From the IMG/VR virus record IMGVR_UViG_3300033402_000312: a stretch of 64,000 nt of DNA, one strand, 5' to 3'. The translations under genes were made by a program, and so were the position numbers. Below, one piece after another: positions 1 to 64,000 of the stretch. The notes below the pieces were generated by a model, which worked only from the letters and a program-made list of their open reading frames with translations, was not told the DNA's origin and searched no databases. The DNA is from a virus. Each line of letters starts with the position of its first letter. Position 1 is the stretch's first letter.

Positions 1-13
1 ATTAACGCCAGCA

Positions 14-421
14 TTGGCAGATAGTAGAAACTTATCAATGCTTGGGGTGGGGGCTGATAAATACTTGCGTACGCTTCCAAGCCTCAAAACCTACTATATT
101 ACGTGGGACATTGCGGCACAAATGACCAAATTGGTTGGTGTCGTTGATGGGGTAGTGGTTTTTCAAGCCGAGGGCATACCCTATGAATTCAGATCAAAGT
201 CTGGGGGAGAAGTATTGAACGAGGTGCTTTTTGTTCGGAAGATCATGTACGAGATTTTTAGGGACGTGGACACCACGAAAGAGACCTGTATTATGGTTCC
301 CCGCATGAACTCCGTTTTGATCGTAGGTGATGTAGGTGGAGAAAGTTTGAAAAGTAGCTTTGAGAGGTTAAAAGTACAGTATCCCATGCTGAGCCTGACA
401 GAAGGTCCCAGAACTGTTTGA
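14..421 (+). CDS. hypothetical protein
   Basis: 135-aa ORF in a lower-GC stretch next to an HNH endonuclease gene; no recognisable motif. Confidence 0.35.
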   Translation: MADSRNLSMLGVGADKYLRTLPSLKTYYITWDIAAQMTKLVGVVDGVVVFQAEGIPYEFRSKSGGEVLNEVLFVRKIMYEIFRDVDTTKETCIMVPRMNSVLIVGDVGGESLKSSFERLKVQYPMLSLTEGPRTV

Positions 422-481
422 AATTAGATGTATGTGCAAAACCAATAAAAAACTTGACTACGAAACCCATAAATAGATGAG

Positions 482-1306
482 GTGTTTATGGGTAAAGCGT
501 TAGAGTTATCGGGAAAGGTCTTTGGTAAGCTCCTTGTAATTGAGAGGGCTAAAACCCGTCTTGGGTCAAATTGGCAGTGGGTGTGCCGTTGCGAGTGCGG
601 AAAGGAAAAAACGATCTCGGGGTCAAACTTGGTTTCTAGCAACTCTACCAGTTGTGGCTGTTCTCACATTCAGCACGGCCATAGCAAACGGGGTGATGGA
701 GGCAAGAGTCCTGAGTATACTGTATGGCATGGGTTGATTGGAATATGTTACTGCCCCACTGATGAACAGTTCCATAACTATGGAGCTAAGGGAATAAAAG
801 TTTGCACTCGTTGGCGCAACTCGTTCCCTAATTTCCTACAGGATATGGGCGCAAAACCTCTGCACCACACGCTTAGTAGGAAAGACCCCGCAAAAGGGTT
901 TAATCCCGACAACTGCTTTTGGAAGGAAGGATGGTTCAGACCGTTTGAGTCGATGTACCATCGTGCCAAACGAGAGACAGAAGAACGGAAATCCCGTGGA
1001 CACAAATTTGAACTGACCTACAAGGAGTTTTTGGAGTTTACTTGTATAAGCGCCTGCCATTATTGTGGGTTTGATGTTGGTTGGAAAGACTGTGCTAAAG
1101 CCCCTTACAACTTGGATAGGAAAGACAATGAAGGAAATTATACCAAGGACAACTGCGTGGTCTGCTGCTTTGAATGCAACGCCACTAAAGGGTCGCGGTT
1201 CACTTACGAAGAAATGCTCATCATAGGGGCAGCGGTACGAGAAGTAAAACTGGCTAGGAAGGCGAAGTACCCCATGCTACAATTGGTCGAGGGAGTGCGT
1301 GCGTAG
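482..1306 (+). CDS. HNH homing endonuclease
   Basis: C-terminal HNH core CHYCGF...NLDRKDNEGNYTKDNCVVCCFECNATKG; N-terminal CxxC pairs; phage HNH-associated motif YGAKGIKVCTRWRNSF; AT-richer than flanks. Confidence 0.8.
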   Translation: MFMGKALELSGKVFGKLLVIERAKTRLGSNWQWVCRCECGKEKTISGSNLVSSNSTSCGCSHIQHGHSKRGDGGKSPEYTVWHGLIGICYCPTDEQFHNYGAKGIKVCTRWRNSFPNFLQDMGAKPLHHTLSRKDPAKGFNPDNCFWKEGWFRPFESMYHRAKRETEERKSRGHKFELTYKEFLEFTCISACHYCGFDVGWKDCAKAPYNLDRKDNEGNYTKDNCVVCCFECNATKGSRFTYEEMLIIGAAVREVKLARKAKYPMLQLVEGVRA

Positions 1307-1322
1307 GATATGCTGCTGGGGT

Positions 1323-1475
1323 ATGCGTCTCGGTTATATTGACAGGGAAACTGTGCCGTGCGACAAGCCTGCACGATGCCACATCGAATGGTCTGATGGT
1401 ACGGTCTCGTGGTGTTGCGCCGAACACTATGACCTTGTAATGGCGGAACTGGCGCGTTCTAGGGCGAACCGATGA
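1323..1475 (+). CDS. small Cys-rich protein (50 aa), paralog of next ORF
   Basis: ATG 1323, stop TGA 1473-1475 overlapping next ATG (ATGA); shares motif VPC[DG]KPA..I.W......CC/YC..HYD with ORF 1472..1669. Confidence 0.35.
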   Translation: MRLGYIDRETVPCDKPARCHIEWSDGTVSWCCAEHYDLVMAELARSRANR

Positions 1476-1669
1476 GGCACACTTGCCAGTGGCGGGTGGC
1501 GGACGAACAAACCGGACGGGAGGTGCCGTGCGGCAAGCCAGCCGTGGCGCACATCACGTGGCTTGGATCGAAGCCGTACACCTACTATTATTGTGCGCTC
1601 CATTACGACAAGCGCCTCAAGGAAATAGGCGGGCGCAAGGACGTGCTGGAAGCGAGCGGAGTGCGATGA
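1472..1669 (+). CDS. small Cys-rich protein (65 aa)
   Basis: ORF track; paralogous to 1323..1475; stop overlaps start of the flap nuclease (ATGA at 1666). Confidence 0.4.
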   Translation: MRHTCQWRVADEQTGREVPCGKPAVAHITWLGSKPYTYYYCALHYDKRLKEIGGRKDVLEASGVR

Positions 1670-2649
1670 AAAGAGTCTTCCTGCTTGACGTGATGTCGCA
1701 GGTGTACCGCGCCTACCACGCGGCTGCGCATCAGCCCATCCAGATGTCCACCAAGGCCGGTTTCCCCACGGGCGCGACCTACATCTTCGCCAGGATGCTC
1801 AAGCGGCTGTTCGAGGAGCACAAGCCCGAGTACATCATCGCCTGCATGGAGGGCGGCGGAACGACCAACCGCGAGAAGCTGTACCCCGAGTACAAGGCGA
1901 ACCGCAAGGGCGGAACACCGAGCGAGCTTCAGCGCCAGTTCCCGTACATCAACGGTTTGATCGACGCTTACGGCCTGAAGCGCATCGGCGTGGAAGGCTA
2001 CGAGGCGGACGACATCATCGGCACGTTGGCCCGGCAATTCTACGAGAGCGACCTAGAGAACCAGATTTTCATCGTGACAGGCGACAAGGACATGTTCCAG
2101 CTTGTCAACGACCGCACCTTTGTCGTGAACCCGATGAAGGGCATCTTCGCTGATTCCGCCAAGGTAGAGGCGATAGTGGGCGTGCCCCCGGAACGGGTCA
2201 CCGACGTGATGGCGCTGCGTGGCGACTCCGTGGACAATGTTCCAGGCGCTCCGGGCATCGGGGACAAAGGCTCCGTACAGATCATCAGGGAGTTCGGGTC
2301 GCTCATCGCCGCTCTTGACAGGGCCGGCGAAGTGAAGCGCAAGAGCTACCGCGAGTCGCTCCAGAACAATCGTGCGCAGATCGAGCTTAGCTACAAGCTG
2401 GTCACCATCGACCGTGACGCACTTTTTGGCGTAGGCGAGTTGGGCTTCTATGCATTCAGTAGCCCCGACGAGGAGGCGCTGAGGAAAATTTACGTCGAGC
2501 TTGAGTTTGCCTCCCTGCTGGGCAAGGAGTCGCTGGCAGCGGTTGAGGATTTTGCCGAGATCGTGCAGCCTGAGGCACCATCTGTGGTCGATACCCGGAC
2601 TACGATGACCGAGGAGCAGGCGGACAAGCTGATCGACAGCTTGTTCTAG
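1666..2649 (+). CDS. 5'-3' exonuclease / flap endonuclease (Pol I N-terminal-like)
   Basis: Internal ATG at 1666 of ORF 1483..2649 (MKRVFLLD...); motifs EADDIIG, VTGDKD, GDSVDNVPGAPGIGDKG typical of FEN/T5-D15 family. Confidence 0.85.
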   Translation: MKRVFLLDVMSQVYRAYHAAAHQPIQMSTKAGFPTGATYIFARMLKRLFEEHKPEYIIACMEGGGTTNREKLYPEYKANRKGGTPSELQRQFPYINGLIDAYGLKRIGVEGYEADDIIGTLARQFYESDLENQIFIVTGDKDMFQLVNDRTFVVNPMKGIFADSAKVEAIVGVPPERVTDVMALRGDSVDNVPGAPGIGDKGSVQIIREFGSLIAALDRAGEVKRKSYRESLQNNRAQIELSYKLVTIDRDALFGVGELGFYAFSSPDEEALRKIYVELEFASLLGKESLAAVEDFAEIVQPEAPSVVDTRTTMTEEQADKLIDSLF

Positions 2650-2658
2650 GAGGATTTC

Positions 2659-2970
2659 ATGGATTGCAACCGAAGCACTGGACGTACGACAAGGATGTTG
2701 CGAGAGGCTGTTCGTTTGGCCGAGGTCGAGAACAGAGCGGTGTACGTTATAGCGGGCAACAACGAGCAGGCGAGGAGTTTTGCAAATAGGGTCCCTAAAG
2801 GGTTAGGTATTCAGTTCGAGACCGTGCAAACGCTGCCCGAGTTCGATTGGGAAACCCTGAGCCTTCCCGGCGCACATCTGAATTGCGTAGTTTTGGTGGA
2901 CCACTACGCCATAGAATCTAAGTTCGGTCATATTCTTAAGGAACTTCATCGCTACGATGAAACCCGTTGA
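2659..2970 (+). CDS. hypothetical protein
   Basis: 103-aa ORF, RBS-like GGAGGA upstream. Confidence 0.45.
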   Translation: MDCNRSTGRTTRMLREAVRLAEVENRAVYVIAGNNEQARSFANRVPKGLGIQFETVQTLPEFDWETLSLPGAHLNCVVLVDHYAIESKFGHILKELHRYDETR

Positions 2971-3385
2971 CCCAAGCCCGACGCCGTGGGATTTCGGAAC
3001 GTGGGGATTCTACTGCGATGCCTGCGAGAGATTCTTCGATTTGGTCGAGGACGGAAAAGTGCTGACCCACGAGGGCAACACTTGCACCCGTTACCACAGT
3101 TGCGGGGCAGAAGCCCGATACATCGGGTATGACCATTCAAGGACTCTTCGACCCGACGAACCGTGCAGCCACCCCGGCTGCCTGTCGCATGTGAGCCATC
3201 CATGCGAGGGCTGCGGTCGCATCGCCGGGCGGTATAAATACGAACCCTGCACCGGCTGCGCCGACCCGCACACATGGAGTCCACCCGACGAGGAGGGCAT
3301 CAACAAGGGCTACCATCATCGGCTGAGGAGTTTTCACGCTCCGGTTTCTCGCTGGATAAAATGTCTGCATTTTGACGAAAAATAG
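2957..3385 (+). CDS. Cys/His-rich hypothetical protein
   Basis: 142-aa ORF with many CxxC/HxC pairs; overlaps previous stop. Confidence 0.45.
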   Translation: MKPVDPSPTPWDFGTWGFYCDACERFFDLVEDGKVLTHEGNTCTRYHSCGAEARYIGYDHSRTLRPDEPCSHPGCLSHVSHPCEGCGRIAGRYKYEPCTGCADPHTWSPPDEEGINKGYHHRLRSFHAPVSRWIKCLHFDEK

Positions 3386-3388
3386 TTC

Positions 3389-3417
3389 TTGACAGTTTTC
3401 TGGCTACGCAGTATCAT
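3389..3417 (+). promoter_or_regulatory. sigma70-type promoter P1 (TTGACA-17-TATCAT) upstream of tRNA array 1
   Basis: TTGACA 3389-3394, 17-nt spacer, TATCAT 3412-3417; extended -35 region CTTGACAGTTTTCTG shared with promoter at 11099. Confidence 0.7.
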
Positions 3418-3432
3418 CTTAGAGAGTCAACC

Positions 3433-3507
3433 ATGAATCGCCTTGCCCTATCCCTGACCTTGTATAGCCTGCTTAGCGGGCTGCACGGCGGTGCGTTCAT
3501 CGGGTAA
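3433..3507 (+). CDS. putative leader peptide (24 aa, MNRLALSLTLYSLLSGLHGGAFIG) of tRNA array 1
   Basis: ATG ~16 nt downstream of the -10 element; 7 Leu codons using CUU, CUA, CUG, UUG; one UAU (Tyr); UCC/AGC (Ser). Codons match anticodons of downstream tRNAs. Confidence 0.45.
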   Translation: MNRLALSLTLYSLLSGLHGGAFIG

Positions 3508-3535
3508 GACGAGATTCAAGCCCGGATTCGAACAA

Positions 3536-3566
3536 GCCGCCGAGGTCAGGCGGCTTTCGTGTTTTA
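3536..3566 (+). terminator. terminator-like hairpin (candidate attenuator) between leader ORF and tRNA-Tyr
   Basis: GCCGCC-GAGGTCA-GGCGGC followed by TTTCGTGTTTTAT; leader codons 18-21 (ACGGCGGTG) can alternatively pair with the 5' arm. Confidence 0.5.
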
Positions 3567-3578
3567 TGGGCAAAAATC

Positions 3579-3666
3579 GGGGTAGATGGCACAATGGCGT
3601 GCCAGCAGACTGTAAATCTGCCGTCCCTTGCGGACACGGTAGGTCCGATCCCTACCTACCCCACCA
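3579..3666 (+). tRNA. tRNA-Tyr(GTA), class II
   Basis: Acceptor GGGGTAG/CTACCCC+A+CCA; anticodon arm GCAGA-CTGTAAA-TCTGC; long variable arm; T arm GTAGG-TCCGATC-CCTAC. Confidence 0.75.
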
Positions 3667-3684
3667 AGCTTTGGAGCATCAAAC

Positions 3685-3912
3685 ATGCAAGTGGTTCAGA
3701 CGCACCTGGTGAGGAAGACGGAGCACGGAGAAGTCCACACGATATGCTGGCTCGACGTAAAGCCGAACGTGAAGGTTGGCTCCGTGGTGTCCTTGGAAGA
3801 CTCGCCCGGCGAGTGGTGGACTGTGCTGTCCCAAGGCTTCGTGCAGGATTCCTCGCTGATCAACCGGAAATGGGGCCTAGACCTGCCGAAGTCGCAGCGC
3901 CTCGAAAGGTAA
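3685..3912 (+). CDS. hypothetical protein
   Basis: 75-aa ORF with balanced composition directly after tRNA-Tyr; preferred over ORF 3594..4169, which overlaps the tRNA. Confidence 0.4.
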   Translation: MQVVQTHLVRKTEHGEVHTICWLDVKPNVKVGSVVSLEDSPGEWWTVLSQGFVQDSSLINRKWGLDLPKSQRLER

Positions 3913-4170
3913 TCGAATCCGGCAGGGTCACGGAGTGCAGGCACTGCGGCACGAGGCACCCCACGTGGGCGAACGGCACGATTTGTTTCATGGCTTTCTT
4001 CTACATTTGGGAGCGCGACCTGCTCCACATGGCGAAGCAGGACGCAGGATGGAGGTCGGTGGCGCACAAGTTGGGGTTCATGGACGCTAAGATCGATGCG
4101 CCGTGGGCTTTCCCAGATGAAGGACGCTATATAGCGTACAGGCGGATAAAAGACGGTGAGTTTTTGTAAC

Positions 4171-4259
4171 GCGAGCGTGGCGGAATCGGCAGACGCGCAA
4201 CGTTGAGAACGTTGTGGGGTTTTTATCCCGTAGGAGTTCGAGTCTCCTCGTTCGCACCA
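4171..4259 (+). tRNA. tRNA-Leu(GAG), class II
   Basis: Acceptor GCGAGCG/CGTTCGC+A+CCA; D arm TGGCGGAATCGGCAGACGC; anticodon loop TTGAGAA; long variable arm; T loop GGAGTTCGAGTCTCC. Confidence 0.8.
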
Positions 4260-4335
4260 GATTTAAGTTGGGGCGGTGTTTGGCACGGATGCTTTATACA
4301 AGAGTAAACCCCGTGCCGTTGATGTCCCCCACTTT

Positions 4336-4422
4336 GCGCGGGTGGTGGAATTGGCAGACACGCGGGCCTCAGAAGCCCGTGGGGTAAAACCCGTGGAGGT
4401 TCAAATCCTCTTCCGCGCACCA
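4336..4422 (+). tRNA. tRNA-Leu(CAG), class II
   Basis: GCGCGGG...CCGCGC+A+CCA; anticodon arm CGGGC-CTCAGAA-GCCCG; variable arm hairpin; T loop GAGGTTCAAATCCTC. Confidence 0.8.
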
Positions 4423-4457
4423 AGATTCGGGCGGCTTCTGGGTCGCTCCCAGAAGTA

Positions 4458-4548
4458 GGAGATGTGGCGGAATTGGCAGACGCAGCGCCCTTGAACGGCT
4501 CTGAGTCTATTAAGACGGCTCGTGCGGGTTCGACTCCCGCCGTCTCCG
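4458..4548 (+). tRNA. tRNA-Ser(TGA), class II, Leu-type D arm, G73, no encoded CCA
   Basis: Acceptor GGAGATG/CGTCTCC+G; D arm identical to Leu genes (TGGCGGAATTGGCAGACGC); anticodon loop CTTGAAC with one C-T mismatch in the stem; long variable arm; T arm GCGGG-TTCGACT-CCCGC. Confidence 0.6.
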
Positions 4549-4571
4549 TCGCCCGGACGTATTAAGGTGAC

Positions 4572-4940
4572 ATGGCCAAGTTCGAAGATCATTGCCGCGA
4601 CTGCGAGCGCATCCTTGGGGGCAGGCGCGAGGATGTGAACCGCTGGATGGACGAGCTTTTTCGCCAGCATGGCCCAAGGCACCGCAAGTTTCGGCATTGC
4701 TGGCACGGCGTGTGCGAGGCAAGGAAGATTTTCGGAGCGGAGGGCGCGAAAGCGGCAATCATCCACATCGTTCGGGATTGCGGCGCTGTGCCCGACCAGC
4801 GCGTCTACGACGAAACGCAGCTTGGCATCGTGCTCGCGCCGGAGCATGCGACAGGCAGCGCGGACAACGCGGCGTTCGAAAAGTTTAGGATTGCCGTGGA
4901 AGAGGACTTTAAGAAAGCGGTTACGAAGGGGTGTTTGTAA
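4572..4940 (+). CDS. hypothetical protein
   Basis: 122-aa ORF between tRNA genes; protein-like composition; RBS-like AAGGTG upstream. Confidence 0.55.
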   Translation: MAKFEDHCRDCERILGGRREDVNRWMDELFRQHGPRHRKFRHCWHGVCEARKIFGAEGAKAAIIHIVRDCGAVPDQRVYDETQLGIVLAPEHATGSADNAAFEKFRIAVEEDFKKAVTKGCL

Positions 4941-5060
4941 GTGATCTGGAGAAAGATCAACGAATTTTGTTTTCGTCGTTATGGGACGCACCAGCAAGAC
5001 TGCTGGCCCATATACGCCCGGATAGTTTATGCGGTACTGACCTATCTGGTGTAGCAAAAT

Positions 5061-5147
5061 GCGGCTATGGCGGAACTGGCAGACGCACTAGCTTGAGGTG
5101 CTAGCGGTAGCGATACCGTGGAGGTTCGAGTCCTCTTAGCCGCACCA
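5061..5147 (+). tRNA. tRNA-Leu(GAG) second copy, class II
   Basis: GCGGCTA...TAGCCGC+A+CCA; anticodon arm CTAGC-TTGAGGT-GCTAG; T loop GAGGTTCGAGTCCTC. Confidence 0.75.
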
Positions 5148-5155
5148 AATTTGGG

Positions 5156-5228
5156 GGAATAGCATTGTGGAATGCGCCCCGGTTCCAAACCGGGGAGAAG
5201 GCGGTCCGACTCCGCTTCTATTTCGGCA
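5156..5228 (+). tRNA. tRNA-Trp(CCA)-like candidate, possibly degenerate
   Basis: Clean anticodon stem-loop CCCGG-TTCCAAA-CCGGG resembling E. coli tRNA-Trp; T arm GGCGG-TCCGACT-CCGCT; acceptor pairing imperfect. Confidence 0.3.
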
Positions 5229-5430
5229 GTTGCGTTGTTCCCGAGCTTGGCGTCCAAAAGCTGTCATGGAAAGACAGCCTGCCCGGCTTCGCGGTGAGCA
5301 GAGGGCGATACTTCCCCCACAAGTGAGGAAGCTCCGGCATGTTGCTGGTTCGACTCCAGCGCTGTAGCGAAGGGCAAGCCGTGTAGACGGCGCGATTCGC
5401 GGTCGAGACATGCCGACTTCCGCTAGATTT

Positions 5431-5515
5431 GCGACCGTGGCGGAACTGGCAGACGCGCATGGCTTAGAACCATGTGGAGCAGTCCGTGGGGGTTCGACTC
5501 CCTCCGGTCGCACCA
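5431..5515 (+). tRNA. tRNA-Leu(TAG), class II
   Basis: GCGACCG...CGGTCGC+A+CCA; anticodon arm CATGG-CTTAGAA-CCATG; T loop GGGGGTTCGACTCCCTC. Confidence 0.8.
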
Positions 5516-5520
5516 AGATT

Positions 5521-5606
5521 GCCGGGCTGGCGGAATTGGCAGACGCACTCGCCTCAAAAGCGAGCGGTTAACAGCCATGAGGGTTCGACTCCCTCGCCCG
5601 GTACCA
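5521..5606 (+). tRNA. tRNA-Leu(CAA), class II
   Basis: GCCGGGC...GCCCGGT+A+CCA; anticodon arm CTCGC-CTCAAAA-GCGAG; T loop GAGGGTTCGACTCCCTC. Confidence 0.8.
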
Positions 5607-5659
5607 AAATTAAAAGTTGGCATCATCTTTTTGTGGTAGTATTCGGGTAGGAGACTGCC

Positions 5660-5983
5660 ATGAAACCCACGAAAGTTTTAGCTTCAATCCTTCTGATCCT
5701 CTTCCTTGCTGCGCTGGCGGCGGCAGCCCAGAACTATACGGCGTTCTCGGTTGTGGGCGTGCAGCAGACCGCGCCCAATGTCTACACGGCGACGGTCAAT
5801 ACTGTTGTCAAGAACCCGACGAACACGATCCCCCCGGACGGCACCGTGCTGACCATCGCCACAGCGAACTGCACCCACGTGCCCGGCAGGAGCGGCGAGA
5901 ACGCCATCGTGTCGAACGGGCCGCTGGGGCGTGCTCTGTTGTTCGCGAACGGGCCGTCCTGCGCGATCACGGGCATAAAGTAA
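5660..5983 (+). CDS. secreted protein (signal peptide)
   Basis: RBS AGGAG 9 nt upstream; N-terminal MKPTKVLASILLILFLAALAAAAQ signal peptide; Thr/Asn/Val-rich mature part. Confidence 0.65.
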   Translation: MKPTKVLASILLILFLAALAAAAQNYTAFSVVGVQQTAPNVYTATVNTVVKNPTNTIPPDGTVLTIATANCTHVPGRSGENAIVSNGPLGRALLFANGPSCAITGIK

Positions 5984-6267
5984 GCTTGTAAACCCCCCTG
6001 TTTCAAGGTCTTACGGCTGGACGAAACTGCATCCCTGCCTGTATACTGTTGGTATGAGGACACCACAAAGACGAACCGTTGCGGGTGGAATTCCTCCGTC
6101 ACGGTGAGGGTCGTTGTCGAAGTCGGCAGCATGCCCGGCGACTTTTATAAGCCGGGGAGCGTGCGGACAGTCAACGCCTGTAACCTGTACAAGCGCCGTG
6201 CCAGCCCCGAGCGGAAATTCGCTCGAAAATAGTCCATCGTCGGGCACGGAAAGGGCATCAAATAGGT

Positions 6268-6606
6268 ATGGAAAAGCATCTCTACGAAATCCTTGTCCCC
6301 ACCGTGCGGAACGACGGCAGACCGATACACACGAGATTCCACAGGATTTGGGACAGGAAGGTCGAGGCGATCAGCAACGGGTTGACCATCCTCACGCCCG
6401 GCAAGGGCACGTGGGTCCACGAAGGCACGTCCATTCGCGAGCGCATGATCCCCGTGCGGATCATGTGCACGCGGGAGCAGATCGACCAGATCATCGACCT
6501 GACGCTTGAGTATTATTACGACCAACTCGCAGTCATGGCTTACAGGGTGAGCGACGAGATAATCCTGAAGCACCGGGCGGCGGCGAAAGGCGGGAAGAAT
6601 GTCTAG
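6268..6606 (+). CDS. hypothetical protein
   Basis: 112-aa ORF, protein-like composition. Confidence 0.55.
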   Translation: MEKHLYEILVPTVRNDGRPIHTRFHRIWDRKVEAISNGLTILTPGKGTWVHEGTSIRERMIPVRIMCTREQIDQIIDLTLEYYYDQLAVMAYRVSDEIILKHRAAAKGGKNV

Positions 6607-6713
6607 GCGGGGGGAGGGTCTCGGCATCTTCGGGGCGCTTGCAGTCGTGCTCATCCTCTTGGGCTTGATCGCGCTGCTTGCGAACTGCCTCGGCATTTTG
6701 CCCAGCCACTGAT

Positions 6714-6920
6714 ATGTCCAAATCTCCGAAGGCTAAACAACCTGAGTACAATCATTGGGACGAATTTGTGAAGTTCGTCAAGGCGCAAGCCATCCTGTCC
6801 AAAGAATTCCGGGAACAACTCATCCTCAAAATGGGCGGGGGGATGCAAGACGCCCATGAGCGCGGTATCCTAGAGGGAAAGCGTCGGGCTAAATTGGAAC
6901 TCGAAAGAAAAACCAAATGA
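6714..6920 (+). CDS. hypothetical small protein
   Basis: Internal ATG 6714 of ORF 6678..6920; stop overlaps next start (ATGA). Confidence 0.35.
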   Translation: MSKSPKAKQPEYNHWDEFVKFVKAQAILSKEFREQLILKMGGGMQDAHERGILEGKRRAKLELERKTK

Positions 6921-7264
6921 GAATCTTGATCGCTGATGACGAAAACAGTTTGCGCGAATTGCTTGCAGATTTTTTGATCGCTAAGGGTCATGAGGTCGTC
7001 TCCGCGAAAGACGGAGCGGAGGCACTCCGCATTTTCCTCAACGACGAGGGCGAATTCGACTATGTCATAACCGACTATCAGATGCCGCGCAAGAACGGCG
7101 TCGTGCTCATCATGGACATCCGCAAAGCAGTTCCGGGCCAGAAGTGCATCCTCGTCACCGGCGATCCGCCGCAACTCTCTAAGGCCGTCCGCGAGGACGC
7201 GGGCGAATTTCCCGTCTTGCGTAAGCCTTACGACCGCACGGAACTCTTAGGACTGCTCAAATAA
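6917..7264 (+). CDS. stand-alone response-regulator receiver (CheY-like REC) domain protein
   Basis: REC hallmarks: ADDE acidic pair, phospho-acceptor Asp in VITDYQMP, Thr in ILVTG, Lys in LRKPY; no output domain. Confidence 0.8.
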   Translation: MRILIADDENSLRELLADFLIAKGHEVVSAKDGAEALRIFLNDEGEFDYVITDYQMPRKNGVVLIMDIRKAVPGQKCILVTGDPPQLSKAVREDAGEFPVLRKPYDRTELLGLLK

Positions 7265-7324
7265 CCCTCTTCAGTTCCCTAGCTAAACGGCCGTAATTCC
7301 AAAATCCACCCCCTCGGGGTATTA

Positions 7325-8347
7325 TTGGGATATATGGCGAAACCCTATGGGAACCCTGTCGCGTGTGACGAGGCAGAGACTCCGAAGAGACAAACTGTTT
7401 CGGTTGGTGACGATCAAGACCAAGCGTACTACCATTGGTCAAAGCGCAACGGCCTCTACCGCCCCGTGGGGCACACGCAGGACGCCATCCCGGCTGGCAT
7501 CTACGAGATCGACAACGACAACTCCGGCTGGTTCCTGTCCAAGGTGAAGTTCCCGTCCGACACCCTGCTCCGGCTGCCGGGCATGCCCATCGACTACATC
7601 CTCAGCCAGATCGACACCTTCTGGATGCGGGAGGAGCTTTTCAAGCAGACCGGGCTTCTGCACAAGCGCGGCATCCTGATGTACGGCCCGGCGGGATGCG
7701 GCAAAACTTCGATCATCAGGCTTCTGTGCGACGACGTCGTCAACAAGCGCGACGGCATCGTCATCATGGTGACAAACTGCCGCCTCGCCGAGACCGCCCT
7801 CGGCGGAGTCCGCCAGATCGAGTCCCGCCGCCCGATCCTGACCATCATCGAGGACATCGAGACGTTCATGGGGTCGAGCGACGAGTCGTCCTCAGCCCGT
7901 GCGCTCCTGGCTCTCCTCGACGGCGAGACCCAGATCGACCACGTCGTCCACCTCGCGACGACCAACAAGCCCGACGTGCTGGAAGACCGCATCTCCAAGC
8001 GCCCCGGACGGTTCGACCTTGTCATCGGCCTGAACCACCCGGTCGCAGACGCCCGCAAGGCGTACCTTGTCAACCTCCTGCAAGACCATGTGCCCGCAGA
8101 GGAGCTAGAAGTCATGGTCAGCGAGACGGAAGGTCTCGGGCTTGCCCACCTGCGCGAGCTAGTCGCGGCGTCGTACTGCCTCGGCCTCGACCGCAAGGAA
8201 ACCCTCGCCCGCTTGAAGACGAACTTCAAGAAGAAGCTCAAATCCATCGAAGGCAGGGGCAACGTCATGGGCTTCACGGTCAACTTTCCAGAAGAGGCGG
8301 AAGACGGAAGGTTGAAGCTCGATGACAGCGGTGATTCCCATGCCTGA
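7325..8347 (+). CDS. classical AAA ATPase (N-domain + AAA module)
   Basis: Walker A GILMYGPAGCGKTS; Walker B ILTIIEDIE; second region of homology ATTNKPDVLEDRISKRPGRFD (R-x-G-R-F-D). Confidence 0.85.
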   Translation: MGYMAKPYGNPVACDEAETPKRQTVSVGDDQDQAYYHWSKRNGLYRPVGHTQDAIPAGIYEIDNDNSGWFLSKVKFPSDTLLRLPGMPIDYILSQIDTFWMREELFKQTGLLHKRGILMYGPAGCGKTSIIRLLCDDVVNKRDGIVIMVTNCRLAETALGGVRQIESRRPILTIIEDIETFMGSSDESSSARALLALLDGETQIDHVVHLATTNKPDVLEDRISKRPGRFDLVIGLNHPVADARKAYLVNLLQDHVPAEELEVMVSETEGLGLAHLRELVAASYCLGLDRKETLARLKTNFKKKLKSIEGRGNVMGFTVNFPEEAEDGRLKLDDSGDSHA

Positions 8348-9395
8348 TACAAGTGAGTTCACACTGCTCTATGAGCGCTTGGATTCGGCAGACTCAGACC
8401 AAGGCCTATCGTATCCGAAAAATCCGCCTCGCGCACAGTCTGACGAAAAGGTCGCATCCGTGGATGGCACCCAGCTTCTTTCGTCCATGACGAAAAACCA
8501 GTGGGCGGTGCTGCCCGACGACACGTTCACTGCCATCGGCGCTACGGTCTCGCACCTGCCCCCGGCGATCTACACGCTTTCCTCGGACGGCGGCGGCGTG
8601 GTCTACTACAATAAGACGAAAGTCCTCACGGACAAGCTCATCGAACTGGACGACAGCGCTGCCATACGGGTCATCGCGGGGATCGAGACGTTCTGGGAGT
8701 CCAAGGCAAAGTTCGACCGCTTTGGCATCCTGTTCAAGCGCGGCATCCTCTTGTGGGGCCCTGCGGGATCGGGCAAGACAGCCACGGTCAACATGCTGAT
8801 GAACGACCTCGTGGGGCGCGGCGGCATGGTCGTCATCGTGCAAAAACCTTCAGTCGCCATCAAGGGACTCCATGATCTTCGCCGCATCGAGCCAGACCGC
8901 CCCATCATCATCGTTTTGGAAGACATCGAGGAGATGATCGACAACCACGGCGAGCACGGATTGTTGGGCCTGCTTGACGGGGAGCACCAAGTCTCCAACG
9001 TGGTCGTGCTGGCGACGACCAACTTCCCGGAACGCCTCGGCGAGCGCATCATCAACCGCCCCAGCCGCTTTGACGAGATCATCCTCGTGGACATGCCGTC
9101 CGCCAAAGCCCGCTACCGCTACCTGAAGCACGTGCTGAAGGACACCGTGCCGGAGGAGGAGCTTCAGCAGTGGGTCGAGGCGACGGACAAGCTGTCCATC
9201 GCGCACTTGCGCGAATTGATCGTCGCCACGCAATGCCTCGGCCGCCCGTATGCCGAGGTCGTGGACAGGCTGAAGCGGATGAGGATCAAGCCAAACAGCG
9301 ACAAGCTCCGCAAGGCGGAGCCGGGCTTTGACAGCCCGAACGCAGCGGAAGCGGGGAACGCGATTCGCGCAGCGCAGCAAGCAGCGGGGGGATAG
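8322..9395 (+). CDS. classical AAA ATPase, paralog of previous
   Basis: Walker A GILLWGPAGSGKTA; Walker B IIIVLEDIEE; SRH ATTNFPERLGERIINRPSRFD; 26-nt overlap with upstream AAA gene. Confidence 0.85.
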   Translation: MTAVIPMPDTSEFTLLYERLDSADSDQGLSYPKNPPRAQSDEKVASVDGTQLLSSMTKNQWAVLPDDTFTAIGATVSHLPPAIYTLSSDGGGVVYYNKTKVLTDKLIELDDSAAIRVIAGIETFWESKAKFDRFGILFKRGILLWGPAGSGKTATVNMLMNDLVGRGGMVVIVQKPSVAIKGLHDLRRIEPDRPIIIVLEDIEEMIDNHGEHGLLGLLDGEHQVSNVVVLATTNFPERLGERIINRPSRFDEIILVDMPSAKARYRYLKHVLKDTVPEEELQQWVEATDKLSIAHLRELIVATQCLGRPYAEVVDRLKRMRIKPNSDKLRKAEPGFDSPNAAEAGNAIRAAQQAAGG

Positions 9396-9401
9396 AGTCA
9401 A

Positions 9402-9746
9402 ATGGGACTCGATTTTGTCGGCTCAGACGCAAACTGGTCTTACACTGGCTTCAATCGGTTTCGGACGATGCTTGCAAAGGAAGTCGGCATCGACTTGGAC
9501 AGCATGGAAGGGTTCGGCGGTAGCGTTAAGTGGTCTACGCTGCCGAAAGACCCGATCCATTTCCTTCTCAACCACTCGGATTGCGACGGCCACATAACGG
9601 CGAAGCGGTGCGCAAAGATAGCGCCGCGACTGTTGGAGCTTGTGGCAAAGTGGCCCGACGATATTTATGACAAGACCCAAGCGCTACTTCTAGCCGAAGG
9701 GATGAAGGCATGCGCCCAAAAGGGGAAACCCTTGGAGTTTTGCTAG
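9402..9746 (+). CDS. hypothetical protein
   Basis: 114-aa ORF. Confidence 0.45.
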   Translation: MGLDFVGSDANWSYTGFNRFRTMLAKEVGIDLDSMEGFGGSVKWSTLPKDPIHFLLNHSDCDGHITAKRCAKIAPRLLELVAKWPDDIYDKTQALLLAEGMKACAQKGKPLEFC

Positions 9747-9747
9747 C

Positions 9748-10278
9748 ATGGAACGGATCGACCATTTCGCTTACGAGCATGACTTTTTGTCGAACTTCTA
9801 TCCTGTGGCGATTGTCATGGAGGGCGCTGAGTATGGTTCTGTCGAGCACGCATACCAAGCCGCCAAGGTCCTCAATCCTGAGAAGCGCCGCATCCTCACG
9901 CTGGACTTCAACCCGAACCTGACAGCCGGGCAAGCCAAGAAGGTGGGGCGAAACCTTGACTTGCGCGACGATTGGGACGAAGTCAAGGCTCTGATCATGC
10001 GCGAACTCCTGTTCCAAAAGTTTGGGAATCCCGCCTTAAGAGCTAGGCTGCTAGCCACAGGCACCGCCGAACTGGTTGAAGGAAATTATTGGGAAGACCG
10101 CCATTGGGGCGTGTGCTACGGCGGATTGCCGACTGGATTTGATGGACGCAAGTGTAAAAAATGGCCGCACGATCCAGCGGGCGACAACAAGCTGGGACAA
10201 TTGCTGATGGAAATCCGCTTTGAACTTCTTTCTCAGAAGGAATCATGGGGAAGCTCAAACTGGACAAAAACACCTTAG
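9748..10278 (+). CDS. NADAR domain protein (YbiA-like ADP-ribose N-glycosidase family)
   Basis: Motifs FLSNFYP, SVEHAYQAAK, DW..VK..M..LL.KF, LLATG.AELVEG...D..WG, N.LGQLLMEIR align to YbiA/DUF1768. Confidence 0.8.
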   Translation: MERIDHFAYEHDFLSNFYPVAIVMEGAEYGSVEHAYQAAKVLNPEKRRILTLDFNPNLTAGQAKKVGRNLDLRDDWDEVKALIMRELLFQKFGNPALRARLLATGTAELVEGNYWEDRHWGVCYGGLPTGFDGRKCKKWPHDPAGDNKLGQLLMEIRFELLSQKESWGSSNWTKTP

Positions 10279-10517
10279 TTGCTGCGTGCAAAGCCGTTTG
10301 CGTTTTTTGTAAAGAGGGCGTTCCGTACAACGCCGAAAAAGAGCAACATGCAAACCTTTACCATTGTAAGGCTTGGACGATTCGATCTCTGTTTTTGAAA
10401 GCCGAGTCCAGACGCGAGTTCAAGCGCCGCGAAATTGGGGATGAAGCCGTTGACTACCAAGCCGAGCAAGCGGTCGAAAAAACTGGCGATAGCGTTGAGC
10501 GAGCTTTGCACGTATGA
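10245..10517 (+). CDS. hypothetical Cys-containing small protein
   Basis: 90-aa ORF overlapping NADAR 3' end. Confidence 0.35.
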   Translation: MGKLKLDKNTLVAACKAVCVFCKEGVPYNAEKEQHANLYHCKAWTIRSLFLKAESRREFKRREIGDEAVDYQAEQAVEKTGDSVERALHV

Positions 10518-10665
10518 TGAGATGGCCGCTTACGTTCTCGCTTTGCTTGCGGCAGAGCGGGAGCGGGCTTTCAAAGACATCTACGAGTTCGCACTGAGCC
10601 GCCACGGCAAGGGCGGCTATGTCCATTACAGTGAGCTAGAAGCCCTCAAGGAGCCAAGATCATGA
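10435..10665 (+). CDS. hypothetical protein (start uncertain)
   Basis: 76-aa ORF; real start may be internal ATG ~10528 (MAAYVLALL...). Confidence 0.3.
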   Translation: MGMKPLTTKPSKRSKKLAIALSELCTYDEMAAYVLALLAAERERAFKDIYEFALSRHGKGGYVHYSELEALKEPRS

Positions 10666-11102
10666 AAGATATTTGGGTCTGTAAAATCGGCGAAACGGAA
10701 AGAGACAATCTTCCAGATGGGGCTGATTTTCCCATGAGGTTGGTTGTTGCCGAGGCTTATCGACAAATTACGGGACACGATCCAGATTTTTTCTGGTTGG
10801 GGCGGGGAATTGACCGAAGCCGAGCGAATTGTAGCAAACGAGAAGCGGGGAAAGCCATGAGCGACGTCGGCATGACGGAGTTCGAGAGGTTCGCCATGGA
10901 TCACAACGAGCATGCGCACTGCGCTGGGTGCGGGGGCTGCATGCTCGACCCGCGCATCAAGGAATTGCAGGCAGCCCCCGTTTGGTGTATGGGCTGCGTC
11001 AAGGCCATCCATGCCAAGATGCCTGTCGGTGCCCCGCGCCCGTGGGCAGGCGGGGTGATGTTCTGCAACCCCGGAAATTTCTTCTTGAAAATAACCTCTT
11101 GA
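10662..11102 (+). CDS. hypothetical protein
   Basis: 146-aa ORF, ATGA overlap with upstream ORF; Cys/His cluster HCAGCGGCM. Confidence 0.5.
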   Translation: MKDIWVCKIGETERDNLPDGADFPMRLVVAEAYRQITGHDPDFFWLGRGIDRSRANCSKREAGKAMSDVGMTEFERFAMDHNEHAHCAGCGGCMLDPRIKELQAAPVWCMGCVKAIHAKMPVGAPRPWAGGVMFCNPGNFFLKITS

Positions 11103-11127
11103 CAGTTTTCTGTTTTCCTGGTACTAT
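11099..11127 (+). promoter_or_regulatory. sigma70-type promoter P2 (TTGACA-17-TACTAT) upstream of tRNA array 2
   Basis: TTGACA 11099-11104, 17-nt spacer, TACTAT 11122-11127; same extended motif CTTGACAGTTTTCTG as P1. Confidence 0.7.
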
Positions 11128-11174
11128 ATGTGAGTACATGCGGCGGTCTTTGCCGCTATAGGTGCTGCCTTCAA

Positions 11175-11246
11175 ATGAACACGATGCGACCATTTCCGGG
11201 TTTTCGACCGTGCATGCCCAGCATGCGCGGGGTCGCAGGTCTCTGA
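11175..11246 (+). CDS. putative leader peptide (23 aa, MNTMRPFPGFRPCMPSMRGVAGL) of tRNA array 2
   Basis: 4 Pro codons (CCA, CCG, CCG, CCC) and 4 AUG matching downstream Pro(UGG), Pro(CGG) x2, Pro(GGG) and CAU tRNAs; 2 UUU; weak RBS. Confidence 0.4.
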   Translation: MNTMRPFPGFRPCMPSMRGVAGL

Positions 11247-11292
11247 CTGACGGAGACAGCCCCGCGCTGCACGGCGTCGGGGCTTTGTGGGC
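11226..11292 (+). terminator. alternative-hairpin region: CGCGGGG / AGCCCCGCG / CGGGGCT + TTTGTGGG (candidate attenuator)
   Basis: AGCCCCGCG (11258-11266) can pair either with upstream CGCGGGG (11226-11232, inside leader ORF) or with downstream CGGGGCT (11278-11284), which is followed by a T-rich tract. Confidence 0.4.
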
Positions 11293-11359
11293 TGTGAAAT
11301 TCCCAACAAAGAAGATGTTTTAGCCGCCCCCGACAGGTTGTGATGTGTTTGTGATGTGT

Positions 11360-11447
11360 CGGAGCGTAGGCGGGTAAATGGAAGCCCTCCTGCTTTGGAA
11401 GCAGGTGCCTGCGGGCCTTGGGAGTTCGAGTCTCCTCGCTCCGACCA
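11360..11447 (+). tRNA. class II-type tRNA with UGG anticodon and tRNA-Pro acceptor identity (C1:G72, A73)
   Basis: CGGAGCG...CGCTCCG+A+CCA; anticodon arm CCTGC-TTTGGAA-GCAGG; variable-arm hairpin GCC-TGCG-GGC; T arm GGAG-TTCGAGT-CTCC; 88 nt. Confidence 0.55.
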
Positions 11448-11472
11448 AGTTTCATTCGCGAATAGCGAATGT

Positions 11473-11551
11473 CAGGGCGTAGCTCAGTCTGGTTTAGAGT
11501 ACTCGCGTCGGAAGCGAGGGGTCGTGAGTTCGAATCTCACCGCCCTGACCA
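11473..11551 (+). tRNA. tRNA-Pro(CGG)-like (A37)
   Basis: CAGGGCG...CGCCCTG+A+CCA (C1:G72, A73); D arm GCTC-AGTCTGGTTTA-GAGT; anticodon arm CTCGC-GTCGGAA-GCGAG; T arm GTGAG-TTCGAAT-CTCAC. Confidence 0.65.
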
Positions 11552-11563
11552 GTATTATGATAA

Positions 11564-11902
11564 ATGATTGAATCAGAACGAGTTTTTCGTCGTGCCCGGC
11601 AACGAAAGTGGTATCGTGAACGTGGACGTGCCAAACAGATTAAGAAGGCAACCGCCCGAAAGAAGCGGATCATTGCTTGGTATCGAGCGTACAAAAGTAC
11701 GTTGAAATGCTCTCGGTGCTCGGAGAGGCGTTCAGCCGCCTTGGATCACCATCACCGGGACCCAAAAATGAAGGAGTTTAACATTGCCTTTGCTGTAGGG
11801 AATGGTTACTCCATTAAACGGTTGCTAAAAGAAATCGCGAAATGCGATGTCTTGTGCGCTAATTGCCACAGAGTTGAAGAGGCTGAAAGGCGCAAAGTTT
11901 AG
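11564..11902 (+). CDS. HNH homing endonuclease (inside tRNA array)
   Basis: HNH core LDHHHRDPKMKEFN...CDVLCANCHR; basic N-terminus; inserted between two tRNA-Pro genes. Confidence 0.75.
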   Translation: MIESERVFRRARQRKWYRERGRAKQIKKATARKKRIIAWYRAYKSTLKCSRCSERRSAALDHHHRDPKMKEFNIAFAVGNGYSIKRLLKEIAKCDVLCANCHRVEEAERRKV

Positions 11903-11907
11903 GTTTT

Positions 11908-11984
11908 CGGGTTGTAGCGCAGCCTGGTAGCGCGTACGCTTGGGGTGCGTAAGGTCGCGGGTCCGAATCCCGCCAACCCGACCA
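11908..11984 (+). tRNA. tRNA-Pro(GGG)
   Basis: CGGGTTG TAGCGCAGCCTGGTAGCGC...CAACCCG+A+CCA; anticodon arm TACGC-TTGGGGT-GCGTA; matches E. coli proL architecture. Confidence 0.8.
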
Positions 11985-12112
11985 AGTTCAGGCTGAAGTA
12001 GGTACATCGGTAACTACAGGCAGCCGAGAGACAGTCCGAGTCCCGCTGAGCGTCCCGCCGAGCCTACGCGCACCAATCGGTCAAGCGTACAGGGACGAGC
12101 AGCAGCGAGTTT

Positions 12113-12184
12113 TGCGGGGAAGTGAATAGGATCACGAGAGCCTCATAAGCTCTAAATCCGGTTCGAGTCCGGCGTCCGCAACCA
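12113..12184 (+). tRNA. tRNA-Met(CAT)-like, short D loop, imperfect T stem
   Basis: TGCGGGG...GTCCGCA+A+CCA; D arm GTGA-ATAGGA-TCAC; anticodon arm AGAGC-CTCATAA-GCTCT; T region CCGG-TTCGAGT-CCGG; 72 nt. Confidence 0.45.
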
Positions 12185-12333
12185 ATTTGAGGGCTAAATA
12201 TCGGTTGCCCGAGTGCGGAACATGGTTTCGAAAGTGTAAAAAGCAGATGCGCTTAGCCATGGCGGCTCCTAGTGCGTAAAGGGCGGACACGCCCGAGGCA
12301 AAACTGCCTCGCATACCGAAGAGCCACAATTTT

Positions 12334-12936
12334 ATGGAACAGTACCCAGAGATACCCGGCGCGAAGAAGGCTCCCCTCGGGGAGAGGTGCATCGCGTTCT
12401 ACAAGTACGACGGCTCCAACCTCCGGTGGGAATGGAGCAAGAAGCGCGGCTGGCACAAGTTCGGCACGCGGACGGAGCTTTTCGCCCCGGAGCACCCGCT
12501 GTGGGGGCAGGCACTCCCCCTTTGGCGCGGGATCGCGCACGACGTCAAGGATCGCATTTACGCGAGCGACTGGCGGTTCCGCAACATACAGCGGATCACG
12601 GCGTTCACCGAGTTCTTCGGGCCTTCGAGCTTCGCCGGGACGCATGACGAGAAGGAGCCGAAGGAGCTTAGGCTCATCGACGTCTGGCTGTACAAGCACG
12701 GCAGGATGCCGCCCCGGTGGTTCGTGGACACGTTCAGCGACGCGTCGTACGCGGCGCAGGTGGTCTACGAGGGCAACCTGAGCACGGAGTTCATCCGCGA
12801 CGTGCGGGCGGGGAAGTACCCGGTGTGGGAAGGCGTCGTGGCGAAGGGCGACGACTGGATGGCGAAGATCAAGACCGAGGCGTACATGCTGAAGCTCAAG
12901 GAGGTCTTCGGCCTGGACTGGGAAGGGTTCGCGTAA
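12334..12936 (+). CDS. minimal ATP-dependent RNA/DNA ligase-like nucleotidyltransferase (Rnl2-type NTase domain only)
   Basis: Motif I KYDGSN (K24), motif III FTEFFG, motif IV WEGVVAKGD, motif V AKIKTEAY; ~200 aa, no C-terminal domain. Confidence 0.65.
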   Translation: MEQYPEIPGAKKAPLGERCIAFYKYDGSNLRWEWSKKRGWHKFGTRTELFAPEHPLWGQALPLWRGIAHDVKDRIYASDWRFRNIQRITAFTEFFGPSSFAGTHDEKEPKELRLIDVWLYKHGRMPPRWFVDTFSDASYAAQVVYEGNLSTEFIRDVRAGKYPVWEGVVAKGDDWMAKIKTEAYMLKLKEVFGLDWEGFA

Positions 12937-12940
12937 TAAA

Positions 12941-13017
12941 CGGGGCGTAGCGCAGCCTGGTAGCGCGTCTGCTTCGGGAGCAGAAGGCCGTTGGTTCGAA
13001 TCCAATCGCCCCGACCA
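12941..13017 (+). tRNA. tRNA-Pro(CGG)
   Basis: CGGGGCG TAGCGCAGCCTGGTAGCGC...CGCCCCG+A+CCA; anticodon arm TCTGC-TTCGGGA-GCAGA, identical loop to E. coli proK. Confidence 0.85.
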
Positions 13018-13041
13018 ATATTATGCATAGCGAGGTGCATT

Positions 13042-13702
13042 ATGATTCTGGAAATAAGAGCGGCGGAAGGCGGCGAGGACGCGAGGCTCCTCGTCGAGGA
13101 CCAGACGACGATCTACGCCCGCGTGGCGTCGCGGAGGGGTCTTTGAGTTCGAGGTCGTGGAGCAGCGCCAGGGCTTCGCGGTCCTGAGGATCACGGGGCC
13201 GGGCGCGAAGGAGGCGTTCGCGAATGAGTCGGGAGGTCATCGCTGGCAGAGGGTCCCGCCGACTGAGAAGCGCGGCAGGGTGCAGACCTCGACGGTCACC
13301 GTCGCGGTGTTCGACGAACCCGAGGCTTCGGAGTTCAAGGTCAGAGACGCCGACCTCGCATGGGAGACCATGCGGAGCGGGGGCAAGGGCGGGCAGAACG
13401 TGAACAAGGTCGAGACTGCCGTCCGGCTGACCCACAGGCCGACCGGGCTGACAGTGCGGTGCGAGTCCGAGCGGTCGCAGTCGCGCAACAGGCAGACAGC
13501 GCTCGCCACCCTGACCGCCCGGCTGGCTGCGGCGCGGCGGGAGCAGCAGCAGGACGCGCAGGCGACCGACCGGAGGCGGCAGATCGGCACGGGGCAGCGC
13601 GGGGACAAGCGCCGGACGATCCGCGAAAGGGACGGGGTCGTGACAGACCACGTCCTGAACCGGAAATGGCGATACGCGGACTATGTGCGCGGGCTGTGGT
13701 AA
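13042..13702 (+). CDS. N-terminally truncated class I peptide-chain release factor homolog (domains 2-4) with programmed +1 frameshift at 13141-13146
   Basis: Frame 1: ATG 13042 (RBS GAGGTG), [34 protein letters not shown] then CTT TGA; frame 2 continues [13 protein letters not shown]...[28 protein letters not shown]...[38 protein letters not shown] (PxT-like PPT and GGQ motifs, RF1-like); GGAGG 3 nt upstream of CUU UGA as in prfB. Confidence 0.7.
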
Positions 13703-13712
13703 GATAGCTTAT

Positions 13713-13788
13713 GGCGGTGTAGCTCAGTTGGAGAGCGCGGGTCTCATAAACCCGAGGTCGCTGGTTCGTTCCCCAGCCACCGCTACCA
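13713..13788 (+). tRNA. tRNA with CAT anticodon (Met elongator or Ile2/lysidine type)
   Basis: GGCGGTG TAGCTCAGTTGGAGAGC...CACCGCT+A+CCA; anticodon arm CGGGT-CTCATAA-ACCCG; T arm GGTCGCTGGTTCGTTCCCCAGC resembles ileX. Confidence 0.75.
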
Positions 13789-13804
13789 AATTTGGGGAAG
13801 AAAT

Positions 13805-13966
13805 ATGTCTCATCCTGTAGTTTTTGATTGTCCACACTGTGGTCGGAGTTTAGAAGCATCATCAGAAACAGTAGTTCGCTGTCCACATTGTAGGGTAGCC
13901 ATCGATATTCTGACAGACGGAGTGAAGATAGACCCATTTGCAGAAAAATTTCATATTGGCGAGTGA
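13805..13966 (+). CDS. small zinc-ribbon protein (53 aa)
   Basis: ATG 13805; two CPHC pairs (FDCPHCGRS...VRCPHCRVA); start of an AT-rich island containing the next HNH gene. Confidence 0.4.
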   Translation: MSHPVVFDCPHCGRSLEASSETVVRCPHCRVAIDILTDGVKIDPFAEKFHIGE

Positions 13967-13999
13967 GGTCTAGTACTACAGTCAGTGTGACTAAGTTAC

Positions 14000-14548
14000 T
14001 TGACTTTCAAGAAGCATAAGTGGAGAATACCACTTATGCGACAAACAGTTTCAGTCACATGCAATTTTTGTGGCAATCAACTAGATAAACTTGCGAAGTC
14101 CGTAAAATGGGCGAGAGCTAACGGGCAAAAAAATTTTTACTGTAACATGGTCTGTATGCAGTCTGGCCGAACCTTAGGTCGGGTAAAACCGGGTACGGCT
14201 TTGCGTAGTCTTTTATGTCGGTATAAACAGACTGCAAGACGGAGAAAAGTTTCGTTTACGTTAACGGACACTGAATTTGGGAGCTTGGTTACCCAGTCAT
14301 GCTACTATTGCGGCGATGCTCCAGCACAAGTAGCAAGAGCCAAATCTGGCGAGACCTTAAAGTATAACGGGATAGACCGGGTTAATAACTTGTTCGGGTA
14401 TTCTACTGACAACAGCGTGAGTTGTTGCGGTACATGCAATCGTTGGAAATCATCCATGTCATCGGAGGATTTCTTGGCTCAAATCAGGAAAATTTTTGAG
14501 AGGACAACTATGGTCACCAACCTTAGCAAGACCGCCCATACGGCGTAA
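14000..14548 (+). CDS. HNH homing endonuclease
   Basis: CYYCGDAP...YNGIDRVNNLFGYSTDNSVSCCGTCNRWKS HNH core; N-terminal CxxC; low-GC island. Confidence 0.8.
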   Translation: MTFKKHKWRIPLMRQTVSVTCNFCGNQLDKLAKSVKWARANGQKNFYCNMVCMQSGRTLGRVKPGTALRSLLCRYKQTARRRKVSFTLTDTEFGSLVTQSCYYCGDAPAQVARAKSGETLKYNGIDRVNNLFGYSTDNSVSCCGTCNRWKSSMSSEDFLAQIRKIFERTTMVTNLSKTAHTA

Positions 14549-14577
14549 CGTGTGGGCCGGTCACAAGGAGAACCAAA

Positions 14578-15240
14578 ATGTTGTCAAGGACTAAAAAGGC
14601 GGCTGCGCTGTACTTCGAGCCGCTCAAGAAACTGCTGGCTGCTGTGCGGTCGGTGGTGCAGTTCCGTGTGAAGCGCTGGCATGTCGCCATGCGCGGGTGG
14701 AATGAGAAAGACGTTCGCGTCCTGATCTGCCTTGAAGACTCGATCTGGTACTGGGTCGTGTTGGAGTGGCTGTTCTGGGACGTCCAGACGCATGTCTGCC
14801 ACTGCATGGACTGCGTCAAGCTCCCGAAGTTCGTCCGCAACTGGAAGCGGCACTGGGACAAGGACGATCCCGAGTACTTCGCCACGTGGGAGGACTGGTA
14901 CGGCGACAGCTTTCACTCGATCTGGCACTGCCATGTGTGCGATCCCTTGCTTCAGTGGGTGTGGAGGCACAAGGATTTCCACAAGGCGTGGCCGCAGTGG
15001 GAACTGACGTTCGACGAAGCCCGCAAGACCTTCGCGCACGACCCGAAAATCTACGAGTGGGCTGAGAAGGAACTTGCGGAGCACAAGCAGTACGACGCCG
15101 AGAAGCTCGACGAGATTCGCAAGTCCTACAAGGCTGGCGGCCTGACCCGCGAGCAGGCGCTTGAAAAGCTGGGGTGGCACTTCGGGGGCGAGAATCTTGA
15201 AATTCTGCTTGACGAAAAAGAAGGACTAACAGTATCTTAA
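14578..15240 (+). CDS. hypothetical Trp/His/Cys-rich protein
   Basis: RBS AAGGAG 8 nt upstream; 220-aa ORF. Confidence 0.6.
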   Translation: MLSRTKKAAALYFEPLKKLLAAVRSVVQFRVKRWHVAMRGWNEKDVRVLICLEDSIWYWVVLEWLFWDVQTHVCHCMDCVKLPKFVRNWKRHWDKDDPEYFATWEDWYGDSFHSIWHCHVCDPLLQWVWRHKDFHKAWPQWELTFDEARKTFAHDPKIYEWAEKELAEHKQYDAEKLDEIRKSYKAGGLTREQALEKLGWHFGGENLEILLDEKEGLTVS

Positions 15241-15485
15241 TAGATGCACGTGGGACCCCGACCGACCTGACGAGGCAGCTTGTACGAGAGGTGGCGGGCA
15301 GTGCGCATCAACCTGGCACCGAGGCTCATAACGACTGAACAGCCGGAGCCGATGACAACGGGGTCCCACAACTTTTTCAGTCCCAGCCCTGCCTGACTGG
15401 GTGGTTGCGGGGGAGATGTTCCAGCCCATACGATGACTGGATGGCGGGGACGCAATGTTTGGCGGAGACGACTAAATTTTTCTGA

Positions 15486-15562
15486 TGCGGGGTGGAGCAG
15501 TCTGGTAGCTCGCAACGCTCATAACGTTGAGGTCGCCGGTTCAAATCCGGCCCCCGCTTCCA
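15486..15562 (+). tRNA. initiator-like tRNA-Met(CAT)
   Basis: Body nearly identical to E. coli tRNA-fMet (TGGAGCAGTCTGGTAGCTC, GGTCGCCGGTTCAAATCCGGCCCCCGC); unpaired 1:72 (T/T); CCA encoded; anticodon stem CAACG/CGTTG lacks the three G:C pairs. Confidence 0.75.
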
Positions 15563-15578
15563 GTTTATAGCCCGAGGG

Positions 15579-15818
15579 GTGGAACCTGAGACGGCAATTC
15601 CGCCCCTCCATTCTTTGAAAGGGCGCATGGGACAGACTTCGTCAAGCTCCAAAACGACAGCCACCGAACTGGCGAAGATGCTGATGGAGCACCCCGACTG
15701 GGAAGTCGAGGTCGAGGGTTACGCTTGGTTCGGGATGAACGAGCCTACGAAGTATACGTCGTCGCCCGAAGTGGACGAACTGCCCGAGCAGAAAAAGTTT
15801 CTCATCTACACAGTCTGA
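15579..15818 (+). CDS. hypothetical small protein (start may be 15627)
   Basis: 79-aa ORF directly after tRNA; acidic C-terminal half. Confidence 0.35.
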   Translation: MEPETAIPPLHSLKGRMGQTSSSSKTTATELAKMLMEHPDWEVEVEGYAWFGMNEPTKYTSSPEVDELPEQKKFLIYTV

Positions 15819-16090
15819 GTTCAACGCCCGTAGGCTTTGAGCCGAGATGCAGAAGGGCTGGCAGAGCCATACGACCTGATGCAGGACGGGAAAGCTCTGC
15901 AAGTAATTTGTGAAGAGATTCTGCAAATGAGGCGGCATCTCATTTGCAGGGGAGCCGGAGCAAATGCGCGAGGACATGCCTCACCAGCGCGTTCAGACGG
16001 ACACCGGACCGGGTGAAAGCCGTGGCAAGACTGTTTGAGTCTCCGGCGCAAGCTTCGCAGCGGTGTAATGTACGGATACTTCACATAAAC

Positions 16091-16119
16091 CAGTAGGTTG
16101 TGGGTTCGAATCCCACCTT
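16091..16119 (+). tRNA. tRNA 3' fragment (variable loop + T arm + acceptor 3' strand)
   Basis: GGTTGTGGGTTCGAATCCCACCTTCCGAG has perfect T arm GTGGG-TTCGAAT-CCCAC but no matching 5' half upstream. Confidence 0.4.
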
Positions 16120-16669
16120 CCGAGAAATCGGATGTAGCTCAACTGGAAGAGCAACAGGTCAGAAAAATTCCGTGCAGCTTTTTGTTCCCTGCGATTTCAA
16201 GACTGATTTTTTCGTGCCGAGCCGCCCGTGCGTGGCCACGCTAAGGCGCGGGAGAATCCATAAGGTGGCTGTTGTACAGGCCCGCTCGTACGAAGGGCGA
16301 TCTTTCTAGCTAGAGGTTCGTACGAGCGAATACATTTCGGTGCTTCAAGCCGTTCTCGGACGTAAACCGAGTGGAGCGGAACCTCGCACGTTTCCCGGTT
16401 CGTCAAAAACCGGGTGGATTTCTATGACGAAAGCGACCGCGTGCAGCCTCGTTGCTTATGCCTCGGCGTTCGCTGCTGGCGCGACTTTCTGGTACGGAAC
16501 CTTGGCGTCGAAGCCCAAGTTCTATTATCTCGCGGTAGCGTTCTTCTTGTTTGCCGCGAAGTTCCGTTTTCTGGCTTCCGCGCATCTAAAAGGAAAGATT
16601 CAATGAAGCTGACGTCCCAACTCGACTCGTTTAGCGGCCCCTCCGGGGGCCTGCGGTAACGTGTGTCAA

Positions 16670-16745
16670 GGGGACGTAGCTGATGCGGTCTTAGCGCCTG
16701 CCTGAAGAGCAGGAGATGTTGGTTCGACTCCGACCGTCCCCGCCA
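16670..16745 (+). tRNA. tRNA-Phe(GAA)
   Basis: GGGGACG...CGTCCCC+G+CCA; anticodon arm CCTGC-CTGAAGA-GCAGG; T arm GTTGG-TTCGACT-CCGAC. Confidence 0.8.
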
Positions 16746-16786
16746 AACTTCCTCCTTCCTTCTTGTCCTCCAAGTATTAGTCATGG

Positions 16787-19700
16787 ATGGACGAACTTAC
16801 CCCGCAGCAAGAGCAGCCAGCCAAGAAGACGCGAAAGCCCAGAGCGCCTAAGGCCGAGAAGCCGAAGAAGGAAAAGCCTGCCCGCGACATCCGAAGTGTG
16901 TTCCGCGAAAAGCTGGCAAGCATCACCGTCGAGGGCATCAAGAAGCCTTGGATGTCCGAGAAGGTGTTCCGCCTCATCACGACGGCAGAGGAGCTTGAAG
17001 CTTGGGTAGACAGCATCCTGGCCGACGCGTCCCGGCACCACGCATGGGCGGGCATCACCTGTCCCGTCATTGCGGTTGACACCGAGACGACCAGCCTCGA
17101 CACGCGCATCTTCACCGACATCAAGCAGGACGGGAACGGCAATTGGTATCTGGTCTACGAGGTCAAGACCGAGATCGCCGGGGTCTGCCTCTCCGCTGAC
17201 GGCATCGAAGGACTTTACATCCCGATCAACCACGAGAGGGGCGTGAACGTTCCCCGCGCCGACGCGGCGCGGATTCTCCAGAGGCTCTTCGACCGATCTC
17301 ACCTGGTCTTCTACAACGGCAAATTCGACCGCGAGGTCATGAAGATCACGCTGGGCATAAGCTTCCGTGGCTACCCGCACTTCGAGGACGTGCAGGTCTT
17401 GAACTACATCAACGACCCGAAGGCCGATTTCGGCGACAAGGCGAGCTTCCAAGGCGGTGCCGAGGGGCTGAAGAAGCTTTCCGAGAGGGTGCTGGGCATC
17501 GAGCAGATCGAGATCGACGAGATCGCGAAAGTCCGCTGCCAAGTCTGGAACCCCGTCACGCAGAAGAACACGCTGAAGCAGAAAGTCGTCCCGTTCACCT
17601 GGGTTCCCCCTGACATCGCGCTGTGGTACGCGGCGGCGGACGCGATCTGCACGTGGCTCCTGTGGGACCGCATGAAGGGGCTTGCCCGCAGCCGGAAGCT
17701 CGTCCACCGCATCGACCACGAGCTTGTCGATTCGCTCGCGTACGTCGAGCGCCAGCGCTTCCTCGTGGACGTTGACCGCCAGCGCCGCACCGCCCGCTGG
17801 CACGGGCGCACGCTCGCGGCGCTGAAGGACAAGCTCTCGAAGCTCGCTGAGGCGGCGGGCTGGACGCAGGAATTCAACCCCGGCTCGACGAAGCAGCTTG
17901 GCGAGCTTCTGTTCAAGGTCATGGGCTTCAAGCCGTACCGCACGACCGATGGCGGCGCGGCGTCCACCGACAAGGAGACCCTGACGGAGCTTGCGAAAGA
18001 TCACCCGGACAACGAGTTCATCGTTGCCCTGAAGGATTTCCGCGAGCTTGCGGCGCTTCACCCGGACAACCTGCGCTACGATCCGAAAGACAACTCCGCG
18101 AGGATATACCTCAAGCAGAACGTCGTCGCCGGGGGACGCCTATCCGGGGGCGGCGGGGAGTTCGAGAAGGACGGCGGGTTGGAATGGAACCCGCAGGGCG
18201 TCAAGAAGCTGGAGAAGGAGGACTTCTGGCGCGTGTACGGCAACGTGCTGGAGCCGGACTCCGTGCCGGAGTATGAGGTTGAGGAGCACGACGAGAGCGA
18301 GCTTCACCCGTCCTGCTTTGTCGAGGAGAAGGGCGTCAAGACTAAGGCCCCCGGCATCATCAAGAACCATATCGGTCTCTACCAAGACTACGCGATCTGC
18401 CTTGTGCCGGGCTGCAAGACCTGCAAGGACAAGTTCGGAATCCTGATCGAGGACACGTCGCTCGACGCGAACCAAGTTATCAACCTGCGCGTGCTCATGA
18501 CCGCGCCTCCGGGATGGACGTTCTTCAGCATCGACTACTCGAACATCGAGATGCGTGCGATGGCCAACCTGTCCGGCGAGCCGAAGTATGTCCAGGAGTT
18601 CCTGACGGGAAGCGGCGACTTCCACGACCTGACCGCGAAGAACATCTTCCCGCAGTACAGCGACCCGACGTCGAAGGACTACAAGTCCAAGACCTTGCGC
18701 GGCATCGCCAAGATCATCAACTTCGCCATCAACTACGGCGGCACGGCGCACGCCATCTACAGGAACCTCATCAAGAAAGACCCGACCATGACCATGAAAA
18801 AGGCGGAGGAGCTTGTCGAGAAGTACTGGGCGGGCGTGCCGAAGTTCAAGGAGTGGTGCGACGTCAAGCAGGCGCGGGCACGCAACGATTTCGTCACCGA
18901 AACAGCGACTGGGCGCGTGCTCGACTTCAAGTCGGCGATGGAGCAGGAGCACATCCGCGTGCCAACTTCCCAGGAGAAGGCGCTCCTGAGAAAGTACTAC
19001 GACTACAAGCGCGAAGCCAAGGCTGCGCTGGAGCGGGGCGACGAGGACGTTGCCGCATCGTACAAGAACGCGGCGGACAGGCTGTGGAAGAACCCGGAAA
19101 CGGGCGTCCGCAACGCCATTGAGTACAACCAGTTCATCAGCAAGGCGCAGCGCGTCGCAGTCAACACCCCGGTGCAGGGGCTGTGCGGCGACTTCATGCG
19201 CATCTCGATCAACCGCATCAAGAAGTGGGTCGAGAAGGACCCGGACGTCCAAAAAGTGTTCCGCTTCCACTGCTCCGTCCACGACGAGATCGACGTGTCG
19301 ATCAAGAACGAGTATGTGCCGTTCGTCCTGCCGCGCCTCACGCGCTGGATGAAGCTGCGCAAGTACCACGAGAGCATGCAGTGGCCTGTTCCCATCGAAT
19401 GCGACGCAGAGTACGGTCGTAGCTGGGACGTGGACTGGAGCATCAACAAGGTGGGATACACGTACATCGACGGCCTTGAGACCTACGCGCCGGATGCGTT
19501 CAGCACGACCACGGTCAACAACCTGTACAAATTCATTGCCTCCGGCGACGAGGAGAAACGCGAGAAGGCGAAGGGCTACCTCCAGAACGTCCTCCACCCC
19601 CGCGCTTTCGAATCCGCGAAACTTCTGTTCAAGGCGCAGGACAGGAAGGAAATCCAGCAGCAGCTTGTCGCCGTGCTCCAGCTTCACGAGTACTGGACTA

Positions 19701-19987
19701 TCGACCATGTGCCGGACGGCGACGAGAACGACAAGACCCTTGAGACGCTCGCGCAGTACGAGCAGCGCGTGGGCATCAGCGCACGCGACCCGCTCTGCCC
19801 GGAGTTCGGTTACATGGGGCCGATCCCGCTCGACAACCCGAACGTGATCCGCCCGGAGCCTAACCTGCTCGAAGGCGGTGAGGTTACGCCCACGGAAACC
19901 TCGGAACCGGAAACAGAAGAAACTTTTGAGGTTGAAGACCCCCCGCAGACCTCTCAGGAATTCCTGACGCATAAAGTAGGAGCTTAG
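16787..19987 (+). CDS. polA: DNA polymerase, family A (3'-5' exonuclease + polymerase)
   Basis: Exo motifs DTETTSLD, YNGKFD, YAAADA; Pol motif A IDYSNIEMRAMANL, motif B RGIAKIINFAINYGG, motif C SVHDEIDV; 1066 aa with insertions. Confidence 0.95.
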   Translation: MDELTPQQEQPAKKTRKPRAPKAEKPKKEKPARDIRSVFREKLASITVEGIKKPWMSEKVFRLITTAEELEAWVDSILADASRHHAWAGITCPVIAVDTETTSLDTRIFTDIKQDGNGNWYLVYEVKTEIAGVCLSADGIEGLYIPINHERGVNVPRADAARILQRLFDRSHLVFYNGKFDREVMKITLGISFRGYPHFEDVQVLNYINDPKADFGDKASFQGGAEGLKKLSERVLGIEQIEIDEIAKVRCQVWNPVTQKNTLKQKVVPFTWVPPDIALWYAAADAICTWLLWDRMKGLARSRKLVHRIDHELVDSLAYVERQRFLVDVDRQRRTARWHGRTLAALKDKLSKLAEAAGWTQEFNPGSTKQLGELLFKVMGFKPYRTTDGGAASTDKETLTELAKDHPDNEFIVALKDFRELAALHPDNLRYDPKDNSARIYLKQNVVAGGRLSGGGGEFEKDGGLEWNPQGVKKLEKEDFWRVYGNVLEPDSVPEYEVEEHDESELHPSCFVEEKGVKTKAPGIIKNHIGLYQDYAICLVPGCKTCKDKFGILIEDTSLDANQVINLRVLMTAPPGWTFFSIDYSNIEMRAMANLSGEPKYVQEFLTGSGDFHDLTAKNIFPQYSDPTSKDYKSKTLRGIAKIINFAINYGGTAHAIYRNLIKKDPTMTMKKAEELVEKYWAGVPKFKEWCDVKQARARNDFVTETATGRVLDFKSAMEQEHIRVPTSQEKALLRKYYDYKREAKAALERGDEDVAASYKNAADRLWKNPETGVRNAIEYNQFISKAQRVAVNTPVQGLCGDFMRISINRIKKWVEKDPDVQKVFRFHCSVHDEIDVSIKNEYVPFVLPRLTRWMKLRKYHESMQWPVPIECDAEYGRSWDVDWSINKVGYTYIDGLETYAPDAFSTTTVNNLYKFIASGDEEKREKAKGYLQNVLHPRAFESAKLLFKAQDRKEIQQQLVAVLQLHEYWTIDHVPDGDENDKTLETLAQYEQRVGISARDPLCPEFGYMGPIPLDNPNVIRPEPNLLEGGEVTPTETSEPETEETFEVEDPPQTSQEFLTHKVGA

Positions 19988-19988
19988 G

Positions 19989-20789
19989 ATGCCGGACAAC
20001 AAGCACAAGCGCTGCCCACAGTGCGGCGGCGAAATCGACTACTTCGGATCATGCCGCAGGTGCGGACGCGAGTGGTCTGAGACCCTTGAGGACGACGAGC
20101 TTGCCGAGGGCAAGCCCGAAGGGCAACAGCACCCTGCCGAGGTCAAGCCGCCTGCCAAGACACCGCGCAAGAGGAACCGCTTCACCAAGTCCTCCAAGGC
20201 TGCCGCCCCGGATGACAAGTACTCCCCTTGGCGGATCGACGCCTTGAACGACGATGACACCGAGATTACCAAGAAGCGTTCGTTGATGCGGCTGGATTCC
20301 CGCAAGACCTACAATGCCATGGGTTTATCCCTGAGGGCACACGAGGCGGAGAAAGCCGCCCTGCTATGGCTTACAAGGTTGTGGGAGTTCCTGTCGGAAG
20401 AGGAGCAGGCAGCGCTCACCCCGGCCCTTGAGCACCTGAAGCGCAGCTTCGCGGGCGTCAGGCTCGTGGCGCAATCGAAGGTCAACGAGGCGGCGCGGAT
20501 GGAAATCGAGATGGACAAGGAGCACAAAGCGGCGCGGTCAGCCCGCTTGCGGCTCATGGGCGAGGAAGCCGAGAAGCGGAAAGAGGCGGCAACCAAGCAG
20601 ATCACTCCGGGCGAGGACACGGAAGGAATGAACGTTCCCGATCTCGCGGTCATCGACCCAAAGGCTTTGGAGGGTCTTTCCCAGGAAGAGCTTTTGGAGC
20701 TTGCGAAGGCGAAGCTCGCCAACCTTGACCAAGAGAAGGCTTTGCGGAAGCGCAGCGAAACGCCGACCGACGACACCCCGGACGAATAA
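19989..20789 (+). CDS. hypothetical protein with N-terminal zinc ribbon
   Basis: CPQCGG...CRRCG at N-terminus; charged/coiled-coil-like C-terminal half; 1-nt gap after polA. Confidence 0.55.
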   Translation: MPDNKHKRCPQCGGEIDYFGSCRRCGREWSETLEDDELAEGKPEGQQHPAEVKPPAKTPRKRNRFTKSSKAAAPDDKYSPWRIDALNDDDTEITKKRSLMRLDSRKTYNAMGLSLRAHEAEKAALLWLTRLWEFLSEEEQAALTPALEHLKRSFAGVRLVAQSKVNEAARMEIEMDKEHKAARSARLRLMGEEAEKRKEAATKQITPGEDTEGMNVPDLAVIDPKALEGLSQEELLELAKAKLANLDQEKALRKRSETPTDDTPDE

Positions 20790-20827
20790 AGCTGGCTATC
20801 CGACAGCATTTATAGGGATAAAGAAGC

Positions 20828-23461
20828 ATGGCAGACGAGAAGAAGCCCCCTAAGCGTGCCCGCAACGGCAGCGTTTCGGTCGGCAAGACCACTGAAATCC
20901 GCAAGGTAGCCACGGATGCTGGCGGCAGGGAATACGCCTCGGCGGGCCGCTATACCACGTTCGACGGGAAGAACATCCGCGACGACGTGGCTTACCGCAA
21001 CAAGCTCCGCTCCCTGCGCGGGCTTGCCGACAGCTTCCTCGGGGGCGACGAGACCTTCCAGTCCGGCAAGATGGCTGCCGGGATATTCGGCGACGGCGGT
21101 CTCGGGTTCGCGGACATCGCCGACTCCAACAACATCGGATACTACTCGTACGAATTCCCCGTCGATGCGCTTGAACTCCCCGCCTCGCGTGCCGAGGAAC
21201 TCCGGTTCTACCGGCTTGCTTACGACCGCGACCCAATCGTAGGTCGCGCCATCGACCTGCACACCGAGCTTCCCCTGTCCAAGATGGAGCTTAGCAAACC
21301 CAAGTCTTCCAGTGAGGAGTACGCCGACTTCGTCTTTGACGAGTATCAGCGCGTCGTGCAGAACACGAAGCTGTTCCAAGTCCTGATCGATGCCGTCCGC
21401 GAGTACTGGACAATCGGCGAGACTTTCATCTTTGTCGAGAAGCCCGCCGACATCGAGCCTTGCAAGGAAGCCCTGAAGCAGATAGAGAAAGGCAAGAAGG
21501 GGGATGCGTCTGAGCCGGGCAAGGAGTCTGAATTCAATACCCCGCTGGGCGGCACGTCCGACCGGGTCATCGAATACCTCGAACCGGCGAAGCGCTCCTC
21601 GTGGGCGAAGCGGCGCGGAACCGAGATCGACGCGATGAAGGAGGCTGGGCTGAATTTCGACTTCGACGAGGACGTTGGCAAGGTCGCGGCGGACATCAAG
21701 GAGAAGCGTGCCTCGCTGAACGCGAAAACGCGCAAGTACGCGAAGATTGCGGGCGTGCCTGCGAAGAAGCTGGCAAAGCTCATCATCGTTGCGGACTCGG
21801 GCACTTACGGCTGGGGCGATGCCATCAAGAATGCGGCGCTCGCGAAGGCGGCGCTCGCGAAGCTCATCGGCCGCATCGACGTTGACGATTCGCTCAACGC
21901 CCCGATACAGCAGACCGCAGGGTTCGAAAAGACCGCGCAGCCGCCCGGAGTCACTGACCCCGGCGCTGCCGCTCCCGCTGCCCCCGCTGGTGCTGCCGGT
22001 GCTGCCGGTGCCGGTGCTGGTGCTCCTCCAGGTGCTGAGGGTGTCGCGCCGGGCGAACCGGGCGCTGAAGGCGTTGCTGCTCCGGGCGAAGGCGCTCCCT
22101 TGGGCGATGCCGGGCTTGGCGACATCGAGGGCGGCGGCGGTGCTGGCATGCCTATGGGCGGAGGGGGAGGCGCGGGCATCCCGGCAGACATGGCAGGCGA
22201 TGCGCAAAACGCCATCGCGGCGGGCGCGTCCATCACTGCGCAGCGCGAACTGATGGAGCTAAAGCATTTGCTCAGCCTGCTCGAAAAGAAGAAGGAACTG
22301 CTCGAAGAGTTGAAGGAAATCCGCGAGAAAAAGCGGGAGGAGCTTGAGCTTTTCTCGCATGTGACCAACAAGGACTACGACGGCCCGACCAAGATTCAAA
22401 TCCTGCCCCCGGAGCAGATGGAAATCGCAAACGAAGGGCAGATGGAGGACGGCCCGACGATCTACTACAAGCCGCCCGAGGAGCAGAAGCAGGCTTACCT
22501 CGAAGACCCGGACGTGCCAGCCGAGGTCAAGGAAAAAATCCAGACAGAAGGCAAGATTCCGCTCAACCAAGACCCGATGAAGGGCAGCTACGTGATCCAC
22601 CTCGCCCGCAAGAAGAGCGGCTACGAGCTTCACGGGCGCTCGATACTCCAGCGCTGCATCCGCACGGTCATCTACCGCGAGAAGCTGCGGCAGGTGCAGT
22701 CCACGCTGGCATCGCGCAACATGACGCCGAAGACCATGGTTATCGCACCGGGCATCCCGACATCCGAGGTCATGGCGCTCCGGGCCCACATCGACGAGGC
22801 AAAGGCAGACCCGGACTACTCCGTCGTGCTCAACTATGAGGCACGGTGGGACGAGATCGGCTCCGAAGGACGCCTGCTTGTGCTCGACGGCGAGTACCAG
22901 CATACCAATTCCGACCTTGCAATCGGCCTCGGTCTGTCCCCTGAAATCCTGATCGGCGAGGGTCTTTACTCAGGAAACAAAATACAACTGCAAATCCTTG
23001 AGGTTTCGTATGTGCAGTTCAGGGATTTGCTCACGGGCGTCATAGAGGACAAATTCTTCAAGCCGATTGCAATGGAACGCGGCTTCTACGAGATCGACAA
23101 ATACGGCCGCCCGCGCTGGATTTTCCCGAAAGTCTCGTTTAGCCGCATGGCCCTGCGCGACAGCGGAGACCTTTACGATATGCTCTTTAATTTGTACAGT
23201 AAAGGGAGTCTCCCGGTTGACATCATCCTTGAGTTCCTTAACGTCGATCCTGAGGACGCCAAGCGCAAGCTGGAGGACAACCTCTTCACGGTGCAGGACA
23301 GCAAATTTAATGAAATGCTTTCAAATATCTACGGAAGCGTCGGCGAGTGGATGATGGCGAACACCGATCTCGGGAAGCGTCTTGTGAAGGGTCTCACTTT
23401 GAACGAAGTCGATCACGCTGAGGACTCTGAAGGTCCAGAGGGTTCAGGCGAGGGTGTATAA
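20828..23461 (+). CDS. putative portal/head structural protein with Ala/Gly/Pro low-complexity insertion
   Basis: 877-aa ORF; N-terminal third has portal-like segments (ELRFYRLAYDRDPIVGRAIDLHTELPLSK); residues ~365-460 low complexity. Confidence 0.45.
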   Translation: MADEKKPPKRARNGSVSVGKTTEIRKVATDAGGREYASAGRYTTFDGKNIRDDVAYRNKLRSLRGLADSFLGGDETFQSGKMAAGIFGDGGLGFADIADSNNIGYYSYEFPVDALELPASRAEELRFYRLAYDRDPIVGRAIDLHTELPLSKMELSKPKSSSEEYADFVFDEYQRVVQNTKLFQVLIDAVREYWTIGETFIFVEKPADIEPCKEALKQIEKGKKGDASEPGKESEFNTPLGGTSDRVIEYLEPAKRSSWAKRRGTEIDAMKEAGLNFDFDEDVGKVAADIKEKRASLNAKTRKYAKIAGVPAKKLAKLIIVADSGTYGWGDAIKNAALAKAALAKLIGRIDVDDSLNAPIQQTAGFEKTAQPPGVTDPGAAAPAAPAGAAGAAGAGAGAPPGAEGVAPGEPGAEGVAAPGEGAPLGDAGLGDIEGGGGAGMPMGGGGGAGIPADMAGDAQNAIAAGASITAQRELMELKHLLSLLEKKKELLEELKEIREKKREELELFSHVTNKDYDGPTKIQILPPEQMEIANEGQMEDGPTIYYKPPEEQKQAYLEDPDVPAEVKEKIQTEGKIPLNQDPMKGSYVIHLARKKSGYELHGRSILQRCIRTVIYREKLRQVQSTLASRNMTPKTMVIAPGIPTSEVMALRAHIDEAKADPDYSVVLNYEARWDEIGSEGRLLVLDGEYQHTNSDLAIGLGLSPEILIGEGLYSGNKIQLQILEVSYVQFRDLLTGVIEDKFFKPIAMERGFYEIDKYGRPRWIFPKVSFSRMALRDSGDLYDMLFNLYSKGSLPVDIILEFLNVDPEDAKRKLEDNLFTVQDSKFNEMLSNIYGSVGEWMMANTDLGKRLVKGLTLNEVDHAEDSEGPEGSGEGV

Positions 23462-23468
23462 TAGCTAG

Positions 23469-24038
23469 ATGAGAAATCACACTCTTAAAGGTCAACGTTT
23501 TGGCAAGCTACTTGTTCTACGACGTGCTAGTCGAAACAAATTCGGGAAAATTCTTTGGTTATGCCAATGTGACTGCGGTCGTCGCAAGCGCGTTCTAGGC
23601 GCAAATTTATGGATAAAGGGTGGCAAGCCACATCAAGGCAGTTGTGGCTGTGAGCAGGGACTACGACCAACTGGACGGGTGCCAGCTTACAAATATCTTA
23701 TGACGGACTACCGAGGTTCCGCCAAAGCTAACAATCGTTCTTTTGAACTTACCGATGAAGTTTTTTCCAAACTGGTGACTTCCCCTTGCGACTACTGTGG
23801 TCGATTGCCAGAACGAACATTGCCGCCAAGCAGAACACGCAAGTATGCAAACTATGCCACATTCCGCTGGAATGGCATCGACCGGATTGACAGCGCCAAG
23901 GGCTACGTCGAGGACAACGTGGTGCCGTGCTGCAAGCCCTGCAACGAACTTAAGTCCAACAAAAGCCGCGACAAGTTCCTGCGGCTAGTCGAGACGATCT
24001 ACCGCTGGCAGAACCGCCAGCGTGCGGCTTCGGCTTAG
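23469..24038 (+). CDS. HNH homing endonuclease
   Basis: CDYCGRLP...WNGIDRIDSAKGYVEDNVVPCCKPCNELKSNKS; N-terminal CxxC pairs; low-GC island. Confidence 0.8.
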   Translation: MRNHTLKGQRFGKLLVLRRASRNKFGKILWLCQCDCGRRKRVLGANLWIKGGKPHQGSCGCEQGLRPTGRVPAYKYLMTDYRGSAKANNRSFELTDEVFSKLVTSPCDYCGRLPERTLPPSRTRKYANYATFRWNGIDRIDSAKGYVEDNVVPCCKPCNELKSNKSRDKFLRLVETIYRWQNRQRAASA

Positions 24039-24355
24039 TAATCCTTTCCTGTTCCCACATTCCGAAGGAAAAAAGCATCGCTTTCGATCTCGTCCCGAAG
24101 CTCTTTCAGCAGCGCCTCGTCCGGCTGCCGCATGACGAACAAGCCGCCGACCTCTTTGCCTGGCGCACGCTGGATTGAGACCGCGTATCCGGTAACCTTG
24201 CCGTCCTTCTTTGTGGGTCCGATGTTGAGCGCCAGCATGCCCAGTAGGGATTCAGGCGGGTTGAACGACAGCATCCACGGTTCGTCAAGCACCTTGAACC
24301 CGGAGTCGCGGAAGCCTAGCTTTTCAAGTCCCGCGACGAATTCTTCGATTTGCAT
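24035..24355 (-). CDS. hypothetical protein
   Basis: 106-aa minus-strand ORF; the 25-nt repeat lies ~70 nt upstream. Confidence 0.5.
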   Translation of the reverse strand: MQIEEFVAGLEKLGFRDSGFKVLDEPWMLSFNPPESLLGMLALNIGPTKKDGKVTGYAVSIQRAPGKEVGGLFVMRQPDEALLKELRDEIESDAFFLRNVGTGKDY

Positions 24356-24425
24356 GACCTTTCCTCTCCTTTCCAGTCAAATCACCTCTCGTCCAGTCCA
24401 TTCCTATCCCCTCGACTCCAGCCGC

Positions 24426-24450
24426 CAACCCCTTGAAAAAGCTGATTTTG
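24426..24450. repeat. 25-nt direct repeat copy 1 (CAACCCCTTGAAAAAGCTGATTTTG)
   Basis: Identical 25-mer also at 25767-25791; lies upstream (minus sense) of gene 24035..24355. Confidence 0.8.
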
Positions 24451-24458
24451 AGTCAAGC

Positions 24459-25712
24459 TTAGAGAACGCCGGTCTTGAAGCGGACAAGCATAATTTTGCT
24501 CGTGCCAAGCTTTCCGAAGGCAGCCCGTAGCGGTCCGCAGAAGTGGTTCACAGCGATTCCTGCCAGCAGCAAGGACATCCAGTAGATGGGATAGCGGTAG
24601 CGCACGTCAAATTGCACCACGTAATACACCAATGGATACAGAGTCAACGCTGTGCCTAGCAGCAAGGCTGCCCTCCTGTTGTCCCTGTAGAGCAGCCACA
24701 AGCCAAAAACCGATAGGGCAGTGACCAGCCACGGGCAGTAGCGTAGGACGCCCTCCGGTCGGGTAAGCGGGTCGGGTGTCGGGAACCAGAACAGCCTTAT
24801 TCTTTTGAGTGTGAGAAGCGAAAATCGGGAGGGATTTGCTTCAATCCACGCGACGGCTAGCTTCTTTCTGCTCTGGAAATAGTTGTATTCCCCCGCCTGA
24901 GCCAAATCCCTTGCGATGCGGGCATTCAAATTCGGGTGGTATTTCATGTGGCTGCCGTTGGTCATGTTCTCGTTGAAGGAAGGGGCCGCGTCAGCGTTGT
25001 TGGAAACGTACAGTTCCAACCCGAATCCGTCGCGTATGAAAATAAATTCGCCGAATTGGCGGTAATTGCGCACCAACCACGGGGTTATCACCAGTGCGGC
25101 AAGCCCGCCGACGAGAACAATTCGGCGCACCATTTGAGGATGCCCATACAGCCAAATGAATGACCAAGGCAGAAGCAACAGCGAGAAGGCTGGCTGGGTG
25201 AAAATAAGCAGCCCCAATGAAAGCCCCAGAAACACCGCCCGCTTGGTTGTGGGCTTGTAAGTCAATTGTGCAAATACCGCAACGCTGAGAAGGGTCGCTA
25301 GAAACACTTCCCAGTTCGTGTCTACATGCAGGTGCAGGCCCACGACGCCAAGGAAGGCTGCGACGATTCCCGGATACAGCCCAAAGCCCATCTTGTGCGA
25401 TGTCAGGGGCAGCAGCCCAAGGGCTACAGCTATGAACAGGAAATTCACGAGCCACATTATCCACAAGGTTGAGGACGTATCCCCGCAAAGCCGGATGACA
25501 GACGCATACAAAGCCGGGTACACGGGGGATACAAACGCGGTTGGACGACCGGACGGAGCGGAAACGGTGCCGTTGTGCAGCAACGACATCACCCCATCCA
25601 TTACTTCGCCGCCGCGATAGGACAAATTGGGGAGCGGAGAGCCTGGGTTAACCACCAACAGAATGAAGCACGCCAGAATGACGGTGATCGTTACCTTGGT
25701 CGTTTGTCCCAT
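24459..25712 (-). CDS. polytopic membrane protein, GT-C-type glycosyltransferase-like
   Basis: 417 aa, ~10 predicted TM segments, acidic motif in first extracytoplasmic loop; size and topology like GT87/GT39-type lipid-linked sugar transferases. Confidence 0.55.
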   Translation of the reverse strand: MGQTTKVTITVILACFILLVVNPGSPLPNLSYRGGEVMDGVMSLLHNGTVSAPSGRPTAFVSPVYPALYASVIRLCGDTSSTLWIMWLVNFLFIAVALGLLPLTSHKMGFGLYPGIVAAFLGVVGLHLHVDTNWEVFLATLLSVAVFAQLTYKPTTKRAVFLGLSLGLLIFTQPAFSLLLLPWSFIWLYGHPQMVRRIVLVGGLAALVITPWLVRNYRQFGEFIFIRDGFGLELYVSNNADAAPSFNENMTNGSHMKYHPNLNARIARDLAQAGEYNYFQSRKKLAVAWIEANPSRFSLLTLKRIRLFWFPTPDPLTRPEGVLRYCPWLVTALSVFGLWLLYRDNRRAALLLGTALTLYPLVYYVVQFDVRYRYPIYWMSLLLAGIAVNHFCGPLRAAFGKLGTSKIMLVRFKTGVL

Positions 25713-25766
25713 AGTTCTCCCCTACAGCCAAAGTATACAGCCGCCGCCCCCGTTTTGGTTACCCGT

Positions 25767-25791
25767 CAACCCCTTGAAAAAGCTGATTTTG
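25767..25791. repeat. 25-nt direct repeat copy 2
   Basis: Identical to 24426-24450; 55-79 nt upstream (minus sense) of the membrane protein start. Confidence 0.8.
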
Positions 25792-25855
25792 GGGTATTTA
25801 GTAGCGGGCTTCCGATTTTCCGGCTTTTAAGCTCTAATTTGAGGGTACAAAACTC

Positions 25856-26587
25856 ATGGCAATAAACAACGGCACCAAGATCACGAGCATCATGGTATCC
25901 GCCGCCAACGGCGACACTTACGGCGACGCGGAGCGTCAGCTTTTCCGTGGCATCCAAACGCTTGTCATGCCCAACGTCATCAGCATGGCGCTGAGCACGC
26001 CCCCGCTCTCCCCGACTTTCGGTCAGGCTTACGTAGTGGCATCATCCCCGAGCGGCGCATGGGCTGGCCAAGCGAACAACATCACGGCATGGGCTATCGA
26101 TTCGCAGAGCGGTCCGCCGGTCACCACCGGCGCGTGGGAATTCTACGCCCCGCAGGCTGGCTGGGTGGTCTTTGACCAAACCACCAGCGCCTTCTGGGCA
26201 TGGAGCGGCTCGGCATGGGTTCTGTACAAGTCGGCACCCAAATCCCCTTCGGGAATCGTCACGGCAACCTCGACGACCACCCTCAGCCCCCTCTCGAACA
26301 GCAGCTTCCGCATCAACCTCAACAACGTCGCCACCGTCAGCCTTGTCATCAACAACGGCGGATACGACGGTCAGGAGATCACAGTCGAGTTTGTGCAGGG
26401 CGGTACGGTCGGATCGGCGGTGACGTTCGCCGCCAACATTCATGGCGCGGGCTTTCTCGTCACGGGAAGCAGCGCCTTTTCTGCGGCTCCCAGCACTGCC
26501 TTGAACTCCGTCTCCGTCCAACGCTACACATGGGACGCTGGCAACACGATTTGGTACGCGCTATCAACCGGCGTATCGGGTCAATAA
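25856..26587 (+). CDS. structural (tail fiber-like) protein
   Basis: 243 aa, Thr/Ser/Gly/Ala-rich with aromatic residues; precedes the giant protein gene. Confidence 0.5.
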   Translation: MAINNGTKITSIMVSAANGDTYGDAERQLFRGIQTLVMPNVISMALSTPPLSPTFGQAYVVASSPSGAWAGQANNITAWAIDSQSGPPVTTGAWEFYAPQAGWVVFDQTTSAFWAWSGSAWVLYKSAPKSPSGIVTATSTTTLSPLSNSSFRINLNNVATVSLVINNGGYDGQEITVEFVQGGTVGSAVTFAANIHGAGFLVTGSSAFSAAPSTALNSVSVQRYTWDAGNTIWYALSTGVSGQ

Positions 26588-26614
26588 TCCGAAACATATC
26601 TTCAACTTGCTGAA

Positions 26615-26653
26615 GAGGCGACACTTGCGCCGTGCCGCCTTTTCTTGTCTTTG
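26615..26653 (+). terminator. possible rho-independent terminator
   Basis: GC hairpin GGCG...CGCC/CCGCC followed by TTTTCTTGTCTTT after the 25856..26587 stop. Confidence 0.3.
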
Positions 26654-26680
26654 GCGAGCCTTTAGTAGGGGAATGACGCC

Positions 26681-29600
26681 TTGATCACCGCATTGGACAC
26701 TGTCTCGTGGTCATCCGAACTGGTTACAGGCAATGCCGAGTTCATTGAAGTCACATCGCCCGGCTCGCCGCCCGGCTCCGGCCCGAGCATCTTTGTCATT
26801 TCCAATGTCCGCAACGACAGCGCCGGGTTCGGCTTGGACTTCGGAGCCACCTTCGGCAGCCAGTTCAGCTTCGAGGTTTTGCAATCGGCCCCGTTTCCCC
26901 CGGCTCCCGGCCCCGGCTCCGGTTTCAACGTCACCGCATCGTACACTTTCCCGCAGCCGAACTACACTTTTGACCCGGTAGCCGCCTACGACGCGACGGG
27001 CGTCAACCCGGTGATCCACATCATCGGCACCCGCAACACGCCCACGGGGAAGATTTCGTCGAGCAGCCAATACAGCGACGTCATCAAGTTCACATACGAC
27101 ACGGTCGCGCAAACCCTGGCGGGGCCGATTGTCCTGAGTTCCGGCACGCGCATCCGCAGTCCCTACGACATCGCTGTTCTCCCGAACGGAAACCAGATCG
27201 TGGCCATGTCGCTCGCGGAGCCGATGATCCAGGGCGCTAACCCGGTTGTCTTCGTCTCGGTAGAAAGCAATGTCGCAACGCTCATCCTCAACGGGGACAT
27301 CACCCCGTTCGTCCCCGGTCAATGGGTGCTGCTGAACGGGTTCTCCAACGCCACGTTCCTGAACGGGCAAGTTGTGCGGGTCACCTCGGCGGCCGCAGGC
27401 GAGTTCAGTTTCGCCTTCCAGCTTCCGGTGCCCGGCTCGCCGCCCGGCAGCTACAACGAGCCGGAGCCTGTCGGCCCAGTCACGGCTTACGCCCAGCCAA
27501 TCGGCGACAGCGTGCTTGCCTTGGAACTTGACGTCGGCAGCGCCGTTGCGCAAGGGTATGGCTACAACTTCGGCGAGAGCTTCGGCAGCAACGAGGTGGT
27601 GCCAGCCTCCGCGACCATCATCGACAGTTCGCCTGCGCGTTCCGGGAACGCCTTCGACGGCATCTCGCTCGTGGGCAACGGGGGCATCGTCGAGCTTTAC
27701 TACCAAGCGCACCCGAAGGTTGTCACGTTCCAAGACCAGGTTTTCACGATCAACTTCACGAGCTTCGGGGCTACGAGTCCGACGCCCGCTTGGTCGCTGC
27801 CCGCAGTCCCGATCACGGCATTCACGGCGCGGTACTCCGACAGCAGGCTCACGGTGCTCGCCGATGCGGGCAACAACCGCTACCTTTCCCAGACTTACTG
27901 GAGCCAGTCCAACCACCCCTACGGCATTCTCGGCAATGCCCTCCTTGGATACAAGCCGTCCGGCGACCCTTGGGTTTTCTCCTCGGCCCTTGGGACATTC
28001 ATGGGCGGTTCCATTGTCCAAAGCACCCTCGCGGTCGCTCAAGGCGGCATGGTCAACCTCGTGTACCTGCTCCAGCCCTTCGACCAGGTCGCCAATCCTC
28101 CGTCCACGGTTGCGGCTGCGTACCCGCTGCGAGTCGCCACGGTGACCACAAGCCCCCCGACTCTCGACCTCACGAACGTGCCGGGCTTCTACAACAACGC
28201 GAACTTCACGTGGCTGCGCGGCACCAAGTCTGTGGTTGACAACGAGTCGATTTGGGCTGTCGTGGGTGAGCGCGAAGCCTTGACGACCGTAACGGGGGAA
28301 GCTCAAACAGTCCCGGCTCTTCCCGCGCCATCCATTGTCCGGGTTGACAACTACTCCGGGTACTTTGAGAATGTCATGGTAACGTACGCGCTGACCGGCG
28401 TCCCGCTGGTGGAGGTTGCGACCTCCCCCGCGCAAGGGCAATACGCCGTCGAGCCTTCGACCGGGGAGTATTCGTTCAACAGGGCGGACGCGGGGTCGCC
28501 GGTTGCGATCAGCTACAGCTACGTCTCTGGCATCCAGCCAGTCTACGCGAGCGCGTTCATCGTCCCCCCGGTCGCGGCTCTTGCGCCCTCGCCCGCGACA
28601 GTGTATCGCAGCGGCACATTCTATTCGACCGACACTGCAACCATCACCAAGATTAGCCTCAGCGAAAGCAGCCTCACGGTCACTTGCAACAACGACTTCC
28701 AAGCGGGGGAGCAGGTAGCCATGTACGGCATCGGCACCGTGGCGTTCCTGAACGGCATCACGCTGACTGTCGCGAGCGCGACGCCAGCCCAGTTCACCGC
28801 CTATTTCTCCCCGCAGCTTGCGGCAACAATCAAGCTGCTGAGCGGACTGAGCTTCGGCTTCGGCTTCAATTTCGGCAGCAACTTCAGCGTCTACAGCAAG
28901 CCGGACACGGGCGTCGCCGCCAACCTCAGAGCCGGGGCGCTCACGTTTTCCGCTGCGGGATCGACTGACGCCTCCGGCAATGCGTTGGAATTCTTCTGGT
29001 CGGAGAACGACCCAGACCTCGTGGATGTCACGCTCCAGACGAACAGCAGCCAAGCCACCCTCAACGTGGCAAGAAAAGCCGGGCCGACCTCGCGCAACTT
29101 CGATGTGGGCGTCGCGATTGTTGACCTGGAAGTAGACCTTGTCACCCAGATACACCCCGCCCTGCTGGTTTCGAACGCGACAGTCGTGGGGTTCGACACC
29201 ATCACGCTCGCTTTCGCGCCTCCGGGCGGCGCAGGCTTTGGCTCTGCGTTCGGCGCACACTTCGGCTTGCCGGTTCCGTCAGGCGCGGTTGTCCCCGTGG
29301 CGGGCGAGCAAGCTATGATGTACGGCATGGTGCTGACTGCGCCGCAAGCTCCGACGCTGGGTCAGGTGCCCGGAGGCTCGCTGCCAGCACAGAATAACCT
29401 GTCCGTGATCGTTACCTACGTGAATAACGCGGGCGAAACGGTCGGAAGCAGCAATTCCATCCTCAGCGTGGGCGCGAACAGCCTGCTGACCGTGAATTCT
29501 CCGGGCGGCAACGGCACGGCGACGGCGTACAACGTGTATGTCGGGACTCCGGGCAGCGAAACGCTGCAAACGCTGACGCCGCAGCCCCTCGGCTCGACGT

Positions 29601-32239
29601 TCATCGAACCGACCTCGGGGCTGATCGCGTCGTTTACGACGCCGCCCTTGACAAGCACGGCGTCGGAGGTGGTTCTCAACGATGAGGTGCTCACGCTCAC
29701 GAGCGTCACCCCGACCACAATGAACGCCCCTTTCACAACTGCCGGGACGTTCGGCATCGACTTCGGTCACAATTTCAACGGCAACTATTCGGCATCGCTC
29801 ACGGGCTTTGTTATCGCGCAATTCCAATTTGCCGTCGCCGACGTCACTGTGCCCCAGAACGTCGCGCCTGCCATCGTCTTCCCCGCCCCGCTGTGGAGCG
29901 CCGGAAATATGCTGGGCGTCGCAGCGGTCACTGCGACCTCGGTGCTGCCCGTCCCCGGCTCGCCTCCGACGTCGTCGAATGTGCTTACGGTTACGTGCGC
30001 GAACTCCTTCATCGCGGGCGAAACGGTGACCTTGAACGGCACGGTCGAAGCCTTCCTGAACGGGCAGCCCCTCACGGTCATCTCGGCATCCCCAACCCAG
30101 TTCACTGCGAATTTTGCCGCCGCTCCCTACACGAACGTAGCCGACACAGGCACGGCGACGCTGGAGCTTGCCCGCAACACGCAGATCACCATCACGCCGA
30201 CGCCGAACGCAGCCGACCCCACTACCCAATTCCCCGTCGTGTACACCGGAATCTACGACCCGGACGACACAGTCAGCTATCTGTGGACGCAGACGGGAGG
30301 CACTGCCGTCACGGTTGTCGGCGGCGACGGCAATCCGTCCTTCTCGTTCCTCACGAACGGCGTCAACGTCAATGGCGAAGCCTTGACATTCAGCCTGACC
30401 GCAAGCGACGGCGTCAATTCCCCGGTCACGTCGAGCTTCACCGTCAATGTCGCGGCGTACAATTTCGCAAGCACGAACGACACGAGGCAACTGTCGCGCT
30501 CCGTCTGGGGCCAAACGGCTACTGTCAGCAACGTGGTGGTTGCCTCGGGCGTCGCGACCATAACGGCAAACAACGGCTTCCTTGCGGGGGAGCCTGTCAG
30601 GTTTTCGAGCCTCGCGAATGCGACATTCCTAAACAATGTCGTCGGCTTCTTTGTCGCATCGGCCGACGCGTCCCAGTTCACGTTCTCAACCACGTTGCCG
30701 GACTACCCGTCCACAGCGGACAGCGGCACCGCCTACGCCACGATGCCGATCTCGCAGCGCAACCTGCCTCAGGTCTGGTTGCCGCTGGACATTTCCATCC
30801 TCTTCAGCGACCTGGCCAGCGTAAAGCGCGTGTCCGTCACTGACGGCAGCGACCGCTACATCGTGATCTCGCCCTACAGCGTGCTCGTGTACGGCGTGTT
30901 TCCGTCCGCCAACCCGGTGGCGGTGCTCCTGCGCAAGCTCCTGACGCCGAATCGCACGGTCATACTCGACGCCGTTCATACCGAGCAGGACTACACGCTG
31001 GTGCTGGACGCCAGCGGCAACATCTTCCGCTACTCGACCGCGCCGCTGATTGACACGGACAACCCGGACACCGCGCTGATCCTGTCGGACATCACGTCCA
31101 TCAGTTTCACAGACACCGACCTTGACGGCGACGTGAAGATCATGACGACGCAAAGCTTCGCCAACAACCGCATCGTGGTGCTCTCGGGCGAGCAGGGGGC
31201 GGTGCTGCTGCAACTCAACACCACGACGCTTGCGGTGCAGGGGGTGCTCGAATTCCTGACCGCCGACAGCCTTCTTTACGGAGCGGACGGAATTCAGTTT
31301 GTGCGCTGGGTCAACATGGACAACCTGCATACCGGGCGGGTGCTCCTTGGTTCCGTGGTGTACAACTCTGCGAATGTCACGCAAGTCGCCATCGCCAACA
31401 ACGCCTTGACGCTCACGGGTGCCAACGATTTCGTCGTCGGCGACGAGATTGTGCTGTCGGGCATGCAGAACGCGACGTTCCTCAACGGCGTCGCCGTCAA
31501 AGCGGTCAGCGCCACGGCTGCCCAGTTCACGGCGTCGTTTGAGTATCCGGGAAACTACGGCCCCGTTGCCGAAGCCACAGGCTTCGCCGAGGCGCAGACT
31601 TCCGGCACGACCTACGAGACGCTTGTGGACTTGTCTCAGGGGCAAATCATCGGCACATGGGACAAGAGCAAGCTCCGCAACCAGTTCGTGCAGACGGGCG
31701 AAATCCTGTTCACGCCGGACACGACATATTCCGGCGTCCCGACCCCGCCAGTGCTGTTGCAGCCGTCTTCCGTTGTCCAGAACGGGAAGACCTATGTCAC
31801 CCTTGCCTGGCAGCAGGAACGCCCAGACCTCATCACCTCGTATATCGTCGGCTTCGCCATCGGAACCCGAGTTTTCGGCGTGGTGCCGGTTTCTGCCCCG
31901 TACACGTTCCAAATCCCCGTCCTATTCACCTTCACGGCGGACGAGGGGGTCGTGGACACAACCACCAGCACGCCGCTTGTCTCCGTGTCGGGCACCCCGC
32001 AGGCGGGGCAGTACACAGTCGCCCCGACCGGGCTGTACACGTTCAACGCAGCGCAGGCGGGGCATGCCATAGCCGTTTCCATCCGCCAATCCTTCAACGC
32101 CTTGCAGAATGTGGGAAGCGGCGCTACGCAGTCGATCACCGTGCTTCTCGCCGCTGGGCAGACGTACTTCTTCGAGGTTCAGGCCTTCGGTCTCGACGGT
32201 CGAAGCGGACAGTCTAATATCCAATCCATCAGTATTTAG
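26681..32239 (+). CDS. giant structural protein (1852 aa) with five dispersed ~40-aa repeat modules
   Basis: TTG start; repeat F..G(E/Q).V.L.G..NATFLNG....V.SA...QFT..F occurs 5 times; C-terminal FN3-like region. Confidence 0.7.
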   Translation: MITALDTVSWSSELVTGNAEFIEVTSPGSPPGSGPSIFVISNVRNDSAGFGLDFGATFGSQFSFEVLQSAPFPPAPGPGSGFNVTASYTFPQPNYTFDPVAAYDATGVNPVIHIIGTRNTPTGKISSSSQYSDVIKFTYDTVAQTLAGPIVLSSGTRIRSPYDIAVLPNGNQIVAMSLAEPMIQGANPVVFVSVESNVATLILNGDITPFVPGQWVLLNGFSNATFLNGQVVRVTSAAAGEFSFAFQLPVPGSPPGSYNEPEPVGPVTAYAQPIGDSVLALELDVGSAVAQGYGYNFGESFGSNEVVPASATIIDSSPARSGNAFDGISLVGNGGIVELYYQAHPKVVTFQDQVFTINFTSFGATSPTPAWSLPAVPITAFTARYSDSRLTVLADAGNNRYLSQTYWSQSNHPYGILGNALLGYKPSGDPWVFSSALGTFMGGSIVQSTLAVAQGGMVNLVYLLQPFDQVANPPSTVAAAYPLRVATVTTSPPTLDLTNVPGFYNNANFTWLRGTKSVVDNESIWAVVGEREALTTVTGEAQTVPALPAPSIVRVDNYSGYFENVMVTYALTGVPLVEVATSPAQGQYAVEPSTGEYSFNRADAGSPVAISYSYVSGIQPVYASAFIVPPVAALAPSPATVYRSGTFYSTDTATITKISLSESSLTVTCNNDFQAGEQVAMYGIGTVAFLNGITLTVASATPAQFTAYFSPQLAATIKLLSGLSFGFGFNFGSNFSVYSKPDTGVAANLRAGALTFSAAGSTDASGNALEFFWSENDPDLVDVTLQTNSSQATLNVARKAGPTSRNFDVGVAIVDLEVDLVTQIHPALLVSNATVVGFDTITLAFAPPGGAGFGSAFGAHFGLPVPSGAVVPVAGEQAMMYGMVLTAPQAPTLGQVPGGSLPAQNNLSVIVTYVNNAGETVGSSNSILSVGANSLLTVNSPGGNGTATAYNVYVGTPGSETLQTLTPQPLGSTFIEPTSGLIASFTTPPLTSTASEVVLNDEVLTLTSVTPTTMNAPFTTAGTFGIDFGHNFNGNYSASLTGFVIAQFQFAVADVTVPQNVAPAIVFPAPLWSAGNMLGVAAVTATSVLPVPGSPPTSSNVLTVTCANSFIAGETVTLNGTVEAFLNGQPLTVISASPTQFTANFAAAPYTNVADTGTATLELARNTQITITPTPNAADPTTQFPVVYTGIYDPDDTVSYLWTQTGGTAVTVVGGDGNPSFSFLTNGVNVNGEALTFSLTASDGVNSPVTSSFTVNVAAYNFASTNDTRQLSRSVWGQTATVSNVVVASGVATITANNGFLAGEPVRFSSLANATFLNNVVGFFVASADASQFTFSTTLPDYPSTADSGTAYATMPISQRNLPQVWLPLDISILFSDLASVKRVSVTDGSDRYIVISPYSVLVYGVFPSANPVAVLLRKLLTPNRTVILDAVHTEQDYTLVLDASGNIFRYSTAPLIDTDNPDTALILSDITSISFTDTDLDGDVKIMTTQSFANNRIVVLSGEQGAVLLQLNTTTLAVQGVLEFLTADSLLYGADGIQFVRWVNMDNLHTGRVLLGSVVYNSANVTQVAIANNALTLTGANDFVVGDEIVLSGMQNATFLNGVAVKAVSATAAQFTASFEYPGNYGPVAEATGFAEAQTSGTTYETLVDLSQGQIIGTWDKSKLRNQFVQTGEILFTPDTTYSGVPTPPVLLQPSSVVQNGKTYVTLAWQQERPDLITSYIVGFAIGTRVFGVVPVSAPYTFQIPVLFTFTADEGVVDTTTSTPLVSVSGTPQAGQYTVAPTGLYTFNAAQAGHAIAVSIRQSFNALQNVGSGATQSITVLLAAGQTYFFEVQAFGLDGRSGQSNIQSISI

Positions 32240-32244
32240 TTAAG

Positions 32245-33264
32245 ATGCTCGTTAGCAAAAAGGACCTGCTTTCGCCGCTCAAATCCCTTGCTGCTTTCGA
32301 CCACAAGGGAGCGCCGTACGTCGGCGTCCAACTTGTGGAGAAGCACAAGCCCATGTTCCTGCGGTCGAACAATGACGGCATCATCCAGTCCAAGGAATAC
32401 GGGCTGTTCCCCACCACTTTCGTATCCCTCAGCCACCTGATCAACGTCCTCCGCAACTGCCCTGAGGACAGCATCGAGCTTAGCGTAAACGAGCGCGGGA
32501 TCATGCGCATGTACGGCACGAGCGAGGTCGGCTCGAACACCGAAACCAACGTCCACACCGTGAGCGAAAAGCAGGCGGGGATGAAGACGCACGACATCGG
32601 GATGCGCATGGTGACCTTGGACACACGGACGTTCGCCGGGTTCGACATCGACAAGCTTGCGCTGGTGTCCGAGCCTGTGCTCGCGCACGGCAAGCTCATG
32701 CTGGCGACCAACAGGGGTGCGGTCGTGATGTGGAGGAACGAGCTTTTCGCCAGCCAGCCCATGAACCTCAGCCCGAGGGAGCCTTTCCTCCGCATGATCT
32801 GCGGGCAGGACGGCGTGGACGAGCTTTCGCTCACCAAGAACGGCTACTGGGGCGCGGGGATCGGCGACCTCGTGACCTACACCAAAGGGCACATCCTCGG
32901 GCGGCAGCTTTTCGACAGCTACAACCAGCCCGGCGTCGAGGCTGCGCAGCTTCCCGCCGAGCGCCTGCTGACCTGCCTGCACGCAGCCGTGGGGCTGCTC
33001 GACGAGCAGGAGATCATCGAAATCGACCCCAAGCTGGGCGTCATCGCAAGGGGCACATTCGGCGAAAACCGCAACTCCCTCGGGGAAACCGGAAACTGGA
33101 GCCGCTTCAGTCTGCAAGCTAAGACCGCCAAGGTAGTCATAGATGCTCTCTCGCAAGCAGCCGGAGACTGTGCTACACTGGAGCTTACATCAACCGGATC
33201 GGGGCCAACCCCCACAATGAGGCTGGTTCGCGGCTCGTTAAGCGTAAACTTTCGGTCATTTTGA
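32245..33264 (+). CDS. putative DNA sliding clamp (DnaN/gp45-like)
   Basis: N-terminus MLVSKKDLLSPLKSLAAF resembles clamp N-termini; 339 aa; a clamp loader is present at 42961. Confidence 0.4.
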   Translation: MLVSKKDLLSPLKSLAAFDHKGAPYVGVQLVEKHKPMFLRSNNDGIIQSKEYGLFPTTFVSLSHLINVLRNCPEDSIELSVNERGIMRMYGTSEVGSNTETNVHTVSEKQAGMKTHDIGMRMVTLDTRTFAGFDIDKLALVSEPVLAHGKLMLATNRGAVVMWRNELFASQPMNLSPREPFLRMICGQDGVDELSLTKNGYWGAGIGDLVTYTKGHILGRQLFDSYNQPGVEAAQLPAERLLTCLHAAVGLLDEQEIIEIDPKLGVIARGTFGENRNSLGETGNWSRFSLQAKTAKVVIDALSQAAGDCATLELTSTGSGPTPTMRLVRGSLSVNFRSF

Positions 33265-33295
33265 AATTTCCATCCGCGTACGGAGAACAAGGACG

Positions 33296-33631
33296 ATGAC
33301 CAATGCGACTGAAATCTATCAAGCACATACACTCGTGCCGCCCATCCCGAGGGAATATCCTTGTACTGTGACTTGCAGATGCAAATGCGGTGCCGAAATT
33401 AAAGCCATTTCATTTGAGGCGTTGCAGTTCATTTTTGCGCTTCACCAAATTACCGAGACGCAAAAGGAAGTGTTGACGATGGTGGTGAAGCACACGCCCG
33501 AACTTTACCAAAAAACGGACCACGGTTATTGGATTGTGTGCGGGTGCGGGGCACATATCGAAGCCGGAAAAGACGGAAACGATTGGTCAAAGTGGCGCAA
33601 CCACATTCTCAGCTTGGGTGAGATGGCGTAA
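33296..33631 (+). CDS. hypothetical Cys-rich protein
   Basis: 111-aa ORF with several Cys/His. Confidence 0.45.
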   Translation: MTNATEIYQAHTLVPPIPREYPCTVTCRCKCGAEIKAISFEALQFIFALHQITETQKEVLTMVVKHTPELYQKTDHGYWIVCGCGAHIEAGKDGNDWSKWRNHILSLGEMA

Positions 33632-33669
33632 TTCGTCGCAGGTAGATTACAAGAGAAGGGATAAACCAA

Positions 33670-33996
33670 ATGCAGCAAGTCACAGACGATACGTTCCAGC
33701 AGGAAGTCCTCGCCTCGGAAATCCCGGTGCTTGTCGATTTCCATGCCGACTGGTGCAACCCGTGCCGCGCCGCCGCGCCCGCCATCGAAGCCCTTGCCGA
33801 GGAGTACGCGGGCAGGGTCAAGGTCGTCAAGGTTGACGTAGACAAAGACAGCAAGCACGCCATGGAGCACGGTGTGCGCGGCATACCTAACTTCATTGTT
33901 TTCAAGGGCGGACAGCGTGCGGCCCAGTTCGTGGGCTGGCATGACAAGGTCGTTGGCGACATTCGTGCAGCTTTGGACGCCGCGCTGGCATCTTAA
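33670..33996 (+). CDS. trx: thioredoxin
   Basis: Active site WCNPC; DTFQQEVL...VLVDFHADWC...KVDVD...GIPNFIVFKGG thioredoxin fold signature; 108 aa. Confidence 0.9.
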   Translation: MQQVTDDTFQQEVLASEIPVLVDFHADWCNPCRAAAPAIEALAEEYAGRVKVVKVDVDKDSKHAMEHGVRGIPNFIVFKGGQRAAQFVGWHDKVVGDIRAALDAALAS

Positions 33997-34068
33997 AGTA
34001 TAGGATGCTGTAAAGATTTTGCCCTCCGGGCGGTTATATACAGTGGAGCCAAGAGGAGGCTCCCGCTT

Positions 34069-34740
34069 ATGCTGGCATTCTTCGACGGGTTGCTCGCCGT
34101 GGGAACCATTTGGTTCTGGCTTTTCGCTTTCGCGGTCGTCGCTGTCATCACCGCGTTGGTGGAGAACGACGAAGGTGCCTGGGCTACGTTGGTCTTCGTC
34201 GGCACTGTTCTCTCCCTTCAATTCTTTTCCAAGATTCCCATCCTCAACTACATGAAGCGAAATCCTGGGCACACCTTGGTGTACGTGGGCATCTATTTTG
34301 CGATTGGCATCGCTTGGACGCTAGTCAAGTGGTATTTCTTCGTCCATAACCAAATCGTGAAGTACAACGAGTTCAAGCGTGCTTTCCTGAAGGGGAAGGG
34401 AGCCGACACATTGACTCCGGCTCTTGCTGCCGAACTGGCAGACGAAGCAACGCGCCTCAGCGGTTACGACCGCAATGTTGCCGCAGCACCAGACCCGGCT
34501 AACCACAAGAGCGATTTGACCCGGTGGGGTACTTACTGGCCTTTTTCGATGATCGGTACCGCGCTCAACGACATCATCCGCAAGGCTTGGGAATATGTCT
34601 ACGAAATACTGCAAACAACCTATCAGCGGATGTCCAAGGCGGTCTTCAAGACGGCGGAAGCCGACTTCAAGATGGCGCAGGAATATAAAGCCCAGCAGGC
34701 AGCCACAGGTCGTTCCATCCCTCGTCGCGACCGAGACTGA
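34069..34740 (+). CDS. membrane protein
   Basis: Four hydrophobic helices in N-terminal 120 aa; charged C-terminal tail. Confidence 0.55.
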   Translation: MLAFFDGLLAVGTIWFWLFAFAVVAVITALVENDEGAWATLVFVGTVLSLQFFSKIPILNYMKRNPGHTLVYVGIYFAIGIAWTLVKWYFFVHNQIVKYNEFKRAFLKGKGADTLTPALAAELADEATRLSGYDRNVAAAPDPANHKSDLTRWGTYWPFSMIGTALNDIIRKAWEYVYEILQTTYQRMSKAVFKTAEADFKMAQEYKAQQAATGRSIPRRDRD

Positions 34741-34767
34741 TCCTAGCGAATCAGTAGTTTAGGGGGT

Positions 34768-35073
34768 TTGGTGACAGACTGGCTCAAGCGGTTCCGAACG
34801 TTCATCGGTTGGGACATAAACCTTCAGATGCGCCCGAACGAGGCCAAGGTCACGCTTCAGTACCTCGACCGTCTCGAACACCTGTGCATGCCGAATCCCT
34901 CGGAGGGCGAGGCGACCAAGGCCCGCTCGCATTTCCTGCTCCGGCACTATTCCGGCAAGCGCGAAATCCTTTGGGCGAACACCGAGACGCGGGAGCTTGC
35001 CCCCCTGTCCTTTTTGGCTTCCTACAGGGGACATCCCGAACGCTATCCCGATCTCGAAATAGGCAGCCGATAG
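34768..35073 (+). CDS. hypothetical protein
   Basis: 101-aa ORF. Confidence 0.4.
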   Translation: MVTDWLKRFRTFIGWDINLQMRPNEAKVTLQYLDRLEHLCMPNPSEGEATKARSHFLLRHYSGKREILWANTETRELAPLSFLASYRGHPERYPDLEIGSR

Positions 35074-35102
35074 AGTATTAGGCTCATGGAGGTACCATCC
35101 CT

Positions 35103-35333
35103 ATGAGCATGGACGAAGCAGGCAGCGGAATCCCGCTGGAAACGCCCGAAGCCAAGAAGAAGAACACCCGCAGCCGATCTGCCAAAGTGCGCAAGCACCT
35201 CGTGACGAGCGCCTACAGACAAGACATCGCTGCCAAGCTGGACACGCTTTACGCGGCGGGGCACACTATCCTCGCTATCGTACCCTCCGGGGATGTCCGG
35301 GGCTTCGAAGTCATCAGCTACTCGGAGGAGTAA
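35103..35333 (+). CDS. hypothetical protein
   Basis: 76-aa ORF; RBS-like GGAGG upstream. Confidence 0.4.
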   Translation: MSMDEAGSGIPLETPEAKKKNTRSRSAKVRKHLVTSAYRQDIAAKLDTLYAAGHTILAIVPSGDVRGFEVISYSEE

Positions 35334-35335
35334 CC

Positions 35336-35995
35336 GTGGATCAGGCACTCGTTTCCCGGCTAGGGAGAGTGCATGCCACGGTCTCATCTATTGCCCAGCG
35401 GCTTGAGTACGAAACCGCGACCGTCGCACGCCTGTCAGCCCGCATCAAGCAGCTTGAGGAAGAAAAAACCGAGTTGGTGAAGTGCGTGGGCACCATCGAC
35501 CGCTGCGTCCAGATCGTGTCCGCGAACGGCATCGGGAAGATTGAAGGCGTCGTGTCGGACGGTCTGCACCGGGTCTTCGGGAATGATCAGCTTGACCTCT
35601 TCATCGAGAAGAAGGAGACCGCGAGGGGCAACACCTACCGCTTGCTCGGGCGCGACGGCGAGACCGTGGGCAGCCTCATGGACTCGTTCGGCGGCGGCGT
35701 GCAGAACGTGGTTGCTTTCCTGCTGCGCATCATCATGATCAAGCGTTTTCGGCTTGCGCCTTTCATCGCTCTCGACGAGCAATTCTCGAATGTGTCTTCC
35801 GAGTACCAGCCCAAGGTGTCGGAAATGCTGAAGGTGCTGTCCAAGATGGGCTTCACGATCTTCGCCATATCGCACCAACCCACCATCACTTCCGCTGCCG
35901 ACACGACATACGAAGTGGTGGTTGACGAGGGCTTTCCGCCCGTCCTGCGTAAGGTGAGCAGTGAACGATCCATTGATCAGCAAAGTCAAACTTAA
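35336..35995 (+). CDS. SMC/SbcC/RecN-type ABC ATPase C-terminal half (coiled coil + signature + Walker B + H-loop), no Walker A
   Basis: Coiled-coil N-terminus; signature-like SFGGGVQNVVAFLL, Walker B FIALDEQFSNVS, H-loop FAISHQP; no P-loop in this ORF or its neighbours. Confidence 0.55.
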   Translation: MDQALVSRLGRVHATVSSIAQRLEYETATVARLSARIKQLEEEKTELVKCVGTIDRCVQIVSANGIGKIEGVVSDGLHRVFGNDQLDLFIEKKETARGNTYRLLGRDGETVGSLMDSFGGGVQNVVAFLLRIIMIKRFRLAPFIALDEQFSNVSSEYQPKVSEMLKVLSKMGFTIFAISHQPTITSAADTTYEVVVDEGFPPVLRKVSSERSIDQQSQT

Positions 35996-36401
35996 GGCGC
36001 TGGAGGAGATCATTGCGGCGGCGCGTGAAACAATCCACCGGCACAGGCGTCGGTTTCTCCAGCGCAATCTGCGCCCTTGCCCGCAGAACTGCAAGGGTGC
36101 TACCATGCTGGGATACAAGGTTATCGGCTGCGTGAACTGCGGAAGCCCGAACGGGGAGAGGTGTATTAAAGAGGACAAGTTTGTTCCTTTGTTCACGAAG
36201 GAAGAGCTTGCGAAGCAGTTTGCCGACCAGCTTCGGGACCCGGAAATCCTTCTTCGCGAATACCGGGACGTGACTGTCTTCCTGTGGGTTTTGGGGGCTT
36301 TCAATAAACAGGAACAGCAGGTAAACAAAGAGATTATTGCTGGCATAGAGGGCCACAAGAGTGCCAAGCAAGAGAACAGCCGCAACACAAGCCAGAAGTA
36401 G
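35961..36401 (+). CDS. hypothetical protein with CxxC pairs
   Basis: 146-aa ORF overlapping upstream gene by 35 nt. Confidence 0.4.
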   Translation: MNDPLISKVKLKALEEIIAAARETIHRHRRRFLQRNLRPCPQNCKGATMLGYKVIGCVNCGSPNGERCIKEDKFVPLFTKEELAKQFADQLRDPEILLREYRDVTVFLWVLGAFNKQEQQVNKEIIAGIEGHKSAKQENSRNTSQK

Positions 36402-36435
36402 CCGCTTTTTCCAATAAAACCCAGTATCTAGTCGT

Positions 36436-36771
36436 GTGGGCGACGCCGAACTCATTCGGGAGCTTACTGAGGCCGTTCGCAGCGACCCGGTTGCGCCTGT
36501 CTTAGAGCAGAAATTCGACCCCACCGATCCTGTGGCAATCGAGATCATGCTGTACGAGGCGGACTTCGCCGTCGAAAGCTATATGGAAAAGTGGAAAAGC
36601 TTTCGCGACAGGTTTTCCGACCCGTCCGTGTACGACGCCTTCGTTCTCGACTACCAGATGAGGGTGCGCAAGGACTTGAAGGCGATAATCGCCACCGCGC
36701 AGCAGTTCATAGCCGATGCGGTTGAAGGCGAAGAAAAAGACGAAGATGACGAGGAGGCCTATGAAGAATAA
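36436..36771 (+). CDS. hypothetical acidic protein
   Basis: 111-aa ORF, Asp/Glu-rich tail. Confidence 0.45.
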   Translation: MGDAELIRELTEAVRSDPVAPVLEQKFDPTDPVAIEIMLYEADFAVESYMEKWKSFRDRFSDPSVYDAFVLDYQMRVRKDLKAIIATAQQFIADAVEGEEKDEDDEEAYEE

Positions 36772-36970
36772 AAAACAGGAGCTAGAACGCATCAAGCTGG
36801 CTTACCTCATCAAAAAGTACGGCGAACCGATTGGTGTTGATGGTGAGGTAGCGTATCGAATTAAGTTCCCGGCGTCCGAGGTGTTCAAACTGGCAACTAA
36901 AAAAATCACTGTGATGCCAGCAGACGAGCCGCCATCCATGAGTTATGTCATGTTGGAGGAAGACACGTGA
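36761..36970 (+). CDS. hypothetical small protein
   Basis: Internal ATG 36761 overlapping previous stop. Confidence 0.35.
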   Translation: MKNKKQELERIKLAYLIKKYGEPIGVDGEVAYRIKFPASEVFKLATKKITVMPADEPPSMSYVMLEEDT

Positions 36971-37305
36971 GAGACAGGACGAAGCGGACGCTTACGGTGG
37001 TCATCGAAAACGTGACTGAGGCGCAGGAGATCGCCCTGAACGATCTGTTCGCCACATGGCAGAGCCTCGGCGGGCTTGGGTCCTCCCGCTGGACGGCGTT
37101 CTACGCCGATGGCGACGGCGACTTCAGACCGAAGATCACGGTCAACGGCGAGAAGGCCAAGTTCACAGACCTGCTCCCGCGAAAATTGATGTGGGAGTCG
37201 GACTCCGTGGTCGCTGGCTCCTTCGAACGCAACGACAACGCATACAAGATCGACTTCGACTGGGTCGGGTGGAAGCTTCAGGAGAAGGAAGATGCCGAAA
37301 ACTGA
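36967..37305 (+). CDS. hypothetical protein
   Basis: 112-aa ORF; ATGA overlap. Confidence 0.45.
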   Translation: MRDRTKRTLTVVIENVTEAQEIALNDLFATWQSLGGLGSSRWTAFYADGDGDFRPKITVNGEKAKFTDLLPRKLMWESDSVVAGSFERNDNAYKIDFDWVGWKLQEKEDAEN

Positions 37306-37996
37306 TGGGATTGTTTACCGAATTACGAACATTCGCAACGGTAAAGTGTACGTCGGTAAGACGAACGGGACGATTGCCCGTCGCTGGACAAGACATGTTG
37401 CAGAGGCGAAGAGAGGAACGAACACGCGTCTCTATAACGCCATGCGCAAATACGGTGTGCAGGCGTTCGAAATCAGCCCTATCGAAACGGTCTTGTTTAG
37501 CGGATTGTCTGACGCGGAGCGTGAATGGATTCAAAAACTTAAGTCCCGTGATCCAAAGCTTGGTTACAACATTACGCCGGGCGGGGACGGTGCCGGAGTC
37601 GGACCTGACAACCCGAATTACGGCAAACCTGGACCCAACCGTGGGCGAAAATTTCCACCGGAATTTGGGCAGAAGATTAGCCAAGCAAAGAAGGGCACCA
37701 AGGTCTCTGAACAAGCGCGGCAGAACATCATCAGGGGATTGACAGGGCGAATACCAACGGAGGCAACACGTCAGAAATTAGCCCAAGGAAAACGGGGCGC
37801 TCTCAATCCAAGCTGGAAAAAGCCTCATTCTGCGGCGTGGAAGAGGCAAAACAGCGAAAGATTTAGGGACAGAGTTTGGATTAGCTTGGGCACATCGGAG
37901 ACCAAACGAGTGAAGTCTTCGGAGTTGCAAGAATACTTTGAAAAAGGTTGGATACAAGGGCGATGGAATCGAAGAGCACGCATGCAGTCGAGATAG
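37292..37996 (+). CDS. GIY-YIG homing endonuclease with NUMOD-like repeats
   Basis: GIVYRITNIRNGKVYVGKT (GIY...YVG), R and E catalytic positions; repeated GKPGPNRGRKFPPE / KKGTKVSEQARQN motifs; low-GC island. Confidence 0.8.
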   Translation: MPKTDGIVYRITNIRNGKVYVGKTNGTIARRWTRHVAEAKRGTNTRLYNAMRKYGVQAFEISPIETVLFSGLSDAEREWIQKLKSRDPKLGYNITPGGDGAGVGPDNPNYGKPGPNRGRKFPPEFGQKISQAKKGTKVSEQARQNIIRGLTGRIPTEATRQKLAQGKRGALNPSWKKPHSAAWKRQNSERFRDRVWISLGTSETKRVKSSELQEYFEKGWIQGRWNRRARMQSR

Positions 37997-39180
37997 TTCC
38001 CGTGGTGTTGGAGCGGCACCCCAACGCAGACAGCCTCAGCGTTGTTCGTGTCTGGAACTTCACTGTGGTGGTGCGGACAGAAGATTGGATCGGTGTAGAG
38101 AAAGCGGCCTATGTGCCTCCTGACAATATTTTGCCCGACAAGCCCGAGTACCGCTTCCTGAAGAACACGTCCGTCCTCCGCAAGGAGCGCGAGGAATTGG
38201 AGACCAAGCAAGTCTTGGCTGGAGACCCGAGGTGCGGCAACCCGCATTGGGAGCTTCTCAGAGACTATGCCCCGGAAGAGTACGCCCAAAAGCTGGCCGC
38301 CATCGAAGCCAAGATCGACGCGAATACCAAGCACCTTCGCATCACCGTGAAGAAGCTGCGCGGCATCGTCTCGATGGGCATGCTGCTGCCAGCGCCGGAA
38401 GGCTCACAGATTGGCGACGACGTGGCGGGGCAGCTTGGCGTTACGCACTACGAGCCGCCGTCCATGGAAGAGATCGGGGGCCGCAGGCAGCACGCCGGGG
38501 ACGACGTCGCCCCCGCCCCGCCGATGATCTACGCTCCCGCGTACGACGTGGAGTCCATCTACAAGTATGCGGACTGCTTCGAGGCGGGCGAGCCTGTGTA
38601 CGTGTCCGAGAAGATTCACGGCCAAAACGGGCGTTTCGTGGCGACCGACAACGGCAACGAGACGGTCGAGGAGCACCCCGAAACCGGATACTGGAAATGG
38701 TCTACTCCCGTGACTCTGCACGCTGGCTCCCGCACTGAGTGGAAAAAGAAGGAGGGAGGCTCCAACTGGTGGAAGGTGCAGGAGCAAAACCCGTGGATCG
38801 AGAAGTGGTGCTACGACAACCAGGACTGCGTCCTCTACGGCGAGGTCTTCGGCTGGGTGCAGGCGCTCAAGTACGGCGCGAAGCCGGGGCAACTTTTCTT
38901 CCGCGCCTTCGACGTCGTGGAGGGCACGGAGTTCTGGGACGCCGAGAGGTTCCTCGCCGAGATTCCTAAGGACTGGCGTGTGCCGTGCCTCGGGGTCATG
39001 CCATTCGACTTCGAGGGATTGCAGGCTTTGGCGGACGGGACGTCCTTGGTGCCGGGTGCCGCCAACCAGATGCGAGAGGGGATCGTGATCAAGCCGCTCA
39101 AGGAGCGCAAACACTGGAAGCTGGGGCGCGTTGTCTTAAAATTGGTCTCGAATGAGTACCTAGAAAAGTCAAATCGATGA
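37948..39180 (+). CDS. ATP-dependent RNA ligase (Rnl2/RnlB-like) with N-terminal extension
   Basis: Motif I KIHGQNGRF, motif III LYGEVFG, motif IV REGIVIKP, motif V WKLGRVVLKLV. Confidence 0.8.
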   Translation: MDTRAMESKSTHAVEIVPVVLERHPNADSLSVVRVWNFTVVVRTEDWIGVEKAAYVPPDNILPDKPEYRFLKNTSVLRKEREELETKQVLAGDPRCGNPHWELLRDYAPEEYAQKLAAIEAKIDANTKHLRITVKKLRGIVSMGMLLPAPEGSQIGDDVAGQLGVTHYEPPSMEEIGGRRQHAGDDVAPAPPMIYAPAYDVESIYKYADCFEAGEPVYVSEKIHGQNGRFVATDNGNETVEEHPETGYWKWSTPVTLHAGSRTEWKKKEGGSNWWKVQEQNPWIEKWCYDNQDCVLYGEVFGWVQALKYGAKPGQLFFRAFDVVEGTEFWDAERFLAEIPKDWRVPCLGVMPFDFEGLQALADGTSLVPGAANQMREGIVIKPLKERKHWKLGRVVLKLVSNEYLEKSNR

Positions 39181-39560
39181 GGACAGAGGGTATTAACATG
39201 AAGAGCCAAACAGCCATGGAGCAGGAATCGTTTTCGAGGCTTCGCGACGCGGTGAAGAGCCTGTACTACTCCGCATATTGGACACCTGACCGCCCGGTGG
39301 ATGCGGAAAAGCTTTGGACGGATGTCCGCGATGCGGCAGGATTCACTGAGGGGAATTCGCCGAAGGCCATCCCGTTCGACGGCATCCGAGCAACCTACTC
39401 CGTGGATCGCTTGCGGCAGATGGGGTGCCTCGCCAGCACCAAAAAGGGCAGGTTGTTCGGGACCGCCGAGACCCGCGCCCTCCTCCTGCTGTACGGGCAG
39501 GAGTTGCAGGACAGGCTCGACGCCGCCGTTCGCCAACTCCTTGAGGAGAAGCTGGGCTAA
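39177..39560 (+). CDS. hypothetical protein
   Basis: 127-aa ORF, ATGA overlap. Confidence 0.45.
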   Translation: MRTEGINMKSQTAMEQESFSRLRDAVKSLYYSAYWTPDRPVDAEKLWTDVRDAAGFTEGNSPKAIPFDGIRATYSVDRLRQMGCLASTKKGRLFGTAETRALLLLYGQELQDRLDAAVRQLLEEKLG

Positions 39561-39778
39561 TGCCGGGCGAAAATAAGCCGGAGCCGAGGATAATCCTGTT
39601 CATTCAGGATCACGCGGGGAATCACAACTTTGAAGAAGAATGCTTCATGCGGGATGTGGCTAAGGCTGAATTTGAAAGAATCCGCAAGGCTGGCGGCTAT
39701 TGGACAAAAGACGGCGATGACGACATCTTCGTGCCGTGGCATTGCGTGGACTACGCTCGCATCAAAGAGAAACGGTAA
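39560..39778 (+). CDS. hypothetical protein
   Basis: 72-aa ORF. Confidence 0.4.
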   Translation: MPGENKPEPRIILFIQDHAGNHNFEEECFMRDVAKAEFERIRKAGGYWTKDGDDDIFVPWHCVDYARIKEKR

Positions 39779-40060
39779 ATGCCTGACCTGCGCTCAATCG
39801 CGAACCAGTACCACCGCGCCGCCAACCGGATAGCCGCCCGCGCAGACCGCGTCGGTGAACTGACCGAGAACCAGCGCCGCGCCATCGAGTCGTTCCGCGA
39901 CTGCGCGGCCAAGGTCGAGGCGCTCATTCGCCCCGAGGATTCACTCCCGAAGGATGCCATAATTACGACAAACATTATTGAAAACCTTACTCCCCAGAAA
40001 AAAGTCAAGACCCGCGACAAAGCGGCAACCCCACAGGAGCTTTTGGAGAAAGCACAATGA
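39779..40060 (+). CDS. hypothetical protein
   Basis: 93-aa ORF. Confidence 0.4.
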   Translation: MPDLRSIANQYHRAANRIAARADRVGELTENQRRAIESFRDCAAKVEALIRPEDSLPKDAIITTNIIENLTPQKKVKTRDKAATPQELLEKAQ

Positions 40061-40419
40061 TCAACAAGGAAGACGACCCCACAAACGAACTGGACGCTGT
40101 GACCACCGAGCACTTGGAGGTCACCGGCGAGGACGACGGAGAGTTAACCGAGGAGCTTGCCGACACGGCGGTCATCGAGCAGCTTTTGGACACGTTCGTC
40201 GGGGAAGTGGGCGACATACTCGATCTTGCAGTCGAGGTGTCGATGGAAGGGAACCCTGTGCGCACTCACCTAGACCTCGTTACTGCAAGGCAGGACATTG
40301 TCGAGTTGGCTCAGGAACTGAAGCAAGAACTCATTTCCAAGGTTGCTGTCCGTGCGGAAGAAATAGCCGAGCAGGGCCTTAACCTGCGCAAGCAGGTAAT
40401 CGAAGAACAGGAGAGCTAA
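40057..40419 (+). CDS. hypothetical acidic protein
   Basis: 120-aa Asp/Glu-rich ORF. Confidence 0.45.
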   Translation: MINKEDDPTNELDAVTTEHLEVTGEDDGELTEELADTAVIEQLLDTFVGEVGDILDLAVEVSMEGNPVRTHLDLVTARQDIVELAQELKQELISKVAVRAEEIAEQGLNLRKQVIEEQES

Positions 40420-41609
40420 TGTTCGCACGCGGCTCATGGGCTATCTTCGGCATCAAAGCAGACTCCGAGACGGCTTTCGCCAGTAGCCTCGACGACTCCT
40501 ACAAAGTGAGCCAGTCCTTGGCTGCCCAGAAAGCCAAGGACGACAGCGTCCCGACCTATGGCATCAACCCCTACGAGTACCCGCGTTTTGACGAAAGCCG
40601 CCTGGATTTAGGCGTCACCGCCGACGAATTCAGGCTGGGCGACCACGTATACGGGTTCTGGTTCTGCCTCAATGGCTTCGAGGACGTCACCGACCCCAAG
40701 TCCAAGCAGGAGGGACTCGCCTATGCCAACATGGGCAAGCCCTTCAAGTTCCTCAAGAAAGAGGAAAAGGCGCATGTGGATTCGCTTGTCGCAGCAAGCG
40801 CGGTGGCGTCGCGCAAGCAGTTTCCCGTCCTGATCGACTTCGCCGAGGAGCGCGTGTACGCGGAGACCACCAAAGCCGAGGAGATTGGCGACCTGCGCAG
40901 GCTCCTTGAGGTCATGGGCGCGACGCCCTACAACCTGACGTGGAACTTCGGGAGCGCCGACTGGCCCTTCCGGTTCCTCGCCAAGGTGAACGAGGGGAAC
41001 AGGTACCACAAGCAGATGAAAGACCGCGCCGACGAGCTTAGCCGCTTCCATGCGAACGAGGTCGAGAAGCTGGAGGACAAGATGGTCGAGTCCATCGTCT
41101 CCGGCTACTTCGCCATGTCCGAGCTTGAGACAGGGCAGTGGGCGGGGCTGTCCACCCCGGCGAAGATCAGGCTGTTCGGAACGTCAGACCCATCGGCGGA
41201 GTCCGCCGTGAGCACCGCGTTCACGCTGCTTGAGCTTGTGGGCACCGCGACCGTCGCGGCGTCTGCGGTCGTCTTCCAGAGCCTCGACTCGAAGTTCAGC
41301 AAGAAGGGCGAGGAGAAACAATACCGCACCGACCTGTTCGCCATCGACATCAACGACAAGGTCAACATCTCCGACGCCGGGGCTGCGGCGCTGCGCGGCT
41401 TCGACCTGCCGCAGTACAAGAAGGACATGAAGCGGCTTGCCAAAAGCGGCGAGGTGCCCATCAGGGTCTACTGGTTTGACTGGCTCGTCGCCATGAAAGA
41501 AGCAATCCGCCTCTTTGCCGACAACATCACTGAGACGCTGCATGTGGACAAGAAGCTGGGGCTGAAAGCCTATGAGGCGGAAATCGAGGAAAAAGCGGTG
41601 AAAGTCTGA
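40419..41609 (+). CDS. hypothetical protein
   Basis: 396-aa ORF, protein-like; no motif recognised. Confidence 0.55.
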   Translation: MFARGSWAIFGIKADSETAFASSLDDSYKVSQSLAAQKAKDDSVPTYGINPYEYPRFDESRLDLGVTADEFRLGDHVYGFWFCLNGFEDVTDPKSKQEGLAYANMGKPFKFLKKEEKAHVDSLVAASAVASRKQFPVLIDFAEERVYAETTKAEEIGDLRRLLEVMGATPYNLTWNFGSADWPFRFLAKVNEGNRYHKQMKDRADELSRFHANEVEKLEDKMVESIVSGYFAMSELETGQWAGLSTPAKIRLFGTSDPSAESAVSTAFTLLELVGTATVAASAVVFQSLDSKFSKKGEEKQYRTDLFAIDINDKVNISDAGAAALRGFDLPQYKKDMKRLAKSGEVPIRVYWFDWLVAMKEAIRLFADNITETLHVDKKLGLKAYEAEIEEKAVKV

Positions 41610-41626
41610 AAGGAAGGTAGTCAATT

Positions 41627-41827
41627 ATGGAGAGTCTGATGATCAAGGCGTTTAACACGTGGTACGACAACCTGCAAGAGCCTACCCGCTTTTTGACGGC
41701 GATGGCACTGATCATGGCGGGCATCGTGCCCCTCAGTCTCGGCTACGGTCCCTTGCAGTTCGCGGCGGCGGTCTACCTCGCCACGCTCCTCTTTGTCCGA
41801 ATAAGAGGAAAGTATGGGACTGTTTAA
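41627..41827 (+). CDS. small membrane protein
   Basis: 66 aa; RBS AGGAAGG upstream; one TM helix. Confidence 0.35.
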   Translation: MESLMIKAFNTWYDNLQEPTRFLTAMALIMAGIVPLSLGYGPLQFAAAVYLATLLFVRIRGKYGTV

Positions 41828-42026
41828 GTGGCTGGGAATCCACGAGCATGAATGGTCTCCGTGGAAAACGGTGGCTAAGGGAGACATTCACTTCGGGCTA
41901 CCTCCTCTCATCCAAATATTCACTAAAGACCCGCGTTGGTACGTTGGGGGAGAAATGAAGAAGCAAGAGCGGACGTGCAGAACATGCGGTCTGTCGGAAG
42001 TCAAGACCGAAAAGATGTACTACTGA
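41814..42026 (+). CDS. hypothetical protein
   Basis: 70-aa ORF. Confidence 0.35.
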   Translation: MGLFKWLGIHEHEWSPWKTVAKGDIHFGLPPLIQIFTKDPRWYVGGEMKKQERTCRTCGLSEVKTEKMYY

Positions 42027-42220
42027 TGAGCGAAACACTGAACCTGATCGCGGGCCACAAGTGGTATGTGCGATTCAACCACGACCATAGCCGGTTAGAA
42101 TTCATCCCGCTTCAAACAACAGACGGTTACATGTTCACGGAAAAAGAATTGCGCACGCTGGGCGAAATGGGCTATTCAATTCCCGTGCCGCCTAAAGAGG
42201 GGTTGAATGAGGAAGTTTAA
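42026..42220 (+). CDS. hypothetical protein
   Basis: ATG 42026 overlapping previous stop (TGATG); 64 aa. Confidence 0.35.
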   Translation: MSETLNLIAGHKWYVRFNHDHSRLEFIPLQTTDGYMFTEKELRTLGEMGYSIPVPPKEGLNEEV

Positions 42221-42385
42221 GAAAAACCAGGTAGTCAACGGTCCGGCGGGTCTCGGTATTGTTCAAAAGAGATTAAAGGGCCCTTCCGACGATGACACCC
42301 GTTATTTCGTGGGTCTTGGCATGTGCGGGATATGGGCGCACTGGAGCAAGATTCGACCTCTCACGAAGAAACAGATTGGATAACT

Positions 42386-42820
42386 ATGCCGCAGCTTGAG
42401 GTAGCGACAATCGTGATGAAGGATGCGGTCAACGTCCTGATCGGGAAGCAGAAGGACGGCCCGGACGCCGGGAAATGGGTGATTCCCAGCGGCCTCATCC
42501 GGGAGGGCGAGCGCATGATCGAAACGTGCGAGCGCGTGTCCATCGAGGAGACGGGAATCGTGGTGAAGCCCAAGCAAGTCCTTTTCCTGTCCGAGGTGCT
42601 CAAGCCGGAGCACCGCACGGCGGTGTTCTGCTTTGCCGACTACGTGAGCGGCGAGCCTTCGCCCGGCGCGTCCCTGACCGAGGTCAAGTTCGTAGACCCG
42701 AGAACCCTCGGCGACTACCAGAAGGAAGGCATGGCGGAGCTTACGGAGGATGCCTTCTTCAAGTTCAGCATGGTCCTCAGAGGGCAAGCGGCGGCGTCCC
42801 CAACATCCGGCATAGTTTAA
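42386..42820 (+). CDS. Nudix hydrolase
   Basis: Nudix box GKWVIPSGLIREGERMIETCERVSIEETGI (G-x5-E-x7-REUxEExGU). Confidence 0.75.
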   Translation: MPQLEVATIVMKDAVNVLIGKQKDGPDAGKWVIPSGLIREGERMIETCERVSIEETGIVVKPKQVLFLSEVLKPEHRTAVFCFADYVSGEPSPGASLTEVKFVDPRTLGDYQKEGMAELTEDAFFKFSMVLRGQAAASPTSGIV

Positions 42821-42960
42821 TTGGAAACTGAGTATTAGGTGTTATCGCGTTCCACCTTTCCTTGCTGCAAGATTTGTCAGAGAGCAAAGATGGCGATGCC
42901 TTATTCTGAGTTTGTATCCTATCTTCATCGGGTTAAGGACTTTGCGGGGATTCCTGCCTT

Positions 42961-44094
42961 ATGAATTTAATTGCACAACGACCTACATCTTGGGGTGGCA
43001 TTGTCGGCCAGCAACGAGCCATAACAGTACTTCAAGCGGCTTTGCGCAACCAAAGATTTTTGACTAGGGGCATTATTTTACACGGACCAGTTGGGGTCGG
43101 AAAAACTACTGCGGCGTATATTTATAGTAAAGCCCTCATGTGCACCGGGGAGAACTTTCTTGGCTGCGGGGAATGCCCCTCTTGCCTGCTTATCCAGAGC
43201 GACGGCATAGACAAGCACCCGGACTTCATCGAAATCGACGGCGCGGTCAAGCCCGGCGTGGAGGGCGCACGCGAGACCATCGAGTCCACGCTCACGCTTC
43301 CCGTCCTCGGCAAGCGTCGCGTGACCATCGTTGACGAAGCGCACTGGCTGAGCGCCGAGGCTTGGAGCGCCTACCTCAAGACGCTGGAGTCCGGCGAGAC
43401 CGATTCCATCTTCCTGTTCGTGTCGCAGGACTACGGCAAGATTCAGAACAGCATCCGCACCCGGTGCATCCGCATCGCCTTCGAGCGCGTGGGCCAAGAC
43501 GTGCTTGTCGGGCATCTTGCGAACGTCGCCGCCAGGAACGGGATCGCCTGCGACCTGGACGCCCTGAAGCTCATCGCCCGCGCTTCCAAAGGGATCGTGC
43601 GCGATGCGGTGCAGCACCTCAACACGTGCGGGGCGCTGGGCGTCAGGGTGGACGCCGGGGTCGTGCGGCAAGTGATCGATACGACGCTGGACGACCTGTG
43701 CGAGAAGCTCCTTCAGACGATAGCGGCACGGGAACAAGTAGAGGCGATGAGGCTGGCTGACGAGCTTGTCCGCAAGGACATGCCGGGCAGGGCTGCCGAG
43801 CGCATGCTGTCTTTGTACAGCCGGGCGATCTACACCGAAGACCCGCAGCTTCGCAAGATATACCTCGGGCTGCCGGACGTCAGCGCTGTCGCTGGGGTGC
43901 TGGTCAAATGGGCTGCCGTGCAGCACGCCCCGGCTGACATCGTGACCATAATCGTGTACGAGTTGCTCAAAACCCAAAATGCCGTTAGGGCGCTTCCCGT
44001 GGAATCCTCCCGTAATAAGCCCCAGCGGCCGGGCCAAGATGCGCCCACACGCCCGAGATCGCCTCTAGAAGCCATGCTGGACGAGGCGGTATAA
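42961..44094 (+). CDS. clamp-loader ATPase subunit (DnaX/RFC-like)
   Basis: Walker A ILHGPVGVGKTT, Zn module CGECPSC, Walker B TIVDEAH, SRC-like motif TRCIRIAF. Confidence 0.75.
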   Translation: MNLIAQRPTSWGGIVGQQRAITVLQAALRNQRFLTRGIILHGPVGVGKTTAAYIYSKALMCTGENFLGCGECPSCLLIQSDGIDKHPDFIEIDGAVKPGVEGARETIESTLTLPVLGKRRVTIVDEAHWLSAEAWSAYLKTLESGETDSIFLFVSQDYGKIQNSIRTRCIRIAFERVGQDVLVGHLANVAARNGIACDLDALKLIARASKGIVRDAVQHLNTCGALGVRVDAGVVRQVIDTTLDDLCEKLLQTIAAREQVEAMRLADELVRKDMPGRAAERMLSLYSRAIYTEDPQLRKIYLGLPDVSAVAGVLVKWAAVQHAPADIVTIIVYELLKTQNAVRALPVESSRNKPQRPGQDAPTRPRSPLEAMLDEAV

Positions 44095-44162
44095 GCAGTA
44101 TTAAGGGTAAGGACGACAGCGCTAGGAGCGGGTTGCAACCGAAGACGTAAAGCAAGGCGACG

Positions 44163-44678
44163 GTGCCCTCGGCGGGCTTCGGCTTGTATCTCAACCAAGG
44201 ATACAAGCCAATGGCATCCGAGAACTACCTGAAGTACCGCCAAAATTTTCCCCAAAACAACACGTTCACCGGCATTCGCGGGGCACCTGAAACCGAATTT
44301 TCCAATTTTTTCGTCCAAGGCATGGCTAACCGCATGGCGGTCAGCTATCATAAATACGGGCCCGTGTCTGAGGCTTACCCCGAGAAAGTGGATGCTATCG
44401 AGAGCCTCAAAACCCGGCTCAAGCTGTACTTGGAAGGCGGCGAGATCAAGGGGCAGAAGATCGCGCCAGGCAACACTGAGTACCTAATAGACGCGGCGAA
44501 CTTCGCTATGATCGAGTTTATGCACCCAAAGCACCCTAAGGCATTCTTCAAGGTTACCGACAGCGACGGCTCACCAGGTCGAGTCTGGAATGATGGAAAC
44601 ATCTCCGAGGCCGGACACGGGAAAAGGCAAGCCGAAGTGGCGGTGCAGAACTTTTATTCCAAGCGAGGGCAGGAATGA
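44163..44678 (+). CDS. hypothetical protein
   Basis: 171-aa ORF (start may be 44211). Confidence 0.45.
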   Translation: MPSAGFGLYLNQGYKPMASENYLKYRQNFPQNNTFTGIRGAPETEFSNFFVQGMANRMAVSYHKYGPVSEAYPEKVDAIESLKTRLKLYLEGGEIKGQKIAPGNTEYLIDAANFAMIEFMHPKHPKAFFKVTDSDGSPGRVWNDGNISEAGHGKRQAEVAVQNFYSKRGQE

Positions 44679-45238
44679 AAACGCCCATCGACCAGCAGGC
44701 AATCATCCTTTCAATGGCGGACTGCTTCACCCGCGACGAGAAAGCGGTCTATTGCAGCAGCGAGCTTACCACAGGCATCCGCCTGTACACTGCCTGCTTG
44801 GACAATGGTGTCACTGACCGCTACGCCCTGGCGGACAAGCTGGGCAAGAACTGGCTGCGGGACAATGTTTTCAAAGTGAATGAGGAAGCTGCCGACAGGT
44901 TCGCTGACGAAATTCAACGGAAGCGCCAGCACATCACCATCTCACCTGCCGCCCTGTTCGTTCCTGAATGGGGACAGCATAACTATCTATCGTTTTGGGA
45001 TAAGCTCATCAAAACGCGCATCACCGAGGTTCACTTCAACGAGAACTGGCAATACAGCAACGGCTGCGCGTTTGAATACGCAGCGGCGAGGCAAGCCGGT
45101 TTGGCAGCCTACGATCATGATGGGCAAGCGCTAGACACGGCGAAAGCTTCGCAAATGATCCGCCAAGCGATTGACTTCCTCGCGGCTAAAGGGATCAACA
45201 CCCGCAAGCTTGAGGAACACCGCAACCAAATCAAGTAA
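44675..45238 (+). CDS. hypothetical protein
   Basis: 187-aa ORF, ATGA overlap. Confidence 0.45.
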   Translation: MKTPIDQQAIILSMADCFTRDEKAVYCSSELTTGIRLYTACLDNGVTDRYALADKLGKNWLRDNVFKVNEEAADRFADEIQRKRQHITISPAALFVPEWGQHNYLSFWDKLIKTRITEVHFNENWQYSNGCAFEYAAARQAGLAAYDHDGQALDTAKASQMIRQAIDFLAAKGINTRKLEEHRNQIK

Positions 45239-45452
45239 GGCCGACTGGGTACCCTTAGGTTTCGGGGTACCTTTATTCCTGTTCAACACCACCATGCACT
45301 TCCAGCGTTTTTGGCTGGGGGATTTTCTGACAGGCGTATTTTCCCCACAAATAGAGCATTTTCCTACTCTGCTAGTTTCGTTCACATCGGAGATTTCGTG
45401 ATGTTCCATGCTTGTATTGTATCAGAAAGGGTACCCGCAGTATTAGGGTACC

Positions 45453-46769
45453 ATGGTTTTAGAGTACGGGTCTGTCGAAAAGCTCCAAGGCATGAATTGG
45501 CACATGTTGGAGCTGCGGTCGGAGAAAACCATAGAAAGCACCATGCGCCGGGTGGGAAAGCAGATTCCCGGCATCTTCCGGCACGACCCCATTGAGATTT
45601 TCATTCCTGTTGTTAAGCGTGACCTCGATGTGTTTGAGCTTAGCACCGGCCCTTATGTTTTTGTGCGCAGCAGCAACTTTTCAGCCTTGCTTAGGTTGAA
45701 GTCGATCACCGGATGCGTTTCGTTGGTCACAGAGGGGGACACCAACCGGCCCAACAAGGTGATTTCCGTGGAAGACTCCTATGTTCAAAGCCTGATCCAA
45801 CAAGCCGAGGAGGGGCACAGAAAAAGTGCTGTTGGCATAGAAGTCGGAAGTTTTGTCCGTATTCTGAATGGGGAAACCAGGGACTTTTGCGGGCATGTAG
45901 AAATACTGGGCGACGGCAAGGCGGTGGTCCGCATTACGCTTCGCACCAAATCAATCCTGCTCGAAACTCCCGTGCGGAACCTCCTGAACCTTTCCCACAC
46001 CCCCAAGGAGCAGCGCGTCTATTACTACAGTCCGCTTGTCAATGATCTGTTCCACGACAATCCCGAGACCGCGACGGCGATGGTGGAGGAAGATTTGCAC
46101 CTTGACGAGGCAATCCCGGTGCCGGAGCAGGCTGAGCCGCAACCGATTGAGGGACTGAAAAAGCATTCGCGCCAGCGCACCGTCACCGCGCTGGTCAAAA
46201 AGCTTATCTTGATCGAGAGGATGCATACCCCTCTGGAGATCGCGAAAGAAGTCGTCCATGCATTGCACGGCAAGGAGATTAAAGCCCCGAAGAACCTGTT
46301 CATCGTTTACTGCATTATCAAAGACCGCCTGCGGCAGGACTATTTCAACAGAATCGACCCGAGCCTTTCTAACTACCGTGAAATCATCAAGAAATACGGA
46401 AAGGAATACAAGTTCAGCGCCCAGCAGATCGCCAAGATCGACCCCAACCTTGACATCCCCGTGCAGACCATAGAGGTGTGCAAGGATGGTCGTAGCCGTG
46501 AGGCTCGTCAAAAGTCCCAGACAAAAATTCAGCCATCATCGGAGGTTAAGAAGCTGGCAGCGAAGGGCAAGCCAGAAAAGGGCAGAAAGAAAAAGACCCC
46601 CTGCGACCGATGTGGGGAATGCTTCCATGAACGCAAGCAGCACAGGCTGTCCCCGAAAGGCGCATGGATGCGCTGCACGGGGGTCTCAAACCGAGCGATT
46701 CATTCGTGGATCAAGGAAAAAACCGACGCCCCGTGTTGGTGCAAGCGTTTCAAAGAGAAGGAAAAATAG
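45453..46769 (+). CDS. NusG/Spt5-like protein (NGN + KOW) with Lys-rich Zn-binding C-terminal extension
   Basis: KOW-like GSFVRILNGETRDFCGHVEILGDGKAVVRI; N-terminal NGN-like pattern; C-terminal CDRCGEC...CTG; lower-GC region. Confidence 0.5.
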   Translation: MVLEYGSVEKLQGMNWHMLELRSEKTIESTMRRVGKQIPGIFRHDPIEIFIPVVKRDLDVFELSTGPYVFVRSSNFSALLRLKSITGCVSLVTEGDTNRPNKVISVEDSYVQSLIQQAEEGHRKSAVGIEVGSFVRILNGETRDFCGHVEILGDGKAVVRITLRTKSILLETPVRNLLNLSHTPKEQRVYYYSPLVNDLFHDNPETATAMVEEDLHLDEAIPVPEQAEPQPIEGLKKHSRQRTVTALVKKLILIERMHTPLEIAKEVVHALHGKEIKAPKNLFIVYCIIKDRLRQDYFNRIDPSLSNYREIIKKYGKEYKFSAQQIAKIDPNLDIPVQTIEVCKDGRSREARQKSQTKIQPSSEVKKLAAKGKPEKGRKKKTPCDRCGECFHERKQHRLSPKGAWMRCTGVSNRAIHSWIKEKTDAPCWCKRFKEKEK

Positions 46770-46841
46770 GGCTTTCTAGCCCTAGAGCAGTAATGTGCAT
46801 TGTGCCAGCAATCTTGGTATTAAATCAACGGAGGAAGGAAA

Positions 46842-47171
46842 ATGAAGGTAATTTTTTTGCTGGATAACTCGGAATACGTCGAGGTCGCGCCGGACAAGCT
46901 GCAAATCAGGCAGATTCAGCCGGGTCAGTCCGCCCTTGGCATGGAGGTCACGGTGCCCGTCCGCAAGGAGGACGGCACGCCTGACAAGAACGAGGACGGC
47001 AGCCCCAAGACGCAGACCGGATTCCGCCCGTTCATAAATTACGCGGTCAATCTGTCAGTCCCTGCGCCTGTTGCGGCAGCACCAGCACCGGCAGCGGCTC
47101 AAGCGCAGGAGCAGCCCACCGCTGAGAAGCCCAAAGGCAAGGCCAGGGCCGCAAAGCGCCGCGTAAACTGA
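46842..47171 (+). CDS. hypothetical protein
   Basis: RBS GGAGGAAGG; 109 aa with Ala/Pro tail. Confidence 0.45.
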   Translation: MKVIFLLDNSEYVEVAPDKLQIRQIQPGQSALGMEVTVPVRKEDGTPDKNEDGSPKTQTGFRPFINYAVNLSVPAPVAAAPAPAAAQAQEQPTAEKPKGKARAAKRRVN

Positions 47172-47182
47172 TCGGGGGCTAA

Positions 47183-47416
47183 GTGCTTAACGAGACGTGT
47201 TGGCACAAAACCTTCTCGAACGGCCGTGTGGTTCTCGTTGAGTGGCATGATACAGCATGCCGGTGCTCATACTGCACCGACTTGTGTGGCTCAGGGACGC
47301 GGCTGCGCAACGGCTTTAACGCCCCAGATTTGAGGGTTTGGAATTCGTGGCGTGTCGTGAAGCTGGGGCGCTTGTACGTCCGCTGGACTGGGAAAAGTCT
47401 GCAAAGCGCTGCATAA
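47183..47416 (+). CDS. hypothetical protein
   Basis: 77-aa ORF. Confidence 0.3.
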   Translation: MLNETCWHKTFSNGRVVLVEWHDTACRCSYCTDLCGSGTRLRNGFNAPDLRVWNSWRVVKLGRLYVRWTGKSLQSAA

Positions 47417-47512
47417 ATTGGTTGAAGGCTAAGTGCTTGTAGCCTATGCACTTGACCCTCAACTGGGGTGGATGTTGCGCTACGTGCTTCTATACCGAAA
47501 CGGGAAAACTGA

Positions 47513-48142
47513 TTGAGGTTGCCTATGAAATTGACCAAAAGTTCCGTCCATCGTTTGCAGCTTAACAAAGACTGCGGTTGCCGGGCGATCAAAGAGTTCG
47601 AAGACGCACGTTACACAAAAGCTTTAGGGGAAGGCACGGTTGTCCTTTGTGAAAAGCACAACGCCAAAGCCAAGGACACTAAAGAAATACTTAGCGAAAT
47701 GCTCTTAGAGACGCTGGATTTACAGGCCGAGGCGGCGGGCAAGACGGCTGTTGTCCAACGCGAATTCGCACCCACGTCCTTGTCCGGCGTCACGGGGGAG
47801 CAGATCACTTCCATGGGCGCTCCCGCCGTCCCCAAGACCCGCGAGAAGTGCGACCCCCTTGCGGTCCGCACAGTGGCTTTTGAACGACCGGACATGCACC
47901 GTCCCCGCAACACAAGCCCCACGGGAAACCTGAACCTTGCCCAGCACGAGGACATTTCCGATGAGGAATTGCAGGAGCAAGGCATTACCATCACCGGGGA
48001 CATTGACAGTGTTCCGCCAGACCCAAGGGTTGATGCGGCACTGGGCGATGGTCTCAAGGAACTTGAAAACGTTTTCGACGACGAGGACGCCAAAGCTGGC
48101 GGCGTGGATCGAAAATTGGTCAATATCCAAGCTGTAGATTAA
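47513..48142 (+). CDS. hypothetical protein
   Basis: 209-aa ORF. Confidence 0.45.
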   Translation: MRLPMKLTKSSVHRLQLNKDCGCRAIKEFEDARYTKALGEGTVVLCEKHNAKAKDTKEILSEMLLETLDLQAEAAGKTAVVQREFAPTSLSGVTGEQITSMGAPAVPKTREKCDPLAVRTVAFERPDMHRPRNTSPTGNLNLAQHEDISDEELQEQGITITGDIDSVPPDPRVDAALGDGLKELENVFDDEDAKAGGVDRKLVNIQAVD

Positions 48143-48447
48143 ACCGCTCTTCCCACCCGGAATTGACAAAGCTCTGCGCCTTTGCTAGCGTTGGGTCAGG
48201 GATTGTCATGAAGAATTATTACCGTGGAGTTGAAATCACCAACCAACGCGGTACAACGATCAACAGCATTACGGCGGTTGTGTCATGGATAACGGGGATC
48301 GCTTTGAAAGGGATCACATCAACCTCCACATGGATGTTTGGAATGTCTTCCCCAAGCATGGCGTAAGCGTGGGGGGTATCTGGCGTTGGTCCGACCGGGC
48401 TTGGGAAGGGGGAAAACAAACCAAGCCAAAAATAAGCGAGGCACACT

Positions 48448-48813
48448 GTGTCAGCCGACAGGAAGACGCCGAAAATTCTGAACGCGCACGCGAAGAAGAG
48501 AGCCGGGGAGAGGTACGGCCTTAACCTCAACAAGGAAGCCCGGCACGAGATCGTGCAGATGATACAGACGAACCAAGCGGAGTTCGTCGGGAAGCAGTCC
48601 AACAACCGCTCATTTTGGCGCGTCACCTACCAAGATCAGCCGCTCAACGTCGTCTACGACAAGGCGCGGAGCACTTTATGCACGGTGCTGCCGAAGGAAG
48701 CCGCCGAATTCCAGCCGGGGGTTGGCCGGAACGAGCCGGAGACCAAGGCGTTGTCGCAAACCCGCGCAAACATAACAGCCGAATTGTCGGAACTGTGGAA
48801 GGACATCGAATAG
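48448..48813 (+). CDS. hypothetical protein
   Basis: 121-aa ORF. Confidence 0.4.
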   Translation: MSADRKTPKILNAHAKKRAGERYGLNLNKEARHEIVQMIQTNQAEFVGKQSNNRSFWRVTYQDQPLNVVYDKARSTLCTVLPKEAAEFQPGVGRNEPETKALSQTRANITAELSELWKDIE

Positions 48814-48814
48814 G

Positions 48815-49309
48815 CTACCTTTCGACTTCGATGTTGTGGGCTGTGCCGTAGATGTGGGAGCTTATAGCAGCAGCCTGCGGCAACCACCAGATGTGTCTGA
48901 TCCAAGTGCGGGAGCGGTGCATTTTCTCCCCTAGCCAATAGGTTCCGAGAACCTCCGCTGCTCCCCACGGAGCCATGCTTACCAAAGTTGGGCGACGCCC
49001 GATGAAAGCCCGCATCACAGGATTGGCTTCGTATCCGCCTTCCTTGATGATTTTCTCCGTCATGATGCCGTCGCTGACTGCGGTTCCCGCATCGACCGCA
49101 GCTAGCGCCGACGCTTCCCTATCCTTGAAGGTGCCCATGTCTCTCGCCGTGCGGGCGATGGACACGAAAGGGTATCCGGCTGCGTGCAGGATTGCGTTGG
49201 GCTGCGGCTTGGGCGCATCAGGCAAATCCTGCTTGGATGGCGTATCCTGCGCCAATGCCGGAATTGCGAGCAGCAAAGTGAAAACGAGAAGAAATTTCGC
49301 GGTGGACAA
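48815..49309 (-). CDS. secreted protein (signal peptide)
   Basis: MSTAKFLLVFTLLLAIPALAQ signal peptide; 164 aa. Confidence 0.5.
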   Translation of the reverse strand: MSTAKFLLVFTLLLAIPALAQDTPSKQDLPDAPKPQPNAILHAAGYPFVSIARTARDMGTFKDREASALAAVDAGTAVSDGIMTEKIIKEGGYEANPVMRAFIGRRPTLVSMAPWGAAEVLGTYWLGEKMHRSRTWIRHIWWLPQAAAISSHIYGTAHNIEVER

Positions 49310-49347
49310 AGAACCTCCAGTGATTAGTACTCACTGGAGGGAAAAAT

Positions 49348-49563
49348 TCACTGGAGAGGGATTAGATTAGGTCGTTCCTGTTTCCTAGCCCACTCCTGAC
49401 AGTACGAACACCACTCGCCTTTCTTCACGACATTGTTCAGGCACCGCGCCGGGAAAAATCTCGGGCTAGCGCACCGCTGGCGGCGGGGTCTGCGTCGCCC
49501 GGCGTTGTAGGGCTTCTTAGGAGTCGTAATTTTCTTCCTCTTCCGGTTCGAAGGTTTCTTCAT
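49348..49563 (-). CDS. small basic protein
   Basis: 71 aa, Lys/Arg-rich. Confidence 0.3.
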   Translation of the reverse strand: MKKPSNRKRKKITTPKKPYNAGRRRPRRQRCASPRFFPARCLNNVVKKGEWCSYCQEWARKQERPNLIPLQ

Positions 49564-49855
49564 TGGCGACTTTGTTGTGCTCCAAGACAGAGCATACTTC
49601 TCGCTCCTCGAAGCGGTTGACGATGTCCAGCAAAATCGCTGTGCGCCGGGAATCCCCGACTATCCATCGGTAGATTAGCCCGGCAAGAACCAAAGCCAAA
49701 GCGAAGTCGGCGAGGGTTGCGTATTCCGTATGCCGTGCGTCGATGCCGACCAGCCGGGGGACGTAGCCCTCAGGCACGGCAAGAACGCATCCCACCAGCC
49801 AAACCGTGAGGAGCCTCGGGTAACGCTGGACGTTCATTATGAATCGTGTGAACAT
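49517..49855 (-). CDS. membrane protein
   Basis: ATG at 49855 shares one base with upstream TAA (TAATG); two hydrophobic helices. Confidence 0.4.
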   Translation of the reverse strand: MFTRFIMNVQRYPRLLTVWLVGCVLAVPEGYVPRLVGIDARHTEYATLADFALALVLAGLIYRWIVGDSRRTAILLDIVNRFEEREVCSVLEHNKVANEETFEPEEEENYDS

Positions 49856-50151
49856 TAGTTGCCTCCTATGTATTGCTGGAGCGCCCTGTCGATCTGGTTC
49901 CAGTTGATGTCGTTGGCAATCCTCTTCACTAAGAAGCCGCCCGGCGCGTCGAGTTCGCTCAAGTTCCAACCACTAATCCACTTTCCGCCCCGACCGTAGC
50001 GGTTGGCGTCAGCCCAAAAGTGGCGACCATCTAGCGTGAGGGTGCGTGCTTGCTTGCTGCCTCTCCACGGTTGCCAGTCGTAGATATGTTTCCTCGGACG
50101 GTTAACCACGTTGTTCCCTCTCGATCTCGATGCGGAACCTGTTGTAGGCAA
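49855..50151 (-). CDS. hypothetical protein
   Basis: 98-aa ORF. Confidence 0.45.
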   Translation of the reverse strand: MPTTGSASRSRGNNVVNRPRKHIYDWQPWRGSKQARTLTLDGRHFWADANRYGRGGKWISGWNLSELDAPGGFLVKRIANDINWNQIDRALQQYIGGN

Positions 50152-50983
50152 TGTTGAACGCAGCTTTCTCGTCCAGTTCGCCGTCTTGGTAGTAGTTCTC
50201 GGGGGCTTCGGCTTTGTACTCGGCGATGCGTGCGCGAATCATGGCGTCGAGTTCGCCGACATTCCGTGCCGCAACCGGAACAGTCGGGTTGATCTTGCTT
50301 TCCTGCTCGGAGAACCATTTCCAATCCTCGGCTGTGAAGCCAGCTTCCCCGGACAGGGCTAAAAATTTCGCGTCGCCAGCGTTGTCGTTCTGGTCGCGGA
50401 ATGCTTTCATTCGCATGAATTTGGTTTGCGCCGGGACGCCGTTGGCTTTCGGCTGGCGGGCGGAGCCATCGAAATTCAAGCCGCGCTGGGGTGCAACCGT
50501 GCCGGTGGCGGCTGCCAGGGGCACCGCAGCCATGCCGATTCTGCCGATGCACTCGGGGCCAAAGCCGGAGGCGATGGACTCGGGCACGGTCAGCTTGCGA
50601 CCGCAGCGACCGCACCTGCCTTCGTGCCAGACTTCGAAGCCGTTGATGCGGTTCGCGGCAAGCGAGTTCAGGACGTAGGTGAAGCCGAGAACGGAGGGGG
50701 CGTCCCTGCCGACGCGGGAGGACTTGGGAGTCCAGATGAACTGGTTGTTGCGCACGATGCCGATGTAGACGAAGCTGCGGGAGTTGTCGGGGCCGTTGAG
50801 CAGCTTCACGAACCACGTGGGCGCGGCGGCGGGGTCGCGCTTCTCGGCCCCGACGATCTTGTAGGTGTAGCGGTTGCCGCTCTTGAGGCTTCGAAAAGTG
50901 ACCGTCGCTTTCCCGGCGAGGATGAACGCCAAGGCTGCCTTGGGGTCTGCGATCTGTCCCTGCGTCATTGTCCGTTCCCCCAA
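50102..50983 (-). CDS. hypothetical protein
   Basis: 293-aa ORF (start possibly 50968); CGRCGRK zinc-ribbon-like pair. Confidence 0.55.
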   Translation of the reverse strand: MGERTMTQGQIADPKAALAFILAGKATVTFRSLKSGNRYTYKIVGAEKRDPAAAPTWFVKLLNGPDNSRSFVYIGIVRNNQFIWTPKSSRVGRDAPSVLGFTYVLNSLAANRINGFEVWHEGRCGRCGRKLTVPESIASGFGPECIGRIGMAAVPLAAATGTVAPQRGLNFDGSARQPKANGVPAQTKFMRMKAFRDQNDNAGDAKFLALSGEAGFTAEDWKWFSEQESKINPTVPVAARNVGELDAMIRARIAEYKAEAPENYYQDGELDEKAAFNIAYNRFRIEIEREQRG

Positions 50984-51339
50984 TTTTTAGGGGAGGGCAC
51001 GTGGCTCTCTGGCAAAATTCCTATCGGTCTCGTTGTGATGATGGCTGGCGTCAGCTTTTCGATCAGGCTCGCCGTGCTTGTGCCGTAGGCCAAGTCAGTG
51101 GACTTTCGCTCATGCTTCTTGCGGTTCACGGCTTTTTTGTGCATGACACCCATGCCGTAGCGGTAATCGCAAGTGGGGACGATCCTCCACCCCTTGTCGT
51201 TTATGAAGATCATGACCTCGCTAATGTGCTTGTGTATGAAAACGCGGGTGGGCGTGCTTTTGAAGCAATCGGACAGTATCTTGTTTTCTACCCAGCCACT
51301 ATCGGTAAGAACCTCTTCGACGGCGGGACGGTTGTACAT
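50965..51339 (-). CDS. hypothetical protein
   Basis: Internal ATG 51339 with RBS GGAGGG 5 nt upstream on the minus strand. Confidence 0.45.
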   Translation of the reverse strand: MYNRPAVEEVLTDSGWVENKILSDCFKSTPTRVFIHKHISEVMIFINDKGWRIVPTCDYRYGMGVMHKKAVNRKKHERKSTDLAYGTSTASLIEKLTPAIITTRPIGILPESHVPSPKNWGNGQ

Positions 51340-51451
51340 TGTTCCCTCCAACCGTAGTATACAGCGGGGCACCGGAAAACGTCCAGTTGCATGCCCATTG
51401 GTATCAACAAGTTAGGGCGATCCGAGTCGGTAAGGCGCATCTCGGCATCCT

Positions 51452-52180
51452 ATGAGTATGAGGTTTCTTGCAATCTTGCTGCTTTTGTGCGTGCCTTTCT
51501 CGGCGGCAGCCAGCGTGCGCGGGAAACAACACGGGAAGCGCAAGCACAAGCCCGTGGCGGACGACCGCGTGTTCATGGGCACGCCCGACAGCCTGATCCT
51601 CCAGAACGAGGCAATCGACGCGATGCGCCTGCCGCGCATCCGCGACGACAGGCAGCTTCGGTTGCTCGTCGCCGAGGGTGCGCTTGTTCCAGTCACGCGA
51701 AACCAGTATGTTGCGATTTCCTGCAAGCTGGAAGCCAAGCGCCGCTACGTCAAGCCGTTCGTCGATGAGTTCCTTCAGGAACTCGGGCGGGAATATTTTG
51801 CGCAGTTCGGCAAGCCGGTACAGGTCAACTCCGCTGTCCGAACGATGAGGACGCAGATGAAGCTGCTCCGCATAAACCGCAACGCTGCCCCGGATCACGG
51901 CGAGAAAGCGAGCGCACACCTCGCGGGCGTCGCGGTGGATTTGCAGCGCCGGGGCTTGACGCCGGAACAGATCAGATTCATCCAGCAGAGGCTCTTGCCC
52001 CTCGTACAGGCCAAAATGCTTATTGTTGAGGAGGAAATTAAGCAGCCCTGCTTTCATATCGTGGTGACCGGGAATTATTCGCTCTTGCTTCCGCCTGACT
52101 TGCCGTTGAACATGCAGCCGCTTGGTTCACAATTAACCCAACTGGAGACGTTGGATGGAAACAATCCAAGCTATCCCTGA
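51452..52180 (+). CDS. secreted M15-family-like peptidase (candidate cell-wall hydrolase)
   Basis: Signal peptide MSMRFLAILLLLCVPFSAAAS; SAHLAGVAVDL matches the S-x-H-x-x-G-x-A-x-D zinc-binding motif of VanY/M15 peptidases. Confidence 0.5.
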   Translation: MSMRFLAILLLLCVPFSAAASVRGKQHGKRKHKPVADDRVFMGTPDSLILQNEAIDAMRLPRIRDDRQLRLLVAEGALVPVTRNQYVAISCKLEAKRRYVKPFVDEFLQELGREYFAQFGKPVQVNSAVRTMRTQMKLLRINRNAAPDHGEKASAHLAGVAVDLQRRGLTPEQIRFIQQRLLPLVQAKMLIVEEEIKQPCFHIVVTGNYSLLLPPDLPLNMQPLGSQLTQLETLDGNNPSYP

Positions 52181-52607
52181 GGACCATGTCTGGTCGGGGG
52201 CGGAGATTCAGGAACTGCTCGACACCCGTGTCCGGTACCGAGACTGGAAATTTGTCGTGCAGGAGGAGTACGCGCAGCGCGACGGTGTCATGGACATCGA
52301 CCTCCACCTACGCGCCGAATGGACGGCACCGTGCAGCACAGCCGGGCAGCCGGAGAAGCAGCAATCCCGCTGGTGGCGGCTGTCGAAGCATATGCGCAAA
52401 AATGAGATCATCAACACCGCCTTTGCGTGCATCAAAATGGCAGAGGAGCACGAGATGCGGGAAGGCTTCAAGTACCTGCGCGAGGGCGTCTGGACGATGC
52501 CCTACAACAGCCACATCGACATGGACGAGCTTGCCGCCGCCTCGCTGCACTGCGACGTGCGCACCGACAGCCGCCCGGATGTGCCGAAAAACCAGAGGAG
52601 AGACTAG
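52155..52607 (+). CDS. hypothetical protein
   Basis: 150-aa ORF. Confidence 0.4.
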   Translation: METIQAIPEDHVWSGAEIQELLDTRVRYRDWKFVVQEEYAQRDGVMDIDLHLRAEWTAPCSTAGQPEKQQSRWWRLSKHMRKNEIINTAFACIKMAEEHEMREGFKYLREGVWTMPYNSHIDMDELAAASLHCDVRTDSRPDVPKNQRRD

Positions 52608-52723
52608 ACTGACATGCGGGCGGAATTCTTGCTATGGTGGGCGACACTTCAGGTGTGGGAGAGATGGGCAGTGGTAGTCATTATCGTCGGCATCGTTTTC
52701 ATTCTGACGAAGAGGAGAGACTG

Positions 52724-53182
52724 ATGCTGTTCACCCATAAGGAACAGGTAGCGTACGGCACGAAGCTTGTCGCCGTGGCCGGGAAATGGGCGGAAGCAAA
52801 GGGCTTCGAATTGAAAAAATCCGTATACGCCAAAACTTTCGCGGCGGCTGTTTCCGCCGTGCAGGACGGCGGGCCGGATATGCTCACCTTCGACGAGATG
52901 AGGGAGCTTATCAACAAGCTTGCGGAGGCGACACTTGCGCTGAGGATGGCCGAGCAGGTGTACGACATCCCCATCGCGGTGACTGTGCTGGACGGCAAGG
53001 TCTACGGCGCGTACACCGGCACTTGGCAACCTTATGAGCTTGCGACGTACGATCCGGCAGTCGCGGCGCTCGCGATAGAGATGGGGCTGTTCCAGCCGGA
53101 GCGCGACGGCGAGATCGGCGGCAAACCCGTGAAATGGTGGACGAACCGATACCGATATGCCGAGCTAGGAGGGGAAACATAA
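52724..53182 (+). CDS. hypothetical protein
   Basis: Internal ATG 52724 with RBS GAGGAG upstream. Confidence 0.4.
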   Translation: MLFTHKEQVAYGTKLVAVAGKWAEAKGFELKKSVYAKTFAAAVSAVQDGGPDMLTFDEMRELINKLAEATLALRMAEQVYDIPIAVTVLDGKVYGAYTGTWQPYELATYDPAVAALAIEMGLFQPERDGEIGGKPVKWWTNRYRYAELGGET

Positions 53183-53508
53183 TGAGCGGGTTTCGAGTCA
53201 GCTTTGAGTTCAGCGAATTTGTGACGTCTGCGCTGCTGATCACAGTCGCGGCATGCACGGTGGGCTACTTCTATACGCACCGAGCACCGACCGAGATCGT
53301 CAAGGAATCGACCGTGAAGGTGGAGACCCAGTATATCCCCACGCCAGAGGCAAAAGTCAGGGTCAACATCCACGTCGTGTACCCGAAGCCCGAGCCGAAG
53401 CCGAACGTCGAGCCGCTGCCCCAGCCGCAATCGCAGTTGCGACCCAAGCTCTGGGACAATGACACCCTGGCGGATTATTTCCAGCGGAATCCGTCTCACC
53501 TTTTCTAA
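53182..53508 (+). CDS. membrane-anchored protein (spanin/holin-like candidate)
   Basis: RBS AGGAGG; N-terminal TM helix then Pro/Lys/Glu-rich periplasmic region. Confidence 0.4.
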   Translation: MSGFRVSFEFSEFVTSALLITVAACTVGYFYTHRAPTEIVKESTVKVETQYIPTPEAKVRVNIHVVYPKPEPKPNVEPLPQPQSQLRPKLWDNDTLADYFQRNPSHLF

Positions 53509-53535
53509 CAGCCGAATCTTCCGCCTTCCCTTCCC

Positions 53536-53778
53536 TTGAGTAGGCAGGGGAGCGGCATGTCGTCCAGAACCATCCACCAGATCAACTCCGAGTGCGAGGT
53601 GCTCGTAGAGCGCATCAACAGAAACCGCGTACTCGTCCGCATTGTTGAAAAGGACCCCGAGTTGCCCAACCCGACTGACTTAGCCGTGGAAGGCGACCTT
53701 GCGCACATACTGAATGCCTTCTCTTCTTGCGCCCTAGTATTGTCCAATATCAATGAGTTTCTTGAGGAATCCAATTAG
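53536..53778 (+). CDS. hypothetical protein
   Basis: 80-aa ORF. Confidence 0.35.
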   Translation: MSRQGSGMSSRTIHQINSECEVLVERINRNRVLVRIVEKDPELPNPTDLAVEGDLAHILNAFSSCALVLSNINEFLEESN

Positions 53779-53802
53779 TGGGTAACACAACTCAAATCAT
53801 AC

Positions 53803-54084
53803 TTGAGAAGGCACCGTAAAAAACGAATGAGGCAGCCCAGCATCTACCGATGCTTCTACTGCGACCGAGCCTTAAGCCGCGCCAAAAAGACCCGCGATCA
53901 TTTACAGCCCAAAAGCAGGAACGGCAGCAGCCATTCCCACAACATCGTGGATTGCTGCCGCCAGTGCAACCTGCTCAAGGGCTGCTTGACTCTGGAGGAG
54001 TTCCGCGTGGTGATCGCGTACCGACGCGGGATCATAGACAACCCGAAATTCAAGTTTCCTGGCGAACTTAAACAGACTGGGTAG
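53803..54084 (+). CDS. HNH endonuclease (small)
   Basis: YRCFYCDRALS...DHLQPKSRNGSSHSHNIVDCCRQCNLLKG. Confidence 0.7.
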   Translation: MRRHRKKRMRQPSIYRCFYCDRALSRAKKTRDHLQPKSRNGSSHSHNIVDCCRQCNLLKGCLTLEEFRVVIAYRRGIIDNPKFKFPGELKQTG

Positions 54085-54115
54085 CTGGCGGCGAAGACTT
54101 GCTTACCGTGTTTCC

Positions 54116-56125
54116 TTATTCCGCCGTGCAGTACGACCCGGCGAAGATCGTCAGCGTGCCTGTGCCGACGCCCTTGGCGTTGACGGCCACCGTCCCCGCA
54201 GTCGAGCCGTTGGTGATCGACGCGATGTATTGCCCAGTGAAGATCGTGGTGGCTGTCGCATTGGCTACGCCTGTCGTTGGAATCTGCACCGCGTAGGCGG
54301 TGCCGTTCAAAGCCAGGCTGTTGGAGGCCGTCGCCGACGTCCACCAGTTGAACAACTGCGTGATGTTGGTCGGGGTGCCGGGGCCGGTCACTTCGAGGAT
54401 TATGCCGTCCGTGGTCGCGGACACGGAATACGCTATCTCGCAGCGGACGTGCAGCGTCTGCTGGATTCCTACCTGGAACTGCCACGGGTGGAGGGACGAC
54501 GCCGTTTCCGTGACGGGGGTGAAGCCCGTGGTGGCGTTCGTGTAGCTGCCTGACAAGGTCACTGTGGGGGGCGAGGGGTACACTATTCCCTGCCCAAAAT
54601 ACGCCGTCGGCATGCGCCCGAACAAGTGCGTGTAGAGTTGCTTGAACAGCAGCCAGCCCCCCAAGTCCGAGGGGTGCTGGTTGTCCGAACCCAGCAGCCC
54701 GTAGGCCTGGTTCATCATCTGGGTCGCCGCGACGTTCTGCGCGTTGAAGTTCGGGTACCCGCTGGTGATGCCCGCGCCGACGAAAAGGTCGCCCATGACC
54801 AGCACGTCCCAGCCCGCCGCCTGGGAATACACCAGTTCTTCCTGCTGGATGGCCGTGTACGGGGCCGGTGTCGCGGAGTTTTGGAACGGGGGCGGAATCC
54901 ACATCAGGACGCTGCCGCCGAGGCGCTGGATGTTCGTGGCGATGATTTGTAGGCTGGCCATGACTTGCGCGGGGGTCTGCGGGCCGTTGGCTGCTTGGCA
55001 GTCATTCTCCCCGACCTCAAGGATGCCCAGCGCGATCTGTCCGGGGAGGAGGTTGACCCAGCCCTGCCCGGTGGCCCCGGCGAAGAAGGGGTTGTCGATG
55101 GCCGCTTCGCCGAAGTTGTCCACCGCGATGCCCGAGGTGCCCAGGGTGGTGATGGCTTCGTAGCCGCCGAGGTAGGAACTGGCTCCGGTCGCCGTCAATG
55201 TCAAAGTGCTGTTGACCAAGCCCCCGGTCTGCGTCAGCGTGCCTGAGCCGGTGGCAATCGTGAACGACTGGGACATCTGGTACGTCCCAGCGCCGCCGAC
55301 CGTTCCAGTCAACTGCTGGAGGATCGTCGTGCCAGCGGGCACGCTCGTCCCGGAGAGGGTACCCCCTATGCCGAATGTGCCCGTGGCGACGGTGGTGACC
55401 GTCAGGGTCGTGCTGGACGTAGACCATGCGGAAGCCGTCGCGGTGGTCACTGTGGCGTCCGAGAAGTTCTGCACCGCCCCTTGGGTCACGCTGGCGGTCG
55501 TGCCGCAGGCTGTCCCGACGACCGTTCCGCCGATTGTGACCGTCCATCCGGTGTTCGACGTGGTTTGGACGCAGTAGACGTTGACCGATACGTACGGCTG
55601 ACCGACCGCGATGGTGAGCACGCCGCCGCTGGTGATCGTCAGGGTGGCGTCTCCGTTGTAAGCGAACCCGGTCTGCTGCGGGCCGAAAATGCTCGATTGT
55701 GAAACGGTGCCGGAGGTGAGCGTGTAGCCGCCCTCGCCGCCGTCCACCGTGGTGGACGAGACCAGCCGGAACGGGATGCGGAACCCCGTCGAGTACTGGG
55801 TGTACTGCTTGCCTAGCTCCTGCCGCAGGGCGATGAAGGGGGAGTTCTGCGGGTTGTAAGCGCCGTACGTGCAGGGGGTGATCTGGTAGCAGGCGAGGAT
55901 CGAGTCGCCGAAGCTGACGATGCGGATGATCTGGTTCTGCGACTGACGGAGGGCCGCGTAGAACGCGTCCAGCGAGTTGCCGTTGGTGTTCGTGAACGGG
56001 GATTTCCCTGACGTGGAGGGGTTGTACTGCGCCTGCACCCCGGACGGGAACACGACAAAGGCTAGCGTCAGCGCCAACGCCAGCAATAGTGTTGGCGCTC
56101 CTAGTGCAATTAGTCTCTTGAGCAT
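54116..56125 (-). CDS. tail-associated SGNH/GDSL hydrolase domain protein
   Basis: N-terminal hydrophobic segment; GDSL block IVSFGDSILA; later blocks EVGENDCQ and DNQHPSD (DxxH); Thr/Gly-rich beta-repeat middle. Confidence 0.65.
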   Translation of the reverse strand: MLKRLIALGAPTLLLALALTLAFVVFPSGVQAQYNPSTSGKSPFTNTNGNSLDAFYAALRQSQNQIIRIVSFGDSILACYQITPCTYGAYNPQNSPFIALRQELGKQYTQYSTGFRIPFRLVSSTTVDGGEGGYTLTSGTVSQSSIFGPQQTGFAYNGDATLTITSGGVLTIAVGQPYVSVNVYCVQTTSNTGWTVTIGGTVVGTACGTTASVTQGAVQNFSDATVTTATASAWSTSSTTLTVTTVATGTFGIGGTLSGTSVPAGTTILQQLTGTVGGAGTYQMSQSFTIATGSGTLTQTGGLVNSTLTLTATGASSYLGGYEAITTLGTSGIAVDNFGEAAIDNPFFAGATGQGWVNLLPGQIALGILEVGENDCQAANGPQTPAQVMASLQIIATNIQRLGGSVLMWIPPPFQNSATPAPYTAIQQEELVYSQAAGWDVLVMGDLFVGAGITSGYPNFNAQNVAATQMMNQAYGLLGSDNQHPSDLGGWLLFKQLYTHLFGRMPTAYFGQGIVYPSPPTVTLSGSYTNATTGFTPVTETASSLHPWQFQVGIQQTLHVRCEIAYSVSATTDGIILEVTGPGTPTNITQLFNWWTSATASNSLALNGTAYAVQIPTTGVANATATTIFTGQYIASITNGSTAGTVAVNAKGVGTGTLTIFAGSYCTAE

Positions 56126-56136
56126 TTTGCCCCCGG

Positions 56137-56799
56137 TTACAGGATCGCCGAGCTTAGCTCAGCCCACGTGAGGGACGCTGCGATGGACGCGTCGCCGACA
56201 GTGCCGCCCGTCAAGCCGTAGATACCGACGTAGGAACCCGGAGGGACAATGAGTGCTCCGCCAATGTCATCCTTCACCGAGCAGATAGTCACAACACCAG
56301 TAGTGTTTGTCAATGCCTGCGAGATGGAGCAGATGTAGCGGTACGGAACGGCAGTGTTTGAAAACGATGCGGAGACCGAGGTCTTCCCCGTAGGCGATGC
56401 CGCAGTCCCGACGAAGACGTTGGAATAGGCGGCAAGAGGCGTGGTGAACGTTTGGGTCGCGCCCATCACCGCTCCGGCGAGATAGAAAGACAACTGCTGC
56501 GTGGCGGCGGTCTGCGCTTCGATTGTCAGCACCAAGTCCAGAAGGACGAGGTTCTTGCCCGAGTTGTTGGGATTGGCGAGCGTGAGCGTTGCGCCACCAG
56601 CGGCGAGGGCGATAGCCGCTGTGGAAGCAGTCTGGCATGCGATGAATACGTTGCCGCGTACGGACTGCTCGTAGTATCGTCCATTCAATGCGCTGACAAC
56701 CACGTCGCCGTAGTTGGATTGCCGAACCGGGATGCCCGGAGCGCCTGTTGCGACGGGTCCGGTCTGACCAATTTGCCCTGTTACCTGTTGCTGTGCCAT
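56137..56799 (-). CDS. structural protein, paralog A (220 aa)
   Basis: ~85% identical to adjacent 56820..57482 product; Thr/Ala/Gly-rich. Confidence 0.55.
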   Translation of the reverse strand: MAQQQVTGQIGQTGPVATGAPGIPVRQSNYGDVVVSALNGRYYEQSVRGNVFIACQTASTAAIALAAGGATLTLANPNNSGKNLVLLDLVLTIEAQTAATQQLSFYLAGAVMGATQTFTTPLAAYSNVFVGTAASPTGKTSVSASFSNTAVPYRYICSISQALTNTTGVVTICSVKDDIGGALIVPPGSYVGIYGLTGGTVGDASIAASLTWAELSSAIL

Positions 56800-56819
56800 A
56801 AAATTCTCCTAGCCCTCGA

Positions 56820-57482
56820 TTACAGGATTGCCGAGCTTAGCTCAGCCCATGTCAGGGACGCCGCAATGGTTGCGTCAGCGATAGTAGTGCCTGTTAGACC
56901 ATAAATGCCCACGTACGAACCCGGAGGAACTATGACCGCCCCACCGATGTCGTCTTTCACCGAGCAGATGGTTACGACGCCCGTGGTTGCGGTCGCAGCC
57001 TGCGAGATGGAGCAGATGTAGCGGATCGGAACGGCGGTACCGCTGAAGGTGGTGGAGACTGCCGGGACTCCGGTCGGAGATGCTGCTGTTCCGACTATGA
57101 GGTTGGAGTACGGCGTAAGTTTGGTGGTGTATGTCTGAGTTGCGCCCATCACTGCCCCAGCAAGGTAGAAAGACACTTGCTGTGTGTTGGCGGTCTGCGC
57201 TTCGATGGTCAGTACCAAATCCAGAAGGACAAGGTTCTTGCCAGAGTTGTTGGGATTACTGAGTGTGAACGTGGCTCCGCCCGTGGTGAGGGCGATAGCT
57301 GTCGTACCTGCGGTTTGGCATGCAACGAATACGTTGCCGCGAACCGACTGCTCGTAGTAGCGACCGTTAAGCTCGCTGATGATTAGGTCGCCGTAGTTGG
57401 ACTGCCGAACCGGGATGCCCGGCGCTCCGCTTGCGACTGGACCCGTCTGCCCGATCTGACCCGTTACCTGCTGCTGTGCCAT
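56820..57482 (-). CDS. structural protein, paralog B (220 aa)
   Basis: Tandem duplicate of 56137..56799. Confidence 0.55.
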   Translation of the reverse strand: MAQQQVTGQIGQTGPVASGAPGIPVRQSNYGDLIISELNGRYYEQSVRGNVFVACQTAGTTAIALTTGGATFTLSNPNNSGKNLVLLDLVLTIEAQTANTQQVSFYLAGAVMGATQTYTTKLTPYSNLIVGTAASPTGVPAVSTTFSGTAVPIRYICSISQAATATTGVVTICSVKDDIGGAVIVPPGSYVGIYGLTGTTIADATIAASLTWAELSSAIL

Positions 57483-57550
57483 AGTGTCTCCCTGATGCTC
57501 CTATAATTGCCCTCAAAAGTTGGTCTTTTAAGGGGTGTTGCGAAAGCCGT

Positions 57551-59113
57551 TTAGTACCCCAGCCACGTCACCGTCTGCCCCGTCGCCACCGCTATCACGT
57601 AGACGACGTTCGAGTTGGCTACCTGAAGCGTCACCGCCGCCCCGGCTGGAAGCTCCAGCCCCGTCGCGGTGGTGACCCCCGGCCCTCCGACAAAGATGGT
57701 GGCGGTGTTGGTGCTTTTCGCTTCCACTGAGATGCCTCTTGTCAGGAAGTTCGAGGGCAGGGCAGCCGCCGTGGCGAGCACAGCTTGCTGCCCTGTGACC
57801 AGCGGGTTGCCGCTGGGCATTGCGCTGGTGTTGAGGGCGTTTCCCCCGCGTCCGGGGACAGCCGACGAACCCAGCGGGGCGTCTCCCGCCACAATCTGGA
57901 CGGCGTACGCTCCGTCGTACCATTGGTCGATGTCGGCTTCGATGTCGTCGCGAATCTGGTTGAGGAGGTCTTCAGCTTGGCGGTCGCTGACAAGCTGGCT
58001 GGAGTAAACGGTTGATCCGTCGAGGTTGGCGGGATAGGCTGCACCGCCATAAACGCCGCCGCCGACTTCGATTTGAGGCGGTACCGGGCTTCCGGGGAAC
58101 TGGCTGCTTTGCGTGTTGACGTTGAGCCAGTAGGTTGGCGCAAGGAACTCCGACCCGATGGGGTTGCCCGCGCCGTCAGCAACACGGACGTTTCCCCCTA
58201 CGACGACGGTGTTGAGGGCGTTCCCCGCCAGTCCGGGCACATACGTCGAACCCAACGGGGCGGTGCCCGCCTGTATCTGCACGGCGTACGCTCCGTCGTA
58301 CCACTGGTCTACGTCCTGCTCTTGGTTGGCTTGAATGTCGCTGAGGATGCCCTGCGTCTTCGGGTCGCTGACAAGCTGGTTGGCGAGATAGGACGACCCG
58401 TCCATGTTGATGGGATAAGCCATGCCAGCGTAGGTGCCGTAGTCGATGGCGGGAACGGTGCCGCTGACGTTGACGCTAACTGTGCCGCTCACCGCGATGG
58501 GAGAGGAGTTTTGTACGTGGACGTTCAGCCCCGTCGTCGCGGGGCTTCCCTCCGATGTGCTGCCGATCTCGTTCCCGATGCTGTCCGTGACGATGGCCGC
58601 GACGGTGGGGGAGGGTTCGATGTTCGCGGCGCTCAGGATGATGTTGACGTTCACCGTTCCGCTCACGTAGGTCGTGCACACTGCGCGGAACTGCGTCGTG
58701 CCGTAGACGCCGAAATCGTACTCCACTGTCTGGTTGGCTGTCAGGGTGACGATGCTGGTTTGGACAGGTGCGCCCCCGCTCGTCCCGTACGCAGTAGTCC
58801 AGACGGAGCCGTCCTGCGTGTACTGGAACGCCACGACGGTGCCCGCCCCGTAGGTTCCGCTCAGGACAACCGACGCCACGCCCATCCCGGTCGTGGAGAC
58901 GGTCACGGTGCTGCCCGCGCCCGACTGGGTCGTGAGCGTCCCCGTGGTAGCCGCTAATTCTGCGATAAAGGAATCGGCGTTGACCCCGATGACAACCTGC
59001 CCCGTGGCGGGCGTGCCCCACGCGCTGGGCGTGCCGAGGTTCACGCCGTCCCACTGCGCTATGTTGTTGTTGGCGACGACCGTGAATCCGCCGAATGGGT
59101 TCTGAACAGGCAC
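57551..59113 (-). CDS. tail fiber-like protein with internal duplication
   Basis: 520 aa; two copies of ...QLVSD...DQWYDGAYAVQI.AG.APLGS..VPG.GGNALNT... Confidence 0.6.
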   Translation of the reverse strand: MPVQNPFGGFTVVANNNIAQWDGVNLGTPSAWGTPATGQVVIGVNADSFIAELAATTGTLTTQSGAGSTVTVSTTGMGVASVVLSGTYGAGTVVAFQYTQDGSVWTTAYGTSGGAPVQTSIVTLTANQTVEYDFGVYGTTQFRAVCTTYVSGTVNVNIILSAANIEPSPTVAAIVTDSIGNEIGSTSEGSPATTGLNVHVQNSSPIAVSGTVSVNVSGTVPAIDYGTYAGMAYPINMDGSSYLANQLVSDPKTQGILSDIQANQEQDVDQWYDGAYAVQIQAGTAPLGSTYVPGLAGNALNTVVVGGNVRVADGAGNPIGSEFLAPTYWLNVNTQSSQFPGSPVPPQIEVGGGVYGGAAYPANLDGSTVYSSQLVSDRQAEDLLNQIRDDIEADIDQWYDGAYAVQIVAGDAPLGSSAVPGRGGNALNTSAMPSGNPLVTGQQAVLATAAALPSNFLTRGISVEAKSTNTATIFVGGPGVTTATGLELPAGAAVTLQVANSNVVYVIAVATGQTVTWLGY

Positions 59114-59144
59114 GTTAGTTTACCCCTTGTAGTACAATAAACGA

Positions 59145-59687
59145 ATGAAGGAAATTCCTCTCACCAAAGGTTATATTGCCCTTGTTGACGATGCTGATTT
59201 CGAGCGGGTTGTAGCCGCTGGGCCATGGACGGCAGCTAAACGCATAGGACACGGTGCTCGCACTGTCTATGCTCAAAGGCACACTCTTGGTACGAAAGGA
59301 AGAAAGACCATTTATCTTCATCGTTTCATTCTTGAACTTCCCATCGCACGATTTCCCAAAGTTGATCATTGGAACCATAACGGATTGGATTGCCGAAGGC
59401 GCAATTTGCGAATCACTAATGATTTCGGAAACCAGCACAATCGACAAAAGTGCCTGAGCATTGAAGGGCGACCTACCACATCCAAATTTAAGGGTGTGTC
59501 GTGGTGGAAAAGCAATCGAGCTTGGGTAGCTCGTATTGCAGACGGTAAAGGCGGACGAATTTTTCTCGGCAACTTTTCTTGTGAAGAAACTGCCGCTCAT
59601 GCTTACGATGCTAAAGCTGTCGAATTGTTTGGTGAGTTTGCCCACCTTAATTTTCCTCATCACTGGAACTCCTGCACCCCAAGGTAG
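59145..59687 (+). CDS. HNH homing endonuclease with AP2-like DNA-binding domain
   Basis: HRFILE...VDHWNHNGLDCRRRNLRITN...NQHN HNH core; C-terminal KGVSWWKSNRAWVARI...GNFSCEETAAHAYD AP2-like; low GC; 3' end overlaps the end of the convergent giant gene. Confidence 0.75.
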   Translation: MKEIPLTKGYIALVDDADFERVVAAGPWTAAKRIGHGARTVYAQRHTLGTKGRKTIYLHRFILELPIARFPKVDHWNHNGLDCRRRNLRITNDFGNQHNRQKCLSIEGRPTTSKFKGVSWWKSNRAWVARIADGKGGRIFLGNFSCEETAAHAYDAKAVELFGEFAHLNFPHHWNSCTPR

Positions 59688-62600
59688 CCGCCCTGCGCCG
59701 CGTTGGTGCTGATGGCGTTGATCGCGGCGGTCGTGAAGTCGAACGAATCCATCCAGAACGTCCCCCCCGGCCCCAGCGTCGCCCCGCTGTAGAGCACGGC
59801 GGCGTTCGCCCCGAACGCGAGGCTGATCGTCTCGAAGCTCATGTTCACGAGGTTGCAGCCCTTCCTCAGCGGGTTCGAGGCGAGCACCGGGGTGGAGCTT
59901 GTACTTATGGAGACGATAGCCGGGGCGTTCCCCGCCGCAGCATACGGCGCTGACGCTGCGGCGACCTTGAGGTTGCCCGAAACGTCCATTTGCAGCGGTC
60001 CCCAGTTCCCCGAGGACGGCGAGGCGTAGCCGGAGGAGAGGTACTGCGCGAACGCGGCGTCGCGGACGGTTGGCACCATCCACGCCGGGGTGATGGCATC
60101 CGTGATGCGGGTCTCGGAGGACGACGAGCCGAACGAAGCGCCGCAGACGAACATCGTGTTGGTGGCGGTGGACGAGGCGTTGTTCTGGCAGTCCACTTGG
60201 TAGTTCCAGTTCGTCGTGCTGGTGTACGGCTGCGTCAGGACGTTCGGGTTCCTGAACGTGTGCATCGTCACCCACGTCTCGTCGGGCGACATCACCTCAA
60301 GGACAACGTTGCCGGTCGCCAGCCATCCGCCCCTCATGCGGAACAGGTTCTGCTTGGTGAAATCAATCGCGATTGGCGTCCCGGCAGACGTGAAGGACGA
60401 GATGGAAGACCCGCCCGCGCACTGGTCGCCGTTGAAGCTGGTGATCGGGATGCCTGGACTTGTGTTGAGCGAGAAGCTGTCTTGCCCGGTTCCTGCGCGG
60501 AAGTGCGTGATGCCGAACAAGCTGTTCCCCTCGAAGCCGACGAAGAAGCCGTCGAGGGGATTGCCGCCGCTGTTGTTGTAGAACCCGATCCGCATGTACG
60601 AATTGCTTGCGCCGACCTGCGACCCCACAGCGCCGGTGACGGACGGGAATGCAACCGTGAAAATCTGGAACCACTCGAACCCGACCTGGTAATCGAGCGT
60701 CCCGACAGAAAGCAGGTTAGCGCCGGAGGAAACCGCGCCCGCCGTGCTGAGTTGGCAAGCGCCGGGGATTGCGGTGTAAGAGATCGTTCCGCTGTTAGTC
60801 AAGGTGGGCGTGATGTTCGTCGCGTCCGCCCCGAGCGAGTGGTTGACCTGCCATTGGGCGTCGCGGATTTGCACGACGGGCGTGCCGAACAAGTCGGTCT
60901 GGGACTGGATTATGCGGAGGTTGCCTTGGAGGTCGGTGGTCAGCGCGACCTGGTTGCCCTGCGCCTCGACGACAGGCTGGTTGTACGCCAGCGCGGGCAG
61001 CACGCCGACGTTCGTGGAACCCGGAGGTGCGCTGTTGCTGGTCTTGTTCCCGACGATTGGAAGCGGGTTGGACGAACCCACGCCGACGAGGTTGCCGCTG
61101 GCGATGATGCCTATCTCCGTGGCCGAGGTCGGTGCCGTGCTTCCCGTGCTTCCCACGGAGGGGTTCGTGGCGGAGATGCTGCCCGTGATCGGGAGGGGGT
61201 TGGTGGACGACACGCCGACCAAGCTACCGCCCGAGTTGAAGCCGATGTAGTCCGCGTCGGCGGGGACTGCTGAGCCGGTCGGACCGGCAGCCGCGTTGCC
61301 GGAGCTTGGGTTCACGACGTAGACGTTCAGCGCCTCTTCTGCGGGCGACCCGTAATTGGTGAACGTCATCTCCGACAGCGCGGGGTTGCTGACAACGGTT
61401 GTGCCCGAGATCGCGACAGTCCCGCTGACAACGGTTGTGCCTGAGATCGTGACTGTTCCGCTGACGGGCACCGTCGCCGTGTTCGGTGACATCGTGACGA
61501 CGAGCGAGGGGTCGCTCGCCGCAGCCGCCGTGCTCGGGTTCTTGACAACAGTGTCGTTGAAAGTCCCGCTGCCGTAGGAACTGTGCCCGAAAGCGACGTT
61601 GCGGACTACCTGGGCGTGGGTGTTCGGGTCAACAACGTCGATTAGGTCCATCAGGCGACCGACGCTGGTGTTGACTTTCAGGATCGACTGCATGCGGAAG
61701 TACGTTTGGGCAATCGGGCCATTGTCGTAGACGACGCGGTAATACTTGCGCTTGATGGGGAACGAGTAGCCCTGCCCCGTGCCCACGTCGGCCGACCCGA
61801 ACTGCCCCCAGTCTTGGTCGCCCCAGTTGGTGCCGTCCTCGCTCCACTGCACCAGGATGCCCGACGTGCCGACCAAGCCCGTGGACTGCTGGTCGCTGTC
61901 GATGCTGAGCATGAGTTGGGAATAGCCCGTCGTCGAGGTGGCAGCGCCGGTAAAGACGCTGTTGGCACCGAGGGGCGTCGTGGTGGAGTTGTTGGGGTCT
62001 GTGTAGTCGTTGCCCGACACCGGCTGCGTCGCGGGGAAGTTGGAAACCGCCACAGTCCCGCCCTCGCTGTAGACGTTCAGGGCGCTGACTGCGGGGCTTC
62101 CGACGTTCGTGTAGCTTTGTCCGGTGACGCCGACAGTCCCGCTGACCGGCTGGATTGCCTGCCAGAAGGTGCCTGTGACGGCGACGGAACCCGTGATCGT
62201 CGTGGACGCTAGGGTCACGACTTGGGAAGCCGGGAAGTTCGAGACTGCAACCGGGTTCAACAGGTAAACGTCAAGTCCTGCGACGGCCGGGCTGCCGTAG
62301 TTCGTGAAGGCAAGCTCGGACAGCGCGGCGTTGGTGACTGCCACGGCTCCGGTCACGACCGTGGTGCTGCCGGGCACGGTCTCGACGTACAGCGGGTTCC
62401 CGCTGCTCACGGCGGCACCGCCGATCTCCGTCAAGTTGACGGAGGCGTTGCTTTGGATGTTGAACGTGCCCGTGCCCGCATTGGCAGTCACGGTTCCCGA
62501 CACGACCCACGGGCTTGTGGACTGCGTGACGCCGATCTGCGTCTCGGTGAACGTCGCGGTGACCGGGTTGACGACATAGACGTTCAAGTTTTCCGTGGCA

Positions 62601-64000
62601 GGGGAGCCGTATGGAGTGAACGACATCCCCGACAAAGCCGGGTTGCTGACGACCCACGGCGACGTCGATTGCGTGACCGCGACTGTTCCCGTGACCCCCA
62701 CAGTCCACGATCCGCCTTGGTCGGCGGTGACGGTGCCGGATACAGCCCAAGGGTTCGTGACCTGCGTGACTCCTATTTGCGACTCGGTGAATGTGGCGGT
62801 GATGGGGACGCTCGCCACGACATCAACAGCCAACGCCGGGGTCGCTGGCGAGCCTGCGGACGTTACGGCGGAGGCAATGGAGGCGAGCGAAGCCTCGGCG
62901 GCGGAGTCCTTCACGACCCACGGCGACGTGGACTGCGTGACCGCGACGGGCTGCGAGACGCTTACGGTCCCGCTTACCGCTATCGGCGAAGTGTTTTGGA
63001 CGTGGATATTCAGCCCGGTCGTTGCGGGGCTGCCTTCGCTTGTCGAATTGATTTTGTTCCCGTAGCCGTCGTCGGTATAAGACGTAGCCAGCAGGTTCGC
63101 GGCGTTGCTTTGCTGCACTGTGACGGGGTTCGCAACGCTGGTCAGCGTCCCGATGTTCCATGCGCCGCCTTGGTCTGCGGTCACCGTCCCGCTGACAACC
63201 CATGGGCTTGTGCACTGGGTTACGCACGAAGAGGTCTGCGCCTCGTTCACCACGTTGACGTTGAGCGCGGGGACAGCGGGGCTGCCAGCGGTCGTTTCCA
63301 CGGCGGAAAGGATCGACTGGATTCCTGAAAGGGAAAATTCCGCCGCTGAGTCCTTTACAATCCAGGGGCTTGTCCCCTGGTCGGCAGTGACAGTCCCGCT
63401 CACAGGCAGCGTGACGCTGCATCCGACGATGGTGACGTCCGGCGAGCCTCCCCCTGAGACGACGTTGACGTTGATTACAGGCTCGGCCGGGGAGCCTGCG
63501 CTCCTGACCGTGGAGGCGATGGTTTCTAGGTAGCTTCCCGCCGCGACATCCTCGACGACCCAAGGAGAGGTGCTCTGGGTGACAGCCACGGTGCCCGTGA
63601 CGCCGAAGCTCGTGTTGCCAATTGAGCCTATCGTGTTGCTGCCCGTGGGCAGCGCGGTCTTGAGATCGACCTCGACGTAGCCGCTGCCGTCGAGCGGGCT
63701 TACTATGCTGACGTTGGCTGCCGACCCCGCTTGGTTGAGCACCACGACAGGGATAGCGGCCTGAGGCGGGCTGCCGTATTCCACGAGGGGGCTGATGACT
63801 GTGACGTCGGAGCCAGCGGAGTTGGTGACGTTGACGTTCAGGCTGCCGCCTGTGCTCGTGAGGTTGCCCCCCGCGCTGTCCTGTATCGGGTACTTGACCG
63901 GGAACGGCGGGAAATTGCTGACCGCAACGGTGCCGGAAACAGGCAGCGCGACGTCGCATGCAATGATAGTCACGTCAGAGGAGCCGCTGGTCTGGTTCAC
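59660..64000 (-). CDS. giant tail fiber-like protein, N-terminus beyond window (>1446 aa)
   Basis: ORF open to window edge; many beta-rich repeats (TATFTESQIGVTQSTSPWVVSGTVTADQGG.W). Confidence 0.7.
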   Translation of the reverse strand: MNQTSGSSDVTIIACDVALPVSGTVAVSNFPPFPVKYPIQDSAGGNLTSTGGSLNVNVTNSAGSDVTVISPLVEYGSPPQAAIPVVVLNQAGSAANVSIVSPLDGSGYVEVDLKTALPTGSNTIGSIGNTSFGVTGTVAVTQSTSPWVVEDVAAGSYLETIASTVRSAGSPAEPVINVNVVSGGGSPDVTIVGCSVTLPVSGTVTADQGTSPWIVKDSAAEFSLSGIQSILSAVETTAGSPAVPALNVNVVNEAQTSSCVTQCTSPWVVSGTVTADQGGAWNIGTLTSVANPVTVQQSNAANLLATSYTDDGYGNKINSTSEGSPATTGLNIHVQNTSPIAVSGTVSVSQPVAVTQSTSPWVVKDSAAEASLASIASAVTSAGSPATPALAVDVVASVPITATFTESQIGVTQVTNPWAVSGTVTADQGGSWTVGVTGTVAVTQSTSPWVVSNPALSGMSFTPYGSPATENLNVYVVNPVTATFTETQIGVTQSTSPWVVSGTVTANAGTGTFNIQSNASVNLTEIGGAAVSSGNPLYVETVPGSTTVVTGAVAVTNAALSELAFTNYGSPAVAGLDVYLLNPVAVSNFPASQVVTLASTTITGSVAVTGTFWQAIQPVSGTVGVTGQSYTNVGSPAVSALNVYSEGGTVAVSNFPATQPVSGNDYTDPNNSTTTPLGANSVFTGAATSTTGYSQLMLSIDSDQQSTGLVGTSGILVQWSEDGTNWGDQDWGQFGSADVGTGQGYSFPIKRKYYRVVYDNGPIAQTYFRMQSILKVNTSVGRLMDLIDVVDPNTHAQVVRNVAFGHSSYGSGTFNDTVVKNPSTAAAASDPSLVVTMSPNTATVPVSGTVTISGTTVVSGTVAISGTTVVSNPALSEMTFTNYGSPAEEALNVYVVNPSSGNAAAGPTGSAVPADADYIGFNSGGSLVGVSSTNPLPITGSISATNPSVGSTGSTAPTSATEIGIIASGNLVGVGSSNPLPIVGNKTSNSAPPGSTNVGVLPALAYNQPVVEAQGNQVALTTDLQGNLRIIQSQTDLFGTPVVQIRDAQWQVNHSLGADATNITPTLTNSGTISYTAIPGACQLSTAGAVSSGANLLSVGTLDYQVGFEWFQIFTVAFPSVTGAVGSQVGASNSYMRIGFYNNSGGNPLDGFFVGFEGNSLFGITHFRAGTGQDSFSLNTSPGIPITSFNGDQCAGGSSISSFTSAGTPIAIDFTKQNLFRMRGGWLATGNVVLEVMSPDETWVTMHTFRNPNVLTQPYTSTTNWNYQVDCQNNASSTATNTMFVCGASFGSSSSETRITDAITPAWMVPTVRDAAFAQYLSSGYASPSSGNWGPLQMDVSGNLKVAAASAPYAAAGNAPAIVSISTSSTPVLASNPLRKGCNLVNMSFETISLAFGANAAVLYSGATLGPGGTFWMDSFDFTTAAINAISTNAAQGGYLGVQEFQ

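Follow-up and report, generated by a model that had tools for sequence, protein, structure and literature searches.

A probable YrlA-class Y RNA in the tRNA array of a huge soil phage, some 70 kb from the phage's Ro60 gene

A 64,000-nt stretch of IMG/VR virus record IMGVR_UViG_3300033402_000312 (the window) contains, near position 16,100, what looks like the 3' half of a tRNA followed directly by a tRNA 5' half. Is this a circularly permuted tRNA gene? Or, is it the junction of two truncated tRNAs, which the first-pass annotation offered as the alternative? In permuted tRNA genes (Cyanidioschyzon merolae, some archaea), as in two-piece tmRNA genes, the 3' half is likewise encoded before the 5' half. 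Their products carry free CCA ends and an anticodon loop or a tag reading frame, and the genes require the bulge-helix-bulge splicing endonuclease or a specific excision. Here we conclude, with good confidence, that the element at 16054–16196 belongs to the YrlA class of Y RNAs, is encoded by a huge soil phage and would serve the phage's Ro60. This kind of RNA is already known; unusual here is a Ro60 gene that lies about 70 kb away and does not adjoin it.

The element sits in a tRNA array, on the tRNA strand, upstream of DNA polymerase. Its parts are as follows.

16054–16196, + strand: whole predicted Y RNA (YrlA class), about 143 nt; conservation among homologues runs from UUCGCAG to CUGCGAUU (alignment A3, 14 homologues)
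16054–16063, + strand: P1 5' strand, UUCGCAG-C-GG, partner 16187–16195 (RNAalifold)
16060–16066, + strand: GCGGUGU motif, at the position of the bacterial YrlA GNCGAAN0-1G; putative Ro60 contact
16070–16075, + strand: P2 5' strand, GUACGG, partner CCGUGC at 16170–16175 (RNAalifold)
16076–16082, + strand: AUACUUC motif, 5' side of the internal loop
16090–16094, + strand: anticodon-stem-like helix, 3'-type strand CCAGU, partner ACAGG at 16154–16158; central A.A mismatch
16095–16099, + strand: variable loop AGGUU; the U at 16099 is tRNA position 48
16100–16116, + strand: T arm, GUGGG-UUCGAAU-CCCAC, 100% paired with compensatory changes in 3 of 5 pairs; canonical T-loop UUCGAAU
16117–16134, + strand: acceptor-like stem-loop, CUUCCGA-GAAA-UCGGAUG, 7 bp including one U.U; GNRA tetraloop
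16117–16123 and 16128–16134, + strand: acceptor-like 3' strand CUUCCGA and 5' strand UCGGAUG, with the GAAA loop at 16124–16127
16135–16152, + strand: U8-A9 linker (16135–16136) and D arm GCUC-AACUGGAA-GAGC (16137–16152); A14, A15 (16142), G18-G19 and A21 present
16154–16158, + strand: anticodon-stem-like helix, 5'-type strand ACAGG, partner CCAGU at 16090–16094
16159–16169, + strand: A-rich 3' side of the internal loop, UCAGAAAAAUU; the A-rich run is kept in the family and in Ro60-adjacent YrlAs
16170–16175, + strand: P2 3' strand, CCGUGC (RNAalifold and covariation)
16183–16195, + strand: UGUUCCC motif and P1 3' strand CC-C-UGCGAU; GUUCCC is invariant in the 14-homologue family

Every part that the first-pass annotation had named, a T arm, a 7-bp acceptor-like stem and a D arm in permuted order, is found in the sequence at 16100–16152. 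It was also right that the acceptor strands UCGGAUG and CUUCCGA form six of seven pairs (the exception is the U.U), that CCAGU and ACAGG form four of five, and that the 3' half lacks a CCA, none following the 3' acceptor-like strand of the window copy. The acceptor strands are separated by 4 nt, not by the 8 nt it gave, and these are the GAAA of the GNRA tetraloop. The acceptor-like stem-loop of this copy thus has no free ends. Positions 3 and 70 of the RNA are G3:C70, its D arm is complete, and it contains no coding piece.

The annotation proposed comparison with related phages, and there the element is conserved as one RNA. In related huge phages, 14 distinct sequences show conservation of the whole 143-nt element and of its structure. 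Across them 94.6% of paired cells are occupied by pairs, against 39–49% in slid controls, 14 pairs have changed on both sides, and none of 500 shuffles reached the observed covariation values. The fold of the single sequence beats its shuffles only modestly (z = -2.1). Conservation is strongest in P1, P2 and their motifs: P1 and P2 are 98–100% paired (P2 100%), P1 includes an A-U to G-C compensatory change, and both GCGGUGU (14 of 14) and N-UACUUC are invariant in A3. The invariance of the 5' block among metagenome matches is in part a product of the search, which used that block as its pattern; no such bias affects the 3' block, in which GUUCCC lies, or the first four syntenic homologues.

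In the tRNA-like part, U8, A9, A14, G18G19 and the T-loop are invariant, the D stem is 100% paired, and the Levitt pair 15-48 (alignment columns 48 and 100) is G-C in ten sequences and A-U in four. Compensatory changes occur in six of the seven pairs of the acceptor-like stem, whose loop is 4–11 nt long, with GAAA and GUGA tetraloops among the homologues, and in four of the five pairs of the anticodon-stem-like helix, where 10 of the 14 sequences leave the middle position unpaired. That helix opens into an internal loop of 14–16 nt on one side and 11–13 nt on the other, followed by P2. The 11–13 nt stretch 3' of ACAGG varies in length and sequence and is not a conserved 7-nt loop. In two of the 14 sequences (L006 and L111), ACCA directly follows the 3' acceptor-like strand. 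All relatives examined have the element embedded in a tRNA array, with no Ro60 gene within 8 kb of it. One further sequence (L095) has the 5' block only, and L020, L106, L109, L112 and L242–L247 were set aside as chance matches to the search pattern. GenBank holds no near-identical phage; the closest PolA is that of Tunturiibacter phage Tunturi_5 (42%), whose whole 308-kb genome has no Ro60 and no Y RNA of the window type, only tRNA dimers.

How do models of known RNAs see the element? ARAGORN finds 16 tRNAs in the window, none over the element, no complete cloverleaf on either side of it (15563–16669) and no tmRNA. Tandem tRNAs split by group I introns were considered and rejected, the missing halves being absent from 15563–16669 by ARAGORN and Rfam. 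With the Rfam tRNA model the T arm alone scores (15.9 bits). The Rfam YrlA model (RF02553) matches full length at 16069–16179 with 41.6 bits (E = 3.2e-7), below its gathering cut-off of 69 bits. The model's middle helix is not conserved in the window RNA, and its consensus reads AUGCuu where the element has AUACUUC. The 14-homologue family scores 34–46 bits, Ro60-adjacent phage RNAs 33–47.5 bits (among the matches listed) and a TROVE-adjacent RNA of phage CcrColossus 42.3 bits; since all are below 69, the cut-off excludes this whole group of phage RNAs. Our own covariance model, R1, was built from the window-element family alone and gives the element 140.5 bits. A scan around the element found nothing promoter-like or terminator-like adjoining it.

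The closing module of the element, P1 and P2 with their motifs, is found on other RNAs as well. One lies in the window itself:

4267–4333, + strand: 'mini' Y RNA, 67 nt, between two tRNA-Leu genes; R1 32.3 bits over model positions 1–36 and 114–145

This predicted RNA has the same P1, P2 and loop module, with 3 nt in place of the tRNA-like domain. In a relative, its orthologue lies 305 nt downstream of the Ro60 gene, a 479-aa ORF with TROVE and vWA domains. Two more RNAs with GCGGUGU...UACUUC...UGUUCCC are found 28–270 nt upstream of the phage's own Ro60 ORF (L259:5728–5835 and L259:5844–5973), within 4 kb of it and on the same strand. The Ro60-adjacent copy in the window phage's genome has lost the D arm, and the element at 16054–16196 is the most complete tRNA mimic among the Y RNAs found so far in that genome. 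The heads carried by the shared module are a full tRNA mimic, a T arm with acceptor stem, a 42-nt hairpin and almost nothing. On the best reading, the window phage would carry at least four Y RNAs for one Ro60.

In an alignment of these paralogues (A5), GCGGUGU is present in 11 of 13 RNAs, including the window mini RNA and the Ro60-adjacent RNAs; the exceptions are GCGGUUU in L259:5844–5973 and the gapped row L263:1261–1357, in which the motif is not resolved. UGUUCCC is common to 12 of the 13. Six of nine P1 pairs and four of six P2 pairs show compensatory changes (in P2, for example, ACGG/CCGU to ACAG/CUGU) with the motifs staying fixed, counts that lean towards structure because A5 was fitted to the model. 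Beyond this genome, dozens of IMG/VR phage contigs (best 80 loci) have full-length R1 matches of 40–66 bits that lie less than 1 kb from a Ro60 gene and share its strand. GCGGUGU matches the bacterial GNCGAAN0-1G at about three of six specified positions. An identical or nearly identical sequence is found in Ro60-adjacent RNAs of this genome and its clade, and among the matches listed Ro60-adjacent IMG/VR RNAs also depart from the bacterial motif (e.g. GCCGGAG, GGUCG).

Where, then, is the Ro60 gene? There is none in the window by Pfam and PHROG searches of ORFs of at least 340 aa, by tblastn with human Ro60 and Deinococcus radiodurans Rsr, or by our own Ro60 HMM; the ORF at 40419–41609 gave a weak tblastn hint that failed on follow-up. 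No TROVE gene lies between window -7.3 kb and +67.5 kb. The phage does encode a Ro60, P0031, on ENA contig k141_415010, which is 100% identical to window 46820–64000. In window-equivalent coordinates the gene is at about 86,750–88,174 on the + strand, about 70.6 kb downstream of the element. P0031 has a TROVE domain with a weak VWA_2 and a faint vWA_Ro60 match, aligns over residues 12–468 with the Ro60 of Thermus phage phiLo (PDB 9KOP/9L5Y, E = 1.3e-29), and is 81% identical to the Ro60 of the relative, whose own full-length identity to gp139 of CcrColossus is 44%. All YrlAs in an earlier survey were within 4 kb of a Ro60 gene and on the same strand [Chen et al. 2014]. The element is on the same strand as its Ro60 gene but, because it is 70.6 kb distant, falls outside the operational definition of that survey.

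Among the closest known counterparts are the YrlA-like RNAs of Caulobacter phage CcrColossus (JX100810), for which a Ro60 homologue and Y RNA-like ncRNAs have been described (PMC12135203). R1 finds five tandem RNAs of the same architecture upstream of the phage's TROVE gene gp139, the best with 97.6 bits, and their tRNA-like domain is 79% identical to that of the window element (blastn). Their closing module is of the same type, GUGGCGUAG...CGGAUACUUC...GUUCCCC, and also has UACUUC; at the GCGGUGU position they have GUGGCGUAG or GUGGCGCAG, and GGCGUAG matches GNCGAAN0-1G at five of six positions. The Rfam YrlA scores of the two phages' RNAs are alike (42.3 and 41.6 bits). The CcrColossus RNAs, however, precede their TROVE gene by 0.04–1 kb and share its strand, whereas the window RNA is 70.6 kb away in a tRNA array.

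The YrlAs of Salmonella Typhimurium (RF02553; PDB 6CU1) and Mycobacterium smegmatis likewise have a stem formed by the ends, which there binds Ro60, and the same order of V loop, T arm, closed acceptor-like stem and D arm. These YrlAs share the covarying Levitt pair, U8-A9, G18G19 and the T-loop (PMC4201824; 10.1101/312249), and the acceptor-like stem is 7 bp in both the window RNA and the M. smegmatis RNA. Unlike them, the window RNA has GCGGUGU in place of GNCGAAN0-1G as its 5' motif, lies outside an rsr operon and scores below the Rfam cut-off. Thermus phage phiLo (PDB 9KOP, 9L5Y) also encodes a Ro60 and several Y-like RNAs, Yrl1/Yrl2; Yrl RNA binding by this Ro60 and its complex with host PNPase have been shown experimentally (PMC12135203). 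The phiLo Yrl RNAs are hairpin/bulge RNAs recognised through a CGAA motif, both lie directly upstream of Ro60, and no tRNA-like domain is described for them in that paper.

Could the element nevertheless mature into a decoding tRNA, its transcript ends being ligated or circularised and the acceptor loop cut? The topology claimed by the first-pass annotation stands: the 3' half precedes the 5' half as in permuted tRNA and two-piece tmRNA genes, the acceptor strands are complementary, and the tRNA-like core keeps all nucleotides of the tertiary contacts. The window even encodes an RNA ligase (37948–39180). A gene of the algal or archaeal type it is not, since the acceptor ends are closed by a loop and there is no anticodon loop, ACAGG being followed by the variable 11–13 nt and P2. 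The RNA also lacks the reduced D region, G3:U70 and tag ORF of tmRNA, there is no bulge-helix-bulge motif in the element, the loops that join the acceptor strands are tight (GAAA and GUGA among them) and CCA is not consistent. The best-conserved parts, P1, P2 and their motifs, are those that tRNA maturation would discard, and the same motifs are found in RNAs without a tRNA-like domain and beside Ro60. With ARAGORN calling no tRNA here, we consider this origin very improbable. The other proposal, a chance junction of two truncated or decayed tRNA genes, or a tRNA dimer falsely matched by the YrlA model, deserves attention because tandem tRNAs mimic YrlA in covariance-model searches (Chen et al., PMC4201824) and the element is within a tRNA array. 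R1 itself gives weak matches (18–24 bits) in more distant PolA relatives (L002, L004, L009), which we rejected as tandem tRNA-Phe genes; these are quite unlike the window element. Yet ARAGORN and Rfam find no flanking tRNA halves, six of the seven pairs between the acceptor strands covary, and over 14 sequences every variable helix shows compensatory changes and the non-tRNA flanks are conserved. Pseudogenes would lose pairing, so the 143-nt unit, conserved and covarying as one RNA, refutes a junction, and we regard it as scarcely credible.

A different question is whether a YrlA-like RNA need act with Ro60 at all. Expressed alongside the phage tRNAs, it might, for example, use its tRNA elbow as a decoy or sponge that occupies host tRNA-binding enzymes or defence nucleases directed at tRNAs, and its closing stem would then give stability only. 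The 70 kb that separate it from Ro60, its place in the tRNA arrays of all relatives examined with no Ro60 within 8 kb, and its status as the fullest tRNA mimic found so far in a genome whose Ro60-adjacent copy has no D arm would all fit. But the unpaired motifs of the stem are invariant and identical to those of the Ro60-flanking RNAs of the same genome and clade, which points to a common protein partner, and with no anticodon loop the RNA cannot decoy anticodon nucleases. We therefore judge a Ro60-independent role quite unlikely. As a sub-variant of the Y RNA reading, RNase P, 3' trimming and CCA addition might open the acceptor loop, leaving a Y RNA in two pieces whose tRNA-like end might be chargeable. 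In M. smegmatis the acceptor loop of YrlA is opened by RNase P and 3' trimming, and CCA is added (PMC4201824); in addition, most homologues have a 7-bp acceptor-like stem and ACCA follows the 3' strand in L006 and L111. Against this, the loop sequences are not conserved and position 2-71 or 6-67 is often mismatched, and because 4-nt GNRA tetraloops close the stem, the window copy and L104 offer no 5' leader for RNase P. Such processing seems unlikely.

How might a YrlA-class Y RNA of this form serve Ro60? P1 and P2, formed from the 5' and 3' ends, would together with GCGGUGU, UACUUC and UGUUCCC make up a putative Ro60 docking module; the module's presence in Ro60-adjacent RNAs suggests that the window RNA binds Ro60 too. 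Elsewhere, Y RNAs are destabilised when Ro60 is deleted. The opposite end of the window RNA folds as an L-shaped tRNA mimic with a GAAA-capped 7-bp acceptor-like stem and neither anticodon loop nor CCA. If the analogies with D. radiodurans, S. Typhimurium and Thermus phage phiLo apply, the RNA would be seated on the Ro60 ring, regulating entry to the cavity and anchoring an effector. The effector, by the same analogies, may be PNPase, the documented one, or a tRNA-elbow-binding protein, as proposed for YrlA. The host of the phage is probably an Acidobacteriota. The outcome would be that degradation or quality control of structured RNA is redirected during infection. Given its place among the phage tRNA genes and on their strand, the RNA is probably produced and matured along with those tRNAs, presumably by co-transcription. 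The four RNAs, with one docking module and different heads, may be alternative adaptors or regulators of one Ro60.

More speculatively, this clade may have a 'programmable' Ro60 particle, in which one Ro60 takes at least four Y RNAs with different heads and the full mimic has moved to the tRNA array; we hold this as possible, though not as the likelier case. If it is true, the full mimic would be made in step with the tRNAs, Ro60-based RNA surveillance or repair would be linked to the phage takeover of the tRNA pool, and surveys by the 4-kb rule or the Rfam cut-off would overlook dispersed Y RNAs.

The look of a permuted or broken tRNA is thus explained by a known class of tRNA mimic, and a mis-annotation is prevented. 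Y RNA genes need not adjoin Ro60: one is 70 kb away in a tRNA array, and a minimal copy lies between tRNA-Leu genes. The two detection rules, less than 4 kb from Ro60 and 69 bits with Rfam, both miss the window RNA, and the Rfam rule misses the CcrColossus RNA too, so phage Y RNAs are probably under-counted. One docking module with different heads also offers a natural series with which to probe the role of the YrlA tRNA-like domain, a question that is open in the field (10.1101/312249).

A permissive Rfam scan of positions 15000-17500 placed the YrlA model RF02553 end-to-end on 16069-16179 (41.6 bits, E=3.2e-7; gathering cut-off 69). YrlA RNAs are partners of Ro60 (Rsr) in bacteria and phages. 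According to Chen et al. (2014, PMC4201824), the Ro60 site is on a stem built from both RNA ends, and opposite this stem is a tRNA-like domain, which runs from a variable loop through a T arm and a closed 'acceptor' stem-loop to a D arm. The elements of the RNA in the window follow exactly this order. Tandem tRNAs may imitate YrlA in covariance-model searches (Chen et al. 2014, PMC4201824), therefore a sub-threshold match requires further tests. All of the tRNA elements named in the first-pass annotation were found at 16090-16158; its only error there was an 8-nt spacing of the acceptor strands, which are in fact joined by a 4-nt GNRA tetraloop.

Elements of the window RNA (window positions)
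16060-16066, +, motif GCGGUGU
16077-16082, +, motif UACUUC
16090-16094 and 16154-16158, +, anticodon-stem-like helix CCAGU / ACAGG, 4 of 5 paired
16095-16099, +, variable loop AGGUU
16100-16116, +, T arm GUGGG-UUCGAAU-CCCAC
16117-16123, +, 3' acceptor-type strand CUUCCGA, 6 of 7 paired with the 5' strand, one U.U
16124-16127, +, acceptor loop GAAA (GNRA tetraloop)
16128-16134, +, 5' acceptor-type strand UCGGAUG
16135-16136, +, U8-A9 (UA)
16137-16152, +, D arm GCUC-AACUGGAA-GAGC
16183-16189, +, motif UGUUCCC

The RNA and its flanks are kept at full length, approximately 1.4 kb upstream of the polymerase gene, in relatives with polymerase identity of at least 68%. Pattern scans of IMG/VR and metagenome contigs brought the set to 14 distinct homologous sequences, in which conservation sets in abruptly at UUCGCAG (16054) and runs to CUGCGAUU (16196). 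A six-helix structure was tested on their MAFFT alignment, made up of the closing helices P1 and P2, the anticodon-like stem, the T arm, the acceptor-like stem, and the D arm. The cells of the alignment are 94.6% paired, versus 39-49% with slid partners, 14 pairs have changed on both sides, and none of 500 shuffles reached the observed values. Independently, RNAalifold recovered P1, P2, and the three arms. The 14 homologues do not vary in the residues of the tRNA tertiary contacts (U8, A9, A14, G18G19, and the T-loop), and the Levitt pair 15-48 is paired in all 14, as G-C in 10 and A-U in 4, the same covariation that is reported for YrlA.

Is this a circularly permuted tRNA gene, as the first-pass annotation had suggested? 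Or, is it the junction of two independently truncated tRNAs? The permuted layout of the halves is real, but the permuted gene reading fails, there being no 7-nt loop, no bulge-helix-bulge motif, and a capped acceptor end, which is closed by GAAA in the window copy. The anticodon-like stem opens instead into an internal loop of large size, which P2 and P1 close and whose 3' side is variable in length and sequence. There is no consistent CCA, and the parts conserved most (P1, P2, GCGGUGU, UACUUC, and UGUUCCC) are those that tRNA maturation would discard. Two decayed tRNA fragments are ruled out by the acceptor-like stem, where 6 of the 7 pairs covary and the loop is 4-11 nt long among homologues. 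ARAGORN places 16 tRNA genes on the + strand at 3579-16745 and calls none at this RNA, where the Rfam tRNA model matches the T arm only (15.9 bits). More distant relatives (55-57% polymerase identity) lack this RNA within 8 kb of the polymerase; their weak matches to R1, a covariance model built from the 14 homologues only, are tRNA-Phe genes of the ordinary kind, arranged in tandem, which is the false positive known for such searches.

In two homologues (L006:1156-1300 and L111:1265-1413) ACCA directly follows the 3' acceptor-type strand, resembling a genomically encoded discriminator and CCA; the other twelve are without it. Contig IMGVR_UViG_3300041955_000190 has a copy of the 5' block (UUCGCAGCGGUGUGUUGUACGGAUACUUC; L095:7056-7108, - strand) that diverges directly after UACUUC; this may reflect a break in the assembly, or a Y RNA that was truncated or rearranged.

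The window is part of a large phage genome and also encodes a family A DNA polymerase (16787-19987), an RNA ligase (37948-39180), a portal protein, a clamp loader, a 5'-3' exonuclease, and an RF-1-domain protein. No close relative of this phage was found in GenBank; IMG/VR relatives have polymerase identities of 55-88% on contigs of 84-455 kb. By polymerase (42% identity) the nearest annotated phage is Tunturi_5 (PP885688), a 308 kb phage of Tunturiibacter (Acidobacteriota), with which the window has the gene order polymerase-hypothetical-portal in common. Neither a Ro60 nor a Y RNA of this type is present in Tunturi_5. Its genes include those for RtcB ('tRNA splicing ligase'), an RNA ligase, and a CCA-adding enzyme, and tRNA clusters lie in two stretches that are left unannotated, at about 231-245 kb and 250-254 kb.

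No TROVE gene is present in the window, within 7.3 kb to its left, or within 3.5 kb to its right. The Ro60 of this phage, P0031, is encoded on ENA contig k141_415010. Since this contig overlaps the right part of the window (100% identity over 17,181 bp), the Ro60 gene is in this phage's own genome, on the + strand at window-equivalent ~86,750-88,174 (L259:6001-7425; converted coordinates). This is 22.7 kb past the end of the window, and 70.6 kb from the window RNA in the downstream direction. P0031 matches the phiLo Ro60 structures 9KOP/9L5Y (E=1.3e-29) and is 81% identical to the Ro60 of a 332-kb relative. The latter, a 479-aa ORF, matches our Ro60 HMM (E=4e-16), has precomputed Pfam domains TROVE and vWA_Ro60, and shares 44% identity along its full length with gp139 of Caulobacter phage CcrColossus. 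TROVE proteins annotated in 'Candidatus Angelobacter' MAGs (P0092, P0094, and P0116) are 55-57% identical to the phage Ro60; they would fit an acidobacterial host, if this genus belongs to the Acidobacteriota, or else host bins that include phage contigs.

In dozens of phage contigs from IMG/VR, R1 finds, among the matches listed, full-length RNAs (40-66 bits) that are about 1 kb or less from Ro60 genes and on the same strand. It also finds five tandem RNAs (97.6 to 44.9 bits) filling the gap upstream of the CcrColossus TROVE gene gp139 (JX100810 ~108,500-109,460, - strand); the annotation of that gap has terminators and one tRNA-Gln only. CcrColossus is among the phages named as having Ro60 homologues and Y RNA-like ncRNAs (PMC12135203). 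The Rfam YrlA model gives 33-47.5 bits for Ro60-adjacent phage RNAs and 42.3 bits for the CcrColossus RNA, so a score below the threshold, as the window RNA has, is typical of phage YrlAs.

Three further RNAs of this phage have the module of P1, P2, and the unpaired motifs:

4267-4333, +, 67-nt 'mini' Y RNA matching R1, between tRNA-Leu(gag) and tRNA-Leu(cag), module GCGGUGU...CGGAUGCUU...UGUCCCC
L259:5728-5835, module GCAGCGGUGU...ACGGUUACUUC...UUGUUCCCUGC
L259:5844-5973, module GCGGCGGUUU...GCGGUUACUUC...UUGUUCCCCGC

The mini RNA is without a tRNA-like domain: its match covers P1, P2, and the loop motifs only, with 3 nt in place of the 77 model positions of the domain. Its orthologue in the 332-kb relative is 305 nt downstream of that relative's Ro60 ORF, on the same strand. 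The other two (window-equivalent ~86,477-86,722) are directly upstream of the phage Ro60 ORF; the head of one is a 42-nt hairpin, and that of the other is a T arm and acceptor stem, the D arm having been lost. Across 13 paralogues, in an alignment fitted to the model and with pair counts thus biased towards structure, compensatory change is seen at 6 of 9 P1 pairs and 4 of 6 P2 pairs, with the unpaired motifs fixed. Fixed motifs on a covarying scaffold are what a shared protein-binding site would be expected to look like.

Other non-coding features are found nearby. An element at 16347-16428 (+), always downstream of the Y RNA, weakly matches the wcaG RNA motif of Rfam (31.7 bits, E=0.0019; cut-off 42); its first hairpin, CUCGG-ACGUAAA-CCGAG, then GUGG, does not vary among the six aligned relatives, and its second is kept in four, with a compensatory change in L006. 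An ~85-nt block directly after a small ORF (15818-15902, +) has no Rfam match; it is 83-91% identical in L007, L105, L006, and L111, and is directly 3' of tRNA-Met in L007. A conserved leader (16594-16669, +) with a GC hairpin (GGCCCCUCCGGGGGCC, 16637-16652) is upstream of tRNA-Phe, which is a tandem pair in most relatives checked (L001, L002, L004, L007, and L009) and single in the window and L006. The tRNA array includes 5 tRNA-Leu, 4 tRNA-Pro, and 3 tRNA-Met, and within it is encoded a short protein of 181 aa that carries the release-factor domains PCRF and RF-1 (13157-13702, +).

The window RNA is a structured RNA of ~143 nt with a tRNA-like domain, homologous to Ro60-adjacent YrlAs, and its module is common to the RNAs flanking the Ro60 of the same genome. 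From its position and strand it is likely co-transcribed with the tRNA array; a scan found no promoter or terminator for it. By analogy with D. radiodurans, S. Typhimurium, and phiLo, the stem would bind the outer face of the Ro60 ring, and the RNA may gate the Ro60 cavity and tether an effector, either PNPase or a tRNA-elbow-binding protein. Several Y RNAs with different heads might, by the same analogy, compete for one Ro60 or specialise it.

A polynucleotide kinase-phosphatase-like gene (AAA_33 + HAD_PNKP) is a few kb downstream in the Ro60 locus of this phage, which together with the window RNA ligase suggests an RNA-repair toolkit. This fits the proposal tying Ro60 and tRNA-like RNA to RNA repair in jumbo phages (PMC7824862). 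In three clades (L257, L259, and L263) peptide deformylase and PNKP-like genes follow Ro60 at a distance of no more than 5-7 kb.

Biologically, the window RNA fits the YrlA class, with its terminal stem, its tRNA-like domain with tertiary contacts, and a Ro60 in the genome; its 5' motif is a putative clade-specific variant of the YrlA 5' motif. Two operational YrlA criteria fail to include it, a distance of less than 4 kb from Ro60 and the Rfam cut-off. We file it in this known class, of note for its distance from Ro60, its position in a tRNA array, and its multi-copy family with modular heads. On this evidence, current detection rules probably under-detect phage Y RNAs.

Follow-up and report, generated by a model that had tools for sequence, protein, structure and literature searches.

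Introduction

Morons of lambdoid phages, a concept associated with Hendrix and Juhala, carry their own promoter and terminator, and one of them, lambda bor, is transcribed against the late operon. Phages also carry free-standing HNH homing endonucleases, among them the T4 mob genes and relatives of I-HmuI. To our knowledge, phages of Acidobacteriota, a phylum dominant in soil, are almost unstudied.

Two described systems are closest to the repeat and to the membrane protein considered here. Promoter-early stem-loop (PeSL) elements are mobile regulatory cassettes (Arbiol et al. 2010, PMC2839356; Comeau et al. 2014, PMC4122927). In T4-type phages they lie between an upstream stop codon and the next Shine-Dalgarno sequence and start codon, and their -35 box is preceded by an AT-rich stretch; they border ORFans and give rise to insertions, deletions and mini-circles (PMC2839356). 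The GtrABC O-antigen glucosylation cassettes of Shigella and Salmonella phages bring about serotype conversion, and each unit consists of the flippase gtrA, the GT2 polyprenyl-phosphate glycosyltransferase gtrB and a type-specific membrane glycosyltransferase (PMC11194591).

Here we describe a phage island in which two minus-strand genes, p106 and mem417, lie with an HNH gene between a portal gene and a tail-fibre-like gene, each minus-strand gene being preceded by a copy of the same short repeat. The reading that we favor, with a probability of about 0.55, is that the island is an accessory insertion at a hot spot that brought in p106 and a host-derived GT-C gene, and that the repeat is a copied regulatory or cassette-boundary module. 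Three of the features reported below go beyond the preliminary description of this DNA: the repeats bracket mem417, the island together with the HNH gene is an insertion, and its composition is foreign.

Results

A 2,355-bp insertion separates the portal and DUF2793 genes

The window is the whole stretch of DNA that was analysed (64 kb). We identified an insertion of 2,355 bp (23462..25816) that is absent from the closest relative, L007, and that contains the HNH endonuclease gene, both minus-strand genes and both repeats. Its ends were mapped to the base by aligning the two junctions of the window to that of L007. On the left it is flanked by the portal gene (20828..23461, + strand; PHROG portal family, E 2.3e-24), which is 85% identical in L007, and on the right by a DUF2793 tail-fibre-like gene (25856..26587, + strand; Pfam DUF2793, E 1.5e-15, and PHROG tail-fibre families). 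The portal stop codon of L007 directly joins the conserved DUF2793 leader, giving a portal-DUF2793 gap of 39 nt. This ancestral leader (TTTTCCGGCTTTTAAGCTCTAATTTGAGGG..., 25817..25855, + strand) is conserved in the window and sets the right limit of the insertion.

A tblastn search with the proteins of the window detected neither mem417 nor p106 in any of 20 related phage loci. The cargo of the portal/DUF2793 junction differs from phage to phage: none in L007, a 60-aa ORF in L008, an HNH gene with a 170-aa ORF in L011, and an HNH gene alone in L021 and L026. Judged from sequence comparison, the portal/tail-fibre junction is a recombination hot spot for accessory insertion. The base composition of the inserted genes is foreign: the insertion has a GC content of 0.540 vs 0.583 for the whole window, and the three inserted genes have GC3 values of 0.52 (the HNH gene), 0.69 and 0.68, as compared to 0.76-0.86 in the flanking core genes.

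The surroundings of mem417 are phage-like, with genes for DNA polymerase A, portal and tail-fibre-like proteins and 16 tRNAs, and we therefore judge the island to be phage-borne. The phage is at least 115 kb in size. No integrase was noticed among the annotated ORFs, and the island holds no transposase. Independent metagenome gene calls give p106 and mem417 as the only reverse-strand genes across 14.5-35.7 kb of the window, in agreement with their earlier description as the sole reverse genes of the block. Look-ups with mem417, p106 and the HNH product yielded eight metagenome contigs carrying the island, two of which end inside mem417. Peat samples that contain this soil phage include 3300034091, 3300033405 and SRR9711196. 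Because all eight are 99.8-100% identical over the covered parts, no variant with a single repeat and without the GT-C gene was seen among them, and the arrangement is the same as far as each contig extends.

The HNH gene (23469..24038, + strand, 189 aa) matches PHROG endonuclease VII and HNH families (E 1.7e-14 to 2e-10) and, weakly, Pfam HNH_5 (E 0.27). Its start lies 8 nt past the portal stop codon, and at the 3' end it shares 4 nt with the convergent p106. Homologues with 40-44% identity occupy the portal junction in L011, L017, L021 and L026, while in L008, L022 and L012 homologues are found at other sites; the portal junctions of L007, L008, L012, L014, L016 and L018 are without it. By its sequence relationships the gene is probably a free-standing homing endonuclease.

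The p106 gene (24035..24355, - strand) encodes a soluble protein of 106 aa belonging to a small family of distant homologues (P0051-P0072, 25-45% identity). Its AF2 model (pLDDT 79) has an alpha-beta-alpha fold with no significant fold match in the PDB, and the protein has no match in Pfam, PHROG, NCBIfam or PADLOC. One homologue adjoins a phage integrase and a Mom gene (L031), and another lies near LigD and ligase genes (L032).

mem417 encodes a GT-C-fold membrane protein

The mem417 gene (24459..25712, - strand) encodes a protein of 417 aa, which a Kyte-Doolittle scan marks as the only strongly polytopic protein of the window. AF2 models it with a pLDDT of 90.9 and a pTM of 0.90, with about 11 long helices over residues 2-416. 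All of the 26 best Foldseek matches of this model in the PDB are GT-C enzymes (probability 0.92-1.00, TM-score normalized to the query 0.30-0.57). The best are AglB (7e9s, E 2.3e-4), PglB (5ogl) and ArnT (5f15), and STT3, ALG9, Pmt4, DPY19, AftA/B and EmbB are also among the matches.

Across 38 mem417 homologues E36, R215, R227 and E275 are invariant, and Asp131 is nearly so. In the AF2 model Glu36 lies between TM1 (2-21) and TM2 (80-107), where it opens a helix of residues 36-47. An N-in topology agrees with the short loops SHKMG, YKPTTKR and GHPQMVRR and, together with the predicted model, places Glu36 and Asp131 in the periplasm. Judged from conservation and the model, Glu36 is a candidate catalytic acidic residue in the predicted first periplasmic loop. 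The fold matches and this residue bear out the GT-C-like polytopic membrane protein of the preliminary description, and with a Glu36 invariant in 38 homologues the protein does not lack GT-C acidic motifs.

At the sequence level mem417 has no match in Pfam at E <= 1 and does not reach the gathering score of PF13231; against NCBIfam it scores weakly with the LIC_10190 family (20.6 bits vs a cut-off of 100), and a sequence-profile search against the PDB gave no match. Eight of 38 family members do match PF13231 (PMT_2), the best with 39 bits vs a cut-off of 26.1, and mem417 is 29% identical over 401 aa (E 7e-34) to P0038, which is GT39 per NCBI. We conclude that mem417 is a GT-C-fold protein on a divergent branch of the PMT_2 / GT39-like families.

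Chromosomal homologues of mem417 (n = 80) come almost all from Terriglobia, Bryobacterales and Acidiferrales MAGs. The closest (69-75% identity) is on a bacterial contig, next to a gene that is by eye cysteine-synthase-like. No phage homologue was found in INPHARED or IMG/VR, and viral fold matches were weak only. From these relationships mem417 is host-derived, its source being Acidobacteriota. The phage probably infects the same phylum. The closest bacterial homologues have neither the 25-nt repeat nor flanking repeats. Clustering the ORFs around the 80 loci showed nothing informative about conserved neighbours, the best being another large membrane protein at 14/80.

Since mem417 has a GT-C fold and is phage-borne, modification of the cell surface, as proposed earlier, is a reasonable expectation from the predicted protein. 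Among the window ORFs a TM scan, with Pfam searches on 10 candidates, found no gtrA, gtrB or GT2 partner and no small 4-TM protein, so mem417 is not part of a classical serotype-conversion cassette.

A 25-nt repeat brackets mem417

The 25-mer CAACCCCTTGAAAAAGCTGATTTTG has exactly two + strand occurrences in the window, at 24426-24450 and 25767-25791. The two copies reported earlier are thus real and exact, and chance accounts for none of them (expectation 0; 0 matches in 100 dinucleotide-preserving shuffles). With one mismatch the repeat extends to 29 nt (CCG[C/T]CAACCCC..., 24422-24450 and 25763-25791). The 25-mer ranks second by length among the exact repeats of the window, and it is the longest repeat outside paralogous gene or tRNA duplications.

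Copy 1 (24422..24450) lies in the 103-nt spacer from the mem417 stop codon to the p106 start codon and begins 8 nt past that stop codon. Copy 2 (25763..25791) is located 25 nt inward of the right end of the insertion, within the 143 nt that separate the divergently oriented mem417 and DUF2793 genes. The two direct repeats therefore flank mem417 and define a unit of 1,341 bp. In gene sense, each copy stands upstream of one minus-strand gene, as described before, at about 54-55 nt from the start codon of mem417 and about 70-71 nt from that of p106. Read in the same sense, the repeat passes from an A/T-rich stretch (AAAATCAGCTTTTTCAA) through GGGG to a -35-like TTGRCG, the 29-nt version terminating in TTGACG or TTGGCG. 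Downstream of the repeat the regions upstream of mem417 and p106 are unrelated. An 8-mer, CAGCCGCC, is common to the gene-proximal side of both copies at an offset of ~22 nt; with a chance probability of ~0.06 it is borderline, and we place no weight on it.

Further copies, for which the preliminary description suggested a search, were not found. The window has none at up to 7 mismatches, a single 8-mismatch match being at chance level, and none of the 13-mer sub-motifs has a related motif elsewhere in the window. In 1.4 Mb of fetched related loci, at up to 6 mismatches, the repeat occurs in the same phage alone, and the exact 25-mer was not found in IMG/VR. A metagenome scan with a 22-mer core gave a sole match (L030), inside a coding sequence on an unrelated low-GC contig, which we regard as chance. 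Both copies can be read as [S/T]RQPLEKADF[E/G] in one + frame, with the mismatch synonymous; this was judged a coincidence, and a coding relic was dropped, since the + strand ORFs concerned run antisense to genes with homologues.

Promoter, terminator and RNA signals at the repeat

A consensus scan of both strands over 23400-26400 found no sigma-70-like promoter, with the proviso that the promoter rules of the host may differ; near-consensus sigma-70 promoters exist elsewhere in the same phage. The best candidates found by hand in the island score 7-9/12 against the consensus. From TTGRCG to the nearest -10-like hexamer the distance is 16 nt at one copy and 26 nt at the other. No terminator was found at the repeats, and the sole terminator-like site of the island is weak, lies inside p106 and is on the wrong strand. 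When both copies were folded as RNA on either strand, the z-scores (-1.4 to +0.9) were not significant and no stem-loop appeared, and Rfam gave nothing beyond sub-threshold chance matches.

These results bear on the proposal, made in the preliminary description, that the repeat is a shared promoter or operator. In its pure form this proposal has the 25-mer kept identical by selection under one regulator, or under RNA polymerase with an activator, with mobility playing no part. Each copy precedes one gene and both are oriented alike, which fits this account, as does the -35-like end of the 29-nt version. If TATACT (25737-25732) is taken as the -10 of mem417, the 25-mer falls at roughly -66 to -42, which is the place of UP elements and class-I activator sites. 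The negative consensus scan and the unequal -10 register count against it, as do the lack of operator-type dyad symmetry and a 25/25 identity with sharp edges that operators rarely need. No further sites turned up in the 64 kb or in the related phages. Promoter or operator activity as the sole explanation therefore seems unlikely to us, although it is the strongest of the alternatives.

The repeat could also act on the + strand, with TTGAAA as a -35 box. Rightward transcription into the DUF2793 and tail genes would then restart at copy 2 (TTGAAA-17 nt-TTTAGT, 25774-25802), past the antisense genes, and copy 1 would either duplicate it without effect or give antisense RNA against mem417. The + strand sequence AACCCCTTGAAA is similar to AACCTCTTGACA, the -35 context of the strong promoter of the phage at 11099, and by hand count copy 2 scores 9/12 against the consensus at 17-nt spacing. 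Copy 2 nevertheless fails the + strand scan because position 2 of its -10 hexamer is not A, and copy 1 is without a -10-like hexamer at 16-18 nt. Furthermore, L007 expresses the same downstream genes without the element, and the island has no terminators that would require re-initiation. We consider this role very improbable.

A third alternative takes the repeat as a functionless scar, a duplication left when recombination or repair placed the GT-C gene ahead of p106, in the manner of a long target-site duplication or of template-switch repair at a break near the HNH gene. The exact identity, abrupt edges and unrelated flanks agree with a scar, and so do the precise bracketing of one gene, the adjacent endonuclease gene within an insertion hot spot, and the absence of a detectable promoter or RNA structure. 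A repeat of 25-29 bp, on the other hand, far exceeds the target duplications generally known for transposases, and no integrase or transposase is present. The anatomy moreover looks regulatory, with a stop codon, AT-rich stretch, -35-like hexamer, Shine-Dalgarno sequence and start codon in succession. Because one genotype alone is available, the insertion event cannot be dated. A pure scar is in our estimate doubtful, somewhat more so than a pure promoter.

Discussion

In the reading that we favor, an accessory insertion with a copied boundary module, the island would have entered the portal/tail-fibre hot spot of a large phage that probably infects Acidobacteriota. It consists of a + strand HNH gene and of p106 and mem417, two acquired genes packed tightly on the opposite strand. 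The 25-nt (29-nt) element would be the duplicated upstream boundary of the cassettes, beginning right after the upstream stop codon, and its second copy may have arisen when recombination recruited the GT-C gene. Homologous recombination between the direct repeats could delete or circularise the 1,341-bp GT-C unit.

At the periplasmic face, mem417 would draw on a polyprenyl-phosphate-sugar of the host as donor and modify an envelope glycan or protein, so that receptors would be altered or superinfecting phages excluded. Since p106 and mem417 are antisense to the late structural operon, we infer that their expression probably precedes the start of late transcription or belongs to a carrier state.

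A more far-reaching extension is that the repeats delimit a self-contained 1,341-bp cassette (leader, GT-C gene and one repeat) that moves by recombination or as a mini-circle into a hot spot marked by the HNH gene. Large Acidobacteria phages would then capture host envelope-modification genes through PeSL-like modular shuffling or an endonuclease-linked repair duplication. We hold this to be speculative and rate it about as low as the pure scar.

A host-derived GT-C enzyme in a phage of Acidobacteriota would be an auxiliary envelope-modification gene, and mem417 is a lead on the receptors that such phages use. The base-precise insertion, the homing endonuclease and the repeat-bracketed cargo together provide a clean example of the entry of accessory genes into structural operons. 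If the repeat is a true mobile regulatory cassette, modular shuffling of the PeSL type would extend beyond T4-like phages.

The comparison with PeSLs rests on a short repeated intergenic module that runs from an upstream stop codon to before a Shine-Dalgarno sequence and in which a -35-like box follows an AT-rich stretch. As with PeSLs, the module adjoins ORFans or accessory genes that are non-essential, the region is plastic, and direct repeats of the module could delete or circularise the enclosed gene. Unlike a PeSL, the repeat lacks both a consensus sigma-70 promoter and a stem-loop terminator, and neither indels nor mini-circles were observed. It occurs in two copies, as compared to about 50, and with only two there is no cassette family as there is for PeSLs; the phage lineage and the host phylum also differ.

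The GtrABC cassettes share with mem417 a phage-borne, polytopic, non-Leloir glycosyltransferase on the periplasmic side, presumed to modify receptors or exclude superinfecting phages. The island differs in holding p106 and mem417 only, with no gtrA or gtrB among the tested window ORFs, and mem417 belongs to an acidobacterial PMT_2-like family and not to the GtrC families. The carrier here is a large tRNA-rich phage with no integrase seen among its annotated ORFs. With ArnT and the PMT_2 proteins (PF13231; CAZy GT83, GT39) mem417 shares the fold, the number and order of transmembrane helices, and an invariant acidic residue in the predicted first periplasmic loop, and the homology is traceable via intermediate family members. 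It differs from them in falling below the Pfam thresholds, in being short (417 aa) and in having no large C-terminal periplasmic domain.

Like a moron, the island is an extra unit of atypical composition between genes that are adjacent in a relative (L007), and it is antisense to the surrounding late operon; morons often encode envelope or exclusion functions. Unlike a moron, it shows no promoter or terminator by consensus scan, where host rules may differ, and it comprises two such genes together with a homing endonuclease gene. That gene resembles other free-standing HNH genes in lying directly after the stop codon of a conserved gene and in occurring sporadically at this junction and elsewhere in other relatives, and it differs from them in the 4-nt convergent overlap that couples it to opposite-strand cargo. 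Taken as a whole, the island is of the ordinary phage accessory-island kind and follows the familiar moron/accessory-gene pattern.

The phage background and its reverse-strand genes

The window derives from a large phage whose contigs are as long as 115 kb, and its IMG/VR relatives are found on contigs of 170-463 kb. Sixteen tRNA genes (5 Leu, 4 Pro, 3 Met and 1 each of Tyr, Ser, Trp and Phe) occupy 13 kb at 3579-16745, interspersed with small ORFs in an arrangement typical of large or jumbo phages. Downstream lie genes for a family-A DNA polymerase (16787-19987), the portal protein (20828-23461; PHROG portal, E = 2.3e-24), an HNH endonuclease (23469-24038; PHROG, E = 1.7e-14), a DUF2793 tail-fibre-like protein (25856-26587) and a 1,852-aa tail protein (26681-32239). 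The portal N- and C-terminal parts are 50-94% identical among relatives, and a Gly/Ala/Pro-rich low-complexity insert at residues ∼378-508 is not alignable between them. In the 1,852-aa tail protein a motif with the conserved core TFLNG (NATFLNG in several copies; nucleotide repeats at 27333, 28722 and 31455) occurs several times, alongside FG-rich stretches, and these repeats are also found in the homologues of relatives. At 56129-57482 on the minus strand, two neighbouring genes of 220 aa each are tandem paralogues, with a period of 683 nt and 78% nucleotide identity, and a further 381-nt internal duplication lies at 57827-58420.

Two genes are encoded on the minus strand, p106 (106 aa, 24035-24355) and mem417 (417 aa, 24459-25712). 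Gene calls made independently on this phage's metagenome contigs agree with the preliminary description that they are the only reverse-strand genes in a long plus-strand block, here the equivalent of window positions 14.5-35.7 kb. A contig of 894,233 bp is also listed for both proteins. Misassembly, a very large phage or an integrated copy could each account for it, and its nature bears on the phage lifestyle. The p106 family is small and has no assigned function (25-45% identity); one member has a phage integrase and a Mom gene as neighbours, and a second is close to LigD and ligase genes. The p106 model (pLDDT 79) has an alpha-beta-alpha fold with no significant match in the PDB.

An insertion hot spot between the portal and tail-fibre genes

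In the closest relative, L007 (protein identity 85% for the portal and 87% for the polymerase), the portal stop codon TAA runs directly into TTTTCCGGCTTTCAAGCCCTAATTTGAGGG...ATG of the DUF2793 gene. Alignment of both junctions showed that 23462-25816 (2,355 bp) is extra in the window as compared to L007, which is matched again from TTTTCCGGCTTTTAAGCTC... at 25817. The HNH gene, p106, mem417 and both copies of a 25-nt repeat all lie in this insertion, which is tightly packed: the convergent HNH and p106 genes share 4 nt (24035-24038). Metagenome gene callers truncate HNH to 112 aa (start 23700); support for the 189-aa ORF, which starts 8 nt past the portal stop, comes from PHROG matches covering residues 3-67 and from a full-length homologue in the related locus L011. 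All three inserted genes are of foreign composition, with GC3 values of 0.52 (HNH), 0.69 (p106) and 0.68 (mem417) versus 0.76-0.86 in flanking core genes.

The portal/tail-fibre junction is an insertion hot spot whose cargo differs by relative. It is empty in L007; in L008 it holds a 60-aa ORF (12619-12801) including a duplicated portal fragment, ALRAHVEEAKNDPDYAVV, in L011 an HNH gene followed downstream by a 170-aa plus-strand ORF (13027-13539), and in L021 and L026 HNH alone. A tblastn search with the window proteins found p106 and mem417 absent from all 20 related phage loci. HNH homologues (40-44% identity) occur elsewhere than this junction in L008, L022 and L012, a sporadic distribution expected of a free-standing homing endonuclease. 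The hot spot may be marked or created by the HNH gene acting as a homing element.

mem417 has a GT-C fold and is host-derived

The mem417 protein has no family match in Pfam, PHROG or PADLOC and only a sub-threshold match to the LIC_10190 family in NCBIfam. Among its 48 homologues, those further removed in sequence contain PF13231 (PMT_2) or are annotated as GT39 or ArnT-like. PF13231 is matched independently by 8 of 38 aligned family members (best 39 bits, cut-off 26.1), one of which aligns with mem417 over 401 residues (E = 7e-34). The 26 best PDB matches found by Foldseek with an AlphaFold2 model built from the family alignment (pLDDT 90.9, pTM 0.90) are all GT-C enzymes, among them AglB, PglB, ArnT, STT3, ALG9, Pmt4, DPY19, AftA/B and EmbB. 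The GT-C assignment first guessed from the sequence was thus right: the predicted structure places mem417 in the GT-C superfamily by fold, and transitive homology makes it a relative of PMT_2/GT39-like proteins that itself scores below the Pfam threshold.

GT-C catalytic acids sit on the periplasmic side, as in the structures of ArnT, PglB and PMT. The mem417 fold has conserved periplasmic acidic and basic residues, and the acidic motifs whose lack would have spoken against the assignment are present: Glu36, in the first loop after TM1, is invariant in 38/38 family sequences. The loops SHKMG, YKPTTKR and GHPQMVRR, short and positively charged, are compatible with an N-in topology; Glu36 and the nearly invariant Asp131 would then face the periplasm, where both fit as candidate catalytic residues.

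The family is chromosomal in Acidobacteriota. GTDB genomes hold 80 loci (28-42% identity), almost all in Terriglobia, Acidiferrales or Bryobacterales MAGs of bog, fen and soil origin. At 69-75% identity, the closest homologue is on a bacterial contig and adjoins a gene judged by eye to be cysteine-synthase-like. No homologue was found in 50,697 phage genomes or in IMG/VR, and viral fold matches are weak. Because the family is chromosomal and lacks phage homologues, mem417 is host-derived, and its family origin points to an acidobacterial phage host. The nearest bacterial homologues (L005, 1310-2578, where the gene caller shortened the ORF to 309 aa, and L006, 176-1465) form AT-rich islands with a GC of about 0.40-0.50 in contigs of ∼0.60, suggesting that the GT-C gene is horizontally mobile in bacteria too.

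The tested window ORFs yielded neither a flippase nor a GT2 partner, so the mem417 donor would have to be host-made. We infer that mem417 uses a host polyprenyl-phosphate-sugar donor to glycosylate an envelope component; the change could alter receptors and guard infected or carrier cells against other phages or, alternatively, prevent progeny from adsorbing to debris. Since p106 and mem417 are antisense to the late structural operon, with no terminators found between them and it, they are probably expressed before the onset of late transcription.

A 25-nt repeat brackets mem417

The 25-mer CAACCCCTTGAAAAAGCTGATTTTG, described from the start as a twice-occurring element, has exactly two plus-strand occurrences, copy 1 (24426-24450) and copy 2 (25767-25791), and no match in 100 dinucleotide-preserving shuffles. 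Gap-free extension gives 29 nt with one C/T mismatch (24422-24450 and 25763-25791), outside which the flanking sequences are unrelated. By length it ranks second among exact repeats of the 64-kb window; the one exceeding it, like most others, lies within paralogous genes or tRNAs. Both copies, in one plus-strand frame (24419-24453 and 25760-25794), read [S/T]RQPLEKADF[E/G], in which the CGC/CGT mismatch is synonymous. The only outside match to the 22-mer core, on an unrelated low-GC metagenome contig, also reads PLEKADF, within a real gene; the shared peptide is probably a coincidence.

As originally noted, each copy is upstream of a minus-strand gene. Copy 1 ends 70 nt ahead of the p106 start and copy 2 ends 54 nt ahead of the mem417 start. 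Copy 1 also begins 8 nt past the mem417 stop codon, so that the copies bracket mem417 with a start-to-start period of 1,341 bp; this bracketing and the insertion structure were overlooked in the preliminary description. In gene sense the order is upstream gene stop codon, 8 nt, A/T-rich AAAATCAGCTTTTTCAA, GGGG, TTGRCG, leader, Shine-Dalgarno and start codon, the leader being 50-70 nt long and unrelated between copies.

An exact 25-nt match with abrupt ends speaks for a copying event and not for two sites made alike by selection alone. From its orientation and its place ahead of each gene, the copied piece seems to have been the upstream control region of a gene. A functionless scar of the event is an improbable reading. 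A purely regulatory element, which would account for the placement of both copies, is somewhat less improbable, and the promoter or operator role first proposed is unproven. A consensus scan of 23400-26400 found no sigma-70 promoter on either strand. A −35-like hexamer closes the 29-nt version, TTGGCG in copy 1 and TTGACG in copy 2, and the nearest −10-like hexamers, TAGGAA and TATACT, follow after 16 nt and 26 nt, respectively, so the register is not conserved. No further regulon sites were found in the window at ≤7 mismatches (the sole 8-mismatch match is at chance level), by enrichment of 13-nt sub-motifs elsewhere in the window or in the other loci searched. RNA structure is not significant on either strand, and no Rfam family was found.

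Canonical promoters do occur elsewhere in the phage, TTGACA-17-TATCAT at 3389 and TTGACA-17-TACTAT at 11099. These near-consensus sigma-70-type plus-strand promoters (3389-3417 and 11099-11127, the latter with an extended TG) share the 16-mer TCTTGACAGTTTTCTG, and are probably early promoters as each precedes a tRNA cluster. A plus-strand TTGAAA inside the repeat has a context, AACCCCTTGAAA, similar to AACCTCTTGACA of the 11099 promoter, and is followed after 17 nt by TTTAGT in copy 2; copy 1 has no −10-like hexamer. A plus-strand promoter, possible for copy 2 only, is very unlikely as an account of the repeat.

We favor, at a probability of roughly 55%, a composite reading in which the repeat is a duplicated upstream or cassette-boundary module whose second copy arose as the GT-C gene was recruited beside p106. 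Flanked by the two copies, the GT-C gene would form a 1,341-bp unit excisable by recombination. The eight island-bearing contigs are 99.8-100% identical as far as each extends, and none has a single-repeat deletion form. Neither the 25-mer nor flanking repeats were found at the bacterial mem417 homologues.

Comparison with known systems

The promoter-early stem-loop cassettes (PeSLs) of T4-type phages flank ORFans in plastic regions and recombine, leading to gene shuffling, deletion and circularisation (PMC2839356). The repeat shares their layout, from stop codon to Shine-Dalgarno and start, and thus a similar position and possibly role, but lacks three of their defining features, a consensus promoter, a stem-loop and high copy number. 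The serotype-conversion likeness first suggested holds as functional analogy: GtrABC systems are the nearest functional analogue (PMC11194591), but the island is not a member, since it lacks gtrA and gtrB and its protein belongs to another family. The island would work like a moron or an auxiliary envelope-modification gene, and overall it belongs to already known kinds of element and enzyme.
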